34,589 bases of DNA from an uncultured Ignavibacteria bacterium. GTDB taxonomy: Bacteria > Zixibacteria > MSB-5A5 > SM1-73. Within the stretch, counting starts at the first letter, position 1. The number at the start of each line of letters is the position of its first letter. The notes below the pieces were generated by a model. That model ran no database searches, was not told the origin of the DNA, and saw nothing but the letters and a program-made list of their open reading frames with translations. Below are positions 1 through 34,589 of this stretch, one piece after another. Where the stretch lies: assembly GCA_964345305.1 (NCBI GenBank), contig CAYFQZ010000544.1, positions 1 through 34,589 of the forward strand, read 5' to 3'. The translations under genes and the position numbers were made by a program.

Positions 1-449
1 ATCAGGCGAACAGAAGCTCCCTTGCTCAGGCTGTCAGCATCACAGCTTTCAGCTGAAGTGGGGTTGGAGCAGCAAGCCTTCGGGGCCAGCTAAGCCATCT
101 CACCGCCGGTTATTGAACGATTCACTAATAGAATAATCTACTCCTCCACGACAAGCAAGTACTTTCTTGGCTAACTGCAGGGTTCACGATAAGACCGAAA
201 GCGATCCAAGCCTCGATGAGCCCGTCTGCCTGTCGAAGCTCATTAGCGTATGAGTCCGATAATCGGAGCGGTAGGCTTGGAGAATTCGTCGCTGTGCGGT
301 CGGCGCAGCCAGACCGGCTTGAGGTATTGCATATTCGGCAACCAGGCCTGTCATTCGGGCGGGGTCAATGGAGTTTGCTGCTCGGCGCCTTAGCGTTGAG
401 AATGAAAAAAGGATAACGAGTCCTCTTGGTTTCTGTCTCGGCGGATTGG

Positions 450-490
450 CTAAATGAAAAGCCCTTCTCCTTTAGGAAAAGGGCTTTCTA
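450..490 (-). terminator. Intrinsic terminator downstream of the C25/dockerin gene
   Basis: On the minus-strand RNA, AAAGCCCUUUUCC (from 475-487) pairs with GGAGAAGGGCUUU (from 458-470). That is 13 bp with one G.U, around a UAAA loop, followed by UCAUUU. It lies ~30 nt after the TAG stop at 520-522. The plus-strand version of the stem has a C.A mismatch, which favours minus-strand use. Confidence 0.55.
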
Positions 491-519
491 AACTTGGACA
501 ATAGCCAACAGCCGGTGGG

Positions 520-3500
520 CTAACGGGGTGCAGGTCCCCCCTTGTATAGGTAGTTGAGCAGATAAATCGCATCGGATAAGTTTACTTCTCCATCCTGGGT
601 TATGTCTCCCCTTTCTATCGGGTCCGGGGCGGGTCCATTCTTGAACAAGTAATTGAGCACGAAAACCGCGTCACCAACGTCCACCAGTTGGTCGCCGTTA
701 ACGTCTCCAGCCAACCAGGACGTGGATCGGGGGCCGACACTGACATCATCGATGTAGAAGCCTTCGCCATCGTGGGTGTAATCATCATCGCTGGTGAAAC
801 CGAACCTTACCCGTACGCTCGTACCGGGAGGGATATCCGAGAGATCGTAGCTGTACTCCAGCCAGTCGTTGCCGGTGTTAAGAACTGAATCCAGTGCGCC
901 TCCGGTCCCGATGAAGTCAATAGTATCCGGCAGTCCGGTCGACTCGTGCACAATTTGTACGTGGACCCCGTCCACCCCGTAGTTGGTTACGTCATACCAC
1001 ATCCAGAAGGTCAGATAAGACTCCGGCTCCACTACGAAGGGAAAGCTCTCCAGCCAGGTCTGCTGCCCGTCGTTGAAGTACCACAGGCCTTCTATGCCGT
1101 TGTACCAGCTGTACTCACCGGAGTGTTTTCGGTGGCTGGTCAGGTGCCAGAGGTCACCCGAGCCGCCCAGCGTCCACAGAGCATCGCCCGACTCCATGTC
1201 GTCCTCAAATCCTCCTTCGCCAATATTGAGGATGAAGCCATCCTGGAAAGTGTAGCCATTGGTGGTCTCCAGGCGAAGCTGCAGGTCTGGGAAATGGGTG
1301 ATCGGACAGCTGGGAAGCAGATATACTTCAAAGTCAGCATTCCAGATCTCTGCCGGCCCGATATCACCAAAGCTGCCCACGCTGTCAGTCACCTGGACAT
1401 ACGAATCTGCGCAGGACAGATATCCGATCGCGCCGGTCGCCGTCTCCATACCATTGTTCTTCACGGCTGCCCGAATATAAAAGGTTTCACCCGGTTCCGG
1501 CTTTGCGTTGCCGTTTCCTCCGGAGGTATCATCAACTGAGTAGCCATAATAGCTCAGAGCCGGCGTAACCACAGTAATGGGAATCACGCTGCTCCAGGAG
1601 ACTTCGTAGCCTTCGTTTATCTCCAGGTCGAAGTAGGCAACGTGCCCGTTGGGACAATTGGGATCAATACTGAAACAGTAAGGACCGGAACTGGCGGCAG
1701 TCTCGCCAGGATTTATGGCGCCGAACTCCTGCTCACTGTCGATGACGGTCACGTACGCGTCGCTGGAGCGCAAAGCCGCGTAAACGTTATACTCGACCTC
1801 GCTTCCCCAGTTTTTCAAGGTGACGAACGTGTTTATGGTCTCCCCCGGGTTGGGCAGACCATCCGCGTTCCCTATGGAAACGTCGTCAATGCTGTGGTCA
1901 TCATAGAGAACGCAGCCTCCGCTGGCGAGGACCGCAGCGCTGTCTGCGTGATAGAGGAAATCGTGAGCTGTCACGGTGACCAGCATCTCCCCGGGAGACG
2001 ATGGCGAGATGTCGAAGAGAATCTGTCCCTGCTCATCCGTCAATCCCCTCTGGTAGATCTCCTCACCCTTCATCAGACAGACCAAGGCCTCGGCCATCGG
2101 CTCGGTCGCTCCGGAAGCACTATAGACGGTGACCGGAAACTGGTTGGTTCCAGCGATTATGGTATCCGGATGCTGTACCACCATGGTCCGGGGAGTGTCG
2201 GTCCAAATGGGCATCTCCGGATCACCCAGAAGGTTAACCTGGTACTGGCACCAGCGATACACGTTTTCCTGCCGGGAGAACGGGACGTAGAAGGACTTCA
2301 TATCCGCCATCGCTGCTCCTATATGGTAGACATCCCGGGAGAACACTGATGCGAAGAACTGCTGATCGAACCTGTCCGAGTAGCCATACAGAGGATTTCC
2401 GGGAGAACCCCAGCCGTACCTTGAGTTGCCGATGAATGCTACACCCCCACCGTTCGGATTATTCACAAAGCGCTCTGCAATGCAATCATAATCGATGGCC
2501 GCAGGCCAGCAGCCGATGGAAAAGAGTATCGAATTTCGCGGGCCGTTATGAAGCGCATCAATGTCCGAGCGATACAACGAGCCGTTTCCCACGCCCATCA
2601 CGGTGTACCAGCAGTGCCCGTCGTGGTTGACTATGTTTTGACCCTCATTCAGCGCGGCCATGACTGTCTCGTAGTTTTCGTTCCCCAGGTCCTCGTACAG
2701 TTTGGTGATAGGATCGAACTGCGACGGAACGTGTTCTTCGTCGATCATCTCCTTGCTCAGCGCTGAGTTGGTGTAAGGATTGGACCAAAGGATCTCAGCG
2801 AGAAAGAGCATCTTGGTGGTGTAGTCCGCAGGAGGGTTTTTCTCGTAGGTCAGAATCTTGTCTACCCACGCCTCTGCTTCGCTGATGTCGCTGCACGAGG
2901 CTCTCCCCACAAAGACGTCTGGATATAGATCGACCGAGTCGTCCACCTCCCCGTATATACCGTTACTGTTGGCGTCCCACGATCCGTCCAGATCCGAGAA
3001 ATACAGGTCGCAGGGTATTCGGTTTTCATCCGGGCTCATCCCCGCCTCGCAGTCAAAAGCCCATGCGGTTCGATGAGGCACCAGTTGGGTGTCGCCCGCC
3101 AGAAGTACCCATGCGGTTCCCCAGCTTTGATATGCATCCTTGATGAAATTCCTGATCTCCTCCGCGTTATCCGATCCCGGGTACTGTGTATAAATCCACC
3201 AGGTGTAGACCACGTTGGCTGGCACACCCTTCTGGGTTTTCCAGTCGGCCAGGGGCTGAAAGGCGGACACAAAATCATAGTCGGTGATAATCACGTATTC
3301 GTAATCTCCGGGGGGAAGGGAGGATTTTCTCATCAGTTGCGGCTTGAGGCTCGGCTTGATGCGTTGAGGGTTCAACGCGACCTGCTTCAACATCTTTTGG
3401 TAAGCTTGCTCCACGACCGGTGTACTGCTCCGACCAGCCGACGCCACCTGCCCTCCGGGAGAGTAACGGATCTTGAATTGCACGCTGGAGTAAAACTTGA

Positions 3501-3990
3501 TTCGCTTCTGTGCTGGCACGTATTGCACCGGATACACAAGTACATTTGCCAACTGATGCCCGGCCAGAAAACCGGTCCCGGTATATTCCACCAACTTGCC
3601 GGGATACTCCTCAGCCTGCCTGTAGACCGCAGCTTTAGGCCGGACAAACGACACCGGCTGCTGCATCAGAGAGAGGATCTGAGGAGGCTGTGCCGGGAGA
3701 ATCTCGTACTCACCGATCAGGAATTCGCCTGAGGATGAGGTCACTGCCACCTCCTCAACCTCGGATCCAACAGGCAAAACGATCTGAACCTGCCTCACCG
3801 GAAGCTGAGGTTCACCAACCTGATCGGTCATCTGACGCCCTCTGAGATAGATGACGTCAAATCCGTTTAGGGTGGCGAAAACCAGATCCTCTGAGGAAAA
3901 TTCCACTGTCTGGTAAAGCTCGGCAGGCAGCGCCAGGCCTGCACCGAAGATGCACAGCAGTCCCGTTAAGAAAAAAGCCTTGATACGCAT
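520..3990 (-). CDS. Secreted gingipain-like cysteine peptidase (family C25) with propeptide-like N-domain, CARDB-like modules, lectin/MAM-like region and C-terminal dockerin
   Basis: The long ORF opens at TTG 4014. I prefer ATG 3990, which is preceded by AGGGAG and gives the signal peptide MRIKAFFLTGLLCIFGAGLALPA. C25-type catalytic His and Cys contexts are VNHDGHCWY and FSIGCWPAA. Two CARDB-like modules are visible (LPNPGETINTFVTLKNWG, KPEPGETFYIRAAVKNNG). The stop is TAG at 520-522. Confidence 0.9.
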   Translation of the reverse strand: MRIKAFFLTGLLCIFGAGLALPAELYQTVEFSSEDLVFATLNGFDVIYLRGRQMTDQVGEPQLPVRQVQIVLPVGSEVEEVAVTSSSGEFLIGEYEILPAQPPQILSLMQQPVSFVRPKAAVYRQAEEYPGKLVEYTGTGFLAGHQLANVLVYPVQYVPAQKRIKFYSSVQFKIRYSPGGQVASAGRSSTPVVEQAYQKMLKQVALNPQRIKPSLKPQLMRKSSLPPGDYEYVIITDYDFVSAFQPLADWKTQKGVPANVVYTWWIYTQYPGSDNAEEIRNFIKDAYQSWGTAWVLLAGDTQLVPHRTAWAFDCEAGMSPDENRIPCDLYFSDLDGSWDANSNGIYGEVDDSVDLYPDVFVGRASCSDISEAEAWVDKILTYEKNPPADYTTKMLFLAEILWSNPYTNSALSKEMIDEEHVPSQFDPITKLYEDLGNENYETVMAALNEGQNIVNHDGHCWYTVMGVGNGSLYRSDIDALHNGPRNSILFSIGCWPAAIDYDCIAERFVNNPNGGGVAFIGNSRYGWGSPGNPLYGYSDRFDQQFFASVFSRDVYHIGAAMADMKSFYVPFSRQENVYRWCQYQVNLLGDPEMPIWTDTPRTMVVQHPDTIIAGTNQFPVTVYSASGATEPMAEALVCLMKGEEIYQRGLTDEQGQILFDISPSSPGEMLVTVTAHDFLYHADSAAVLASGGCVLYDDHSIDDVSIGNADGLPNPGETINTFVTLKNWGSEVEYNVYAALRSSDAYVTVIDSEQEFGAINPGETAASSGPYCFSIDPNCPNGHVAYFDLEINEGYEVSWSSVIPITVVTPALSYYGYSVDDTSGGNGNAKPEPGETFYIRAAVKNNGMETATGAIGYLSCADSYVQVTDSVGSFGDIGPAEIWNADFEVYLLPSCPITHFPDLQLRLETTNGYTFQDGFILNIGEGGFEDDMESGDALWTLGGSGDLWHLTSHRKHSGEYSWYNGIEGLWYFNDGQQTWLESFPFVVEPESYLTFWMWYDVTNYGVDGVHVQIVHESTGLPDTIDFIGTGGALDSVLNTGNDWLEYSYDLSDIPPGTSVRVRFGFTSDDDYTHDGEGFYIDDVSVGPRSTSWLAGDVNGDQLVDVGDAVFVLNYLFKNGPAPDPIERGDITQDGEVNLSDAIYLLNYLYKGGPAPR
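523..711 (-). other. Dockerin-type double Ca-binding repeat (C-terminal domain of the 520-3990 protein)
   Basis: AGDVNGDQLVDVGDAVFVLNYLFKNGPAP ... RGDITQDGEVNLSDAIYLLNYLYKGGPAP. These are two D-x-[ND]-x-D-G EF-hand-like loops, each followed by a hydrophobic helix, as in type I dockerins. Confidence 0.8.
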
Positions 3991-4083
3991 AACAGCTCCC
4001 TGGCGATAAGCCAAAAGAAGAAATCAGGTTTGTTTTGACTTTCACTCAATGATACGCACCCGCTTAACCTTTCCCCTGCCTAC

Positions 4084-4111
4084 AATATAGAAAAAACTCC
4101 GGCTCTGTCAA
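4084..4111 (-). promoter_or_regulatory. Near-consensus sigma70 promoter for the C25/dockerin gene
   Basis: The minus strand reads TTGACA (4106-4111), a 16-nt spacer GAGCCGGAGTTTTTTC, then TATATT (4084-4089). It lies ~90 nt upstream of ATG 3990, in the divergent intergenic region shared with the histidine kinase gene. Confidence 0.55.
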
Positions 4112-4387
4112 CCTGCTGGCCCGCAGCCAGGTATCGGTTCTCAGTCATCAGTCGACAGCCGACTTCCTCCTTTTCGACAGCGCACCTCTCTGGCAAAGTC
4201 TTCCGGACGGTATCCGTCTGTCGTGACAGGCCAGCCGGCCTTTCTGTCTCGGGCCTCAGTCGGAAACATCACCCTTTGACCATGGTCTGAGGCTGCCATT
4301 TTTGGGGTTAAACTATGGGTCTTTTCGACCGATAATAAAAAGGAACTGAAAGGCTTGAAGTAAATCCGACTGGGAAAGGGAGAAAGC

Positions 4388-6217
4388 ATGTCAACTCAGG
4401 CCCCGCAGGAGAGGCCTGCGTCCAACGATGAGGGATTGCCCGCAGGAACCAAGATCTCCGGAGAATCCGCTAGAGACGGTGCAGAGCACAAGAGGGAAGA
4501 GATCGACCTGGACGATACTCTGGCTCAGATGGAGACCATTCTTGAACAGGTGGAGTCGGCTCAACCCAGACTGGAAGAAAGCCAGCCGGGTGTTTCCGAA
4601 TCTGCCCGGGTGAGAAGGGACGATCTGGAGGCTCTGCTGGATATTAGCAAAGCCATCAACTCAACGTTGATCCTGGATGATATCCTGCAAATGGTGATGC
4701 GGCGGGCCATAAAGCTCCTGCGCGCAGAGCGTGGCTTCTTGATGCTTTTGGACCAGGAGGGCAACCTGCAGTTCAAGACCGCCCACAACATTTGTAAGGA
4801 ATCCCTCTCCAAAGAGGACTTCCGGATATCCATGTCCATAGCCTCGGGCGTGGCCAAAACCGGTAAATCCATCTACACCTCCGATGCCCAGCACGACGAA
4901 AGATATTCCAAGCAGAAGAGCATCGTGGAGCTGGACCTGAAGTCCATCATGTGCGTTCCGCTCAAGAGCAAAGAAAAGATAATCGGGATTCTTTATCTGG
5001 ACAACAGCTCCAAAAGCAACATCTTTCTCCAAAGTGACCTTTACCTTTTTGAGTTGTTTGCCGGACAAGCGGCCATGGCCATAGAGAATGCCAAGCTCTA
5101 TGAGAACCTTCTGGCAATGAAGATCTACAACGAGACCGTCGTCAATAAGACGCCGGTGGGGATTGTGGTGGTGGACAACGGCCTAAGAGTGACAATAGCC
5201 AACAAGACCTCCCAGGAGATATTCAGGAAAGCGGGCTGGAAAGGGGACTCCAATCGTCATACTCTCAAGAACCTGCCTCTATTGAATCTGGTACCCCCGG
5301 AAGAGAAAACCAGGTGGAAGAAGATCTGCTACCAGGTTCTTTACACCGGCGAGCCTTTCGAGGAAGCCAAGTCGTACCACAGATTCGGGTCGGAGGAGGT
5401 TGCACTGTCCTTGAAGGTGAGCCCCTTGAACGGCCATGACAACCGCATTCTGGGGTTGATTCTGGTCATCGAGGATATAACCGAAAAGGTGATTGCGGAG
5501 AAGTATCTCATCTACTCGCAGAATCTGGTTGCCAAAGGCGAGATGGCAGCCTCCATAGCCCACGAGCTTAACAACTACCTTACCATCATCCTGAATAACG
5601 CCGAGCTGCTGCCGCTGAATTTCGAGCAGGGGCATGCTCAAAAGGTGACAAAGAACACCAAGGCCATCCAGGAAAGCGTGCAGACCATGAAAAGGTTTAC
5701 CGATGGACTGATGGACTTCTCCAAGCTGGAGACGAGGATAACCGAGTACAACCTGCGCACACTGATTGAGGATCTGATCTTCTCCCTGAAGCCTCAAAAA
5801 CAGTACTCCACGATAGAATTCGAGACCGAGTTCGATCCAGATCTACCAACCTTGTCCATAGACGTAGGCCAGATTCAACAGGTTTTTCTGAACATTCTAA
5901 ACAACGCAGCCGAGGCCATAAACGGACTCCCGGATCCTCAGGGAAACATAACCCTCAGCGCGTCATATTCGAGAAGAGAGAGGCTGGTCGAGGTCAAGAT
6001 ATCAGACACCGGATCCGGCATTCCCGAGGAGCTTCTGCCCAGGATATTCGAGCCTCATTTCACCACCAAGAAGGACGGCCACGGCTTCGGGCTGGTCATA
6101 TGCGAGAGAATCATCAAGAATCACCGAGGCGAAATCTCCGTGGAAAGCTCCACTGAGGGAACGACTTTCACCATTACCATCCCGGTGGGCAAGAGCGAAA
6201 CCGTCGAGCCCAAATGA
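4388..6217 (+). CDS. Soluble GAF-PAS sensor histidine kinase
   Basis: 609-aa ORF whose ATG is preceded by GGGAGAAAGC. It has an acidic N-terminal ~90 aa, a GAF-like region (RAERGFLMLLD...IGILYLDN) and a PAS-like region. Kinase motifs are the H-box AASIAHELNNYL, N-box LNILNNAAEA, G1 DTGSGI and G2 GHGFGL. I see no hydrophobic TM segment. Confidence 0.9.
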   Translation: MSTQAPQERPASNDEGLPAGTKISGESARDGAEHKREEIDLDDTLAQMETILEQVESAQPRLEESQPGVSESARVRRDDLEALLDISKAINSTLILDDILQMVMRRAIKLLRAERGFLMLLDQEGNLQFKTAHNICKESLSKEDFRISMSIASGVAKTGKSIYTSDAQHDERYSKQKSIVELDLKSIMCVPLKSKEKIIGILYLDNSSKSNIFLQSDLYLFELFAGQAAMAIENAKLYENLLAMKIYNETVVNKTPVGIVVVDNGLRVTIANKTSQEIFRKAGWKGDSNRHTLKNLPLLNLVPPEEKTRWKKICYQVLYTGEPFEEAKSYHRFGSEEVALSLKVSPLNGHDNRILGLILVIEDITEKVIAEKYLIYSQNLVAKGEMAASIAHELNNYLTIILNNAELLPLNFEQGHAQKVTKNTKAIQESVQTMKRFTDGLMDFSKLETRITEYNLRTLIEDLIFSLKPQKQYSTIEFETEFDPDLPTLSIDVGQIQQVFLNILNNAAEAINGLPDPQGNITLSASYSRRERLVEVKISDTGSGIPEELLPRIFEPHFTTKKDGHGFGLVICERIIKNHRGEISVESSTEGTTFTITIPVGKSETVEPK

Positions 6218-6292
6218 GGATCTCCGCAGGTCGCATCATGGGAAGAAAGTCGATCTTGCGCGCTTCCGTGTCCTTCCGCAATTGTGGTTGAG

Positions 6293-9200
6293 ATGTCCAG
6301 ACAACAACCTTCAAAGATCCTGTCCCGTCGTTACCGGATATTGAGCCAACTGGGCGAAGGTGGAATAGGCAAGGTATACCGATCACACGACCGATGGACC
6401 GGAAGAGACGTGGCCCTCAAGCTGTTCTCTGCCCGGACGGACGACGGCAAGCTCTTGCGGGATTTTGAAAGTGAGTTCCTCCTTCTTACCCAACTCAAAC
6501 ACCCGGGAGTGGTGGAAGCGCTGGACTTTGGCCACTCCGAGCACGGGCCAGAGTCAGGTGATCTGCTGCCCTATTTTACAATGGAGTTTGTAGCGGGCAA
6601 GAGTCTAAGCGAGGCCTGCGCCCGCCTCTGTGATCCTGGAGGCTCACCGCTCGGGTTTGAGAGGCTCAGTCTTCTGGCCTGGCGCATCTGCGACATCCTG
6701 GAATTCCTCCACCTCCGGGGAATCGTCCACTGCGACCTTAAACCGGACAACGTAAAGGTAATCGGCAGAGCGCTTGCTCCCAAGATACTGGATTTCGGCC
6801 TATTCGAGACAATGGGCTCAAAAAGAGAGGAGAACACAAAGGGGACGCTTCCCTACATGGCTCCGGAGATGTTCAAACACGAGCCGTTGGATGGAAGAAC
6901 CGACCTTTACTCTCTGGGGGTCATTCTTTACCAACTCGTCACCTCAAGACTTCCCTTTTCCTCCGATGACCCGGTCAAGATCGTCTCGGCCCATATTCAG
7001 GAGTCGCCCAGACCGCCGTCGGAGTTTAATCCGAACCTCCCTGCCGACCTGGAGGAACTGATACTGAGGCTGCTGGAGAAGTCTCCCGCATCCCGTCCAG
7101 CCAATGCCACACAGGTCAAAGAAATGCTGACCGCGGGGCTGAGATCCTCTTCGGAGAAGACGGACAAGATCGTCTCTTGGCCCCAGAACACCCGCCTGGC
7201 TCACATAAACAGCGGCCCCATGGTGGGAAGACAGCGCGATTTTGACCGGATAGTGCTGGACATGACTTCGGCAACTGGCCAATCCGGAAGCTGTCTTTTC
7301 GTCTGCGGAGAGCTGGGAGTGGGAAAGACTTTCCTTCTCAAGCAGCTCCAGCTGACATCTCAACTGGAAAATATCGTCTACGTGGACGCAAGTTGCTTGG
7401 ATGGTCAAACCCTTGCCTACCAGCCGCTGATGGAAATCCTGCGTAAACTCGAGCCGTACGTTGAGAGCAGATGCAACCAGGGCATGCTGAGTGACTTGAG
7501 AGAGCTCTTCCGCTGGTCCGAAAGTAGCGTCTCCTCCTCTGCGGAAACCCAAGCCTCTTTTCACAGGAGGATTGCCAGACTGCTCTTATCGGTATCTGAG
7601 TCCTTTCCTTTCGTCGCCGTCGTCGAAAATCTGCAGTGGGCCGACCCGCCCACCTTACAGTTTCTGGAGCACTTCCAGACCGAGATAAACAAAGGTAAAG
7701 TCTTCCTGTGTTGCTCCCTGCGCCAAGAGAAACTCACGGGCAACCCAGCAGTAGAATCCTCGGTCAGGCGCTGCCTGGACAACAAGAATACAAAGCGTCT
7801 GGAACTCGGAAGGTTCGATCTTTCGACCACCAGGGATCTAATCTGCTCCAAATTGGCCGAAAACCAATTTCCCCCCGACTTCTTTACCCACGTTTACCAG
7901 AGAACCTCGGGGAATCCGTTTTTTGTGGTCGAGGCTCTCAAATACCTTCTGGAAAAAGACCTGATCATCCTGCGCCAGGGGTCTTGGGTGGTAGACCTTG
8001 GGGGCTTGCGGAGTGCTAAACTTCCTGCCACAATTGAAGCGGTTCTGGTCAAGAATCTGGGTACGTACGATAAAAGGACGCTCGATTTTCTGCAGACCCT
8101 GGCGGTGGTAGGAAACAGATTCTCTCTGCGCCTGCTGAGAGGGCTGACGCTGGCAGAGCCCGACGAGCTGTCGGAACTTTTGTCTCTGCTGACCCGGAAT
8201 CGGGTGCTTGTCCGAAAAGACCAAACCGGCGATGACGACGTCCTGTTCGAGTTTGCCAACCAGAGCCTCCAGAATCTGCTTTATCAGCAACAGAAGGAAA
8301 AGAGGCGAATCAGTTGGCACCGAAAGACTGCGGAGTTTCAGGAGAAGTTGAGTCCGAGCCGGGATGAGGAGGAGGTCTTCGAAATAGCCCACCACTATCT
8401 TCAAGGCAGAAGGCCGCTTAAGGCGTATCAGTATGCCCTTCTCTGCGCAGAAAAGATGGAACGAAGGTTCAGCACCGACGACGTACTGACCTATCTTGAG
8501 GACGCGGCCACAGCCGCTTCGACGTTTTCCGACAGTCAGGAAGCCATGAGAAAGGAAGCCGAGGCACGGAAAAAGAAGGCGGATTTCTGCCTCCGGGTGG
8601 GAGAACTCAATCAGGCAGAGAAGGAATACCTGTCGGTGCTGAGAATGATGAAAGGCAGAAGCGATCGCAAAATCCTGGTGGCGGCGTATAACGGGCTGGG
8701 TGAGGTCTGCCGGCTGAAACACGATTACAGGGGCGGCATAGCTTATCTCAAGAAGGCCATGGAGATTCATGGGGAGCTGAACGATCCTCTCGAACGGGCG
8801 CATACCCTCAGCTTCATGGGGTTGACCTACTGGATAGACAGTCAGTACCAGGAGGCGCTCAGTTGCTTCCGGGAAGCATTGGAGATAGACCGCAGCTTGG
8901 GCGACAGGTTCTACGAGGCCAACACGCTGAATAACATGGGACTGGTTTACTGGTCACGAAGGCAATACCCACAAGCGCTGGAGCACTTTACCGATGCTCT
9001 TTCCGTGTACAGAGAACTGGACAACAAGGAGTGGCTGGCGCGCACTCAAAACAACATCGGCGCCACCCTATTTGAGGTGGGGGATTACGTTCGTTGTATT
9101 GAGCACTTCATGGAGTCCTACAAGCTCAACCGGAAGACCGGTAATGAAAAGGAGATGGCCTTCAACCTGGAGAATCTGGGCGAGGCGTATCGAAAGGTCG

Positions 9201-9679
9201 GTGACTATTCCCGGGCTCTGGAGTATGGCCGGAAGGGACTCAGGCTGGCCACGGACATCGAGTTCACCGACAGGGTGGGACGCATCCTGAAGGGGCTGGG
9301 CGCGACTCATCTGGAGTTGGGTGAGTATGCCGAAGCCGGCGATTACCTGGGGAAAGCCAGAAAGGTGGCGGACGATATTGAGGATAAGGAATTACGCGTT
9401 CTGGTTCTGATCGAGTCGGCCAAACTGGCAACAACTGTCAATGACCTGGGTACTGCAGCCAGGCTCCTGGATGAAGCCACCAGCCTTGCGCGGGCCACAG
9501 ATGATGAGAAATCACTCATCACGCTCCTTCAACTGACTAGCTCGATCGAGAGGAGGCAGGGGAATCTCAAGCAGGCTCTGAAGCTTGTGGACCAAGCATT
9601 CGCCGTCTCGGAGAAGCTCAACGTGGGAGAAGAGACATTCGCCCTGAACCTGGATTGCGCAGAGCTGTATCTGAAATAA
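6293..9679 (+). CDS. Ser/Thr protein kinase fused to an AAA_16/STAND-type NTPase and a TPR array (PknK-like architecture)
   Basis: Hanks kinase motifs are GEGGIGKVY, VALK, HCDLKPDN, DFG and YMAPE. Walker A is GELGVGKT and a Walker-B-like stretch is FVAVVENLQWAD. Many TPR-like repeats follow (e.g. YRKVGDYSRALEYGRKGLRLA). The start is ATG 6293 or GTG 6284. The frame ends at TAA 9677-9679, in the middle of a TPR repeat. Confidence 0.9.
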   Translation: MSRQQPSKILSRRYRILSQLGEGGIGKVYRSHDRWTGRDVALKLFSARTDDGKLLRDFESEFLLLTQLKHPGVVEALDFGHSEHGPESGDLLPYFTMEFVAGKSLSEACARLCDPGGSPLGFERLSLLAWRICDILEFLHLRGIVHCDLKPDNVKVIGRALAPKILDFGLFETMGSKREENTKGTLPYMAPEMFKHEPLDGRTDLYSLGVILYQLVTSRLPFSSDDPVKIVSAHIQESPRPPSEFNPNLPADLEELILRLLEKSPASRPANATQVKEMLTAGLRSSSEKTDKIVSWPQNTRLAHINSGPMVGRQRDFDRIVLDMTSATGQSGSCLFVCGELGVGKTFLLKQLQLTSQLENIVYVDASCLDGQTLAYQPLMEILRKLEPYVESRCNQGMLSDLRELFRWSESSVSSSAETQASFHRRIARLLLSVSESFPFVAVVENLQWADPPTLQFLEHFQTEINKGKVFLCCSLRQEKLTGNPAVESSVRRCLDNKNTKRLELGRFDLSTTRDLICSKLAENQFPPDFFTHVYQRTSGNPFFVVEALKYLLEKDLIILRQGSWVVDLGGLRSAKLPATIEAVLVKNLGTYDKRTLDFLQTLAVVGNRFSLRLLRGLTLAEPDELSELLSLLTRNRVLVRKDQTGDDDVLFEFANQSLQNLLYQQQKEKRRISWHRKTAEFQEKLSPSRDEEEVFEIAHHYLQGRRPLKAYQYALLCAEKMERRFSTDDVLTYLEDAATAASTFSDSQEAMRKEAEARKKKADFCLRVGELNQAEKEYLSVLRMMKGRSDRKILVAAYNGLGEVCRLKHDYRGGIAYLKKAMEIHGELNDPLERAHTLSFMGLTYWIDSQYQEALSCFREALEIDRSLGDRFYEANTLNNMGLVYWSRRQYPQALEHFTDALSVYRELDNKEWLARTQNNIGATLFEVGDYVRCIEHFMESYKLNRKTGNEKEMAFNLENLGEAYRKVGDYSRALEYGRKGLRLATDIEFTDRVGRILKGLGATHLELGEYAEAGDYLGKARKVADDIEDKELRVLVLIESAKLATTVNDLGTAARLLDEATSLARATDDEKSLITLLQLTSSIERRQGNLKQALKLVDQAFAVSEKLNVGEETFALNLDCAELYLK

Positions 9680-10099
9680 GGGGACCTGGAAAAGTCCAGA
9701 GAATCTCTGAGTCGAGCCAGAGAATCCGGTCTGGAGCTGTACGTCTCATTCCAGCCAGCGTTTCATCTTATCTCCGGAGAACGGGAGCAGGCGCAAGGCA
9801 ACCTGCAGTCCTCCAGAGAAGCCTTTGAGACTGCGCTTCGGCTCGGGGAAAAGTTGGGCAAGCCGGAGGTGTTGTGGAGAATCCATCACCGTCTGGGCAG
9901 ACTTCTCCTGCTGTCGCGGGACATCGAAGCCGCCTATGGCGAGTTGAAACGAGCGGCAGCCATCCTGAAGAAGTTATGCCACGGAGTCGGGGGAGAGGAA
10001 GCGAAACGGAGTTACATGGGGGATCCGGAAAAAAAAGATTTGCTATCTGACCTCAAAGCGGTAGCAAGAGAATTGGTCGGCAACGCAGAGCTGGTCTAG
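9680..10099 (+). other. In-frame, stop-free continuation of the TPR region after the TAA (detached C-terminus of the kinase/TPR gene)
   Basis: The same frame as 6293-9679 has no stop for 139 codons. The translation continues the repeat: AELYLK*GDLEKSRESLSRARESGLELY...EVLWRIHHRLGRLLLLSRDIEAAYGELKRAAAILKKL... to TAG 10097-10099. The ORF track only picks it up from TTG 9854. Confidence 0.6.
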
Positions 10100-10143
10100 C
10101 AGACTCTCAATGTCAGGATGTCCGTAGACCGGAACTTACGGCC

Positions 10144-10194
10144 AGAAAAGGGAAAGGCTGTCACCCTGACTGAGACAGTCAGTAAATGACAGCC
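10144..10194 (-). terminator. Intrinsic terminator (nested hairpin plus U-tract) after the 27-codon ORF
   Basis: The outer stem pairs GGCTGTCA with TGACAGCC (10156-10163 / 10187-10194). The inner stem pairs CTGACTG with CAGTCAG (10166-10172 / 10176-10182). On the minus strand the hairpin is followed by TTTCCCTTTTCT. There is no T-tract after it on the plus strand. Confidence 0.6.
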
Positions 10195-10241
10195 CTTCGA
10201 AAGGAGGTGCTGGTGGTTGTCAGAATCCCAAGCGTGTTTGA

Positions 10242-10325
10242 TTAGCCACGACCACCTGAGACACTTACTGGAGCGATCTTCTCCTCCAGTACTTCAACTT
10301 CCAGCACTAATTCCTTCAGTTCCAT
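10242..10325 (-). CDS. Candidate small protein (27 aa): MELKELVLEVEVLEEKIAPVSVSGGRG
   Basis: The ATG at 10323-10325 is preceded by AAAGGAGGTGA with an 8-nt spacer, the strongest SD in the window. TAA is at 10242-10244 and the terminator hairpin starts 47 nt downstream. Codon choice resembles the neighbouring genes. The ORF is too short for the ORF track, and I could not assess homology. Confidence 0.35.
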   Translation of the reverse strand: MELKELVLEVEVLEEKIAPVSVSGGRG

Positions 10326-10969
10326 CCGTCTCACCTCCTTTGTTTATAAAAAAGCGATACTTGTCGGTACAGATATTTCTACCTACTCAAAACTTGCGGC
10401 CTACCGGCTCAGCTTTTCACCAGATCACGGGAAGTTCGCCACGCAGACCTACCCTCGAGGTAGGCCCTCCCTTCATCCCTCCAACACCAAGATCATGACA
10501 AATCCCTACCTTGTCAAGCCTTTTTTAAAAAAAATCGCACATTCGGGAGAAAATTCCGGAAAATATTAAACAACGGCGGGAAAAACTACGTAGACGGGGA
10601 TTTACTCATTTCCCGCTTCTGGCCGGTTCTGGATTGTCAAGCAGGGCTGTGCTGCTCAAACCGCACCCTCACTCTGTCTATCCTTTTGTGTCGGTTGAGA
10701 TAGTTCGAGACCCATGGGATCGGGCTTATGCTTGGACTCCGGAGGTTTCTGCCAGCCACTCCTTTCTCCCGGCGGTCAGAAACCTGCTGCCAAAACTTTG
10801 AACACGCAGTAGGAAAGGCCGCCGAAACATATATTGGCCCCGGGAAAACAACCCATCTGTTGCGCGTGCCCCAGTGAGCCCTTTTGCGTACCTGGAAGGT
10901 AGGATTGAGACGTCTCTCTATACGGCGGATCGCTCCGGTCGATGTCTTGATCCCCAATCGAAGCCTGCC

Positions 10970-11806
10970 CTAGAGCCTTCCCAGGTAGATGGCGGCCAGT
11001 CCCAAAAGCATATCCGCCTTCAGCAGGTTACTCAGGCGATGGAGATTGGATGTAGATGGGTCGCGCCGCATGGACCAGATCGCATACACCAGAACCAGAT
11101 CCACCCCCAGGACAACTGTGACCAGATAAACGACTGAAAAGACACGGAGGGCATAAGGGACCGGAGTCAGAATCATTAGAAGGACAAAAACCAGGGAACA
11201 GAAACCCATTGATCGATACACACCCACTCTGATAGGCAGTGTTGAAGCGCCCCTGAGTCGATCTCCTTCCACATCCTCAATGTCCTTTAGAACCTCCCGC
11301 CCCAGATGGAACAAAAAGGCGAAAGCGGCCGGGATCAGGGAGAGCCTGAAATCGCTGGTGGCCAGACCTCCGTAAACAAAGGCCGAGGCTGAAACCAGGG
11401 CTACGGTCAGATTCCCCCAGAGTAACCTGCTTTTCAACGAGTAGCTGTACATTATGAGGAGGCCGCTGGCGGCAATTGCCACCATTACGCTGGCCGGTCT
11501 GATCCAGAGGCTGGGAATTATTCCGCAGAAGATCAGCACCGTAGAGAACAACAGTGCAGAAGCGGGAGTAACCTCACCTCGGGGGAGAGGGCGATCTGGC
11601 TTGTTTATGCGGTCTATCTCCAGGTCGAAGAAATCGTTGATGGAATTTCCACCGGCGGAGACGAAGAAAGCAGAAACGCAGGCCAAAAGCACTTTTCCCC
11701 ACGACTCTACGGTTCCCGACACTGCGGCTCCGACGAACACCGATAGGGCCGCGATGAGATTGTTCTGAACCCGGGCAAGTTTTGCGAAGCTGAGGACTCT
11801 TTTCAC
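10970..11806 (-). CDS. UbiA-family prenyltransferase with digeranylgeranylglyceryl-phosphate-synthase-like motifs
   Basis: 278-aa polytopic membrane protein with a GTG start. The first Asp-rich motif is NSINDFFDLEIDRINKPDRPLPRGEV. The second motif is LGREVLKDIEDVEGDRLRGASTLP. N-terminal ARVQNNL is also typical of the DGGGPS-type UbiA subgroup. Confidence 0.85.
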   Translation of the reverse strand: MKRVLSFAKLARVQNNLIAALSVFVGAAVSGTVESWGKVLLACVSAFFVSAGGNSINDFFDLEIDRINKPDRPLPRGEVTPASALLFSTVLIFCGIIPSLWIRPASVMVAIAASGLLIMYSYSLKSRLLWGNLTVALVSASAFVYGGLATSDFRLSLIPAAFAFLFHLGREVLKDIEDVEGDRLRGASTLPIRVGVYRSMGFCSLVFVLLMILTPVPYALRVFSVVYLVTVVLGVDLVLVYAIWSMRRDPSTSNLHRLSNLLKADMLLGLAAIYLGRL

Positions 11807-11958
11807 TGGTTCGACTCTGCCTTATTTGGCCTGCGCTGACGGCCAGCCCGGCCGAGCCGGAGTGCTGCTCCCAAGGCGTCGGTTACCTGGCATCCGCCTG
11901 TTCATCCAGCGTCTCAGCCCGGAGCATGCGCTGTCTCGGGACTGACGTTCCGGTCTCA

Positions 11959-13542
11959 CTAGAAACTGTTCGAGACTCCGAAGTGTATCATGCCCTCGGT
12001 GGTGCTTTGGCCGGGCGCCAGGCCGTAGTCGATTGCCACCAGGCCTGCTCTGGAATTGACTCGCAATCCGAAACCGTAACCCAGCTTCCAGGCCGAGATT
12101 CTCTCAACCGAACGGCTGCCGCGGGCGAGAGCCTTCCGCTCAAAGTAGCCGTAATCTGTAAACAGCAGTAATCTCGAATCCCCCTCCAGTAGGAACCTGT
12201 ATTCCAGGTTAGCCCATGTTACGGTGGTACCGAAAAACTCATCGTCGCGATAACCGCGGATACTGTTCCTCCCCCCGAGTTCGAATTGATCCGACACCGG
12301 GACCACCCTTTCGTCTGTGATCAGACCCTTCAAATGCAGTCCAACCAGGACAGTCTGGGCCTTCAAGCTGGGGAGGAAGTGCTCCAGATCCAAGGTAAGC
12401 TTGACTGAGGAGACGCGTTCTCTTCCGAAGGGCAGCGAGGCTGCGGGATGATTTATCTTATGAAGGTACCCTGCTTCGACGCCGTAAAGAATTCCCTTAC
12501 GTGGATTGTCGCGCCGGTCCAAAAGATCAAGCCCAAAGACTGCTCCTATCTTGTATTTCCGGCTGTCGGGTATGCAGCACTCGCCCGCCGGACCGGGGAC
12601 CACCTTCTCCCATCCGGCTTCCACCCCCCAGGATACCCTTTGCGTCGAGTTGAATAGGATTCTGGCACCAAACGAGAGCTTAAGAAATGTCGAATCACGG
12701 TCCGTCTGCGATAGGCTCAATTCCAGGGTAGGAGGCAAACCCAGCACCCAGGGCTCTCGGTAGGCAAAGAGCAGTCCTGAGGAATAAGAGTCCTTTCTGG
12801 ACCAGTTCCACTGCATCCTTCTTCCGGTGCCGAAGATGTTGTCAAAGATGAGTTCCACGCTGCCGAAGATGCTTCCGCCTTTAGCGCCCCTGCCCGGCGC
12901 GTAACCCAGCATTCCGCTGAAGCTATTGTTCTTTCTCTCCCTCAAGGCGATTCTCAAGATCCCCTCTTCCGGGTTATCCCCAGCCAGAAGCTGGGTGCGG
13001 TCGATCCTTTCTATGAACGACAGCCTTCCGATCCTGTTCAGGCCCGCCTCCAAACGCCTCTGTGAGAAAAACCCGAATATTCCCCCTCCCACCTCCCTCA
13101 GAATCACCTTTTTGCGGGTTGACTTAAGCCCCTCCAACTGGACTTCGGTGATTCTCACCCGGGGCCCCTCCTCCACCAGAAAGGAAAAGGTAATCTCTCC
13201 ATTACCCCAACTCCTGAAACCGGAGGGAGAGATTTGACAGTAGGGAAATCCGTTCTCCTCATACAGGTTCAATATCCTGTCTATGCTGTTTTCCAACCTA
13301 TGCAGGGTCAAGGGCGAATCAGGTTCCGTACCTATCTCCGATAGAATTCTATCGCTGTCGAGGAAGCGATTACCCTGGACCTGAATCCGTTGGGAACGGC
13401 AGGGTTTCTCCTTCTCCCCCCAGCTCTCCTCTCCCAGCGCGGGGGCGCACCAAAGCCACAGAGCACAGGCAAGCGGAAGCAACAGACTGCCCTGTCTGAA
13501 TCCCACAGGCATAATGGATCTGGCTGGTCGACGACTCAACAT
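11959..13542 (-). CDS. Omp85/BamA-TamA-family outer-membrane protein with about two POTRA domains
   Basis: I prefer ATG 13542, preceded by GGAGAAGAAG, which gives the signal peptide MLSRRPARSIMPVGFRQGSLLLPLACALWLWCAPALG. The track ORF extends to 13728 and would overlap the upstream gene. POTRA-like segments are IQVQGNRFLDSDRIL... and ITEVQLEGLKSTRKKVILREV. The barrel carries ELGGRNSIRGYRDDEF and ends ...HFGVSNSF. Confidence 0.85.
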   Translation of the reverse strand: MLSRRPARSIMPVGFRQGSLLLPLACALWLWCAPALGEESWGEKEKPCRSQRIQVQGNRFLDSDRILSEIGTEPDSPLTLHRLENSIDRILNLYEENGFPYCQISPSGFRSWGNGEITFSFLVEEGPRVRITEVQLEGLKSTRKKVILREVGGGIFGFFSQRRLEAGLNRIGRLSFIERIDRTQLLAGDNPEEGILRIALRERKNNSFSGMLGYAPGRGAKGGSIFGSVELIFDNIFGTGRRMQWNWSRKDSYSSGLLFAYREPWVLGLPPTLELSLSQTDRDSTFLKLSFGARILFNSTQRVSWGVEAGWEKVVPGPAGECCIPDSRKYKIGAVFGLDLLDRRDNPRKGILYGVEAGYLHKINHPAASLPFGRERVSSVKLTLDLEHFLPSLKAQTVLVGLHLKGLITDERVVPVSDQFELGGRNSIRGYRDDEFFGTTVTWANLEYRFLLEGDSRLLLFTDYGYFERKALARGSRSVERISAWKLGYGFGLRVNSRAGLVAIDYGLAPGQSTTEGMIHFGVSNSF

Positions 13543-13625
13543 CTTCTTCTCCAAAAACCATAACGTGGATTTGAACCTATCCAATCCTGCGCTATGCACT
13601 TTGGCCATCCTTATCACGCGTTTCT

Positions 13626-16600
13626 CTAGAAAACCGCCTTCAGCTCCATTCTTGCCCGGTGATAAGCCCTTCTGTGCGCCAGGACTTCGCCGGAGTAAGC
13701 CGCGGATGTGACAATATGTGAGCCCCACTTATAATCGAAGAAGAGGCGCCAATCGCAGTTTTCTCCCCGTCCTTTTCCGTCGGAGAGAGCATAAGAAAGA
13801 CTGCCGCCGCCCCGCGGGGAAGCAAGGTGAGTCCATCGAAATTCAGCCTTCAACCTTCCGCGTGAGAGAAGGGACCATACCAGCTTGGGGGACAGGCTGT
13901 AGATGTCCACCCTTGTGCCGCTGATCTCTTGGTCCCTTCTCCGGTACTGCGCAGACGCGTTGAGTTCCAGTGCCCGAGCCTGCCTTCTGGTAAATCCAAG
14001 ACTCACGCCCTTGCCCATAACAAGATCTCTGGTCCCTCCCTCTCGCTTGTCTTCGATCTCTTCGGCGTCTATCTGGAGCTCAAGGAAATGTACGGAGGAA
14101 ATACGGGATCTCAACAGAAGCTCGTGTTTGAGCGTTTCGTGTTGTCTGTCCCCATTTGACAGCAGCCTTTCTGCCTCTTCACTCTTCTCCCATCTGAATC
14201 GAAGGTTGAGGGGTCTGGAACCGTCGAGAAAGTACAGGTCATGCCGAACCAGCACATTCTGAGAGAGAATCTCCTTATCCGGCAGACCCGTAAGGGGATA
14301 GAGAAAGTAGAAAGCCAGCGACCTTCCTCCCGCCAATCTTCCTCTGAGGCTGAGGAAGGAATCGGTGGACAGTAGCCTTGCTACTCGCCACCAGAAAAAG
14401 CTGGGCCGTTCCCTGGATGACAGCTTGTTGGGAGAAAAGATCACCCTCACGCTTTTGTTCACCTCTGACGATGGCTGGCCCTCCCCCACCCATTCCGACA
14501 GCCGGACGAAGTCGCCCTCTGGATCGGCAACATAGTCTCCGTCTTCGTATCGATAGTTCCCTCTCCCTTCCTCCACCTCCAGATAGCTGTCCACCCTGCG
14601 GGAGGAGTGAATCTGGTTTTGGGAATGATAGAATTTTACGTTGACGATCTGGCTGGGAGGATAGAAATCCATTCTGCTTGTCACCAAATCCCATTTGTTT
14701 TCCGAACCCTCGGAACCACTTTGTTTCTTTATCCTTCGGGTAAACTCGAGATCCGAGGAGAGCATGGCCCGGAAGTCGCGCAGGGAGAGGCGCTGACGCA
14801 CGCTGTAGCCGAAAGACTTTTTCTCTTGGAAACCCTGACCCTCCCGATAGGTCAACTGCGTGCTGGTTCTCAAGCTGGGCGATAAACCCAGGCTTACCTC
14901 CCCGCCGAGCTGATCAAAATTGTCCCTCTCAGCAGCCGATGCCCAAGTGGCAGCGTTGTTCCTTTCCCGCTGCCAGGATAGCTCAGCGTAGAGCCTTCTG
15001 TACCTGCTGCTCAGAACCACCAGGTTCCTTGTCTGCAGGCCATCTTTTGTCGCCCCCCCATCCCCGGTCATCCTTGATTTGATCCTCTCGGTCTTTGCCT
15101 TCGCAGAAGCCCAGCTTACAGGAACCAGCTGGGTGCCCAAACTCATCTTTCTTACGGCGAACTCTCCTTCCGCCTGAAGCTTCCCATATCCGAAATCGAC
15201 CTGGAACGATTTGGAGGGCGCGACAAGTCCGCTGAACTGATAAGTTTTCTCGTCTGTGGAGACAGACTCTTCGGTCAGCCCCCATGTTCTCGCCTTCTCC
15301 ACCGGCTCTACCCTCCCGAACGGGGCGAAGTCGCGGCCTATCAGCCTATACTCCCCTTCAAGTCTGATCAGGTGGAACTCCGGCTTGAGAAATTGAAAAT
15401 CCGTCCTATGGTAGGCGGATCTGACCAGAAGCGCGTCGCCCCAGTTATTCTCGTCATCCTTGCCAGAGAAAGTATTCTTATCCCTCTTGCTTTTGGCCCA
15501 TTCCATCTCGGCCTTCAAATTCTCCGCAGGACGCAGGGAGAGACTCAAGTCAAGAAGAGAATGGCTCTCAGGCAAAGGCAGAAGCACCACGGGCGAAAAG
15601 CCTCCGTTCCCCGGATACACGTATTGGCATATGCCGCCTCCGATATAGCTGTAGCTTCCCTTTCCCGGCCCCACCCAGGAGAATGAGACCCGGTAGGAGC
15701 CCGAGTCGCTGCCTGCGTATCGGTAATAGGGGACACCCAGAGAATCGTGGGCCAGTTCGTACTCTCCTTGACCTTTCCCTACGAACTCGGCGCCATCTCT
15801 CGAGGCCATGATTCTGTCGCTTCCGGCATCGCTGAGGATCTTCCTGTCCTCTGCAGAGAGGGTGAAGGCGGAAGGACGGTTTCGGTCGTCCTCCTCCAGT
15901 ATTCCCGAAGCCTTAAGCTTCAGCCTCCCGTCGAGAAATGAGGCGCCGACATTCGCGCCGTGAAAATCCCTTCTGTAATCCTCTACCGAATATTCGAAAT
16001 CGACGGCTATCCTGGTCTCCGAGGTAACCAGCCTTCTTGGGGTAAACTCAAGCGTGCCCCGGCCGTAGTCGATGCTATAATCGTTATTCGAGCCCCTTTC
16101 CATCTTTTCCCCGTCCACCCACACCGACTCTGTTCCGGGCAGGACCGTTATGTTGGTCTCTCCGTTTCTGCCCTTCAACCGGTAGGGGCCCTGTTTGTTG
16201 TCCTGGCCATAAAACCTGTTGGTGAAACTCTCGCCATTGGTGGAGGCGAAGGCAACCGAGGCCGAGGCTCTGCCGCTTCTGGCCTGTGCCGTCACCCCCT
16301 TCAGTTTCTTCTGGTAGAAAGACAGCTCCGATTCTGGAGTGGTGAGATAATAGTCTCCCAGCGTGCCGGAGAAATTCCGGGACTTGACCAGCATTTGGAC
16401 TTTGTCCAGCTCTGCTAACCTCTTTGTGCTCCCTTCGGGCAGGGCGGGCATGTTCTGATCCGAAAGCTGGAGCGAGACCTCCAGATTCCTCGCAGCATTT
16501 CCTTTGGCCGAGAGCCGCAGGCCCTGTTTCAGCGAAACGTCCTCAGAAGAGCCCACCTCGAATGAAAAGGTCTTGCTTCCAGACAGAACGATCTCGGAAG

Positions 16601-17174
16601 ATGCCTGTCTGGAGGGGAACTTCAGACCGCCCCCTTTGTCGACCCCGGCCAGTGTGCCTCGTATGGACGTAGACTGAGCCGCAGGGGGCTCGCTGGCCGC
16701 CCGCACCAGCTCCCGGTGAAAATAACGTCTCCTCAAGTTAAACTTGAACTTTTTATACCTAATCTCAAGTGAATCAGTGGGATAAAGGGCGGCGGAGAAG
16801 CTGATCTGACCACGGTCGTAGTCCATTGAGTAGTCTACATCTCGCCTCAGCACAAGCCCGTTCTTCTGCACCACGTCCGTATTCTCGAAAATCAAATGAT
16901 CCTTAAGCCTGTATGGACCGGGCGTTCCGTTTCCGGTCAAATGCACCACTACTTCCATGTCGAGATCTGACGGCGGGTCGCTCGCCGCCCCACCGATAGC
17001 GGGCCAACATGTGAAAAGAAGCGCCAGCATAATGGCTGCCAGCGGCTGAGCAAAGGGCTTTGCCCTGCCACCAGAGACAAAATTGCCCCCACATGAAGAA
17101 GGAAAGATGAGCCATCTGGTGGAGGGATGCACCGGTTTGGATCCTTCGCGTGCTTCCGGCGGTAACTTTCTCAT
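13626..17174 (-). CDS. Large (1182 aa) secreted protein of unrecognised family, predicted outer-membrane beta-barrel
   Basis: The ATG is preceded by AGAGG. A hydrophobic signal-like segment is AAIMLALLFTCWPAIGGAAS. Two Ig-like modules share GPYRLK...DYS[MI]DY.RG. Long runs of alternating amphipathic beta-strand pattern follow. The C-terminal OMP-type beta-signal is ...ARMELKAVF. No catalytic motif is recognised. Confidence 0.8.
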   Translation of the reverse strand: MRKLPPEAREGSKPVHPSTRWLIFPSSCGGNFVSGGRAKPFAQPLAAIMLALLFTCWPAIGGAASDPPSDLDMEVVVHLTGNGTPGPYRLKDHLIFENTDVVQKNGLVLRRDVDYSMDYDRGQISFSAALYPTDSLEIRYKKFKFNLRRRYFHRELVRAASEPPAAQSTSIRGTLAGVDKGGGLKFPSRQASSEIVLSGSKTFSFEVGSSEDVSLKQGLRLSAKGNAARNLEVSLQLSDQNMPALPEGSTKRLAELDKVQMLVKSRNFSGTLGDYYLTTPESELSFYQKKLKGVTAQARSGRASASVAFASTNGESFTNRFYGQDNKQGPYRLKGRNGETNITVLPGTESVWVDGEKMERGSNNDYSIDYGRGTLEFTPRRLVTSETRIAVDFEYSVEDYRRDFHGANVGASFLDGRLKLKASGILEEDDRNRPSAFTLSAEDRKILSDAGSDRIMASRDGAEFVGKGQGEYELAHDSLGVPYYRYAGSDSGSYRVSFSWVGPGKGSYSYIGGGICQYVYPGNGGFSPVVLLPLPESHSLLDLSLSLRPAENLKAEMEWAKSKRDKNTFSGKDDENNWGDALLVRSAYHRTDFQFLKPEFHLIRLEGEYRLIGRDFAPFGRVEPVEKARTWGLTEESVSTDEKTYQFSGLVAPSKSFQVDFGYGKLQAEGEFAVRKMSLGTQLVPVSWASAKAKTERIKSRMTGDGGATKDGLQTRNLVVLSSRYRRLYAELSWQRERNNAATWASAAERDNFDQLGGEVSLGLSPSLRTSTQLTYREGQGFQEKKSFGYSVRQRLSLRDFRAMLSSDLEFTRRIKKQSGSEGSENKWDLVTSRMDFYPPSQIVNVKFYHSQNQIHSSRRVDSYLEVEEGRGNYRYEDGDYVADPEGDFVRLSEWVGEGQPSSEVNKSVRVIFSPNKLSSRERPSFFWWRVARLLSTDSFLSLRGRLAGGRSLAFYFLYPLTGLPDKEILSQNVLVRHDLYFLDGSRPLNLRFRWEKSEEAERLLSNGDRQHETLKHELLLRSRISSVHFLELQIDAEEIEDKREGGTRDLVMGKGVSLGFTRRQARALELNASAQYRRRDQEISGTRVDIYSLSPKLVWSLLSRGRLKAEFRWTHLASPRGGGSLSYALSDGKGRGENCDWRLFFDYKWGSHIVTSAAYSGEVLAHRRAYHRARMELKAVF

Positions 17175-17219
17175 GCGTGCCTCTGCTTCGTCGGGCGGTT
17201 CGGAGATGACCGTTGCCCC

Positions 17220-18167
17220 CTATCTTAGAAGCTCAAAGATTAGTATGCGATTGTTCCCGGAATCGACGACCAGGAGCTGGCTTTCCCCTACCACTTTCAG
17301 GTCAGTGGGTCTGGACAGATTGGCCATTCCAGGTATCGACTTCCCATATTCCGCTAGCGCATTGCCGTCCGGATCGAATACCACCACGCTGTTTTTCCCG
17401 CTGTTTGCCACGTAGACCAACCCGTCTTTGCCTACCGCAACGCCGTTCGGGTCTTCCAGAACCTGCTCGCCGAAACTCCTCAATGTGTTTCCGAAAGAGT
17501 CAAAGACGACTATGCGGCTATTCTGTGAGTCCGCAACGTAAACGTCTCCGTCCCGGTCTACGAAAATTCCCTTGGGATCGCGCAGACCCGTCTCCGATTC
17601 TCCGAAGCCTCCAAAGCTCCTCTCGTATTCAAAGAACGAATTCAACTTGAACACCTGGTCGCTCTCCATGTCCGACACCAGAATCTCCCCGGAAAAAGTG
17701 ATACCTATTCCCTGCGGCAGACCGAGCCCCAAGAAATCGTTCTGTTCCCGGATTTCAAGGGTGGAGACGAAGTTGAGGCTGCGATCCAGCCTCTGTATTC
17801 GCTTGTTCTGAGCGTCGACCACGTATATGTTCAGCCCATTGTCGGTGGCTATGTACGCGGGGCGATTGAACTCCCTGCTGCCCCATCCAAAGCCCCCGGC
17901 CTCCGCCAGAAACCTTCCCTCACCGTCACACTTGACCACCCGGTCGTTGCCGGTATCGGTGATAAAGATGTTCCCCAGCGGATCAACTGCGATTCCGATG
18001 GGCAGATATAAAGAAGCACTGCCCAGTTTTCTATCCCCGATGATCCCCACCGGGTTGAGCCCCTTAACCTTTTCTTCCAGGTGCAACCCGTTTTCGCCGC
18101 CCCGCTGTTTCCCGCCGAAGGACATGCAGGCACAGCATAGAACCAGAAAAAAGGGCAGGCATCTCAT
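17220..18167 (-). CDS. NHL-repeat beta-propeller protein (secreted/periplasmic)
   Basis: I prefer ATG 18167, which gives the signal peptide MRCLPFFLVLCCACMSFGG; AAGGAGAGG lies upstream. There are six NHL-like blades, e.g. GIAVDPLGNIFITDTGNDRVVKCD, YVVDAQNKRIQRLD, YVADSQNSRIVVFD, YVANSGKNSVVVFD and LVVDSGNNRILIFE. Confidence 0.85.
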   Translation of the reverse strand: MRCLPFFLVLCCACMSFGGKQRGGENGLHLEEKVKGLNPVGIIGDRKLGSASLYLPIGIAVDPLGNIFITDTGNDRVVKCDGEGRFLAEAGGFGWGSREFNRPAYIATDNGLNIYVVDAQNKRIQRLDRSLNFVSTLEIREQNDFLGLGLPQGIGITFSGEILVSDMESDQVFKLNSFFEYERSFGGFGESETGLRDPKGIFVDRDGDVYVADSQNSRIVVFDSFGNTLRSFGEQVLEDPNGVAVGKDGLVYVANSGKNSVVVFDPDGNALAEYGKSIPGMANLSRPTDLKVVGESQLLVVDSGNNRILIFELLR

Positions 18168-18425
18168 TCTTCTCAATTCGGCCTCTCCTTTACATTTAAG
18201 CTTCAGCCCATCGCATCCCCACAAAGTCTGCTTGCTTCCAAACGTGGCCGTATCCGCGGGATTTTCCAAATGCGCCGATCCATCCGGCATCTCTCATGGA
18301 CCGGAATAGACCCGGGCCGGCTCCCGCACCTTGCCGTTTTTTCCTCGCCGTTCTCACGCCAACGCCGACAGGCAGGGCGCGGCACCCCGGTATGGTAGTC
18401 CGCCAACCGAAAGAAAAGACGACAA

Positions 18426-18463
18426 CCCAAAAACCAAAAATCGCATCCTGGGTCGATGCGATT
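18426..18463 (-). terminator. Intrinsic terminator after the second paralog, splitting the minus-strand array into two transcription units
   Basis: The minus-strand RNA reads AAUCGCAUC-GACCCAG-GAUGCGAUU, a 9-bp stem from 18439-18447 / 18455-18463. It runs into UUUUUGGUUUUUGG. The site is ~50 nt after the TAA at 18513-18515. Confidence 0.7.
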
Positions 18464-18512
18464 CGGTTAGCAAGATGCCGGGTCAATCGATTCTCGAAAG
18501 CGAGCTTTCTTC

Positions 18513-19346
18513 TTACCATCTTCGGGAGAGATAAAGCATGACCGTGGGATTATGGCCCAGAGGGTTGGCTTGGAGGTCAAACTTTACCTGAGAAAGTTCG
18601 AGGCTTTTCTTTCTGTTGTAGCTGCGCACGGTCTTCAGCGCATCCACCACCGAGACTATGCGATTCACCACGGAAAGCCCCACCATATATAGAGCCCTTC
18701 TTGACATGTCTTTACTTCTGTTCTTCATGTCCCTGTAATGCAACCGGGACTCCCGGCTGTCCCATTGCCAGTTCCAGAAGTCATCCTGGGGATAGGGCTG
18801 CTTTTCACCCCGGTTGTACAGCGGGGCAAACTGGTTATACTGATCTCGGTTTTCGTAGAATGCCAGTTCATCGAAGAACTGGTCAGATTTTCCGTCCGGG
18901 TTCACCCGGGCGTGGTCAGCGGCATAGCTTTTATAATCCTCCTTGAGCCAACCGCTGTACGTCCGGAACCCGAAGAAACCGGCCCACAACGACGCCTCGG
19001 AAAGCATGAATATCTTACCCTTGGTCTCTGCGCCGCCGTAAATCTCCCCCGCACCGGGAAGAATGAGCGAAAGCAGGGCGGCCGTGCTGGCCGATTTCAG
19101 CCCTTCCTTCTCCTCCTCAAACTCACCCGGCATCTGAAAGAAATCATCCTGCTGGTTTGCTCCCGAACCTCCAGCCAAAAAGCGCGGATCGTCCAGGGCA
19201 AAGCTGATCCCTGCTGCCTCAGGATACAACCTCTTCTCCGGCGACGTATCGCATCTCACCAGCGTCTCGGTCGCGGCGTAGCTCCGGCCGGAGGCCGATA
19301 CGCCCATGATAAGCAGAAGCGAAAAGAGGAAGATTGTCTTTTTCAT
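18513..19346 (-). CDS. Hypothetical secreted/membrane protein, paralog B (PG-x-G-x-x-Y helical-hairpin family, DUF5683-like)
   Basis: ATG 19346 (TTG 19352 in the track) gives the signal peptide MKKTIFLFSLLLIMGVSASG. Motifs shared with 19388-20272 are LSLILPGAGEIYGG, ASLWAGFF and NRIVSVVDALKTVRSYNRKK. The protein ends in an aromatic residue (..LYLSRRW). Confidence 0.75.
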   Translation of the reverse strand: MKKTIFLFSLLLIMGVSASGRSYAATETLVRCDTSPEKRLYPEAAGISFALDDPRFLAGGSGANQQDDFFQMPGEFEEEKEGLKSASTAALLSLILPGAGEIYGGAETKGKIFMLSEASLWAGFFGFRTYSGWLKEDYKSYAADHARVNPDGKSDQFFDELAFYENRDQYNQFAPLYNRGEKQPYPQDDFWNWQWDSRESRLHYRDMKNRSKDMSRRALYMVGLSVVNRIVSVVDALKTVRSYNRKKSLELSQVKFDLQANPLGHNPTVMLYLSRRW

Positions 19347-19387
19347 CGGCAAAGTCTTGATCGGGTCCCGGACTTGCGAGAGGCCAT

Positions 19388-20272
19388 CTAAAAATCAAGG
19401 CTCATAGAGACGCGCGGAATCACCTCTCGGTCCCTTTCCACAAGTCTCATCTTGAAATTCAGCTGGCTGAACCTTTCCCCTTTCTTGTTGTATTTCCGAA
19501 CCGAGATGGCGGCATCGAAGGCGGAGAGTATGTGGTTGGCCAGCGAGAACATGGCCGAATACGTGGCCTTGTTCAACAGATCGTTGGAGTCGCGACGCAT
19601 ATTCAGATAAACTTCTCTGTTTGGGCTTGACCCATCATCGGGTGCCGGCTCGTAGTCGTCCCAGCCTTCGGAGAACTGCTCATATTTGCCGATCATCTCG
19701 TAGTAATCGTCCGTCTTTGAATCCGGCAGGTGGTGAGAGAAACACTTCTCTTCGTGGGTGACCGGATCAGTATAGCACTCCCTGTCCGAGTCTATGCCAT
19801 AAGTATCCCGCAGCCACTGTATGTATTCGTCCCTGGACCAGTGCCGGTCAGCGAACACCTGGTATTCGTCTTCTTTGTCCTTCCCCTTGCCGTGATAGTT
19901 GAAATAAAGGGCCCACAGCGCGGCGTCCAGCCCCAGAAAGACCACTGTCTTTATCTTGGAACCGGCATATAGCTGTCCGCTCCCCGGGATCAGCAGAGAG
20001 TAGACGAAGGCCCGCTTCAGGGACTTGCCCTTGAACCCGTATATGTCCACGGCCTCCTCCTCCCCCAGCGGACCGGTCTCCTGGGCCAGTAAGGGGGATT
20101 GAGTGAGCTTGAGCATCTTCAGTGATCGCTCAAAATCGACCTGGGCAAGATCGCTGCGAAACGAGAAAGGCTCGTCTCTGTTCTCGACGAACGTTGTCCC
20201 CCTGCCTGAGGAATACACGACAAGCATAAAGGCGAGAAAGCATACCGTAGCCCGAACGTATCTGCTGCTCAT
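19388..20272 (-). CDS. Hypothetical secreted/membrane protein, paralog A (PG-x-G-x-x-Y helical-hairpin family, DUF5683-like)
   Basis: The ATG is preceded by AAGGAGG with a 5-nt spacer. The signal-like N-terminus is MSSRYVRATVCFLAFMLVVYSSG. Motifs are YSLLIPGSGQLYAGS, AALWALYF and NHILSAFDAAISVRKYNKK. It ends ...RVSMSLDF, which resembles a beta-signal. Confidence 0.8.
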   Translation of the reverse strand: MSSRYVRATVCFLAFMLVVYSSGRGTTFVENRDEPFSFRSDLAQVDFERSLKMLKLTQSPLLAQETGPLGEEEAVDIYGFKGKSLKRAFVYSLLIPGSGQLYAGSKIKTVVFLGLDAALWALYFNYHGKGKDKEDEYQVFADRHWSRDEYIQWLRDTYGIDSDRECYTDPVTHEEKCFSHHLPDSKTDDYYEMIGKYEQFSEGWDDYEPAPDDGSSPNREVYLNMRRDSNDLLNKATYSAMFSLANHILSAFDAAISVRKYNKKGERFSQLNFKMRLVERDREVIPRVSMSLDF

Positions 20273-20337
20273 TCTGTCCTCCTTAAAGTTAATACTCCAT
20301 TTTGGTCACGTCCGTTTAATCCGTTCAATCCGCTGAT

Positions 20338-23300
20338 CTATTTGACGATGGCCATCTTGAAGAACACCACCTGGCTTTGGCTCGTCGATTTTGCCTCCAC
20401 CCGGCAAAGGTAAACTCCGCTCGCAAACCCGGAGCAGTCCCAAATTCGCTCGTTATGCGTGCGCCCCTGTCCCGGCCCCGGGAATTGATCAACCAACATT
20501 CCTGAGAGATCATAGACTCTTATCCCGACCGCTGCGTCCTCTTTCAAGAAGTACCTGATAATCGTTTCATCCCCGGCCGGATTGGGATAGTTGAAGGCGG
20601 TCTTCTGTGGCAGCAAATCACCGGCCAGAGCGGGGAGTTCGGGCAGCTTCTCTTTGGGGAAGTAATTGGTGTGCCCGGCATCGAAGCCATACATGGGCCA
20701 AGGCATGCTCTCCTCCGTGTCCTGGGCGGGTAAGTCCCAGGCGTAGATGAAGCCATCATCACACGCGACCAGGAGTTCCACGTCGCTGTCTCTGTCAAGG
20801 TTGATCAGAAGCGGCGATGATCTAACCGGTCCGCCGACCGGAAGAGGGAAACCGCCTACCATCCTACCATCTCTGCTGTAACCCACGATTCGCCCGTCTT
20901 TAGTGCCGACGATTATGTCGGGATACCCGTCTCCGTCAGCGTCTCCCAGAATCGGCGAAGAGTCGATCAGATCTGTGCCGCCGCCCGGGAGGCTCAGCAT
21001 GACCGGGAAGTTACCCACCGGCGCACCATTAAAATTGTAAGCAAAGATCTTGTTGCCCGAGGCCAAGATTATCTCCAGATAGCCATCTTTATCCAGGTCT
21101 CCCAGAACCGGGGCGGACGCAATACCTTCGCCAGCTGATACGGGGAATCCTTCCAGCAAACCCAGTTCTGTGTCATAGGCGTATATCTCTCCTCCTGCCA
21201 TGCAGCAGAAGACCACGTCGCTGCTGCCGTCCCTGTCCAGGTCCCCTACCACCAGGTGGCGTCCTATGTCTCCACACGCGTCGGTACACTCCACAAAGTC
21301 CTGAGAGTAGATGTTCCACTTACATAGTTGAGCCTCATGTCCCTGGTGACTTGTTACCACGAAATTGACAGTGCAGTCTCCGGTGGTTGCCAGCCCGTAA
21401 ACGGACTTCTGGAAAGGGGAGGAATACAGAACTTCGCCTGCAGAGGAGATAACGACAACGCCGACGTCCAGAATTCTGTCAGTCGCCACAAATATCTCCA
21501 GGCCTGATTTCGAGGAGTCGAAATTGGCGATCACCGGCATCGTCGTAATGCCGGTTGGCGCCGGGTCACCCAGCTGAAGGGGGAAGCCATCTACGGGGTC
21601 CGCTCTTCCGTTCTGGTCTCGATCATAAGGATGCCAGACGCAGACTTTGCCCTTCGCAGTTGCCGCCACCACCTCCAAGGTGTCGTCTCCGTCCAAGTCA
21701 CCCAAGGATGGGGGTCCGACAAAGTCCTCGTTCTCTTCGGCGAATATGGCCAGCGGCAGTGTGGTCAGGGTGGAATCGTATAGCATTATCTCCACCGAAT
21801 CCGGATACGGGAACAAGCTGGCACCTGAAGCATCCCACCCGTGTATGAACCGACCGGAGGAAGCGAATATCCTTAGGTCATTCTCCGCAGAGACCAGAGA
21901 GCTTACCCCCGCCTCGGGAATGAACTTTTGAGGGAAACCGGCCTGAACCCAGGCTGTGGAAACATCCAGCGTCATTACCGTATCCGATCGGCCGACATCG
22001 GCGACCTGGATGTGGGTGTCCGACCCGCCTCTGCTTCTTGACGAAGGAAACGTGTAAGGACCAAAATCGGCATTATTGCCCCGGCGAAACATGTCCTCGG
22101 CCCGGCCAAACCCGGTGTAATAGTTGCCTCCGAAATCTATGATGCCGTCCGCCTCCTCCAGTTCCAGAAAGCGCCGATCCTTATCCACCTGGAGGTGATT
22201 GTCCCAGAAGTTGTTCAGTCCGTCAAGATCGTAGTCATAATAGGCCACATCTTCGTCCAGATGCCAGATGAGAGTTCCCGAGCCTGGCAGAAGCCAGTCA
22301 TATTCCCGGTTGTAATCCAGCTCGGCATCCACCGGACCCAGGATGACGTTGGTGGCGCTGTCCGCCCGCAGTGCGCTAAATCCGTCGCCGTCCAAGTCCT
22401 GCTGGCGATTCTCCACCAGAAAATACTCGCTCGGACTGATGGGAATCCGGATCAGTCGAAGCTGGTCGGTCAGCATCTCGGATGCTCGCAGCTCTATCTC
22501 CGTCTGATTCTTGATCTCCACCGGTTCTACGAATCCGAGGAAGGCCTTGCTCCACGCGCAGGGGTAAACCGGCAGCACGCCGTTGACGAAAACGTCATAG
22601 CCCACATCCACCCCTACGTTTTGGGCATTGTTATCCATCAAAGCGAAATCGCCCACCTGGGTCATGAAGTTTACCGAATTATACAGATCGGGCAGACCCA
22701 ATTGATGACCAAACTCGTGAGCGAACTCCGCATTCAAGGCACCGACTCGATTGTCTTGTGATCTGGTTTCCGGCATAAAAATACCGTCCGTTATTGGAAA
22801 CGTGTCGCCGTCCACCCACACCGTATCACTAAGCCTGATGTAACCGGTGAAAAGATCTCCCGGGGTGGGATTGACCAGTTCTCCCAGATCGCTCTGCAGG
22901 TCCGAGCCGGCGTGAAAGATCACAAAGCAATCATACTGTGAGAAGTCGATTCCGTAAATCTGCGGATCTTCGTACACCGAGAAGGAATCCGCCAGATTGA
23001 AGCTGTCGTGGAAGAACTGTCTGAGCATCTCCACCTTGTAGGAGAGAGACGAATCCGGGGCGCCGTAGTGAGCCATGGCATCTGGCAGCCGATAAGCCAG
23101 GCTCTCGTGTTTGGGAAAGACCTGGCCTTCCAGCGCCAGCCCTCCGCTTGATACCGTCGACCAGTAATTGTGCAGGGCCTGAATATGCTTGGTGAAGAAA
23201 AGCGTATCGTGAGGCGAGGGGTCTATCAGGTGGCCTTCCTCCTGCAAGAACTCCTCCTGAGCTCTCATGTCGAAAAGTCCGTTGCCCGTGGTTCGGGGAT

Positions 23301-23616
23301 CGTCCGGAATCTCTTCCTCAAACTCCACCCTGATGGCCAAAATCCTGAGCGTCCTCATTTGCGGAAAGGCAACCTTGGATAGGCGCGGAGGGGAAAACGG
23401 AGCCTCTCTTTCCAGTGCCAGCAGGTTCCGCTGAGACACGTCGCTTATGAAGCCGAGATTCTGAACCGGTCTGGTTGATTTTTCCTCGAAGGGCGGGCTA
23501 TCCTTGTCCCGAATCCGAAGCACCCGTTCGGAGCTTGGATGCGCCAGTCCTGCAAAACAGAAAAAGGCGACCGTGGTCGCGCCGATCAATTGGAACAGAA
23601 CTTTGGCTCTTTGCAT
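20338..23616 (-). CDS. M6 (immune inhibitor A-like) zinc metalloprotease fused to FG-GAP/VCBS repeats and a T9SS-type C-terminal sorting domain
   Basis: The signal peptide is MQRAKVLFQLIGATTVAFFCFAGLA. The M6 signature is AHEFGHQLGLPDLY. Five FG-GAP-like repeats are visible (GDLDGDDTLEVV, GDLDRDGSSDVV, GDLDKDGYLEII, GDADGDGYPDII, NLDRDSDVELLV). The C-terminal domain starts at FNYPNPAGDETIIRYFL. Confidence 0.9.
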   Translation of the reverse strand: MQRAKVLFQLIGATTVAFFCFAGLAHPSSERVLRIRDKDSPPFEEKSTRPVQNLGFISDVSQRNLLALEREAPFSPPRLSKVAFPQMRTLRILAIRVEFEEEIPDDPRTTGNGLFDMRAQEEFLQEEGHLIDPSPHDTLFFTKHIQALHNYWSTVSSGGLALEGQVFPKHESLAYRLPDAMAHYGAPDSSLSYKVEMLRQFFHDSFNLADSFSVYEDPQIYGIDFSQYDCFVIFHAGSDLQSDLGELVNPTPGDLFTGYIRLSDTVWVDGDTFPITDGIFMPETRSQDNRVGALNAEFAHEFGHQLGLPDLYNSVNFMTQVGDFALMDNNAQNVGVDVGYDVFVNGVLPVYPCAWSKAFLGFVEPVEIKNQTEIELRASEMLTDQLRLIRIPISPSEYFLVENRQQDLDGDGFSALRADSATNVILGPVDAELDYNREYDWLLPGSGTLIWHLDEDVAYYDYDLDGLNNFWDNHLQVDKDRRFLELEEADGIIDFGGNYYTGFGRAEDMFRRGNNADFGPYTFPSSRSRGGSDTHIQVADVGRSDTVMTLDVSTAWVQAGFPQKFIPEAGVSSLVSAENDLRIFASSGRFIHGWDASGASLFPYPDSVEIMLYDSTLTTLPLAIFAEENEDFVGPPSLGDLDGDDTLEVVAATAKGKVCVWHPYDRDQNGRADPVDGFPLQLGDPAPTGITTMPVIANFDSSKSGLEIFVATDRILDVGVVVISSAGEVLYSSPFQKSVYGLATTGDCTVNFVVTSHQGHEAQLCKWNIYSQDFVECTDACGDIGRHLVVGDLDRDGSSDVVFCCMAGGEIYAYDTELGLLEGFPVSAGEGIASAPVLGDLDKDGYLEIILASGNKIFAYNFNGAPVGNFPVMLSLPGGGTDLIDSSPILGDADGDGYPDIIVGTKDGRIVGYSRDGRMVGGFPLPVGGPVRSSPLLINLDRDSDVELLVACDDGFIYAWDLPAQDTEESMPWPMYGFDAGHTNYFPKEKLPELPALAGDLLPQKTAFNYPNPAGDETIIRYFLKEDAAVGIRVYDLSGMLVDQFPGPGQGRTHNERIWDCSGFASGVYLCRVEAKSTSQSQVVFFKMAIVK
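20341..20601 (-). other. T9SS type-A / FlgD-Ig-like C-terminal domain of the M6 protease
   Basis: TAFNYPNPAGDETIIRYFLKEDAAVGIRVYDLSGMLVDQF...SGVYLCRVEAKSTSQSQVVFFKMAIVK. This fits the NYPNP...[IV]Y[DN]..G+LV...GVY.[YC][RK] pattern of Por secretion tails. Confidence 0.75.
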
Positions 23617-23688
23617 TTCAGATGACGGTTGTGGATCTTTGAGTTCATCGTGCCAGCCGGAACGGCTTTGCTGCGATTTGCGGCTAAC

Positions 23689-26262
23689 TTAGAATCTCCC
23701 GGTCATGGAGAACCGCATGGTATTGGACAGGGCCGATGTCTTGCTTGAAGGGATGTAGGCGAAATCGAATCTGAAGAGGCCGTACTGCAATCCCGCGCCG
23801 AACGTCGGGTTTTTCACGTCGCCAACCTTGTCGTACACGTATCCGGCGCGCAGGGAGACGTAGGTTCCATACCAGTATTCCGCACCCATATTCAGGATGG
23901 CCTCCTCAAGCTCCTGGCTGACGGGATCGTCCAGACCAACACGTTCCTTGTTTACCTCGAGTGTCCCGGTCAGACGATTAAACGGACTGTCCACGATCCG
24001 ATAGGCCAAGCCCACTGCCAAGTTACGTGGCAGAGGATCGGACTGGTTCAGATCGATGTAGGCGATGTTGCGACCCAGGTTGGTCAAGGCCGCTCCCAGA
24101 GTCAGCTTCCTTATCGGGGTCTTGTACAAAAGTCCCGCGTCCAGGGCGAAGGACGATCCTGACCCCTTGCCCTTCTCCAACCCCGCTCCCTGGTCGGCCA
24201 AATGGCTGTAGATTACTTTGGCAGAGAGGCCGGTGGACAGGCTGGGACTGAGCCGGCTACCGTAGGAGAAGGTGAATGCCATCTCGTAACTGTCGAAGGT
24301 TCCCAGTACGTTGTTGAATTCGTCTGTGCGGACGTTTTCGCCCAGGGAGAGGAAAGTCAGATTCGCGCCCACCGTTCCCCATCCCTCCATGTGGACGACG
24401 CCCGAAAGGTAGTCATAATACAGATCGCTGGCCAGTTCGGGCAGCCAGTTGGCGTGCATGAAGGTAATCTCCCTCTTGGCGTGGGCATATATAACCACCT
24501 TCTCTGCGGTGGCAAACCACGACTCTCCATCTTGATGGACGATCTTCTTGGTGCTCTGCCGCTCCAAACCAGCGTGGTAATACCTGCTCCAGCTTTCCCC
24601 GTCCCATCTTATGGTCCCGTACTGTGTTCCCACGAACAGCTTATTCGACCCGGCCTCGGTCAGCGAGAGAATCATGCTCCCCAAGGCATTGTAGTAAACA
24701 TATATCTTGGCTCCAGGTTCCAGCTTCCCGGTGGGATCCAGCCGGTTGTAATCTATGATCATCTGGGAGAGCTTCGAGATCCTCTCCTGATCATCCGATC
24801 TCAAGAACTGCCGCGCCACCGAGTTGACGTCGTCTCCTTCCTTGGCGTCATAGAGCCGGTAACCGTAGGTAAACCATCTGTCTCCGTCGTACCTTTTCAG
24901 GCCGCGGTCGGTTCCGACCCATAGATTTGCCCGACCGTCCAGGCTGAGCGCGGTGACCTTCCCGCTCAGCGCCAGCTCGTAAGGAAGGTTGATGACCTGC
25001 CCCGCTCCCAGAGCGGAATCGCCGAGCGAGTTGTATGCCTTGACCGCGGCTACCGACTGGGCGACGATGTTTTCGTTTTCGCTGCCCAAGAATCTTTGGA
25101 CCACCTTCTCCAGTTCGTCTCCAATTCTGAATGAGTACTGCTCATGCGGCTGCCACGATTCACCGTCGAGTTTGAAAAGCCTGGTCTCGGTGGCGGCCCA
25201 GAACTCCCTTTCCCCGACGTTTGCGAAATCCACCACAGCCACATCCTCCACATCTCCCGCGAAAGGCACGTTGGTCCACTTGGTCCCGTCGAATTTCACC
25301 GCACCCTGATCGGTCCCCACCCACGCGTAACGCCTGGAGACGGCCAGAATCGCAGTTATGCGATTTGACGGGAGACCATCTTCGCTCGAGAATCTGCGCC
25401 ACCTCTTTCCATCGAAGGAATGAAGACCACTCTCGCTTCCTATCCAGAGCATCTTTCCGTCCGAGGACATAGACGTAAGTTTTCCGTCGAACAGTATCCG
25501 GTAGGGAATCTTCACCGACCCGGGCAATCTTCCGGTGACAACTTGGCGAAGTAGAGAAGAGATTTCTTCGGTCTCTTTGGATGAAAGGGCATCATCGCTC
25601 AAGAAGTCGTTCACCCTGGAAACAAGATTTGAGAGATTCTCTGACGACAGAAGCAACTCATCCCAGGAGGTCAGCACATCTTCCCACAGCGACGAAAGAT
25701 CTTCTCCCGCCTGTTGGCTCCGCTCCAGAACCTTCTTTTTCAATGCCGACAGCGAGTCCTTGCCGACCGAATGATTGAATTCGGCGGTAAGCTCCTTCAT
25801 CCGCGCTATCTTCGCCTGGTCCTGCACCTGCGAAAACTTGGCCAGTATGCTCTCCAGCGTCTCGCCGGTCGAGGGAGAGTATCTCTCGTAGTTGAGCCAT
25901 TTACCCCGGTGCAGCCTGAACAGATCCGACTCACTGATCGCCCAGACATCGTACCGTTTGTAGTTCAACTCCGGTATGTCGTTTCTCAACAGAGCCATCG
26001 ATTCAAGCTCAAACTCAGCCGGCAGCGGATACTCCAACCAGGTGGAAGTCAGGGGATAGACCCCCAGACCTGCCGGATTCCAGTGGGTGGCCGTGGCATC
26101 ATCCGAGATGGCCACAAAAGCCTCGCCCATTCCGGCAGCCCTGGCCCCGGCCGCTATCCGCAGGAACAAAACGGCGGATCGGCTTACGTCGGCACGACAA
26201 TCCGAGCCAGCAAACCCGATCATCCAACCCATTAAGAGACAGGCAAGTATTACCTTCCTCAT
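23689..26262 (-). CDS. porV: PorV(LptO)-like outer-membrane barrel with a large inserted LysM-like/propeller region
   Basis: I prefer ATG 26262, preceded by AAGGAGG with an 8-nt spacer, which gives the signal peptide MRKVILACLLMGWMIGFAGSDCRA. An alternative is ATG 26319, preceded by GAGGA. The PorV hallmark is FLRIAAGARAAGMGEAFVAISDDATATHWNPAGLG. C-terminal barrel strands include PLPRNLAVGLAY and end MRFSMTGRF. The gene lies directly downstream of the PorU-like gene. Confidence 0.8.
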   Translation of the reverse strand: MRKVILACLLMGWMIGFAGSDCRADVSRSAVLFLRIAAGARAAGMGEAFVAISDDATATHWNPAGLGVYPLTSTWLEYPLPAEFELESMALLRNDIPELNYKRYDVWAISESDLFRLHRGKWLNYERYSPSTGETLESILAKFSQVQDQAKIARMKELTAEFNHSVGKDSLSALKKKVLERSQQAGEDLSSLWEDVLTSWDELLLSSENLSNLVSRVNDFLSDDALSSKETEEISSLLRQVVTGRLPGSVKIPYRILFDGKLTSMSSDGKMLWIGSESGLHSFDGKRWRRFSSEDGLPSNRITAILAVSRRYAWVGTDQGAVKFDGTKWTNVPFAGDVEDVAVVDFANVGEREFWAATETRLFKLDGESWQPHEQYSFRIGDELEKVVQRFLGSENENIVAQSVAAVKAYNSLGDSALGAGQVINLPYELALSGKVTALSLDGRANLWVGTDRGLKRYDGDRWFTYGYRLYDAKEGDDVNSVARQFLRSDDQERISKLSQMIIDYNRLDPTGKLEPGAKIYVYYNALGSMILSLTEAGSNKLFVGTQYGTIRWDGESWSRYYHAGLERQSTKKIVHQDGESWFATAEKVVIYAHAKREITFMHANWLPELASDLYYDYLSGVVHMEGWGTVGANLTFLSLGENVRTDEFNNVLGTFDSYEMAFTFSYGSRLSPSLSTGLSAKVIYSHLADQGAGLEKGKGSGSSFALDAGLLYKTPIRKLTLGAALTNLGRNIAYIDLNQSDPLPRNLAVGLAYRIVDSPFNRLTGTLEVNKERVGLDDPVSQELEEAILNMGAEYWYGTYVSLRAGYVYDKVGDVKNPTFGAGLQYGLFRFDFAYIPSSKTSALSNTMRFSMTGRF
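24469..26049 (-). other. ~530-aa insertion inside the PorV-like barrel: three LysM-like segments alternating with Reg_prop-type propeller blades
   Basis: LysM-like segments are YSPSTGETLESILAKF...LPGSVKIPY, YSFRIGDELEKVVQRF...YNSLGDSALGAGQVINLPY and YDAKEGDDVNSVARQF...YNRLDPTGKLEPGAKIYVYY. Propeller blades include LWIGSESGLHSFDGKRW, AWVGTDQGAVKFDGTKW, LWVGTDRGLKRYDGDRW and LFVGTQYGTIRWDGESW. The boundaries are approximate. Confidence 0.6.
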
Positions 26263-26367
26263 ATCGAAAACCTCCTTGCGATCCCAGCTATTACCGTCAT
26301 GCGCTTCAGCTGATTTCATGGACTTTCCTCTGGTTCCCAGGTTCTGTGTCTTTACTGCTCGACTTGA

Positions 26368-26395
26368 AATATAGCCATTTCTTTAAAATCGGCAA
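26368..26395 (-). promoter_or_regulatory. Possible internal sigma70-type promoter ahead of the PorV-like gene
   Basis: The minus strand reads TTGCCG (26390-26395), a 16-nt spacer ATTTTAAAGAAATGGC, then TATATT (26368-26373). It sits in the 199-bp gap between the PorU-like and PorV-like genes. The -35 element is weak. Confidence 0.3.
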
Positions 26396-26461
26396 GATTT
26401 TTGGAAAGATGAACGCACCTGGAAAGTGAGCTTCTTCCCTATGAGTGAGTCTCATCGTCTC

Positions 26462-29400
26462 TCACCGCACTACCAGCGCCTTTCCGAATGCCTCCTTTGT
26501 TTTCCTCTCTCCATTTACCGTGCCTTCCGCAGTGATCTTGTATATGTAAATGCCGTTGGCCACCTTGTCTCCGTCGTCGTCTTCTCCGTTCCACGTGGTC
26601 GAGAAGTTGTATCCGCTGCGCGCTGAGGCAAAGGGTATGTGCCGGATCAGCCTTCCTGCCTGGGTAAATATCTTTATCTTCACCCTATCCACGTCGGGCG
26701 ATAGGTTATAGCAGAAACTGGTCGTCTCCGAGAAGGGGTCGAAGGGGTTGGGGTAGTTCATGACCTGGGAAAGTTCAAGCTCCCGGCGCTGGCTCACCCT
26801 AACCCTTACTTCTTTCACGGACGAGTTATTGGCGTTGTCCCAGGCCTTTATGGTGAGCGCGTGATCACCTTCCGACAGGTTTGGCAGAGGATGTTCAAGC
26901 GAGCCCTGCTGGTAGCTTCCCATATCGTACTCAAAACTCTGGGTGAGATCGAGCTGATTCTGGAAGTCCTGGTCGATCGTCAGGGTGATGCCGTGTCCCA
27001 CCTCGCCGGTGATGTTGATTCCGTGCTCATCAAACAGGGCGAGCCCGAGGAGGGAGTTGGGGAGTATCGTCTCTCCGTCAACAAAGATCTGCCTGTCGTC
27101 GAAGCTTAACGTTATCTGCGGCCCGACCGTATCTATCACCGTGGTATCGGAGCCTCTGATCACCAGGGAATCGCGAACCCCGGCCCCGTCTTGGTTCTGA
27201 CCCTGCAGGTAGACGCTGATCCTGCCCGTATTTCCCCCATAACTTATGTCCTTGGGCACCACGAAGCTGGCCTGGAATCTTCCTCCCTCCACATCCGCGT
27301 CGCCTTTGAACATGACCAGGCCAGGCAGATCATAGTCCACCTTCGCCCCGTTGGGCATGGTATGGCTCCTTTCTCTTTCGGAGTCAAAGGCCAATATCCT
27401 GACCGTTCCGTCCAGGCCGGTCATCAATTCACCCGTGCCGTCCCTGATCTCGCCGTCGACGCTCACCAGGCTCAGGGCGGAGATGGTATCCGGCTGTACC
27501 TGGGTCAACACCGCTTCAAGCCTGGGTGCTGCCAGCTTCATCACCGGGTCGCCGAAAAGAACGAACTGCCGGTCGTTGGAGTTGGGCTGCCTCAGGAGCT
27601 TGGCGATGAAAAGAGCCTCGCCGATGGACAGGGAGTCCTGATTCAGCAGAAGGTCGTAAACCTTGTAGTTCAGCGCGGCATTCGGGTCTGGAAAAACCAG
27701 CCAGGTAGCCGAGATGGTGGCGATGGAGCCTTTGTCCTGGCTTCTCAGGAACTGCTCCCCCATTCCCTCTCCAAACGGGTTGAAGAACAGACCGATACTG
27801 CACGAGGCCGTGTATATCAAAGGCAGCTTTCGCCCGTTACGGAGCCGCGGAATGTCCTGACTGCGCTTGAAAACCTTCTCGTGCGCCCACACGTCCGGGT
27901 TGCCATGCCCCATATAGTTGATGATCAGCGTACCGGAGTTGAAAGCGTTTATGATCGCATCCTCGGCCTCTGGCTTCTCCTCCTTAAGGTCAAAGGGATA
28001 CTCCATCAGATATATCTTGCTCAGATTAAAAACCGGCGGAACGTGAAGATCGGCCAACTCCTCTGTATCCCGCGTGTGAAATCCTTCGGAGTTTGAGGTG
28101 CTGGTGAATTCATCATCGGCCACCAGCGTGATCAGATTTCTCCAGGTTCCGAGTTGGGGATCGTCTTCATAGCCGATGACCTTATCCAACACCACCTGAA
28201 CCTCCTCCTGGCTCCTCACCGGCCATCGGGCGATTACCATGTCCAGTCCCCTATCCAGCGGCCCGTAAGCGGAATCCGAATCCAGGAAACCGTATCTGCC
28301 GAAGTAGACGTAATTGTCGTCCGAGACCGATCGGTCTCCTTCCCAGGTGGGAGTGAAGGGAGGCATGAAGTTATCCGTGCCGGTTCCCAGATTGTCCTTG
28401 TAATCGTAATGCCCGTCCCCCACCAGCAGCGTATATGCAGGCGCAGGTCTCCTCCAGTTCTGATGGGCGAACTTCAGGAAGTCCCTGATGGCCACCGGAT
28501 CAGGAAGACCTCCCGAGAACTCATCATACACGTCCTGAACCCCGATCACCCTCGTTGACATCTGGTTGAACGATTCCCGAAAGCTCTTCAGGCTGTGCAT
28601 CTGGTCACAGAAATCCGAATGAGTGATGATCAGAAAATCCGCCTGGTTTGAGACCCCCCTTAAGTCCGATTTCTCGTCGGCGAAAAACCGCACCGGCTTT
28701 TTGATCCTGCTTTCGTCCGCCAGAAGGTACCTGCTTGTCGCGTCTGTCTTGACCGTATCCTGGAAGGTGGCAACCTCACCATCTATCTGGGCGCCGATGA
28801 TTCTCTTGACGTCAAAATAATCGGTGAGCTCAAGCAGAAGTATATCAGGCGAGTGGAGGTTGGAGATCTCATATTGGGCCACACCCTCGGCATCAGGGCT
28901 TTCGAACCAGAGCCGCCGGTCGTGAAGCTCGAATCTTCGAGGGTATTCTATCTCGTACCAGTCCAGATAAGCGCCGCCGGGAAAGGCAATGTCCAGAGTA
29001 TCGACCATTCCCCCGTGAAACTCAAAACTCCGGGCCACGGTCATGGAGGCCGACGACAGCGTATCCAGGATCTCGGCCGGCTCAGCGTTCACCCACAGGC
29101 TGGGATGGGCGTCCGTATGCTTGACTCTGATCAAACACGCCTCCTGGGGCACCGCACCCGGCAAGCTAACAAAGAACCGGGCAGAAGGAGTCTCCATCCA
29201 GTACCAGTTAAAGTAGTCCGCCACATAGCCTGTCGGATAAACTCTCAGGCTGTTGTCCTGCTCGGCATGGGTTCTGGACCTAAACTGAGAGACCGGGTTC
29301 TGTGCCACCGGAGTTCCGTCCTTGGTGCCCATCCGCTTGGGAATGTCCGGAAAAGGCGAGGTGGGTTTGGGGCTGAATGTCAGCCAGAAAACGTTTTCGT

Positions 29401-30466
29401 CGGTGAAGGGATTGGTGTGAAATCCGGTGACCTTTCCCCCGGAATCGTAGTCCCAGTCATTCGTCGACCAGCCATAAAAGAGAACATAGTCTTCCGGGTC
29501 AAACGTGCCGTCCTCTTCCCCCGACACCAGGATGGCGATCTCCTCCAGTTGCAGAAACGGATTGGAATTGTCCAGGGGCAAAACCCGGCCTCCGCCGGAG
29601 AACATCCTCATGGTTCGAGGATCCAGAGAGCTTACCGGAACGCCCGCCTGAACCAGCACGGATCGGTCGATTTTGTATATGGCATTCTCCCGCACCACCG
29701 CCTTGTACCAGTTGTCAGAATGCCCGAACGGGTAGGGAACAGCTAGCTTGGGCAGGGCCGGCTGATCTTTGGTTCTTCGCCACGCTCGGGATTCATCGTA
29801 ATTGAGCAACAGGTTTTGGTAAACCCTCTCGAACGACCCTGTGCTTTCCTCGATTCTTCCCGCGCCACCACCCAGAAAGCTGACGGCTATTGTGATACGT
29901 GTGTAGTATCTGACGGTTTTTCGGACAGGATTGTACTGGACCGGGTGGATCTCCAACTGGACTATCCTCTGGCCTCTCATGAAGATTGGAGCATCAAACG
30001 AAACGATCTCAGGAGGATATAAGCGGTCCTGAGTCTTTCTTGTGGCCGAAGGCACGGCACGGTAGCCCACCTGAGCATTTTCATCGTGGCTTATCCTGGC
30101 TCCATATGCCAAATCTATATTCGATAGTTCTCCCCCTTCTTTATCCAAAATGTCCACCCAGACGTCTCCTTCCACTGGAACTCCGATGATCACCCTTCTC
30201 ACCGGCGCCAGGGGTTCTCCGGGCAGGTTTGCCAATCCACATTTGCTGATGTTTATTACGTCGAAGAATCGACCCCCCATTTCAATCTTTCCGCTCTCGA
30301 TTTCGGGCACCAGATAGCGGAAGGTCACGCCATCCTGATCCGAGCTGAGTATCTCCATATCATCGTATTCGGAGGCGGCGGCTGCCCCGTTCCAGAGGCA
30401 GCATGATAGCACTCCCAAGATCGTCAGGACGGACAGAAAGACTCGTGTAGAACTCACTGTCTCCAT
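26462..30466 (-). CDS. porU: PorU-like C25 cysteine peptidase (candidate T9SS C-terminal signal peptidase/sortase) with its own CTD
   Basis: I prefer ATG 30466, which gives the signal peptide METVSSTRVFLSVLTILGVLSCCLWNGAAAAS. The track ORF starts at 30592. The N-domain is propeptide-like. C25 dyad contexts are INYMGHGNPDVWA and LIYTASCSIGLF. The C-terminal domain is FlgD-Ig/T9SS-type. The gene lies immediately upstream of the PorV-like gene, the arrangement conserved for porU-porV in Bacteroidota. Confidence 0.8.
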   Translation of the reverse strand: METVSSTRVFLSVLTILGVLSCCLWNGAAAASEYDDMEILSSDQDGVTFRYLVPEIESGKIEMGGRFFDVINISKCGLANLPGEPLAPVRRVIIGVPVEGDVWVDILDKEGGELSNIDLAYGARISHDENAQVGYRAVPSATRKTQDRLYPPEIVSFDAPIFMRGQRIVQLEIHPVQYNPVRKTVRYYTRITIAVSFLGGGAGRIEESTGSFERVYQNLLLNYDESRAWRRTKDQPALPKLAVPYPFGHSDNWYKAVVRENAIYKIDRSVLVQAGVPVSSLDPRTMRMFSGGGRVLPLDNSNPFLQLEEIAILVSGEEDGTFDPEDYVLFYGWSTNDWDYDSGGKVTGFHTNPFTDENVFWLTFSPKPTSPFPDIPKRMGTKDGTPVAQNPVSQFRSRTHAEQDNSLRVYPTGYVADYFNWYWMETPSARFFVSLPGAVPQEACLIRVKHTDAHPSLWVNAEPAEILDTLSSASMTVARSFEFHGGMVDTLDIAFPGGAYLDWYEIEYPRRFELHDRRLWFESPDAEGVAQYEISNLHSPDILLLELTDYFDVKRIIGAQIDGEVATFQDTVKTDATSRYLLADESRIKKPVRFFADEKSDLRGVSNQADFLIITHSDFCDQMHSLKSFRESFNQMSTRVIGVQDVYDEFSGGLPDPVAIRDFLKFAHQNWRRPAPAYTLLVGDGHYDYKDNLGTGTDNFMPPFTPTWEGDRSVSDDNYVYFGRYGFLDSDSAYGPLDRGLDMVIARWPVRSQEEVQVVLDKVIGYEDDPQLGTWRNLITLVADDEFTSTSNSEGFHTRDTEELADLHVPPVFNLSKIYLMEYPFDLKEEKPEAEDAIINAFNSGTLIINYMGHGNPDVWAHEKVFKRSQDIPRLRNGRKLPLIYTASCSIGLFFNPFGEGMGEQFLRSQDKGSIATISATWLVFPDPNAALNYKVYDLLLNQDSLSIGEALFIAKLLRQPNSNDRQFVLFGDPVMKLAAPRLEAVLTQVQPDTISALSLVSVDGEIRDGTGELMTGLDGTVRILAFDSERERSHTMPNGAKVDYDLPGLVMFKGDADVEGGRFQASFVVPKDISYGGNTGRISVYLQGQNQDGAGVRDSLVIRGSDTTVIDTVGPQITLSFDDRQIFVDGETILPNSLLGLALFDEHGINITGEVGHGITLTIDQDFQNQLDLTQSFEYDMGSYQQGSLEHPLPNLSEGDHALTIKAWDNANNSSVKEVRVRVSQRRELELSQVMNYPNPFDPFSETTSFCYNLSPDVDRVKIKIFTQAGRLIRHIPFASARSGYNFSTTWNGEDDDGDKVANGIYIYKITAEGTVNGERKTKEAFGKALVVR
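26465..26761 (-). other. T9SS / FlgD-Ig-like C-terminal domain of the PorU-like peptidase
   Basis: MNYPNPFDPFSETTSFCYNLSPDVDRVKIKIFTQAGRLIRHI...WNGEDDDGDKVANGIYIYKITAEG...KALVVR. Confidence 0.75.
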
Positions 30467-30718
30467 AGACAGAAAAGCCGAGTAAACCCTCAAAACGCAG
30501 AAGCTCTTCCCTCTAAGATTTTCGGGAAGCACTACTCGGCTGGATGGCCTACAATCGCTCCAGCCAAAAGGGTTCGGGACTGACTTCCTCATAGAATCGA
30601 CAAGGACCTTCCGCTATTTACCTGCCGCAGAGACTCAGGCACAAACATCGCGGATTCGAATAACAAACCCTTTAGCTGTTGCTCCTATAGGCTTACCTCT
30701 CTTTGATTTATTTTCCCT

Positions 30719-30746
30719 ATTATACAATACAAATCCGTTTTGTCAA
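30719..30746 (-). promoter_or_regulatory. Consensus sigma70 promoter upstream of the PorU-like gene
   Basis: The minus strand reads TTGACA (30741-30746), a 16-nt spacer AAACGGATTTGTATTG, then TATAAT (30719-30724). It sits in an AT-rich gap ~100 nt after the aldolase stop. It is ~125 nt upstream of ATG 30592 and ~250 nt upstream of ATG 30466. Confidence 0.6.
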
Positions 30747-30849
30747 CTCTTTTCTGCCAGTCTTCCTCAGCCCTGATCCAGGTCATGTGCCTCGGAATCG
30801 TAGGACATCCGGGATCCTTTCTCGCAAGTCTCTACATCGCAACAAGTTG

Positions 30850-31941
30850 TCACCCAACCAGCCTGACCTTAACCAAGCTTGCCAGGTTGTCCGCTCTGAA
30901 AGCCTTTATGAATGAGCAGGCCACCTCATATGCCCTCTGTTCTATCTGCCCCGCGTTGACACTAGGGATGGAATCTATCTCCTTTTTGAACTCTCTGGTG
31001 GCAAACTTTATGTCTTTTCCATGATCGCCGGCCCATTTCTTCATCTCATCAAGAAGATCTTTCGGCAGAAACTCATGCGCTATGTTTTGCCACTGTGTGC
31101 CCACATTCCCTTTACGAATCCCATAATCGCCGAATTTGCCCACAACGCTCATCGGGGTGCCGGTGATCCCGTGTTGGGCGATACACACCCCTCGGGGTCT
31201 TACGGCATCAAAGACTTCCTTTGTCCTATCCAGGTCGATGAAGATCTTTTCGCCTTCCAGGTAATTGCCGTGTTTGGAGCCGTTGTTGATGGCCAGAAGG
31301 TCGGGATCAACGCCGCTTTCGACCAGGGAGTCGATGAATGTCCGGGCCTCTTCCACGGTCGTGAGTTGGGCTTCCTGACCGGCAGCTTTGACCTCACCCA
31401 CCTCCACCTCCAGACCCAAACCATACGGTCGAATAAGCTCCGCCAACTGGCCGGTTATGCGAATGTTGTCCTCCAGCTCATTAAAGGACGCATCAATGGC
31501 GATCGAGGTGTACCCCGCTTCCAACTCGGCCTTTATTTGCTCCCTGGCTGATTCCAGAGCCTCGGTGCTGGTATCCTTGACCGTGGTATGATCGCCGTGG
31601 ATGAAAAAGGGCTTTGAAAATCCCGTGCTCTGCGCATACTCTATTATGGTCTCGAAGAAGATCTGTGGTGTCTGGCCAGTGTATCCGCCGTCCACTCCAC
31701 CCTCGGTCTTGGCCAACTCGAGAGCCACCACCGAATCCAGCTCTTCTGCCGCCCTGAGTATGCCCGGAATAACGTGCTTGATGCGCGCATTGCATGCCAT
31801 TACGATGACCTTCTCGTCTCTCAGAACCTTGAATATGTCATGGGAATTGATCAAGCATACCTTGCTCCGGCTCCCCAGCTTCCTGCGAATATGTTCGGGC
31901 CTCAAGTCCAGCATTTTCGCATCTGTGCTCACCGCTGACAT
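30850..31941 (-). CDS. fba: Class II (metal-dependent) fructose-/ketose-bisphosphate aldolase family protein
   Basis: 363-aa ORF with GGAGAAAGGGG upstream of its ATG. Class II aldolase motifs are VMACNARI, FFIHGDHTTV, SIAIDASF, LEVEVGEV, NNGSKHGNY and IAQHGITGTP. Confidence 0.85.
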   Translation of the reverse strand: MSAVSTDAKMLDLRPEHIRRKLGSRSKVCLINSHDIFKVLRDEKVIVMACNARIKHVIPGILRAAEELDSVVALELAKTEGGVDGGYTGQTPQIFFETIIEYAQSTGFSKPFFIHGDHTTVKDTSTEALESAREQIKAELEAGYTSIAIDASFNELEDNIRITGQLAELIRPYGLGLEVEVGEVKAAGQEAQLTTVEEARTFIDSLVESGVDPDLLAINNGSKHGNYLEGEKIFIDLDRTKEVFDAVRPRGVCIAQHGITGTPMSVVGKFGDYGIRKGNVGTQWQNIAHEFLPKDLLDEMKKWAGDHGKDIKFATREFKKEIDSIPSVNAGQIEQRAYEVACSFIKAFRADNLASLVKVRLVG

Positions 31942-32203
31942 CTAAAAACCCCTTTCTCCAGCAAGTTTCTACTTTATACGGAGGCTGAAAACCCAAAAGT
32001 TGGGCCTGTTTTGGATCACTTGAGGGCAGGGCCGGGATCATCGCGGCCACCGGCGTCGGGAGCGGGTTTCACAATCCCATCTTTTCGGAAAATCCGGCTT
32101 CGATCACCGGTCTCGTCAAACTACCTGCAACCAGCGCAGCCGTATCGATCAGTCTTGCCGTCGCAGAAAGAGAAGCGTCCGCATCATGGGCTTGACGTGT
32201 TCT

Positions 32204-33466
32204 CTACCAGAGCTTCCTTGGATCCGTAATCCTGCCCTCCACCGCGGAAGCTGCTACAGTGGCAGGGCTGCAGAGATAGACTTCTGCGCCTTTTCCCAAT
32301 TTTCCCAAAAAGTTCCGATTGGAGGTTGACAAGAGAATGTCTCCTTTTCCCAGCACCCCGTGATGCCCGGAGGTGCACAGGCTGCATCCAGGATTGGTCA
32401 CCATGGCACCAACACCCATGAAGATCTGATAGAACCCCGCCTCGAGCATGTTCATGGCCACCTCTTTCGTCGCCGGGGTCACAATCATTCTCACGTCCGG
32501 GTGAATCTTTCCGGCCTTCTTGAGAATCTTTGCCGCTGCCTTGAAATCCTCCAGCCTTCCGTTGGTACACGAGCCCATGAAGCCCTCGTTGAAAGGCCTG
32601 CCTTCCACCTCCTCCACCGGCTTCACGTTTTCCGGAGTGTGCGGACAGGCGATCTGGGGAGTCAACCTGTCCACGTCGATCTCCACCTCGTCAACGAAGC
32701 TGGCATCCTCGTCCGATGTGACTATTTCCAAATCGTCTCCGCATCTTTGGCGCAAAAACTCCAGGGGCTCTCCATTAGGCTCGACAAAGCCAATCTTGGC
32801 ATTGACCTCAGTCATCATACTTCCCAGGGTCAAGCGTCCCGCCAAAGAAAGATTGTCGATAGGCTCGCCGCAGAGCTCCAGGGATCTGTAGTTGGGCATA
32901 TCGGTGCCTATCTCCTTGACGAACTTGAGGGTCACATCTTTGGCAGAGACCGGCTCCTTGTAGCTCCCCTTGAAGGTTACCTTGATGGTCTCCGGAACTT
33001 TGAACCAAAGTTTTCCGGAGTACCAGGCTGCCACGATGTCGGTATTTCCGACACCTGAGGCGAAGGAACCGACTGAGCCGAGAAGATTCATGTGACTGTC
33101 CGTGCCGATCACCACAGATCCGGGCCTGATCATCCCCCTTTCCAGAAGAACGTGCTGACCGATTCCCCAATTGACGTCAAACAGATTCTTTATCCGCTGT
33201 CTTTTAGCGAACTCCCGGCACAGGGCCTGGTTTTGTGCCACCTTCATGTCTTTGGCCGGCGCCTGGTAGTCGAACGTCAGCGCAATCTTTTCGGGGTCTT
33301 TCACCTTGCCCCTGTTGGTAAACCTGTCGAACTCCAGGACCGCATTGGGTCCGCCGAAATCGCGGATAACCGCCAGATCAACCTCCGCCCAAACGCGATC
33401 GTTTGCCGACACATCTTGCCCGGATGCCCTGGATAGTATCTTCTCGATCGTGGTCTTTCCGGCCAT
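32204..33466 (-). CDS. leuC: Aconitase-family 3-isopropylmalate/homoaconitate dehydratase large subunit
   Basis: I prefer ATG 33466 (MAGKTTIEKILSRASG...), preceded by GGAGAAGAG. Motifs are VIGTDSHMNLLG, GSCTNGRLEDF and PGCSLCTSGHHGVLGKGDILLSTSNRNFLGKLG, which carry the Fe-S cluster cysteines. It is the short, archaeal/Thermotoga-type length. Confidence 0.85.
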   Translation of the reverse strand: MAGKTTIEKILSRASGQDVSANDRVWAEVDLAVIRDFGGPNAVLEFDRFTNRGKVKDPEKIALTFDYQAPAKDMKVAQNQALCREFAKRQRIKNLFDVNWGIGQHVLLERGMIRPGSVVIGTDSHMNLLGSVGSFASGVGNTDIVAAWYSGKLWFKVPETIKVTFKGSYKEPVSAKDVTLKFVKEIGTDMPNYRSLELCGEPIDNLSLAGRLTLGSMMTEVNAKIGFVEPNGEPLEFLRQRCGDDLEIVTSDEDASFVDEVEIDVDRLTPQIACPHTPENVKPVEEVEGRPFNEGFMGSCTNGRLEDFKAAAKILKKAGKIHPDVRMIVTPATKEVAMNMLEAGFYQIFMGVGAMVTNPGCSLCTSGHHGVLGKGDILLSTSNRNFLGKLGKGAEVYLCSPATVAASAVEGRITDPRKLW

Positions 33467-33560
33467 GCTTCTCTTCTCCAATCTGATCTTATCGTTCCGA
33501 ACCAGTGCAGATATAGGCGAAGGGCTCAACCTCCCACCATAGGAGAACGAGGGTTCTTCG

Positions 33561-34589
33561 CTACATTTCGGGCTCGTATTCGTGCGCGAACTTTATTCTC
33601 TTCGATACCGGCGGATGGTCATAGAGTAAAAACTCAATTACGGGACTGGGTTCCGGGTCAGAGAGATTCATGTAGGCCAACTTCTCCATGGCAGAGACGA
33701 AGGCCTCGTTCTTGTGGGTCATGTCCAGGGCAAACTTGTCTGTTTGCCTCTCCATCTGTCTGGAGAGCGCGGGGAATACCGGCATGGTGAACAGGCCGTA
33801 GAGCGTGAAGATCAGCAGGATTACAGGCAAGCCTGCCACATCAGCCGTATTTTCGATTTTCATTCGATGCCTGAATCTGGTTATGACTTTGGGTCCGGTC
33901 AGATGAATCAGGAAGAATCCGATAGCCGACATGATCGCGGAGTAGAGTATTCCCAGCCAGATATGATGCATCAGATTATGCCCCATCTCGTGCGCGATCA
34001 CCACTTCGATCTCGTCCGTGGTGAACTCGTCGAGCAGATTGTCGCCCAGCACGATCCTCTTGGTGTTGCCCAGCCCGGTGAACATCGCGTTCGCCTTCTT
34101 GGTCTGCTTGCTCATGTCCATGGTGAAAATATCCTCCACCTGGACATCTGCCTTCCGGGATAGACTCACCAGCCTGTCCCTCAGTTCACCCTCCGGCAGG
34201 GGCGTGTACACGTTGAAAAGGGGCATGATCAGAATCGGGGCCAGGTTTACCAGCACGATAGTGAAGAGAATGAAGACGGCGGAGACGTAAATCCACCAGG
34301 TCCTGGGCGCTTTCTTCAAGAGGAGGTATATGACTTCCACCGCGATCAGAGCGATGATGGCCAGAACCATCAGGGCCAGAAGCTGCTCTCCAAACCATTG
34401 CGAAAAGGATTGGTTGGAAAGACCGAACCGGTGCTCCAGGTTGAACCCGTAGTAGCTGGAAGGAAAGCCAACTATAAAGACGATGATCAGAAACATGATG
34501 GTGTAGAAAGCCACCACCCAGAAACGCCTCTTGGTGATCTTTTCGATCTGCTTTCGCAGAAAGGCAGAGATCCCAAGAAACAGGAACAG
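33561..34589 (-). CDS. Ste24/HtpX-type M48 zinc metallopeptidase (5'-truncated by the window edge)
   Basis: The frame is open to the window end, and 34518-34589 still translates without a stop in frame. It has multiple TM helices, the Ste24-like N-domain segment YYGFNLEHRFGLSNQSF, the HEXXH motif VIAHEMGHNLMHH, and a downstream glutamate in MERQTDKFALD. Confidence 0.85.
   Translation of the reverse strand: MFLFLGISAFLRKQIEKITKRRFWVVAFYTIMFLIIVFIVGFPSSYYGFNLEHRFGLSNQSFSQWFGEQLLALMVLAIIALIAVEVIYLLLKKAPRTWWIYVSAVFILFTIVLVNLAPILIMPLFNVYTPLPEGELRDRLVSLSRKADVQVEDIFTMDMSKQTKKANAMFTGLGNTKRIVLGDNLLDEFTTDEIEVVIAHEMGHNLMHHIWLGILYSAIMSAIGFFLIHLTGPKVITRFRHRMKIENTADVAGLPVILLIFTLYGLFTMPVFPALSRQMERQTDKFALDMTHKNEAFVSAMEKLAYMNLSDPEPSPVIEFLLYDHPPVSKRIKFAHEYEPEM

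Follow-up and report, generated by a model that had tools for sequence, protein, structure and literature searches.

Several outer-membrane systems have features in common with the locus described here. In the BAM machinery, a BamA-type barrel with five POTRA domains and an RGY motif in loop 6 is accompanied by BamD and by BamB, an eight-bladed, PQQ-like β-propeller. The TAM system genetically pairs TamA, an Omp85 protein with three POTRA domains, with an all-β protein of >1000 aa, TamB, which is an inner-membrane-anchored DUF490 β-taco. In two-partner secretion, FhaC/TpsB has two POTRA domains and a single large partner gene, encoding TpsA, a secreted β-helix with a TPS domain. The 26-strand LptD is a large barrel whose lumen is filled by a separately encoded small protein, LptE. 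The largest solved barrel is SprA/Sov (PDB 6H3I, 6H3J and 8GL6, with PorV and Plug), an FCB-restricted single chain of ~2400 aa (2300 to 2500) and 36 strands that has PorV, Plug and PPI as partners, whose pore is sealed or gated by partner proteins, and whose large extracellular cap is >150 kDa (PMC12611786). An in silico "superfamily of large OMBBs", predicted single barrels that exceed SprA with their 38 and 40 strands, is described in the available part of Solan et al. (PNAS 2021; PMC8346858).

Here we describe a gene trio, consisting of an NHL propeller gene, a gene for a giant 1182-aa protein, and an Omp85 gene, that matches no described membrane machine. Like SprA, the giant protein is a very large single-chain barrel restricted to the FCB group, with a predicted ~38 strands by DSSP; however, it lacks the cap and is partnered by an Omp85 protein and an NHL propeller, and T9SS-type genes (PorU- and PorV-like) adjoin its operon in one phylum only, the Zixibacteria. 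By analogy with SprA, we propose that its pore may likewise be sealed or gated by partners. The strand count equals that of the 38-strand large OMBBs, a comparison made by strand count only, and a partnership with Omp85 and NHL proteins is not described in the available part of that article. As in TAM, a short-POTRA Omp85 protein is paired with an all-β protein of >1000 aa, but the latter is a cleaved, β-signal-bearing transmembrane barrel, the Omp85 protein has two POTRA domains, the gene order is reversed, and the propeller is additional. The combination of a BamA-type barrel carrying the loop-6 RGY motif with a β-propeller accessory recalls BAM, but the POTRA domains again number two, the propeller is a six-bladed NHL protein, and the operon lacks BamD and is dedicated to a single giant barrel. 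The trio shares two POTRA domains and a single large partner gene with two-partner secretion; unlike in TpsB, however, the Omp85 barrel falls into PF01103 (BamA/TamA), and the partner is an outer-membrane barrel with a β-signal. By analogy with LptD-LptE, the propeller could fill the lumen of the giant barrel, but this barrel has 38 strands, a charged lumen, and no OstA/LptD domains, and it matches LptD in neither sequence nor structure.

The trio and a gene for a UbiA-family prenyltransferase are co-oriented on the minus strand of the window, the whole 34,589-nucleotide stretch of DNA that was analysed. An earlier note, made from the sequence alone, had described four packed genes with 45- to 152-bp gaps behind a terminator at 18426-18463; we measured gaps of 45, 83, and 152 bp, and the terminator is real, with the hairpin and T-run at minus-strand positions 18464-18438. 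It closes the upstream DUF5683 unit, directly after the DUF5683 gene, and precedes the operon. The features are as follows.

18438-18464, minus strand: intrinsic-terminator-like hairpin and T-run (10-pair stem, TTGGTTTTTG tail)
17220-18176, minus strand: NHL propeller gene (Pfam NHL, six repeats in the translation, ribosome binding site AAGGAGAGG)
13626-17174, minus strand: giant 1182-aa barrel protein (homologues, AlphaFold2 model, topology statistics)
16746-16961, minus strand: predicted β-sandwich module 1 of the giant protein, aa 72-143 (AlphaFold2, pLDDT 83-90)
13629-16589, minus strand: predicted barrel region of the giant protein, aa 196-1182, with ~38 amphipathic transmembrane strands (DSSP, belt, loop parity)
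15978-16208, minus strand: β-sandwich module 2 of the giant protein, aa 323-399 (alignments A1 and A2, TIGR04189)
13629-13664, minus strand: C-terminal β-signal strand of the giant protein (…YHRARMELKAVF; β-signal alignment)
11959-13542, minus strand: Omp85 protein, 527 aa (Pfam Omp85 and POTRA, AlphaFold2, Foldseek)
13171-13401, minus strand: Omp85 POTRA1, aa 48-124 (AlphaFold2)
12937-13155, minus strand: Omp85 POTRA2, aa 130-202 (AlphaFold2)
aa 206-527 of the Omp85 protein, minus strand: 16-strand barrel (AlphaFold2; loop-6 IRGY motif)
10970-11806, minus strand: UbiA-family prenyltransferase, the last gene of the unit (Pfam UbiA)

GC content is even (0.54 to 0.56) throughout the region. The length of the open reading frames and their hundreds of full-length homologues argue that these are not chance ORFs. 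Because of the upstream terminator, the 45- to 152-bp gaps, and the shared strand, the best explanation is that the four genes are transcribed together as a single unit, which encodes a three-part outer-membrane module and a prenyltransferase, although for this proposal as a whole our confidence falls a little short of even.

The giant protein founds a family that spans the FCB group and carries no annotation. A word-indexed search returned 329 homologues; among 50%-identity clusters, 2660 representatives matched with E≤1e-3 and 1725 with E≤1e-30, almost always with a length of 1100 to 1200 aa. Among GTDB species genomes, 588 of 600 pattern matches were confirmed as family members, giving at least 588 species; the phyla include Zixibacteria, KSB1, Calditrichota, LCP-89, Zhuqueibacterota, and Ignavibacteria, with Ignavibacterium album (IALB_1764) and Melioribacter as cultured members. 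Scans of 40 members against Pfam and NCBIfam assigned no family and found no OstA/LptD, Plug and TonB_dep_Rec, autotransporter β-domain, DUF490/AsmA, or SprA_N (Pfam) match. PDB searches with the giant sequence, a 40-sequence profile, and a module profile gave chance-level matches only, with no SprA, TamB, or LptD among them. These searches agree with the earlier note, which could not assign the protein to LptD, TamB, SprA, TonB-dependent receptors, or autotransporters; none of TamB, SprA, and LptD was matched with confidence. A literature search on IALB_1764, LIC_12708, GWxTD, and T9SS in Zixibacteria, KSB1, and Calditrichota found nothing on this family. The N termini are cleavable signal peptides ending in AQ or SQ. 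The β-signal MELKAVF, already read from the sequence, is present immediately before the TAG stop codon and conforms to a family-wide RAExRA[FY]F (RAE[VM]RA[FY]F) pattern, in which the terminal Phe (F1182) does not vary among the 40 sequences of alignment A1. The giant protein is a Sec-exported integral outer-membrane protein with a classical C-terminal β-signal.

AlphaFold2 modelled the giant protein with a pLDDT of 80.1 (mostly >90 in the strands) and a pTM of 0.68, and DSSP assigned 38 long strands to aa 196-1181 of the model. In Foldseek searches with this model, the top 50 matches were all outer-membrane barrels; the four SprA entries (8gl6, 6h3i, 6h3j, and 8gl8; E ~1e-8) had the highest TMq values, 0.22 to 0.28, a poor superposition even if the best, with all others at ≤0.17, and the TMt values for LptD and BtuB were 0.2 to 0.3. 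At almost every one of the ~8 positions nearest the periplasmic end, the outward face of the strands has a hydropathy of about +1.6 to +2.0 and is ≤4% charged; beyond this belt comes a Tyr/Trp peak and then polar residues. The inward face is ~40% charged, and the interior is strongly charged and water-filled. Short turns lie on one side of the barrel and nearly all long or variable loops on the opposite side: in a 314-sequence alignment, insertions concentrate in even-parity connections (32.0 versus 3.4 residues), and 10 of the 11 connections of ≥9 aa lie on the even-parity side. The extracellular connections sum to 363 aa. Based on the ~38 modelled strands, the hydrophobic belt, the charged lumen, and the one-parity insertions and deletions, the giant protein is, as modelled, a true outer-membrane barrel and not a TamB-like protein. 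The proposal in the earlier note of a very large outer-membrane barrel thus fits the evidence, and the prediction returned no soluble, non-barrel fold. A long periplasmic connection after strand 26 (aa 914-934) makes a 26+12 two-barrel architecture formally possible. Mean-field DCA of the strand 1-strand 38 pair and the 26|27 junction (Neff ~250) was dominated by gap artefacts, with adjacent-hairpin controls inseparable from background; the basis for barrel closure and strand count is DSSP together with sequence statistics.

Besides the barrel, the model contains two small β-sandwiches (aa 72-143 and 323-399), corresponding to the two Ig-like modules noted earlier. Module 1 is followed by a disordered linker (aa 150-192), and module 2 is an insert in the loop after strand 7. 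Conservation is highest in the loop and module segments of aa 239-400, and module 2 is the most conserved segment of the whole protein (QGPYxL...GTExVxVDG...RG..NDY.I.Y..G.I.F...SRI.VDFEY). Module 2 matches positions 602-653 of TIGR04189, the SprA family profile (E=3.5e-6), and also phage distal-tail families; module 1 matches the profile weakly at positions 604-636. Against the full-length giant protein, TIGR04189 scores 24.5 bits (cut-off, 200) and covers aa 342-395 only. In a segment scan, only the two modules matched this profile (positions 602-652), and no barrel segment did. The profile is matched by 23 of 40 family members (best E, 2.5e-9). The solved F. johnsoniae SprA in the PDB (6H3I) was not detected at E≤10 by profile A1 or A2 or by the single sequence. 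At the sequence level, the similarity to SprA is limited to this ~50-aa β-sandwich module, which also occurs in phage tail proteins, with no detectable homology between the barrels. No SprA-sized ORF was present in the 85 loci examined. Canonical SprA has been reported in every FCB phylum except Chlorobiota (PMC12611786), and given this distribution, the giant barrel and canonical SprA probably coexist.

The mechanical Omp85 ORF (11959-13728) runs into the 3' end of the giant gene; the real start is the ATG at 13542, which has a GGAG 6 nt upstream and gives a 527-aa protein with a good signal peptide (MLSRRPARS...ALG/EES). This protein matches Pfam Omp85 (PF01103; 87.8 bits, compared with a marginal 23.6 bits for ShlB) and POTRA (44.4 bits). 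With its modelled 16-strand barrel (AlphaFold2 pLDDT, 85), its POTRA domains, and a loop-6 RGY motif in which R429 and G430 are invariant and Y431 is conserved, it belongs to the Omp85 superfamily of the BamA/TamA type. BamA and TamA head the Foldseek matches (BamA E ~1e-24; TMq, 0.55 to 0.66), the best structural match being POTRA4-5 plus the barrel of BamA. AlphaFold2 shows two POTRA domains, as the earlier note had estimated in setting the protein apart from five-POTRA BamA. Housekeeping BamA was rejected on this count and because the match to TIGR03303 (BamA) reached 105.4 bits (cut-off, 297) over profile positions 246-726 only; for comparison, I. album BamA is listed as IALB_0497 (PMC12611786). 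TamA was likewise rejected, given two rather than three POTRA domains, a score of 19.7 bits against NCBIfam TamA NF047950 (cut-off, 625), and no adjacent tamB, and no DUF490 gene was found within the window. TpsB/FhaC was rejected because the ShlB match is weak and the partner is a barrel without a TPS or haemagglutinin domain. For the NHL gene, the mechanical ORF spans 17220-18290, and the likely start, preceded by the ribosome binding site, is TTG 18176 or ATG 18167. The product has an N-terminal signal peptide, matches Pfam NHL (E=1.5e-34), and has six readable NHL-type repeats; judged from its sequence, it is a secreted six-bladed β-propeller.

Synteny was assessed at 63 loci that were testable on both sides of the giant gene. 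NHL and Omp85 genes both flank it at 21 loci, one of them does so at 5, and neither at 37, the last group being class Ignavibacteria. The pattern is bimodal, all or none. An NHL orthologue lies directly upstream at 31 of 74 testable loci. The trio occurs in Zixibacteria, KSB1, Calditrichota, LCP-89, Zhuqueibacterota, and unclassified FCB lineages and MAGs, and the NHL-giant-Omp85 order is kept in at least five phylum-level lineages at just 25 to 31% giant-protein identity. The pairing of giant and Omp85 genes in the earlier note is borne out as non-accidental by synteny across several phyla. The giant gene of class Ignavibacteria has neither partner beside it and is surrounded by housekeeping genes (NUDIX, PfkB, RecO, and HtrA), and one Ignavibacteriales MAG (L086) has Omp85 with GWxTD and UbiA genes and no giant gene, which together argue that physical coupling of the genes is not obligatory. 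Zixibacteria loci have a conserved block immediately ahead of the trio, with genes for a PorU-like C25 peptidase, a PorV-like protein, a T9SS CTD-bearing M6 protease, and a pair of DUF5683 proteins. A possible connection to this T9SS-type module had been suggested; the adjacency is seen in Zixibacteria loci only, and the trio lies in unrelated contexts in KSB1 and elsewhere, with no T9SS neighbourhood in Ignavibacteria either. Two apparent neighbour clusters around the trio were antisense ORF artefacts.

With less than even confidence, we favour the view that the giant barrel is a gated conduit with a dedicated Omp85 insertase or partner and a propeller accessory. It would pass a large hydrophilic substrate across the outer membrane; the Omp85 protein would be its dedicated insertase and/or stable lateral partner, in parallel to TamA with TamB or PorV with SprA; and the propeller would be a periplasmic accessory, either a BamB-like helper of Omp85 or a plug for the lumen, which may be too large for the small inserts of the barrel itself to fill. 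A 38-strand pore would need a plug, a role that we can assign to the propeller only by inference. A broader proposal, possible but doubtful, is that the trio is an unrecognised FCB outer-membrane machine around a single-chain barrel of ~38 strands, which would surpass SprA in size. It would be a new kind of gated translocon with Omp85 as an integral part, and perhaps a counterpart to the T9SS pore that is either independent of it or ancestral.

It is unlikely, though well worth weighing, that the giant protein is a structural or porin-like client too large for the general BAM machinery, with the Omp85 protein and propeller serving only to fold it and forming no lasting complex and handling no cargo. 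The BamA-like structure of the Omp85 protein with its intact RGY loop, the fact that BamB is likewise a β-propeller, the canonical β-signal, and the housekeeping surroundings in Ignavibacteria all fit such a client; however, a charged 38-strand lumen, which would need gating, is hard to square with a passive porin, the peak of conservation at aa 239-400 suggests a specific functional site, and L086 keeps the Omp85 gene with UbiA in the absence of the giant gene. We consider it distinctly improbable that SprA/Sov has a smaller relative or functional counterpart in the giant protein, which would export T9SS-CTD cargo as part of one system with the upstream PorU and PorV. Both proteins are FCB-restricted giant single-chain barrels, SprA entries lead the Foldseek list, both modules match TIGR04189, and the PorU-like/PorV-like/M6/DUF5683 block lies right in front of the trio in Zixibacteria. 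Yet the profile match is far below its cut-off and confined to a module that also matches phage distal-tail families, the barrel segments, the SprA_N scan, and the PDB profiles give no link to SprA, SprA is twice as large and carries a cap that the giant protein lacks, the terminator divides the T9SS block from the operon, no T9SS neighbourhood occurs outside Zixibacteria, and canonical SprA is probably present alongside the giant barrel.

That the genes are mere neighbours with unrelated functions would agree with the lost synteny in class Ignavibacteria but is very hard to reconcile with a gene order held at such low identity in at least five lineages, with short gaps and frequent ORF overlap, and with only 5 mixed loci beside 21 with both partners and 37 with neither. 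Largely refuted, and scarcely credible, is a divergent TAM in which the Omp85 protein is TamA and the giant protein a TamB/AsmA-like, periplasm-spanning chute for lipid or protein. A few-POTRA Omp85 gene beside one for an all-β protein of >1000 aa would suit it, and a β-taco and a barrel are indistinguishable by DSSP alone; however, the family shows no DUF490/AsmA or PDB TamB match, the signal peptides are cleavable rather than uncleaved inner-membrane anchors, the ~8-residue hydrophobic face with its aromatic girdle opposite a 40% charged face forms a belt and not a continuous groove, the loops show parity asymmetry, barrels top the Foldseek list, and the TamA score is negligible against its cut-off. 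A TamB-like giant protein was rejected on the signal-peptide, belt, and parity evidence.

If the trio works as a unit, the few known systems (BAM, TAM, two-partner secretion, and the T9SS translocon) are joined by another conserved machine with an Omp85 partner, whose central barrel would equal or exceed every solved one in size. The trio bears on the assembly of very large barrels, on the role of Omp85 paralogues with few POTRA domains, and on how FCB lineages outside Bacteroidia build and use their outer membranes. The giant family is large and wholly unannotated, and since it has cultured members, the question is directly testable.

Neighbour clustering around the trio revealed no additional widely conserved partner besides UbiA. 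The UbiA protein, a prenyltransferase that may be DGGGP-synthase-like, matches Pfam UbiA (E=1.6e-43; 149 bits) and falls below the cut-offs of both NCBIfam PRK12884 (247.6 bits; cut-off, 269) and PRK12882 (226 bits; cut-off, 296). Its gene lies 3' of the Omp85 gene in Zixibacteria and at one Ignavibacteriales locus without the giant gene.

Four genes in one orientation on the minus strand encode an NHL propeller, a protein of 1182 aa (the giant protein), a short Omp85 protein and a UbiA prenyltransferase:

18464-18438, minus strand: terminator-like hairpin and T-run, immediately after the upstream DUF5683 gene
17220-18290, minus strand: ORF of the NHL protein gene; probable start TTG 18176 or ATG 18167, with AAGGAGAGG ahead of the start
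13626-17174, minus strand: giant protein gene, 1182 aa
11959-13728, minus strand: mechanical ORF of the Omp85 gene; real start ATG 13542, which has GGAG 6 nt ahead of it and opens a clean signal peptide
10970-11806, minus strand: UbiA prenyltransferase gene (Pfam UbiA)

Because they share an orientation, are separated by gaps of only 45, 83 and 152 bp and are preceded by the terminator-like hairpin, these genes look like one transcription unit, and the sequence features listed in the earlier note are all present. The region has an even GC content. The mechanical Omp85 ORF (589 aa) overlaps the 3' end of the giant gene by 103 nt; however, a ribosome binding site and a signal peptide mark ATG 13542 as the start, so the 62 codons before it almost certainly remain untranslated. 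The NHL propeller (Pfam NHL, E = 1.5e-34) is secreted, and six repeats are legible in its translation. The UbiA product (Pfam UbiA, E = 1.6e-43) is nearest to archaeal-type DGGGP-synthase-like NCBIfam models, with scores under their cut-offs.

No Pfam family was found for the giant protein when the proteins of the window were scanned, and its sole NCBIfam match was a local one to TIGR04189 (SprA/Sov) at aa 342-395, with 24.5 bits against a cut-off of 200. A word-indexed search returned 329 homologues, nearly all of 1100-1200 aa, all annotated as "hypothetical" and none with a precomputed Pfam domain. One of them, Ignavibacterium album IALB_1764, is absent from the literature searched. An exhaustive search of 50%-identity representatives gave 2660 relatives at E<=1e-3 and 1725 at E<=1e-30, and a pattern scan of one genome per GTDB species gave at least 588 confirmed members among 600 matches; the best 80 came from Zixibacteria, KSB1, Calditrichota, LCP-89, Zhuqueibacterota, Ignavibacteria/Melioribacteraceae and Chloroherpetonaceae. 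A scan of 40 diverse members detected no Pfam or NCBIfam family besides a small beta-sandwich module, in agreement with the earlier description of an orphan protein, and neither the giant protein nor the trio of NHL, giant and Omp85 genes was covered by any curated family or paper found. Judged by these searches, the giant protein founds a large family without annotation.

An AlphaFold2 model built from a 40-sequence alignment (pLDDT, 80.1; pTM, 0.68), in which most strands exceed a pLDDT of 90, has the following parts:

N-terminus: signal-peptide helix
aa 72-143: beta-sandwich (module 1)
aa 150-192: disordered linker
aa 196 to the C-terminal Phe: 38 long strands with hairpins
aa 323-399 (module 2) and 435-536: inserted small domains

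Members of the family start with cleavable Sec signal peptides ending in ..AQ or ..SQ and finish with RAE[VM]RA[FY]F, of which the final Phe is invariant in the 40-sequence alignment. The topology was also analyzed on a 314-sequence alignment, independently of the model coordinates. The 37 strand connections alternate, with one parity summing to 77 aa and carrying 3.4 inserted residues family-wide and the other summing to 363 aa and carrying 32.0, and 10 of the 11 connections of at least 9 aa fall on the long, insertion-rich parity. This alternation follows the classical scheme, in which periplasmic turns are short and extracellular loops are long and variable. Counted from the periplasmic end, nearly all of the first ~8 positions on the more hydrophobic strand face show a hydropathy of ~+1.6 to +2.0 and at most 4% charged residues; Tyr and Trp peak on this face at positions 6-9, and polar residues follow beyond, while the opposite face is ~40% charged throughout. 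This amounts to a membrane-thick belt around a water-filled lumen. A TamB/AsmA-type beta-taco was rejected, as the belt spans ~8 positions with a charged face opposite and there is no continuous hydrophobic groove.

In a Foldseek search of the PDB with the giant model, the top 50 matches were all outer-membrane barrels, none of them close, and this agrees qualitatively with the predicted barrel. Exported by Sec and ending in a beta-signal, the giant protein is a transmembrane barrel of ~38 predicted strands and a charged lumen, and in this respect, too, the earlier note was borne out. The pTM of the model, reached despite ~190 disordered residues, favors a single rigid body; a 26+12 two-barrel architecture stays formally open on account of the only long connection on the periplasmic side, at aa 914-934 behind strand 26. 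Strand 1 (aa 196-208; window 16551-16589) is Gly/Ser-rich with neither face hydrophobic, unlike most of the other 37, has a reduced pLDDT and may represent a seam or an edge that binds a partner. Conservation is strongest in strands 1-8, the loop at aa 239-258 and module 2, which points to a specific functional site there.

The largest barrel solved is that of SprA, with 36 strands (10.64898/2026.03.07.710327; 10.1101/2022.10.09.511469). SprA is described as FCB-specific and as having >150 kDa of its polypeptide outside the cell (PMC12611786). Solan et al. (PMC8346858) have predicted in silico a "superfamily of large OMBBs" with strand numbers of 38 and 40. Four SprA entries gave the highest query-normalized TM-scores with the giant model (0.22-0.28; all others were <=0.17). 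When the giant protein was scanned in seven segments, TIGR04189 matches came only from the two beta-sandwich modules, both at HMM positions 602-652, and the barrel segments had no match of any kind. The SprA profile was matched in 23 of the 40 family members, but the same module also matched phage distal-tail or tail-tube families in 15-18 members. In addition, PDB searches at E<=10 with the whole-protein and the module profile did not retrieve Flavobacterium johnsoniae SprA. We therefore do not place the giant protein in the SprA family; the two have a small module and a similar overall scale in common, and nothing else.

The Omp85 protein matched Pfam Omp85 with 87.8 bits, together with one POTRA match, and aligned to the BamA model TIGR03303 only in its C-terminal part (positions 246-726; 105 bits against a cut-off of 297). 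Its AlphaFold2 model (pLDDT, 85.4; pTM, 0.74) consists of the following:

signal peptide
aa 48-124: POTRA1
aa 130-202: POTRA2
16-strand barrel

Loop 6 carries a conserved IRGY motif, in which R429 and G430 are invariant. The closest structures were those of BamA (POTRA4-5 plus barrel), followed by TamA, and in contrast to the weak matches of the giant model, these true relatives were found with E values of ~1e-24 and TMq values of 0.55-0.66. Homologues of 510-600 aa are annotated only as "BamA/TamA family." From sequence and model, this protein is a competent Omp85 with a barrel of the BamA/TamA type, and it belongs to no named subfamily; TpsB has the same number of POTRA domains. The UbiA gene at window 10970-11806 follows this Omp85 in Zixibacteria, and a UbiA gene does likewise in an Ignavibacteriales MAG (L086, 5507-6331), where the giant gene lies elsewhere, so that the Omp85-UbiA link is independent of the giant barrel. 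Weak matches of the propeller to NF047780 (LIC_12708 family) and of the Omp85 to NF047779 (Omp85 family) are also of note, as these NCBIfam accessions are consecutive and the LIC_ tag presumably denotes Leptospira; the propeller-Omp85 pairing might thus be present in spirochaetes as well.

Upstream of the operon lies a T9SS attachment-type pair, followed by further genes:

23689-30592, minus strand: PorU-like protein, 1376 aa (C25 peptidase, propeptide and FlgD_ig/CHU_C-type C-terminal domain), and PorV-like protein, 876 aa (Reg_prop propeller and LysM matches in the N-terminal half), which may be a propeller-PorV/PorQ-type fusion
20338-23616, minus strand: M6 metalloprotease, immune-inhibitor-A-like, 1092 aa, with FG-GAP repeats and a T9SS C-terminal sorting domain
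18513-20272, minus strand: two tandem paralogues of ~280-295 aa with weak DUF5683 matches and no NCBIfam match

In Zixibacteria, the block is kept whole from the PorU-like and PorV-like genes (retained in loci L004-L009 and L012) through the M6 protease, a conserved cargo gene, and the two DUF5683 genes, whose position between the protease and the NHL gene is kept only there, to the trio and UbiA. Beyond Zixibacteria, the T9SS genes are absent, but the NHL, giant and Omp85 genes stay in unchanged order, often overlapping or tens of bases apart, in KSB1, Calditrichota, LCP-89, Zhuqueibacterota and unclassified MAGs, with a giant-protein identity of merely 25-31%. Among 63 loci testable on both sides, 21 had both partners, 3 only NHL, 2 only Omp85 and 37 neither. 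The last group is essentially the class Ignavibacteria, in which housekeeping genes (among them NUDIX, PfkB, IF-2B-like, RecO and HtrA) flank the giant gene; one Ignavibacteriales MAG (L086) has the Omp85 orthologue in a GWxTD-Omp85-UbiA unit. No further widely conserved partner was seen among the neighbors of the trio. The three genes are thus linked across phyla, which bears out the proposal of a dedicated short Omp85, and it is very improbable that they are unrelated neighbors.

The lumen of a ~38-strand barrel would be far too wide to stay open, and the barrel's own inserts add up to only ~300 aa; a gated outer-membrane conduit sealed by a partner would therefore be the most economical reading. 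The propeller would be a candidate plug or BamB-like accessory, and the Omp85 a dedicated insertase or a stable lateral partner. We favor this reading as a whole only tentatively. It is conceivable, if unlikely, that the giant barrel is a mere client and the Omp85 its private insertase and nothing more. A compact T9SS-type translocon seems more doubtful still: the suggested tie to the T9SS holds in so far as T9SS genes adjoin the trio in Zixibacteria, but it is lost outside this lineage and the link is weak. The Omp85 resembles TamA structurally but has negligible TamA and TamL matches in NCBIfam, and we give a TAM-like system almost no credence. Whether the partner-sealed conduit would amount to a categorically new translocon is rather doubtful; its components are of known kinds (an outer-membrane barrel, an Omp85 and a propeller), and we file them together as an Omp85-partnered outer-membrane machine. 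As the cultured hosts Ignavibacterium album and Melioribacter carry the family, the question is testable.

In a KSB1-like subgroup (L013-L017, L026 and L080), a gene for a small protein of ~138 aa and a divergently oriented gene for an NlpC/P60-like lipoprotein recur upstream of the trio, ahead of the NHL gene. Two further genes of the window are as follows:

520-4014, minus strand: second C25-family peptidase, with a dockerin type I domain at its end
6284-9679, plus strand: Ser/Thr kinase, 1131 aa, with AAA_16 and TPR domains

Downstream of the operon, the Zixibacteria locus L005 likewise has this Ser/Thr kinase and the GAF-PAS histidine kinase that neighbors it.

Follow-up and report, generated by a model that had tools for sequence, protein, structure and literature searches.

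The 34.6-kb stretch of DNA analysed here (the window) carries on its minus strand, in this order, porU, porV, an M6-like metalloprotease gene and two DUF5683 genes (Table 1). In this Zixibacteria genome, these genes very likely form the porU-porV operon of a type IX-style system for protein secretion and sorting. It is set apart by an enlarged PorV and by three conserved genes that accompany porU and porV. The source genome is a Zixibacteria MAG and the homologues found by searching carry Zixibacteria names, in line with the non-Bacteroidota, FCB-type host that an initial annotation of the window had proposed. Contamination of the MAG is 8%; closed Zixibacteria chromosomes hold the same parts.

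Table 1. Features of the porU-porV operon and its surroundings (window coordinates; all on the minus strand).
Feature	Coordinates	Strand	Basis or remark
Sigma-70-type promoter-like site, TTGACA-N16-TATAAT	30719..30746	-	12/12 consensus match
porU, 1334-aa type IX sortase of the C25 cysteine peptidase type, counted from Met43	26462..30466	-	NF033707, PDB, tree
Gingipain-type prodomain, PorU N-terminus	29792..30361	-	PF08126 4.3e-23, aa 78-267
C25 catalytic domain	27533..28636	-	PF01364 over aa 653-1020
PorU C-terminal domain (T9SS tail, FlgD-Ig-like)	26495..26755	-	FlgD_ig 39.9 bits
porV-like gene for an 857-aa outer-membrane barrel, counted from Met20	23689..26262	-	NF033709, Foldseek
PorV insert, ~530 aa: beta-propeller (Reg_prop type), helical region, two LysM-like modules	24475..26067	-	Pfam Reg_prop, LysM; AF2
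1092-aa protein with M6-like metalloprotease, FG-GAP propeller (8 blades) and type A T9SS tail	20338..23616	-	Pfam, NCBIfam
HEFGH motif of M6-like protein, intact	22705-22719	-	
Type A T9SS tail of M6-like protein	20371-20589	-	TIGR04183
First DUF5683-like protein (AAGGAGG upstream), 294 aa	19388..20272	-	PF18935 23.7 bits, just below cut-off 26.7
Second DUF5683 protein (279 aa), final gene ahead of terminator-like site	18513..19352	-	PF18935 29.2 bits, cut-off 26.7
Intrinsic-terminator-like hairpin and T run	18438..18464	-	10-pair stem, then TTGGTTTTTG
Context trio: NHL propeller, giant barrel, Omp85	11959..18290	-	Pfam, NCBIfam
NHL propeller	17220-18290	-	
Giant barrel, 1182 aa	13626-17174	-	
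Omp85	11959-13728	-	

The promoter-like sequence named in the initial annotation was recovered. With at most one mismatch, its consensus occurs three times in the window (0.04 expected), and the genome holds 29 perfect TTGACA-N16-TATAAT sites where about none are expected. The claim of strong Shine-Dalgarno sites holds in part: AAGGAGG precedes porV and the first DUF5683 gene, and nothing obvious precedes porU or the M6-like gene. A hairpin follows the fifth gene, as annotated, but terminator-like sites in total are no commoner than in shuffled sequence and the site is therefore a consensus match only.

The porU reading frame (26462-30592) is open up to 30592, and Met43 at 30466 was taken as the likely start because a signal peptide comes after it. 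The protein matched the NCBIfam PorU model NF033707 with 761.5 bits (cut-off 420) over model positions 4-1088 of 1095. Pfam returned Peptidase_C25 (1.9e-82), Propeptide_C25 and FlgD_ig (4.2e-10). The predicted sortase retains the His/Cys dyad, as initially annotated: His896 (codon 27905-27907) and Cys931 (27800-27802; ORF numbering) lie in the motifs YMGHGNP and YTASCSIG, which line up with the corresponding segments of Porphyromonas gingivalis PorU, and both residues are invariant in an alignment of three relatives. PorU was found as a single copy in all 121 Zixibacteria genomes sampled. Its tail is borderline for TIGR04183 (20.0 bits by hmmscan and 25.0 in a six-frame search, cut-off 23), and the alignment with the tail of PorU 6za2 extends to residue 1138. 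The N-terminal prodomain matches the gingipain R2 pro-domain (PDB 4ief_A, 4.4e-10) and precedes the part described by the PorU model, whose match begins only at aa 292. Such a prodomain suggests zymogen control.

The C25 protein might instead be a secreted gingipain-like protease and the adjoining barrel a generic FadL-type transporter. The genome does contain 29 C25-domain matches and the prodomain is of gingipain type, but we consider this extremely improbable given that the PorU equivalog match runs from one end of the model to the other. In the PDB search, PorU 6za2 (3.6e-71, 243 bits) far outscored gingipain R (1.6e-07, 32 bits), whereas a neighbouring dockerin-bearing C25 protein reached only 67 bits on NF033707 and matched gingipain R, not PorU. 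The C25 phylogeny suggested in the initial annotation separated the two groups as well, placing the window protein in a PorU clade with SH-aLRT 100, while 19 C25 paralogues encoded in this genome fell outside it. The top fold matches of the barrel were PorV chains (8gl6_F and 6h3i_F in Foldseek).

The annotation of this barrel as PorV-like was thus borne out, and the protein scored 245.7 bits on NF033709 (cut-off 90). The porV reading frame spans 23689-26319 and is open up to 26319; translation likely starts at Met20 (26262), behind the AAGGAGG. On the model NF033710 it stayed under the cut-off of 250 with 181.6 bits, the highest score among the eight PorV/PorQ-family proteins of the genome that were scanned (next, 114.6). 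Short PorV proteins encoded beside porU in other phyla scored similarly (190.8 and 169.7).

The 857-aa PorV of the window is double the usual length; porU-adjacent PorV proteins of other phyla have 327-431 aa. The difference stems from about 530 aa ahead of barrel strand 1, inserted between a conserved N-terminal segment and that strand. Accordingly, residues 6-64 of Flavobacterium johnsoniae PorV align with aa 23-84 and residues 76-395 with aa 620-876. The AF2 model (pLDDT 81.8) has 14 strands after the insert and low confidence in the N-terminal conserved segment. Since the insert precedes strand 1, we infer from barrel topology rules that it would lie on the periplasmic side. One copy of the enlarged PorV was found in 97/121 Zixibacteria (E<=1e-30), and more than 1000 homologues share the architecture, some named Zixibacteria PorV/PorQ. 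The initial annotation was silent on both the length and the insert. About 20 PorV/PorQ-family matches exist in the genome, so the general cargo shuttle could be another PorV paralogue and this PorV only the anchor of PorU. Many pairs of a PorV-like barrel gene following a tail-bearing gene were also seen in the genome.

The third gene encodes the annotated combination of Peptidase_M6, FG-GAP and Por_Secre_tail domains, its tail scoring 35.7 bits on TIGR04183 and 40.7 in a six-frame search (cut-off 23). Foldseek searches with its AF2 model (pLDDT 83.6) returned 8-bladed propellers and InhA2 of Bacillus anthracis (4yu6), which shares the fold of the catalytic part. The closest family is NF052323, described as a T9SS-dependent M6-like inactivated metalloprotease (421 bits, short of the cut-off of 600, as are the 528-570 bits reached by the syntenic genes in other phyla). 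Unlike that family, the Zixibacteria proteins keep HEFGH and are therefore probably active rather than inactivated.

The initial annotation took this protein for cargo. The type A tail agrees with that label, but the gene is also a syntenic partner conserved across phyla. Among loci with room, porV follows porU in 38/68, and the M6-like gene comes next in 36 of these 38, from Zixibacteria to Gemmatimonadota, Latescibacterota, Eiseniibacteriota and Krumholzibacteria. The first DUF5683 gene after the M6-like gene is conserved in several phyla, and the second follows the first in 22/23 loci with room. As the order porU, porV, M6-like, DUF5683, DUF5683 recurs across several FCB phyla, the M6-like protein and the two DUF5683 proteins are conserved partners rather than products of genes adjacent by chance. 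The module of the initial annotation should thus include both DUF5683 genes. In a Gemmatimonadota chromosome the conserved cluster stops after the second of them, and the NHL propeller, giant barrel and Omp85 trio is absent downstream. This trio is found in the same order in Zixibacteria, Eiseniibacteriota, Krumholzibacteria and further MAGs, its link to the module being frequent, not constant.

A less likely reading is that the M6-like protein is one cargo among many that happens to be encoded beside porV, with no special tie to PorU or PorV. Its tail is of the standard type A carried by 71 other genes of the genome, and an intact HEFGH with an InhA-like fold is typical of secreted proteases; a separate PorZ homologue exists, so the protein is no substitute for PorZ. 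The place after porV is nevertheless kept across the phyla named above, even in loci whose protein lacks HExxH (L062, L067, L078 and L080), and the related NF052323 is a curated NCBIfam family named as T9SS-dependent. We therefore favor a conserved partner that carries a tail.

Consistent with the initial annotation, Pfam and NCBIfam searches found no core T9SS gene in the window, the only exception being a weak, local resemblance to SprA in the 1182-aa protein (24.5 bits). The genome-wide search and tail count that it had proposed gave SprA with 538 bits, a full-length PorZ homologue (259.2 bits, cut-off 260), a PorQ-like protein (198.6 bits, cut-off 220) and 72 TIGR04183 matches above cut-off. 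The PorZ-like and PorQ-like proteins and the tails are scattered across many contigs. SprA was also found in 10/10 panel genomes, the homologue of the lineage having about 2000 aa. These data do not fit the proposal of a self-contained unit that processes cargo without a T9SS translocon, which we regard as highly improbable even though the 34.6-kb contig itself lacks any translocon or motor gene. They agree with its other proposal, part of a divergent T9SS. None of the contrary findings it had named was encountered, neither clustering of the C25 protein with gingipain-like proteases, nor a genome devoid of core T9SS genes, nor tails scoring only as generic FlgD-Ig domains.

PorK, PorL, PorM and PorN were not detected. 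GldM_1st, GldL_N and GldN gave no match even at E<=0.1 in the genome of the window and in four relatives, of which two are single-contig. Among 121 Zixibacteria, a search that covered GldM only gave no match, and ten genomes of several phyla yielded 0/10 each for GldM, GldL and GldN. The best GldK score was 110 bits (cut-off 350), covering the generic FGE-sulfatase half only. These Pfam/TIGRFAM models are trained on Bacteroidota and matched in no genome searched, so the negative results come without a positive control. An ordinary, complete T9SS whose motor and ring have diverged beyond the reach of such models would produce the same silence, and PorV, PorZ and PorQ each fall under their own equivalog cut-offs, which indicates that the divergence of the lineage is large. 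Yet the same pipeline recovered PorU in 121/121 and SprA in 10/10 genomes, and we consider such hidden motor genes rather unlikely. As PorK/L/M/N were not detected, the system may depart from the classical one in its energy source and its ring.

The locus resembles the PorU-PorV-PorZ-PorQ attachment complex of P. gingivalis (PMC12365241) in its C25 sortase with His/Cys dyad and retained tail, the adjoining gene for a PorV barrel, and the PorZ-like and PorQ-like proteins elsewhere in the genome; residues 380-1138 of 6za2 align with the Zixibacteria PorU. It differs in the additional prodomain of PorU, the 530-aa insert of PorV, the scores of PorV, PorZ and PorQ below equivalog cut-offs, three more conserved genes in the operon and a host outside Bacteroidota. 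With the SprA-PorV translocon of F. johnsoniae (6h3i, 8gl6) it shares a SprA homologue and, in the barrel part, the fold of PorV (Foldseek E-values 1e-15 to 1e-13; target-based TM ~0.6). By analogy with Porphyromonas and Flavobacterium, Sec-exported proteins bearing a tail would cross the outer membrane via SprA and then pass to PorV. PorU would keep its own tail uncut and through it stay attached to PorV; it would remove the tail of the cargo and may join the cargo to a surface glycolipid brought by PorZ.

On its periplasmic face, the Flavobacterium PorV contacts SkpA and SprE, and this face is linked to the GldLM motor (PMC10994853). In contrast, that face of the Zixibacteria PorV would carry a propeller/LysM-like domain of its own, in a lineage in which GldL, GldM, GldK and GldN were not detected. 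PorE of P. gingivalis, a peptidoglycan-binding periplasmic T9SS lipoprotein (PMC7192894), is comparable in function only: it too joins a beta-propeller to a peptidoglycan-binding module placed, as predicted for the Zixibacteria insert, on the periplasmic face of T9SS outer-membrane parts. PorE is a separate lipoprotein with an OmpA_C-like domain, whereas in the Zixibacteria protein LysM-like modules are fused into PorV. The insert may anchor the complex to peptidoglycan or to partners in the periplasm.

The MAG comprises 3.99 Mb in 668 contigs and is 95% complete and 8% contaminated; the window is one entire contig of it, and homologues of its genes in public records carry the name Zixibacteria. 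A class II aldolase gene is followed downstream by five minus-strand genes that lie between a promoter-like and a terminator-like site, with 199 nt separating porU from porV.

Coordinates of the genes and sites of the window
Feature	Position	Strand	Remarks
porU	26462-30466	-	first gene of five
porV-like	23689-26262	-	second gene
M6-like/FG-GAP/tail gene	20338-23616	-	third gene
DUF5683-like gene 1	19388-20272	-	fourth gene
DUF5683-like gene 2	18513-19352	-	fifth gene
NHL propeller, 1182-aa protein without family match, Omp85	11959-18290	-	next three genes after the five-gene set
Stretch from promoter-like site to porU start codon	30467-30718	-	about 250 nt, if the start is Met43
Second C25 peptidase gene	520-4014	-	1164 aa
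TTGACA-N16-TATATT	4084-4111	-	precedes the second C25 peptidase gene
GAF-PAS histidine kinase gene	4388-6217	+	between the two C25 loci
Ser/Thr kinase-AAA-TPR protein gene	6284-9679	+	1131 aa; between the two C25 loci

The first gene had been taken to encode a PorU-like sortase with an intact His/Cys dyad, and our searches agree with this assignment. The protein matched the PorU model NF033707 with 761.5 bits (cut-off 420) over model positions 4-1088 of 1095, as well as the Pfam families Peptidase_C25 (1.9e-82), Propeptide_C25 and FlgD_ig. Compared with solved structures, it matched P. gingivalis PorU (6za2) at 3.6e-71 and 243 bits, whereas gingipain R (RgpB) reached only 1.6e-07 and 32 bits. 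His896 and Cys931 (numbered from the ORF, which is open to 30592) line up with the segments of P. gingivalis PorU that contain its His and Cys, and neither residue varies among relatives. Because the signal peptide comes after Met43, this residue, at 30466, is the likely start, as originally read. The tail of PorU itself is borderline for TIGR04183, the model of the T9SS type A C-terminal sorting domain (20.0 bits by hmmscan and 25.0 in the six-frame search vs a cut-off of 23). The gene is present as a single copy in each of the 121 Zixibacteria sampled. By analogy, PorU is predicted to remove cargo tails and to attach cargo to the surface. Its prodomain may hold the enzyme latent until cleavage, for which the M6-like enzyme encoded alongside is one candidate.

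An alternative is that the protein belongs with the gingipain-like proteases, and the genome does hold a large expansion of the family (29 C25-domain matches). We therefore placed 20 C25 domains of the genome, including PorU and the dockerin-bearing protein encoded by the second C25 peptidase gene, in a tree with 28 PorU-type domains from other lineages, a set that included no named gingipain. The PorU-type sequences formed one clade with an SH-aLRT of 100, with the genome's remaining 19 paralogues outside it, the dockerin-bearing protein among them. For the latter, the PorU model gave 67 bits, and the PDB match was gingipain R, not PorU. It carries a gingipain-type prodomain, a choice-of-anchor J domain and a dockerin that replaces the T9SS tail.

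The TTGACA-N16-TATAAT promoter proposed for the locus is present before porU with a 12/12 consensus match. Promoter-like sites with at most one mismatch occur three times in the window (0.04 expected), two of them facing the two C25 genes, and perfect sites occur 29 times in the genome compared with about 0 expected. The strong Shine-Dalgarno sites described in the initial annotation were found for porV and DUF5683-like gene 1 only (AAGGAGG) and not for the remaining genes. Neither Rfam nor tRNA scanning of the window gave a match, so the long 5' region of porU holds no known leader RNA. The histidine kinase and the Ser/Thr kinase-AAA-TPR protein encoded between the two C25 loci are possible candidate regulators.

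The barrel protein encoded by the second gene matched the PorV/PorQ subfamily model NF033709 with 245.7 bits (cut-off 90). On the PorV equivalog NF033710 it stayed under the cut-off of 250 with 181.6 bits, which was the top score among the eight PorV/PorQ-family proteins of the genome scanned; similar scores (190.8 and 169.7) were reached by short PorVs whose genes adjoin porU in other phyla. With 857 aa the protein lies outside the single-domain size of about 330-400 aa. In the alignment with F. johnsoniae PorV, residues 6-64 of the latter correspond to aa 23-84 and residues 76-395 to aa 620-876; the N-terminal segment and barrel strand 1 are thus separated by an insert of about 530 aa. In the AF2 model (pLDDT 81.8), a propeller, a helical element and two LysM-like elements are followed by the 14 strands of a FadL-type barrel. 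Foldseek searches with this model retrieved first the PorV chains 8gl6_F and 6h3i_F of translocon structures and then periplasmic propellers of Bacteroides hybrid sensor kinases. Strand 1 of outer-membrane barrels usually begins on the periplasmic side. As all 14 strands come after the insert, this topology would place the insert in the periplasm; the model is poor over the conserved N-terminal segment. The long form was found in single copy in 97 of the 121 sampled Zixibacteria (E<=1e-30) and its architecture is common to >1000 homologues, while PorVs adjoining porU in other phyla measure 327-431 aa. The long PorV is thus a phylum feature of Zixibacteria. By analogy, the insert may serve to bind peptidoglycan or partners in the periplasm. 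P. gingivalis PorE is thought to bind in a similar manner, but as a separate lipoprotein (PMC7192894), whereas in Zixibacteria the insert lies within PorV.

The third gene had been described as encoding an M6 protease with FG-GAP repeats and a T9SS tail, and matches to Peptidase_M6, FG-GAP and Por_Secre_tail were all recovered. TIGR04183 matched at the extreme C-terminus with 35.7 bits (hmmscan) and 40.7 bits (six-frame), above the cut-off of 23. The M6 domain scored 25.2 bits on PF05547 (cut-off 22) and 79 bits on TIGR03296, under the cut-off of 110.8. The AF2 model (pLDDT 83.6) combines an InhA-like part with an 8-bladed propeller and a tail folded as a beta-sandwich, and Foldseek matched it to InhA2 (4yu6). 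A related curated family is NCBIfam NF052323, a 'T9SS-dependent M6-like inactivated metalloprotease', on which the window protein reached 421 bits and syntenic M6-like proteins 528-570 bits; none of these scores attained the cut-off of 600. The HEFGH motif at aa 300 is intact and invariant in Zixibacteria, all of which keep HExxH. Four loci of other groups have lost the motif while the gene keeps its place, which, at the level of sequence, argues for a role beyond proteolysis. These four genes (L062:15849-19007, L067:5977-8742, L078:15359-18568 and L080:15173-18259, where L-numbers denote fetched loci) retain length as well as position, and their hosts are one Gemmatimonadota, one Latescibacterota and two other MAGs. 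The idea that the M6-like protein replaces PorZ was rejected because the genome has a full-length PorZ homologue; the Foldseek match of its model to PorZ (5m11) was weak. We infer that the M6-like protein and both DUF5683 proteins serve as accessory parts or as a privileged first cargo.

Scanning species genomes with a PorU alignment yielded 79 loci, which span Zixibacteria, KSB1, Latescibacterota, Gemmatimonadota, Eiseniibacteriota, Krumholzibacteria, WOR-3, Stahlbacteria and Cloacimonadota. The loci are related to one another, and the following counts are therefore non-independent. Among 68 loci with downstream room, porV directly follows porU in 38 (20 of the long Zixibacteria type and 18 of the short type), and an M6-like gene comes after porV in 36 of these 38. 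The DUF5683 pair is next in most loci with room, followed in many by NHL, giant-barrel and Omp85 genes. On a Gemmatimonadota chromosome (locus L125) the cluster ends after DUF5683 gene 2, at the position of the terminator-like site in the window; the five-gene unit is therefore the conserved core. The trio of an NHL propeller, a giant barrel (900-1180 aa, with weak local likeness to SprA) and an Omp85 protein stands directly after the porU module in the window and in loci L019, L020, L068, L076, L083, L084, L088, L089 and L093. Its hosts are Zixibacteria, Eiseniibacteriota, Krumholzibacteria and other MAGs, and it does not follow the porU module in the Gemmatimonadota locus. Genomes of the KSB1/Zhuqueibacterota type carry tandem porU duplicates, two genes of about 1330 aa each, without an adjoining porV (L041, L049, L052, L059-L061, L063, L064 and L091).

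Further T9SS components are encoded elsewhere in the genome, where the initial annotation had suggested looking for them. SprA was found with 538.5 bits on TIGR04189 (cut-off 200); the gene is split across the ends of two contigs, C119, which carries this match, and C634, which carries the N-terminal part. All ten genomes of a panel from several phyla likewise encode SprA, including closed Zixibacteria, Gemmatimonadota and Eiseniibacteriota chromosomes. A full-length PorZ homologue scored 259.2 bits vs a cut-off of 260, and a PorQ-like barrel on contig C356 198.6 bits vs 220. Proteins with a sorting domain proved numerous, with 72 TIGR04183 tails over the cut-off. After the PorZ-like gene (C319:6797-8983, corresponding to L121:1774-3990; 738 aa) comes a GT4 glycosyltransferase gene (L121:4151-5269), which would fit a link of PorZ to a surface glycolipid. 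PorU and PorV are a textbook binding pair. About 20 PorV/PorQ-family matches occur in the genome and at least seven of these barrels are encoded immediately after a gene whose product ends in a T9SS-type tail (C577:10446-11856, C144:4532-5719, C309:9122-10390, C324:992-1828, C642:2-698, C586:3202-4588 and C39, or L007, 1677-3558), which suggests that the genome holds many dedicated carrier-cargo pairs like PorU-PorV and PorZ-PorQ.

Most of the T9SS papers that we found portray the system as a machine of Bacteroidota that the PorLM/GldLM motor powers. Searches of the genome with the TIGRFAM models of GldL, GldM and GldN gave no match, and the Pfam models GldM_1st, GldL_N and GldN gave none in the genome and four relatives even at E<=0.1. 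GldM_1st matched in 0 of 121 Zixibacteria, and GldM_1st, GldL and GldN each in 0 of the ten panel genomes. Matches to GldK covered the generic FGE-sulfatase half only and reached at most 132 bits vs 350. One of these, at C39:578-1474, was considered as PorK since GldK was its top NCBIfam match. It was rejected: its 131.7 bits come from the FGE-sulfatase half, its signal peptide lacks a lipoprotein cysteine, and the gene occurs in just 12 of 31 relatives. The ORF that follows it, a Pro/Arg/Ser-rich frame, is unlike GldL. For Bacteroides thetaiotaomicron, which was among the control genomes, the SprA and GldK/L/M/N models were all without a match, and a MAG labelled 'Bacteroidota' (the host of L078) sits in a group that numbers just 20 genomes and has no GldM. 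Because the GldL/M/N models thus had no known-positive control genome, we describe the classical PorL/M motor and PorK/N ring as not detected rather than absent; a diverged or non-homologous motor is possible.

Alongside the gene identities, genome inventory and synteny established here, homology with P. gingivalis and F. johnsoniae suggests how the parts would act together: tail-bearing proteins would pass through SprA and then bind PorV, and PorU, seated on PorV via its own tail, would cut the cargo tail (PMC12365241, PMC10994853). A tentative overall reading, to which we give rather less than even chances, is that type IX secretion in Zixibacteria and in several further FCB phyla outside Bacteroidota takes an older or alternative form, with SprA, PorU, PorV, PorZ and PorQ and without the PorLM motor and PorKN ring. 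On this same tentative reading, porU, porV, the M6-like/propeller/tail protein and the two DUF5683 membrane proteins would form a conserved outer-membrane core, often adjoined by the NHL propeller, the SprA-like giant barrel and a dedicated Omp85 protein, and the propeller/LysM insert of the Zixibacteria PorV would take over the anchoring or coupling done by separate proteins in Bacteroidota.

Our literature search found no paper on a T9SS in Zixibacteria, and searches on PorU2/PorV2 and on T9SS in other FCB phyla returned nothing specific. The genes are ordinary members of known families, named as such by NCBI models and public annotation. New are the phylum-wide enlarged PorV, the PorU prodomain, the cross-phylum five-gene module and a T9SS with no detectable motor or ring. 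Sortase, carrier, translocon and dozens of tail-bearing proteins are core genes of a whole uncultivated phylum and recur in several others. If motor and ring are indeed undetectable in these genomes, the outer-membrane half would work, or would once have worked, with another energy input, and comparison could define the minimal and ancestral T9SS. For the functions that are missing, the M6-like protein, the DUF5683 pair and the insert of PorV offer concrete candidates.

What the first reader, a model, noticed from the sequence alone, without database searches (positions are those of the whole stretch)
24469..26049. PorV-like outer-membrane barrel split by a ~530-residue LysM-like / beta-propeller insertion
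After the signal peptide, the protein opens with the PorV(LptO)-family hallmark FLRIAAGARAAGMGEAFVAISDDATATHWNPAGLG. The last ~260 residues look like the remaining amphipathic barrel strands and end in MRFSMTGRF. Characterised PorV proteins are about 400 aa; this one is ~857 aa.

The extra sequence sits right after the first strand. It consists of three LysM-like segments (Y..x.G[DE].[LV]....F ... YN.L....L..G..I.[LV]P) alternating with W[IV]G[ST]..GL...DG..W blades of the 'two-component regulator propeller' type.

PorV normally shuttles CTD cargo between the T9SS translocon and the PorU sortase. To my knowledge, a version carrying a possible peptidoglycan- or glycan-binding propeller has not been characterised. 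Such a module could tether or gate cargo attachment.
Basis: partly seen in the sequence, partly recalled or inferred. Interest (0 to 1): 0.75.

Follow-up and report, generated by a model that had tools for sequence, protein, structure and literature searches.

The report
PorV barrel with periplasmic propeller–LysM module
A Zixibacteria version of the type IX secretion carrier protein PorV has a conserved ~530-residue module, a seven-bladed propeller with three LysM-type modules, placed where it should hang below the outer membrane and probably tie the sorting station to the cell wall.

Summary
Window 23689-26262 (- strand) encodes an 857-aa protein. It has a signal peptide, the conserved PorV N-terminal motif (res 25-68), a ~530-aa insert (res 69-597) and a C-terminal PorV barrel (res 598-857).

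- The N-terminal motif is not strand 1. It aligns in register with the FadL-type hatch/plug segment and its NPA motif.
- All 14 predicted barrel strands lie C-terminal to the insert. By outer-membrane barrel topology the insert is therefore periplasmic, not on the cargo-binding surface.

The insert is modelled with pLDDT >90 as a Reg_prop-type seven-bladed propeller. Three mutually homologous LysM-fold modules sit in blade-to-blade connections, and one carries a four-helix insertion.

The architecture is not an assembly artefact. It recurs in over 100 protein clusters and 36 genome loci, nearly all labelled Zixibacteria or carrying placeholder labels. It always sits in the cassette PorU sortase – this gene – M6-type protease with a T9SS sorting domain.

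Most likely function (inferred): a cell-wall-tethered PorV, a single-chain analogue of the PorP–PorE bridge of Porphyromonas. The main rival is a periplasmic docking handle for the T9SS energy chain.

I found no paper describing it. It is a new variant of a known kind, of moderate interest.

The parts
23689..26262 (-). Complete CDS of the insert-bearing PorV homolog (857 aa plus stop). An alternative upstream ATG at 26319 would give 876 aa.
   Evidence: ORF list. AGGAGG lies 8 nt upstream of the ATG at 26262. Identical 857-aa database protein P0001. PorV family HMMs pass their cutoffs.
26191..26262 (-). Sec-type signal peptide (res 1-24, MRKVILACLLMGWMIGFAGSDCRA). The cleavage site is inferred.
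   Evidence: Hydrophobic helix at residues 2-17 in the model. Aligns with the signal peptide of F. johnsoniae PorV. No signal-peptide predictor was available.
26059..26190 (-). Conserved PorV N-terminal motif (res 25-68, ...FLRIAAGARAAGMGEAFVAISDDATATHWNPAGLG). It is a FadL-type hatch/plug segment with an NPA motif, not a barrel strand.
   Evidence: Aligns to FjPorV residues 28-64 (E = 2.7e-5). Aligns in register with the E. coli FadL hatch GLGRAY..AIADDA.....NPA (weak statistics). Nearly invariant across 57 homologs. AF2 gives short helices at pLDDT <50.
24472..26058 (-). The ~530-aa insert (res 69-597): a seven-bladed Reg_prop-type beta-propeller with three LysM-fold modules. Inferred to be periplasmic.
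   Evidence: pLDDT >90 throughout, with 28 blade strands. Profile hit to HTCS sensor propellers at 9e-39. Foldseek hits 3va6/4a2l/3ott. Colinear matches to the whole insert occur only in proteins with the same architecture.
25879..26043 (-). Putative closure ('velcro') strand (res 74-79) and blade 1 (res 88-128), including the highly conserved LALLRNDxPExNYKRYDxWAIS stretch.
   Evidence: Strand order in the model. Invariant N94, P97 and W107. Assignment of 74-79 to blade 7 is inferred from strand counts.
25489..25890 (-). LysM-like module 1 (res 125-258), degenerate, with a four-helix insertion (res ~165-245; window 25528-25770) in its alpha2-beta2 loop.
   Evidence: hhalign against module 2 gives 98.4% and against module 3 gives 96.8%. 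Helices H168-241 in the model. The helical insertion is absent in P0115 and L033. No Pfam hit on its own.
25147..25488 (-). Propeller blades 2-4 (res 259-372), with W[IV]G[ST]..GL..FDG..W repeats.
   Evidence: Reg_prop PF07494 at residues 296-318. Multi-stretch alignment to 4a2l. Strand pattern.
24970..25146 (-). LysM-like module 2 (res 373-431).
   Evidence: beta-alpha-alpha-beta in the model. hhalign against module 3 gives 99.2%, E = 2e-19. Absent in the distant L033 clade.
24862..24969 (-). Propeller blade 5 (res 432-467).
   Evidence: Strand pattern. Aligned to 4a2l residues 496-525.
24679..24861 (-). LysM-like module 3 (res 468-528), the best-conserved LysM.
   Evidence: Pfam LysM hit at 474-522; 16.3 bits when scanned alone. 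Isolated AF2 model pLDDT 88.9. All top-50 Foldseek hits are LysM-containing proteins.
24472..24678 (-). Propeller blades 6-7 (res 529-597). The last strand runs directly into barrel strand 1.
   Evidence: Strand pattern.
23692..24471 (-). Complete 14-stranded FadL/PorV-type outer-membrane barrel (res 598-857), ending in the aromatic C-terminal signal ...MRFSMTGRF.
   Evidence: 14 strands in the AF2 model. Top Foldseek hit is PorV 8gl6_F (E = 5.4e-17, TM 0.60), followed by FadL/TodX. HMM alignment to FjPorV 67-395.
26462..30592 (-). Upstream gene: T9SS sortase PorU (C25 peptidase with propeptide and C-terminal sorting domain).
   Evidence: NF033707 at 761.5 bits (cutoff 420). Peptidase_C25 at 1.9e-82. 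Upstream of the PorV-insert gene in every locus that extends that far, directly in all but L032.
20338..23616 (-). Downstream gene: M6-like metalloprotease with FG-GAP repeats and a type A T9SS C-terminal sorting domain. It is the likely cargo or partner.
   Evidence: Por_Secre_tail and Peptidase_M6 hits. HEFGH motif visible in the translation. Directly downstream in all loci that extend that far.

Best explanation
**Shown**
- The gene encodes the PorV-type carrier/attachment barrel of a Zixibacteria type IX (type A CTD) sorting system. It lies on the same strand between the PorU sortase gene and a gene for a CTD-bearing M6-type protease, separated by short gaps.
- The protein is: signal peptide, then FadL-like hatch motif, then a ~530-aa insert, then a complete 14-strand PorV barrel.
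- The insert is a rigid seven-bladed Reg_prop-type propeller. Three LysM-fold modules are spliced into the connections after blades 1, 4 and 5.

**Inferred from barrel topology**
- The insert links the lumen plug to strand 1, so it hangs from the periplasmic mouth of the barrel.

**Inferred from generic propeller topology**
- Both chain connections to the barrel leave one face of the propeller.
- The three LysM modules sit in d-to-a connections on the opposite face, pointing away from the membrane towards the cell wall.

**Inferred function**
- The LysM array binds peptidoglycan glycan strands multivalently. This pins the PorV–PorU sorting station at a fixed distance below the outer membrane and at a fixed place in the envelope.
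- The propeller acts as a spacer and possibly as a docking surface.
- This would be a single-chain equivalent of the PorP–PorE bridge of Porphyromonas/Flavobacterium. There, a FadL-type carrier barrel is bound to a periplasmic protein with a propeller and an OmpA_C-type peptidoglycan-binding domain.
- Cargo capture by the extracellular loops and hand-over to PorU would proceed as in canonical PorV.
For: **PorV identity**
- HMM hits.
- Foldseek top hit is PorV 8gl6_F.
- PorU is adjacent in the window and in the 33 of 36 loci whose contig extends upstream.
- No second PorV-like barrel in the window or in the 36 loci.

**Anatomy**
- AF2 model: pLDDT 82, pTM 0.79, insert >90.
- Strand/helix map.

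**Periplasmic placement**
- There are 14 strands after the insert, ending in a C-terminal aromatic residue.
- The turns S2-3, S4-5, S6-7, S8-9, S10-11 and S12-13 are 2-5 residues long. The alternate loops are up to 16 residues. This is the standard outer-membrane barrel pattern.
- The S6-S7 turn aligns with FjPorV 193-199. PMC10994853 calls that loop the PorV periplasmic loop that contacts SkpA.
- The N-motif aligns in register with the FadL hatch/NPA.

**LysM**
- 48 of 57 homologs hit PF01476, best 2e-14.
- The three modules are mutually homologous.
- All top-50 Foldseek hits of module 3 are LysM-containing proteins, including the periplasmic LysM of intimin and the MltD LysM domains.
- Modules 2 and 3 keep the GD...YN.L....L.PGQ pattern.

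**Precedent**
- PorE binds peptidoglycan and bridges it to the FadL-family barrel PorP (PMC7192894, PMC9143113).

**Conservation**
- Insert length is ~531-536 aa in most of the 57 homologs examined.
- Module 3 and the propeller are kept even in the most distant clade examined.
Against: - No binding was tested. The LysM fold is also used for non-peptidoglycan roles. The best Foldseek hits include phage/CIS baseplate LysM proteins and the K+-binding protein Kbp.
- In this protein only module 3 scores with the Pfam LysM model on its own, and below the cutoff (16.3 bits).
- Module 1 is degenerate and module 2 is dispensable in one clade.
- Model coordinates could not be inspected. The membrane side, the closure strand and the LysM orientation are therefore deduced from topology rules, not seen.
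- The N-terminal motif is modelled at pLDDT <50.
- A wall-anchored PorV conflicts with the shuttle role proposed for PorV in Bacteroidota.
- The rest of a T9SS (SprA, GldKLMN) was not found in the window and could not be searched for in whole genomes.
Confidence: 0.5

Rival explanations
1. **Periplasmic handle or docking platform.** The propeller, with or without its LysM-like modules, is a protein-protein interaction surface. Periplasmic T9SS parts would grip the carrier through it. Candidates are the GldK/N-PorK/N hub, the GldM/PorM rotor tip, SprE/PorW and Skp. The grip would position the attachment complex or pull cargo-loaded PorV off the translocon. The LysM-like modules would be structural decorations.
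For: [quoted passage not shown] It proposes that a periplasmic moving track attaches to carrier proteins.
- PMC12365241 places PorV-PorU above the PorKN ring.
- A periplasmic loop of FjPorV already contacts SkpA.
- Propellers are common interaction scaffolds.
- Non-LysM surfaces of the insert are the most conserved, e.g. LRNDxPExNYKRYD and YYHAGLER.
- LysM folds serve structural roles in baseplates.
Against: - No partner was identified.
- No GldK/L/M/N or SprE genes are in the window.
- Retention of LysM sequence motifs in 48 of 57 homologs argues for retained glycan binding.
- The two roles are not exclusive.
Confidence: 0.25
2. **Surface-exposed glycan-binding module.** The insert lies outside the cell and tethers or gates cargo attachment. 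It could act as a fused PorZ-like propeller that presents the anchoring glycolipid to PorU.
For: - PorZ is a propeller protein of the attachment complex that delivers A-LPS to PorU (PMC8545088, listed).
- Weak similarity to PorZ: NF052228 E = 0.017 and 5m11 E = 0.056.
- The gene is next to PorU.
Against: - The insert sits between the hatch and strand 1 of an even-stranded barrel whose C-terminus must be periplasmic. The short-turn/long-loop pattern agrees.
- The PorZ similarity is far weaker than that to generic Reg_prop sensor propellers (136 bits against 14.7 bits). It is explained by the shared repeat type.
- A 14-strand plugged barrel has no known way to export a 530-aa folded domain.
Confidence: 0.07
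3. **Periplasmic ligand sensor.** As in hybrid two-component systems, the Reg_prop propeller would bind a soluble periplasmic glycan such as muropeptides or oligosaccharides. It would allosterically regulate the hatch or barrel, and so carrier activity.
For: - The closest solved propellers are periplasmic glycan-sensing domains of Bacteroides HTCS.
- JGI names some homologs 'ligand-binding sensor domain-containing protein'.
- The insert is wired directly to the hatch segment.
Against: - HTCS sensors use two propellers plus a Y_Y_Y domain, and bind ligand at a dimer interface. Here there is a single propeller and no signalling output domain.
- There is no evidence that the PorV hatch moves.
Confidence: 0.08
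4. **Artefact.** The ORF is an assembly or annotation chimera of a PorV gene and an unrelated propeller gene.
For: None beyond the unusual length.
Against: - The same colinear architecture appears in 120 listed protein clusters from NCBI, JGI, ENA and Logan assemblies, down to 41% identity.
- It appears in 36 independent genome loci.
- Insert length is conserved.
- The PorV match is interrupted at exactly one point.
Confidence: 0.01

Closest known systems
PorV (LptO) of Flavobacterium johnsoniae / Porphyromonas gingivalis (PDB 6h3i_F, 8gl6_F)
   Same: - Signal peptide, conserved N-terminal motif and a 14-strand FadL-type barrel, aligned end to end.
- Gene next to porU.
- A type A CTD cargo gene lies alongside.
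   Different: - About 530 residues replace ~3 residues between the N-terminal motif and strand 1, doubling the size (857 against ~400 aa).
- It scores below the PorV equivalog cutoff (181.7 against 250 bits).
- The host is Zixibacteria, not Bacteroidota.
PorP–PorE complex of P. gingivalis (and PorP-like/PorE-like pairs of F. johnsoniae)
   Same: - A FadL-family 14-strand carrier barrel is coupled to a periplasmic beta-propeller plus a peptidoglycan-binding domain.
- It is proposed to bridge the outer-membrane barrel to the cell wall and to hold non-mobile cargo (PMC9143113, PMC7192894).
   Different: - There: two separate proteins; PorE is a lipoprotein with TPR, WD40-like propeller, CRD and OmpA_C domains; it serves type B cargo.
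- Here: one chain; the propeller is of Reg_prop type; the wall-binding candidate is LysM; the barrel is PorV-like (type A) and paired with PorU.
- No sequence homology to PorE was detected.
Periplasmic LysM of intimin/invasin inverse autotransporters (PDB 2mpw)
   Same: An outer-membrane barrel carries a periplasmic LysM domain N-terminal to the barrel. 2mpw is among the Foldseek hits of module 3. That this LysM anchors the protein to peptidoglycan rests on my own knowledge.
   Different: - Different barrel family.
- A single LysM with no propeller.
- The LysM is at the free N-terminus, not nested in a propeller between a plug and the barrel.
Periplasmic sensor domain of Bacteroides hybrid two-component systems (BT4663, BT4673, BT3049; PDB 4a2l, 3va6/3ott, 3v9f)
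   Same: Reg_prop-type seven-bladed propeller located in the periplasm. It is the best sequence and fold match for the insert.
   Different: - Those have two tandem propellers plus a Y_Y_Y domain and cytoplasmic kinase/regulator modules.
- They have no LysM insertions and no outer-membrane barrel.
PorZ (PDB 5m11)
   Same: A propeller protein of the PorU-PorV-PorQ-PorZ attachment complex.
   Different: - PorZ is surface-exposed, has two propellers and its own CTD, and is held by PorQ.
- Similarity to the insert is marginal (E = 0.017 and 0.056).

Membership tests
PorV/PorQ family (NF033709, Pfam PF19572) | Family HMM score above the curated cutoff | tested here: met
   NF033709 scores 245.8 bits against a cutoff of 90. 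PF19572 scores 72.7 bits against 27. Both match in two stretches flanking the insert.
PorV proper (equivalog NF033710) | Equivalog HMM score above cutoff | tested here: not met
   181.7 bits against a cutoff of 250. The match is split into 3 stretches by the insert. It still scores well above PorQ (78.3 bits).
PorV proper | 14-stranded FadL-type barrel | tested here: met
   The AF2 model has 14 strands at residues 598-856. The best PDB fold match is PorV 8gl6_F (E = 5.4e-17, TMt 0.60), followed by FadL/TodX/TbuX. Barrel pLDDT is only 60-82.
PorV proper | Conserved N-terminal (hatch-like) motif ending in NPA | tested here: met
   Aligns to FjPorV 28-64 at E = 2.7e-5 and profile 1-64 to PorV 1-63. 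In register with the FadL hatch NPA (weak statistics). That it plugs the lumen is inferred from knowledge of the FadL family.
PorV proper | Genomic pairing with the PorU sortase | tested here: met
   PorU (761.5 bits) lies 200 nt upstream on the same strand. The same order holds in all loci that extend upstream.
PorV proper | Binds type A CTD cargo at the SprA/Sov lateral gate and hands it to PorU | not testable with these tools
   Needs biochemistry. Only supporting context was found: the neighbouring M6 protease and PorU itself carry T9SS C-terminal domains.
PorV proper | Host genome encodes the T9SS core (SprA/Sov, GldK/L/M/N) | not tested
   None is in the 34.6-kb window.
LysM domain (PF01476) | HMM match | tested here: inconclusive
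   In this protein the whole-sequence score is 22.5 bits against a cutoff of 20.9, with no single stretch significant. Module 3 alone scores 16.3 bits, and modules 1 and 2 score nothing. At family level it is clear: 48 of 57 homologs hit, best 2e-14.
LysM domain (PF01476) | beta-alpha-alpha-beta fold | tested here: met
   All three modules show b-a-a-b in the model. The isolated module 3 model has pLDDT 88.9. All its top-50 Foldseek hits are LysM-containing proteins, with TMq 0.5-0.69 and rmsd mostly 2-4 A. Modules 1 and 2 are linked to module 3 by hhalign.
LysM domain (PF01476) | Binds GlcNAc-containing glycans (peptidoglycan, chitin) | not testable with these tools
   The GD and N.L....L.PGQ motifs are retained in modules 2 and 3. 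No binding assay or coordinate inspection was possible.
Reg_prop beta-propeller (PF07494) | Repeat HMM match and seven-bladed propeller | tested here: met
   PF07494 scores 26.9 bits against 20.4. All 57 homologs hit it. The profile hits 4a2l at 9e-39 in 5 stretches. 28 strands are arranged as 7 x 4 at pLDDT >90. Ring closure by strand 74-79 is inferred.
Hybrid two-component system sensor | Two propellers plus Y_Y_Y domain plus kinase/receiver/AraC modules | tested here: not met
   There is a single propeller and no Y_Y_Y, HisKA, HATPase or receiver hits.
PorZ | Equivalog HMM, two propellers, own CTD | tested here: not met
   NF052228 scores 13.5 bits against a cutoff of 260. 5m11 gives E = 0.056. 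There is no CTD.
PorE | Lipoprotein with TPR, propeller, CRD and OmpA_C domains | tested here: not met
   No TPR, CarboxypepD_reg or OmpA hits. It is a functional analogy only.

The most novel reading that the evidence does not exclude
The periplasmic propeller is the built-in handle by which the proton-motive-force-driven T9SS energy chain (motor arm or hub/track) grips the carrier protein and drags cargo-loaded PorV off the translocon. In Zixibacteria, a coupling that is transient and unseen in Bacteroidota would then be hard-wired into one polypeptide. That would give a direct structural entry to the open question of how energy reaches the outer-membrane carrier.
Probability: 0.12. Interest if true: 0.8.

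Novelty: new variant of a known kind. Interest (0 to 1): 0.52.

Why it matters
- PorV is pictured as a small, freely shuttling barrel whose business end is its extracellular loops. How anything in the periplasm positions it, or pulls it off the translocon, is an open question in type IX secretion (PMC10994853, PMC12365241).
- Across the Zixibacteria loci examined, the PorV next to PorU carries a large, rigid, well-predicted periplasmic domain.
- If that domain binds the cell wall, type A sorting stations can be static. The PorP–PorE 'barrel-to-wall bridge' principle then extends to PorV and to another phylum.
- If it binds T9SS machinery instead, it marks the contact surface people are looking for.
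- Either way it gives a soluble, expressible domain for testing.
- It also documents a T9SS-type sorting cassette (PorU – PorV – CTD protease) conserved outside Bacteroidota.
- A propeller with LysM modules spliced between blades is an unusual domain arrangement in its own right.

Tried and rejected
- **Assembly chimera.** Rejected. The architecture is conserved in 120 listed clusters and 36 loci.
- **N-terminal motif as barrel strand 1.** Rejected. The model gives short helices and 14 strands downstream, and the motif aligns in register with the FadL hatch/NPA.
- **PorZ fusion.** Rejected as homology. Scores are marginal and explained by the shared Reg_prop repeat.
- **Strong 'WD40' hits of the N-terminal motif (E to 8.5e-13).** These are artefacts of summing many sub-threshold matches of SDDATATHWN to the repeated SDDKTVKLWN of designed WD40 proteins. 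No single stretch is significant.
- **Sequence-only search of LysM module 3 against the PDB.** It gave only non-significant hits (best 4uz2, E = 0.17). The fold search was needed.
- **Four-helix insertion and LysM modules 1 and 2 scanned alone against Pfam.** Nothing informative.
- **Stand-alone or differently placed copies of the whole insert.** Among 1.84 billion representatives, colinear matches are confined to the same PorV architecture. The other hits cover only blades 2-3 of generic Reg_prop proteins.
- **Second, ordinary PorV-like barrel.** None in the window or in the 36 loci. Whole genomes could not be searched.
- **Literature.** No paper holds Zixibacteria together with 'type IX secretion' or 'T9SS'. 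PorV plus LysM co-mentions are incidental. A search across other FCB phyla gave nothing relevant.
- **Lauber et al. 2018 PorV structure paper.** Not available.

Full report
**1. What is there**

The finding's coordinates (24469-26049) fall inside one long ORF on the minus strand, 23689..26319.

The likely start is the ATG at 26262:
- An AGGAGG lies 8 nt upstream, and a signal-peptide-like sequence, MRKVILACLLMGWMIGFAG..., follows at once.
- This gives 857 aa, identical to database protein P0001.

The stated coordinates correspond to residues ~72-598, i.e. the extra sequence. G+C content across the gene is unremarkable for the window.

**2. The PorV halves are real**

- Pfam PorV (PF19572) scores 72.7 bits against a cutoff of 27, in two stretches.
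- NCBIfam PorV/PorQ family (NF033709) scores 245.8 bits against a cutoff of 90, in two stretches.
- The PorV equivalog scores 181.7 bits, below its cutoff of 250 but far above PorQ at 78 bits.
- A profile of 57 homologs (A1) searched against PDB sequences aligns positions 1-64 to F. johnsoniae PorV 1-63, and 594-859 to PorV 67-395. About 530 residues therefore sit at a single point where canonical PorV has about three.

**3. Structure**

AlphaFold2 on A1 gave mean pLDDT 82.1 and pTM 0.79:
- The insert (about residues 70-597) is mostly above 90.
- The barrel is at 60-82.
- The N-terminal motif (about residues 17-68) is below 50, with three short helices.
- Downstream of residue 598 there are exactly 14 long strands.

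Foldseek against the PDB gives, in order:
- PorV of the F. johnsoniae translocon (8gl6_F, E = 5.4e-17, TM 0.60 normalised to the target).
- The periplasmic sensor propellers of Bacteroides hybrid two-component systems (3va6, 3ott, 4a2l/m, 3v9f).
- FadL, TodX and TbuX.

**4.

The barrel is not split, and the N-terminal hallmark is not strand 1. I fetched E. coli fadL and aligned the family profile to it.
- AGMGEAF---VAISDDATATHWNPAGLG aligns in register with FadL [26 protein letters not shown].
- From established knowledge of FadL, that segment is the hatch domain with its NPA motif, which plugs the barrel lumen. The 'FadL delta NPA' mutant 2r4o is among the hits.
- The pairwise statistics are weak (E = 0.01-0.06), so this is a motif-level correspondence, not proof.
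- It agrees with the helical, non-strand prediction and with all 14 strands lying downstream.

**5. Which side of the membrane (inferred)**

- A 14-strand barrel ending in an aromatic C-terminal residue (...TGRF) has both barrel ends in the periplasm.
- In the model, the turns S2-3, S4-5, S6-7, S8-9, S10-11 and S12-13 are 2-5 residues long. The alternate loops reach 13-16 residues. This is the usual short-periplasmic-turn, long-external-loop pattern.
- The S6-S7 turn (res 715-719) aligns with FjPorV residues 193-199. PMC10994853 describes that stretch as the PorV periplasmic loop that contacts SkpA. This assumes precursor numbering, as in the PDB chain.
- Strand 1 therefore starts at the periplasm. 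The last propeller strand (588-593) runs straight into it.
- The insert should hang from the periplasmic mouth of the barrel, not sit on the cargo-binding surface.

**6. Anatomy of the insert**

The strand map gives seven four-stranded blades:

| Blade | Residues |
|---|---|
| 1 | 88-128 |
| 2 | 262-291 |
| 3 | 302-331 |
| 4 | 345-372 |
| 5 | 436-466 |
| 6 | 531-560 |
| 7 | 571-593 |

Blade 7 has three strands of its own. I infer that strand 74-79 is its fourth, closing the ring.

Three beta-alpha-alpha-beta modules sit after the outer strand of a blade:
- Module 1 (125-258) after blade 1. It contains a four-helix insertion at about residues 165-245.
- Module 2 (373-431) after blade 4.
- Module 3 (468-528) after blade 5.

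Evidence that these are LysM:
- They are homologous to each other: hhalign probability 99.2%, 98.4% and 96.8%.
- They share a LysM variant with a lengthened alpha1-alpha2 link: Y.v.eGD.le.va.kFLgseDe.ri......i..yN.L....l.pGq.i.lPY.
- Pfam LysM is marginal in this protein (22.5 bits against a cutoff of 20.9). Module 3 alone scores 16.3 bits and modules 1 and 2 score nothing.
- LysM hits 48 of the 57 homologs, best 2e-14.
- A separate model of module 3 (pLDDT 88.9) found only LysM-containing proteins in its top 50 PDB matches. These include T. thermophilus P60, MltD, Ecp6, CEBiP/CERK1, the intimin periplasmic LysM, Kbp and phage/CIS baseplate proteins. TMq is 0.5-0.69 at mostly 2-4 A.

- The two connections to the hatch and barrel leave the face that carries the a-b and c-d turns.
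- All three LysM modules sit in d-to-a connections on the opposite face, pointing away from the membrane.

**7. Distribution and context**

- The protein search returned 931 hits. The 120 listed keep the full architecture down to 41% identity. They come from NCBI, JGI, ENA and Logan assemblies, and where named they are 'PorV/PorQ family protein [Candidatus Zixiibacteriota]'.
- Insert length is 530-536 aa in most homologs. Variants of 445 and ~721 aa exist.
- Scanning one genome per species with an insert-only alignment (A2) gave 36 loci. Nearly all are Zixibacteria MAGs. Some carry the placeholder label 'uncultured Ignavibacteria', and one each is labelled Terriglobales, Gemmatimonadota and 'bacterium'.
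- Searching 1.84 billion representatives with the insert alone found colinear full-insert matches only in proteins of about 850-1050 aa, starting near residue 66. Those have the same architecture. Everything else matched only blades 2-3 of large generic Reg_prop proteins.
- Synteny is strikingly constant: aldolase – PorU – this gene – M6-like protease – two DUF5683 proteins – NHL propeller – a ~1180-aa protein.
- PorU here scores 761.5 bits on the T9SS sortase model.
- The downstream protease carries a Por_Secre_tail domain.
- No second PorV-like barrel occurs in the window or in the held loci.
- Module variability: the helical bundle is absent in P0115 and L033, and module 2 is absent in the L033 clade. 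Blade 1, module 1 and the bundle appear duplicated in the 1046-1048-aa variants (read by eye from the sequence printed). The propeller and module 3 are constant.

**8. What it most likely does**

Shown:
- A PorV-type barrel paired with PorU and a CTD cargo.
- A conserved, rigid propeller/LysM module attached at the hatch-to-strand-1 junction.

Inferred:
- The module is periplasmic.
- Its LysM array faces the wall and binds peptidoglycan, fixing the PorV–PorU station to the sacculus.

The closest functional precedent is the PorP–PorE complex:
- PorP-like proteins are FadL-family 14-strand carriers.
- PorE is a periplasmic protein with a propeller and an OmpA_C domain. Its C-terminal domain was crystallised with a peptidoglycan fragment.
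[quoted passage not shown] Non-mobile cargo is thought to be anchored through PorP–PorE-like pairs (PMC9143113, PMC7192894).
- The Zixibacteria protein would do this in one chain, for the type A carrier.

I put about 0.5 on this.

**9. Rivals**

[quoted passage not shown] It proposes that a periplasmic moving track or ring engages carrier proteins (PMC10994853; PMC12365241). A large periplasmic domain on PorV is where such an engagement would occur. LysM folds also have non-glycan roles. No partner genes are in the window, and the two roles could coexist.
- **Surface-exposed, PorZ-like module (about 0.07).** Disfavoured by topology and by the marginal PorZ scores.
- **Ligand sensor (about 0.08).** There is no output domain.
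- **Chimera (about 0.01).** Excluded.

**10. Novelty and score**

- I found no paper that links Zixibacteria with T9SS or describes a PorV with such an insert.
- Databases label it only as a PorV/PorQ family protein or a hypothetical protein.
- It is a new domain-architecture variant of a known family in a little-studied phylum, with a plausible precedent for its function.
- It would interest a T9SS specialist, because it puts a testable periplasmic domain on the carrier protein. It is not a new kind of system.
- Interest: 0.52.

**11. Limits**

- No coordinates could be inspected.
- No signal-peptide predictor was available.
- The barrel and the N-terminal motif are the less confident parts of the model.
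- Whole Zixibacteria genomes could not be scanned for the rest of the T9SS or for a second PorV.
- MAG taxonomic labels are as deposited.

Noticed in passing
window 20338-23616 (-): The M6-like metalloprotease has FG-GAP repeats and a T9SS type A sorting domain. Its best NCBIfam model is 'T9SS-dependent M6-like inactivated metalloprotease' (421 bits, below the cutoff of 600), yet the HExxH motif (HEFGH) is intact. It lies directly downstream of the PorV-insert gene in every locus that extends that far, so it may be a dedicated cargo or partner of this PorU-PorV pair.
   Followed up: partly
window 520-4014 (-): A second C25-family peptidase (Peptidase_C25 1.2e-69, with propeptide). It carries a MAM/choice-of-anchor-J region and a C-terminal type I dockerin, and no T9SS CTD was detected. 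It is a gingipain/PorU-like protease with a cellulosome-type anchor.
   Followed up: no
window 18513-20272 (-) and 17220-18290 (-): Two tandem DUF5683 paralogues and an NHL-repeat propeller are syntenic with PorU-PorV-M6 across Zixibacteria loci from 30-70% identity. This suggests a larger conserved cassette of unknown role.
   Followed up: partly
window 11959-17174 (-): A 1182-aa protein has no Pfam or PDB match, only a weak local hit to SprA (E = 3.5e-6). An Omp85/POTRA protein follows it and slightly overlaps it. This may be a TamB/TamA-like pair, or an unrecognised translocon component at the end of the conserved cassette.
   Followed up: partly
window 10970-11806 (-): A UbiA-family prenyltransferase. 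Its best matches include archaeal-type geranylgeranylglycerol-phosphate geranylgeranyltransferase models (226-248 bits, just below cutoffs). This hints at ether-lipid-type chemistry in this bacterium.
   Followed up: no
window 4388-9679 (+): A PAS/histidine kinase is followed by a 1131-aa Ser/Thr kinase with a TPR-rich tail, on the opposite strand from the secretion cassette.
   Followed up: no
window 26059-26190 (-), residues 25-68: The PorV N-terminal motif SDDATATHWN produces apparently strong hits (E to 8.5e-13) to designed WD40 repeat proteins. The cause is summation of many sub-threshold matches to SDDKTVKLWN. It is a search artefact to be aware of.
   Followed up: yes
homologs P0114/P0117/P0120 (1046-1048 aa), P0115/P0119 (770 aa), L033 7809-10073: The insert is modular in evolution. 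The four-helix bundle is missing in the 770-aa forms and in L033. LysM module 2 is missing in the L033 clade. Blade 1, module 1 and the bundle appear duplicated in the ~1047-aa forms.
   Followed up: partly
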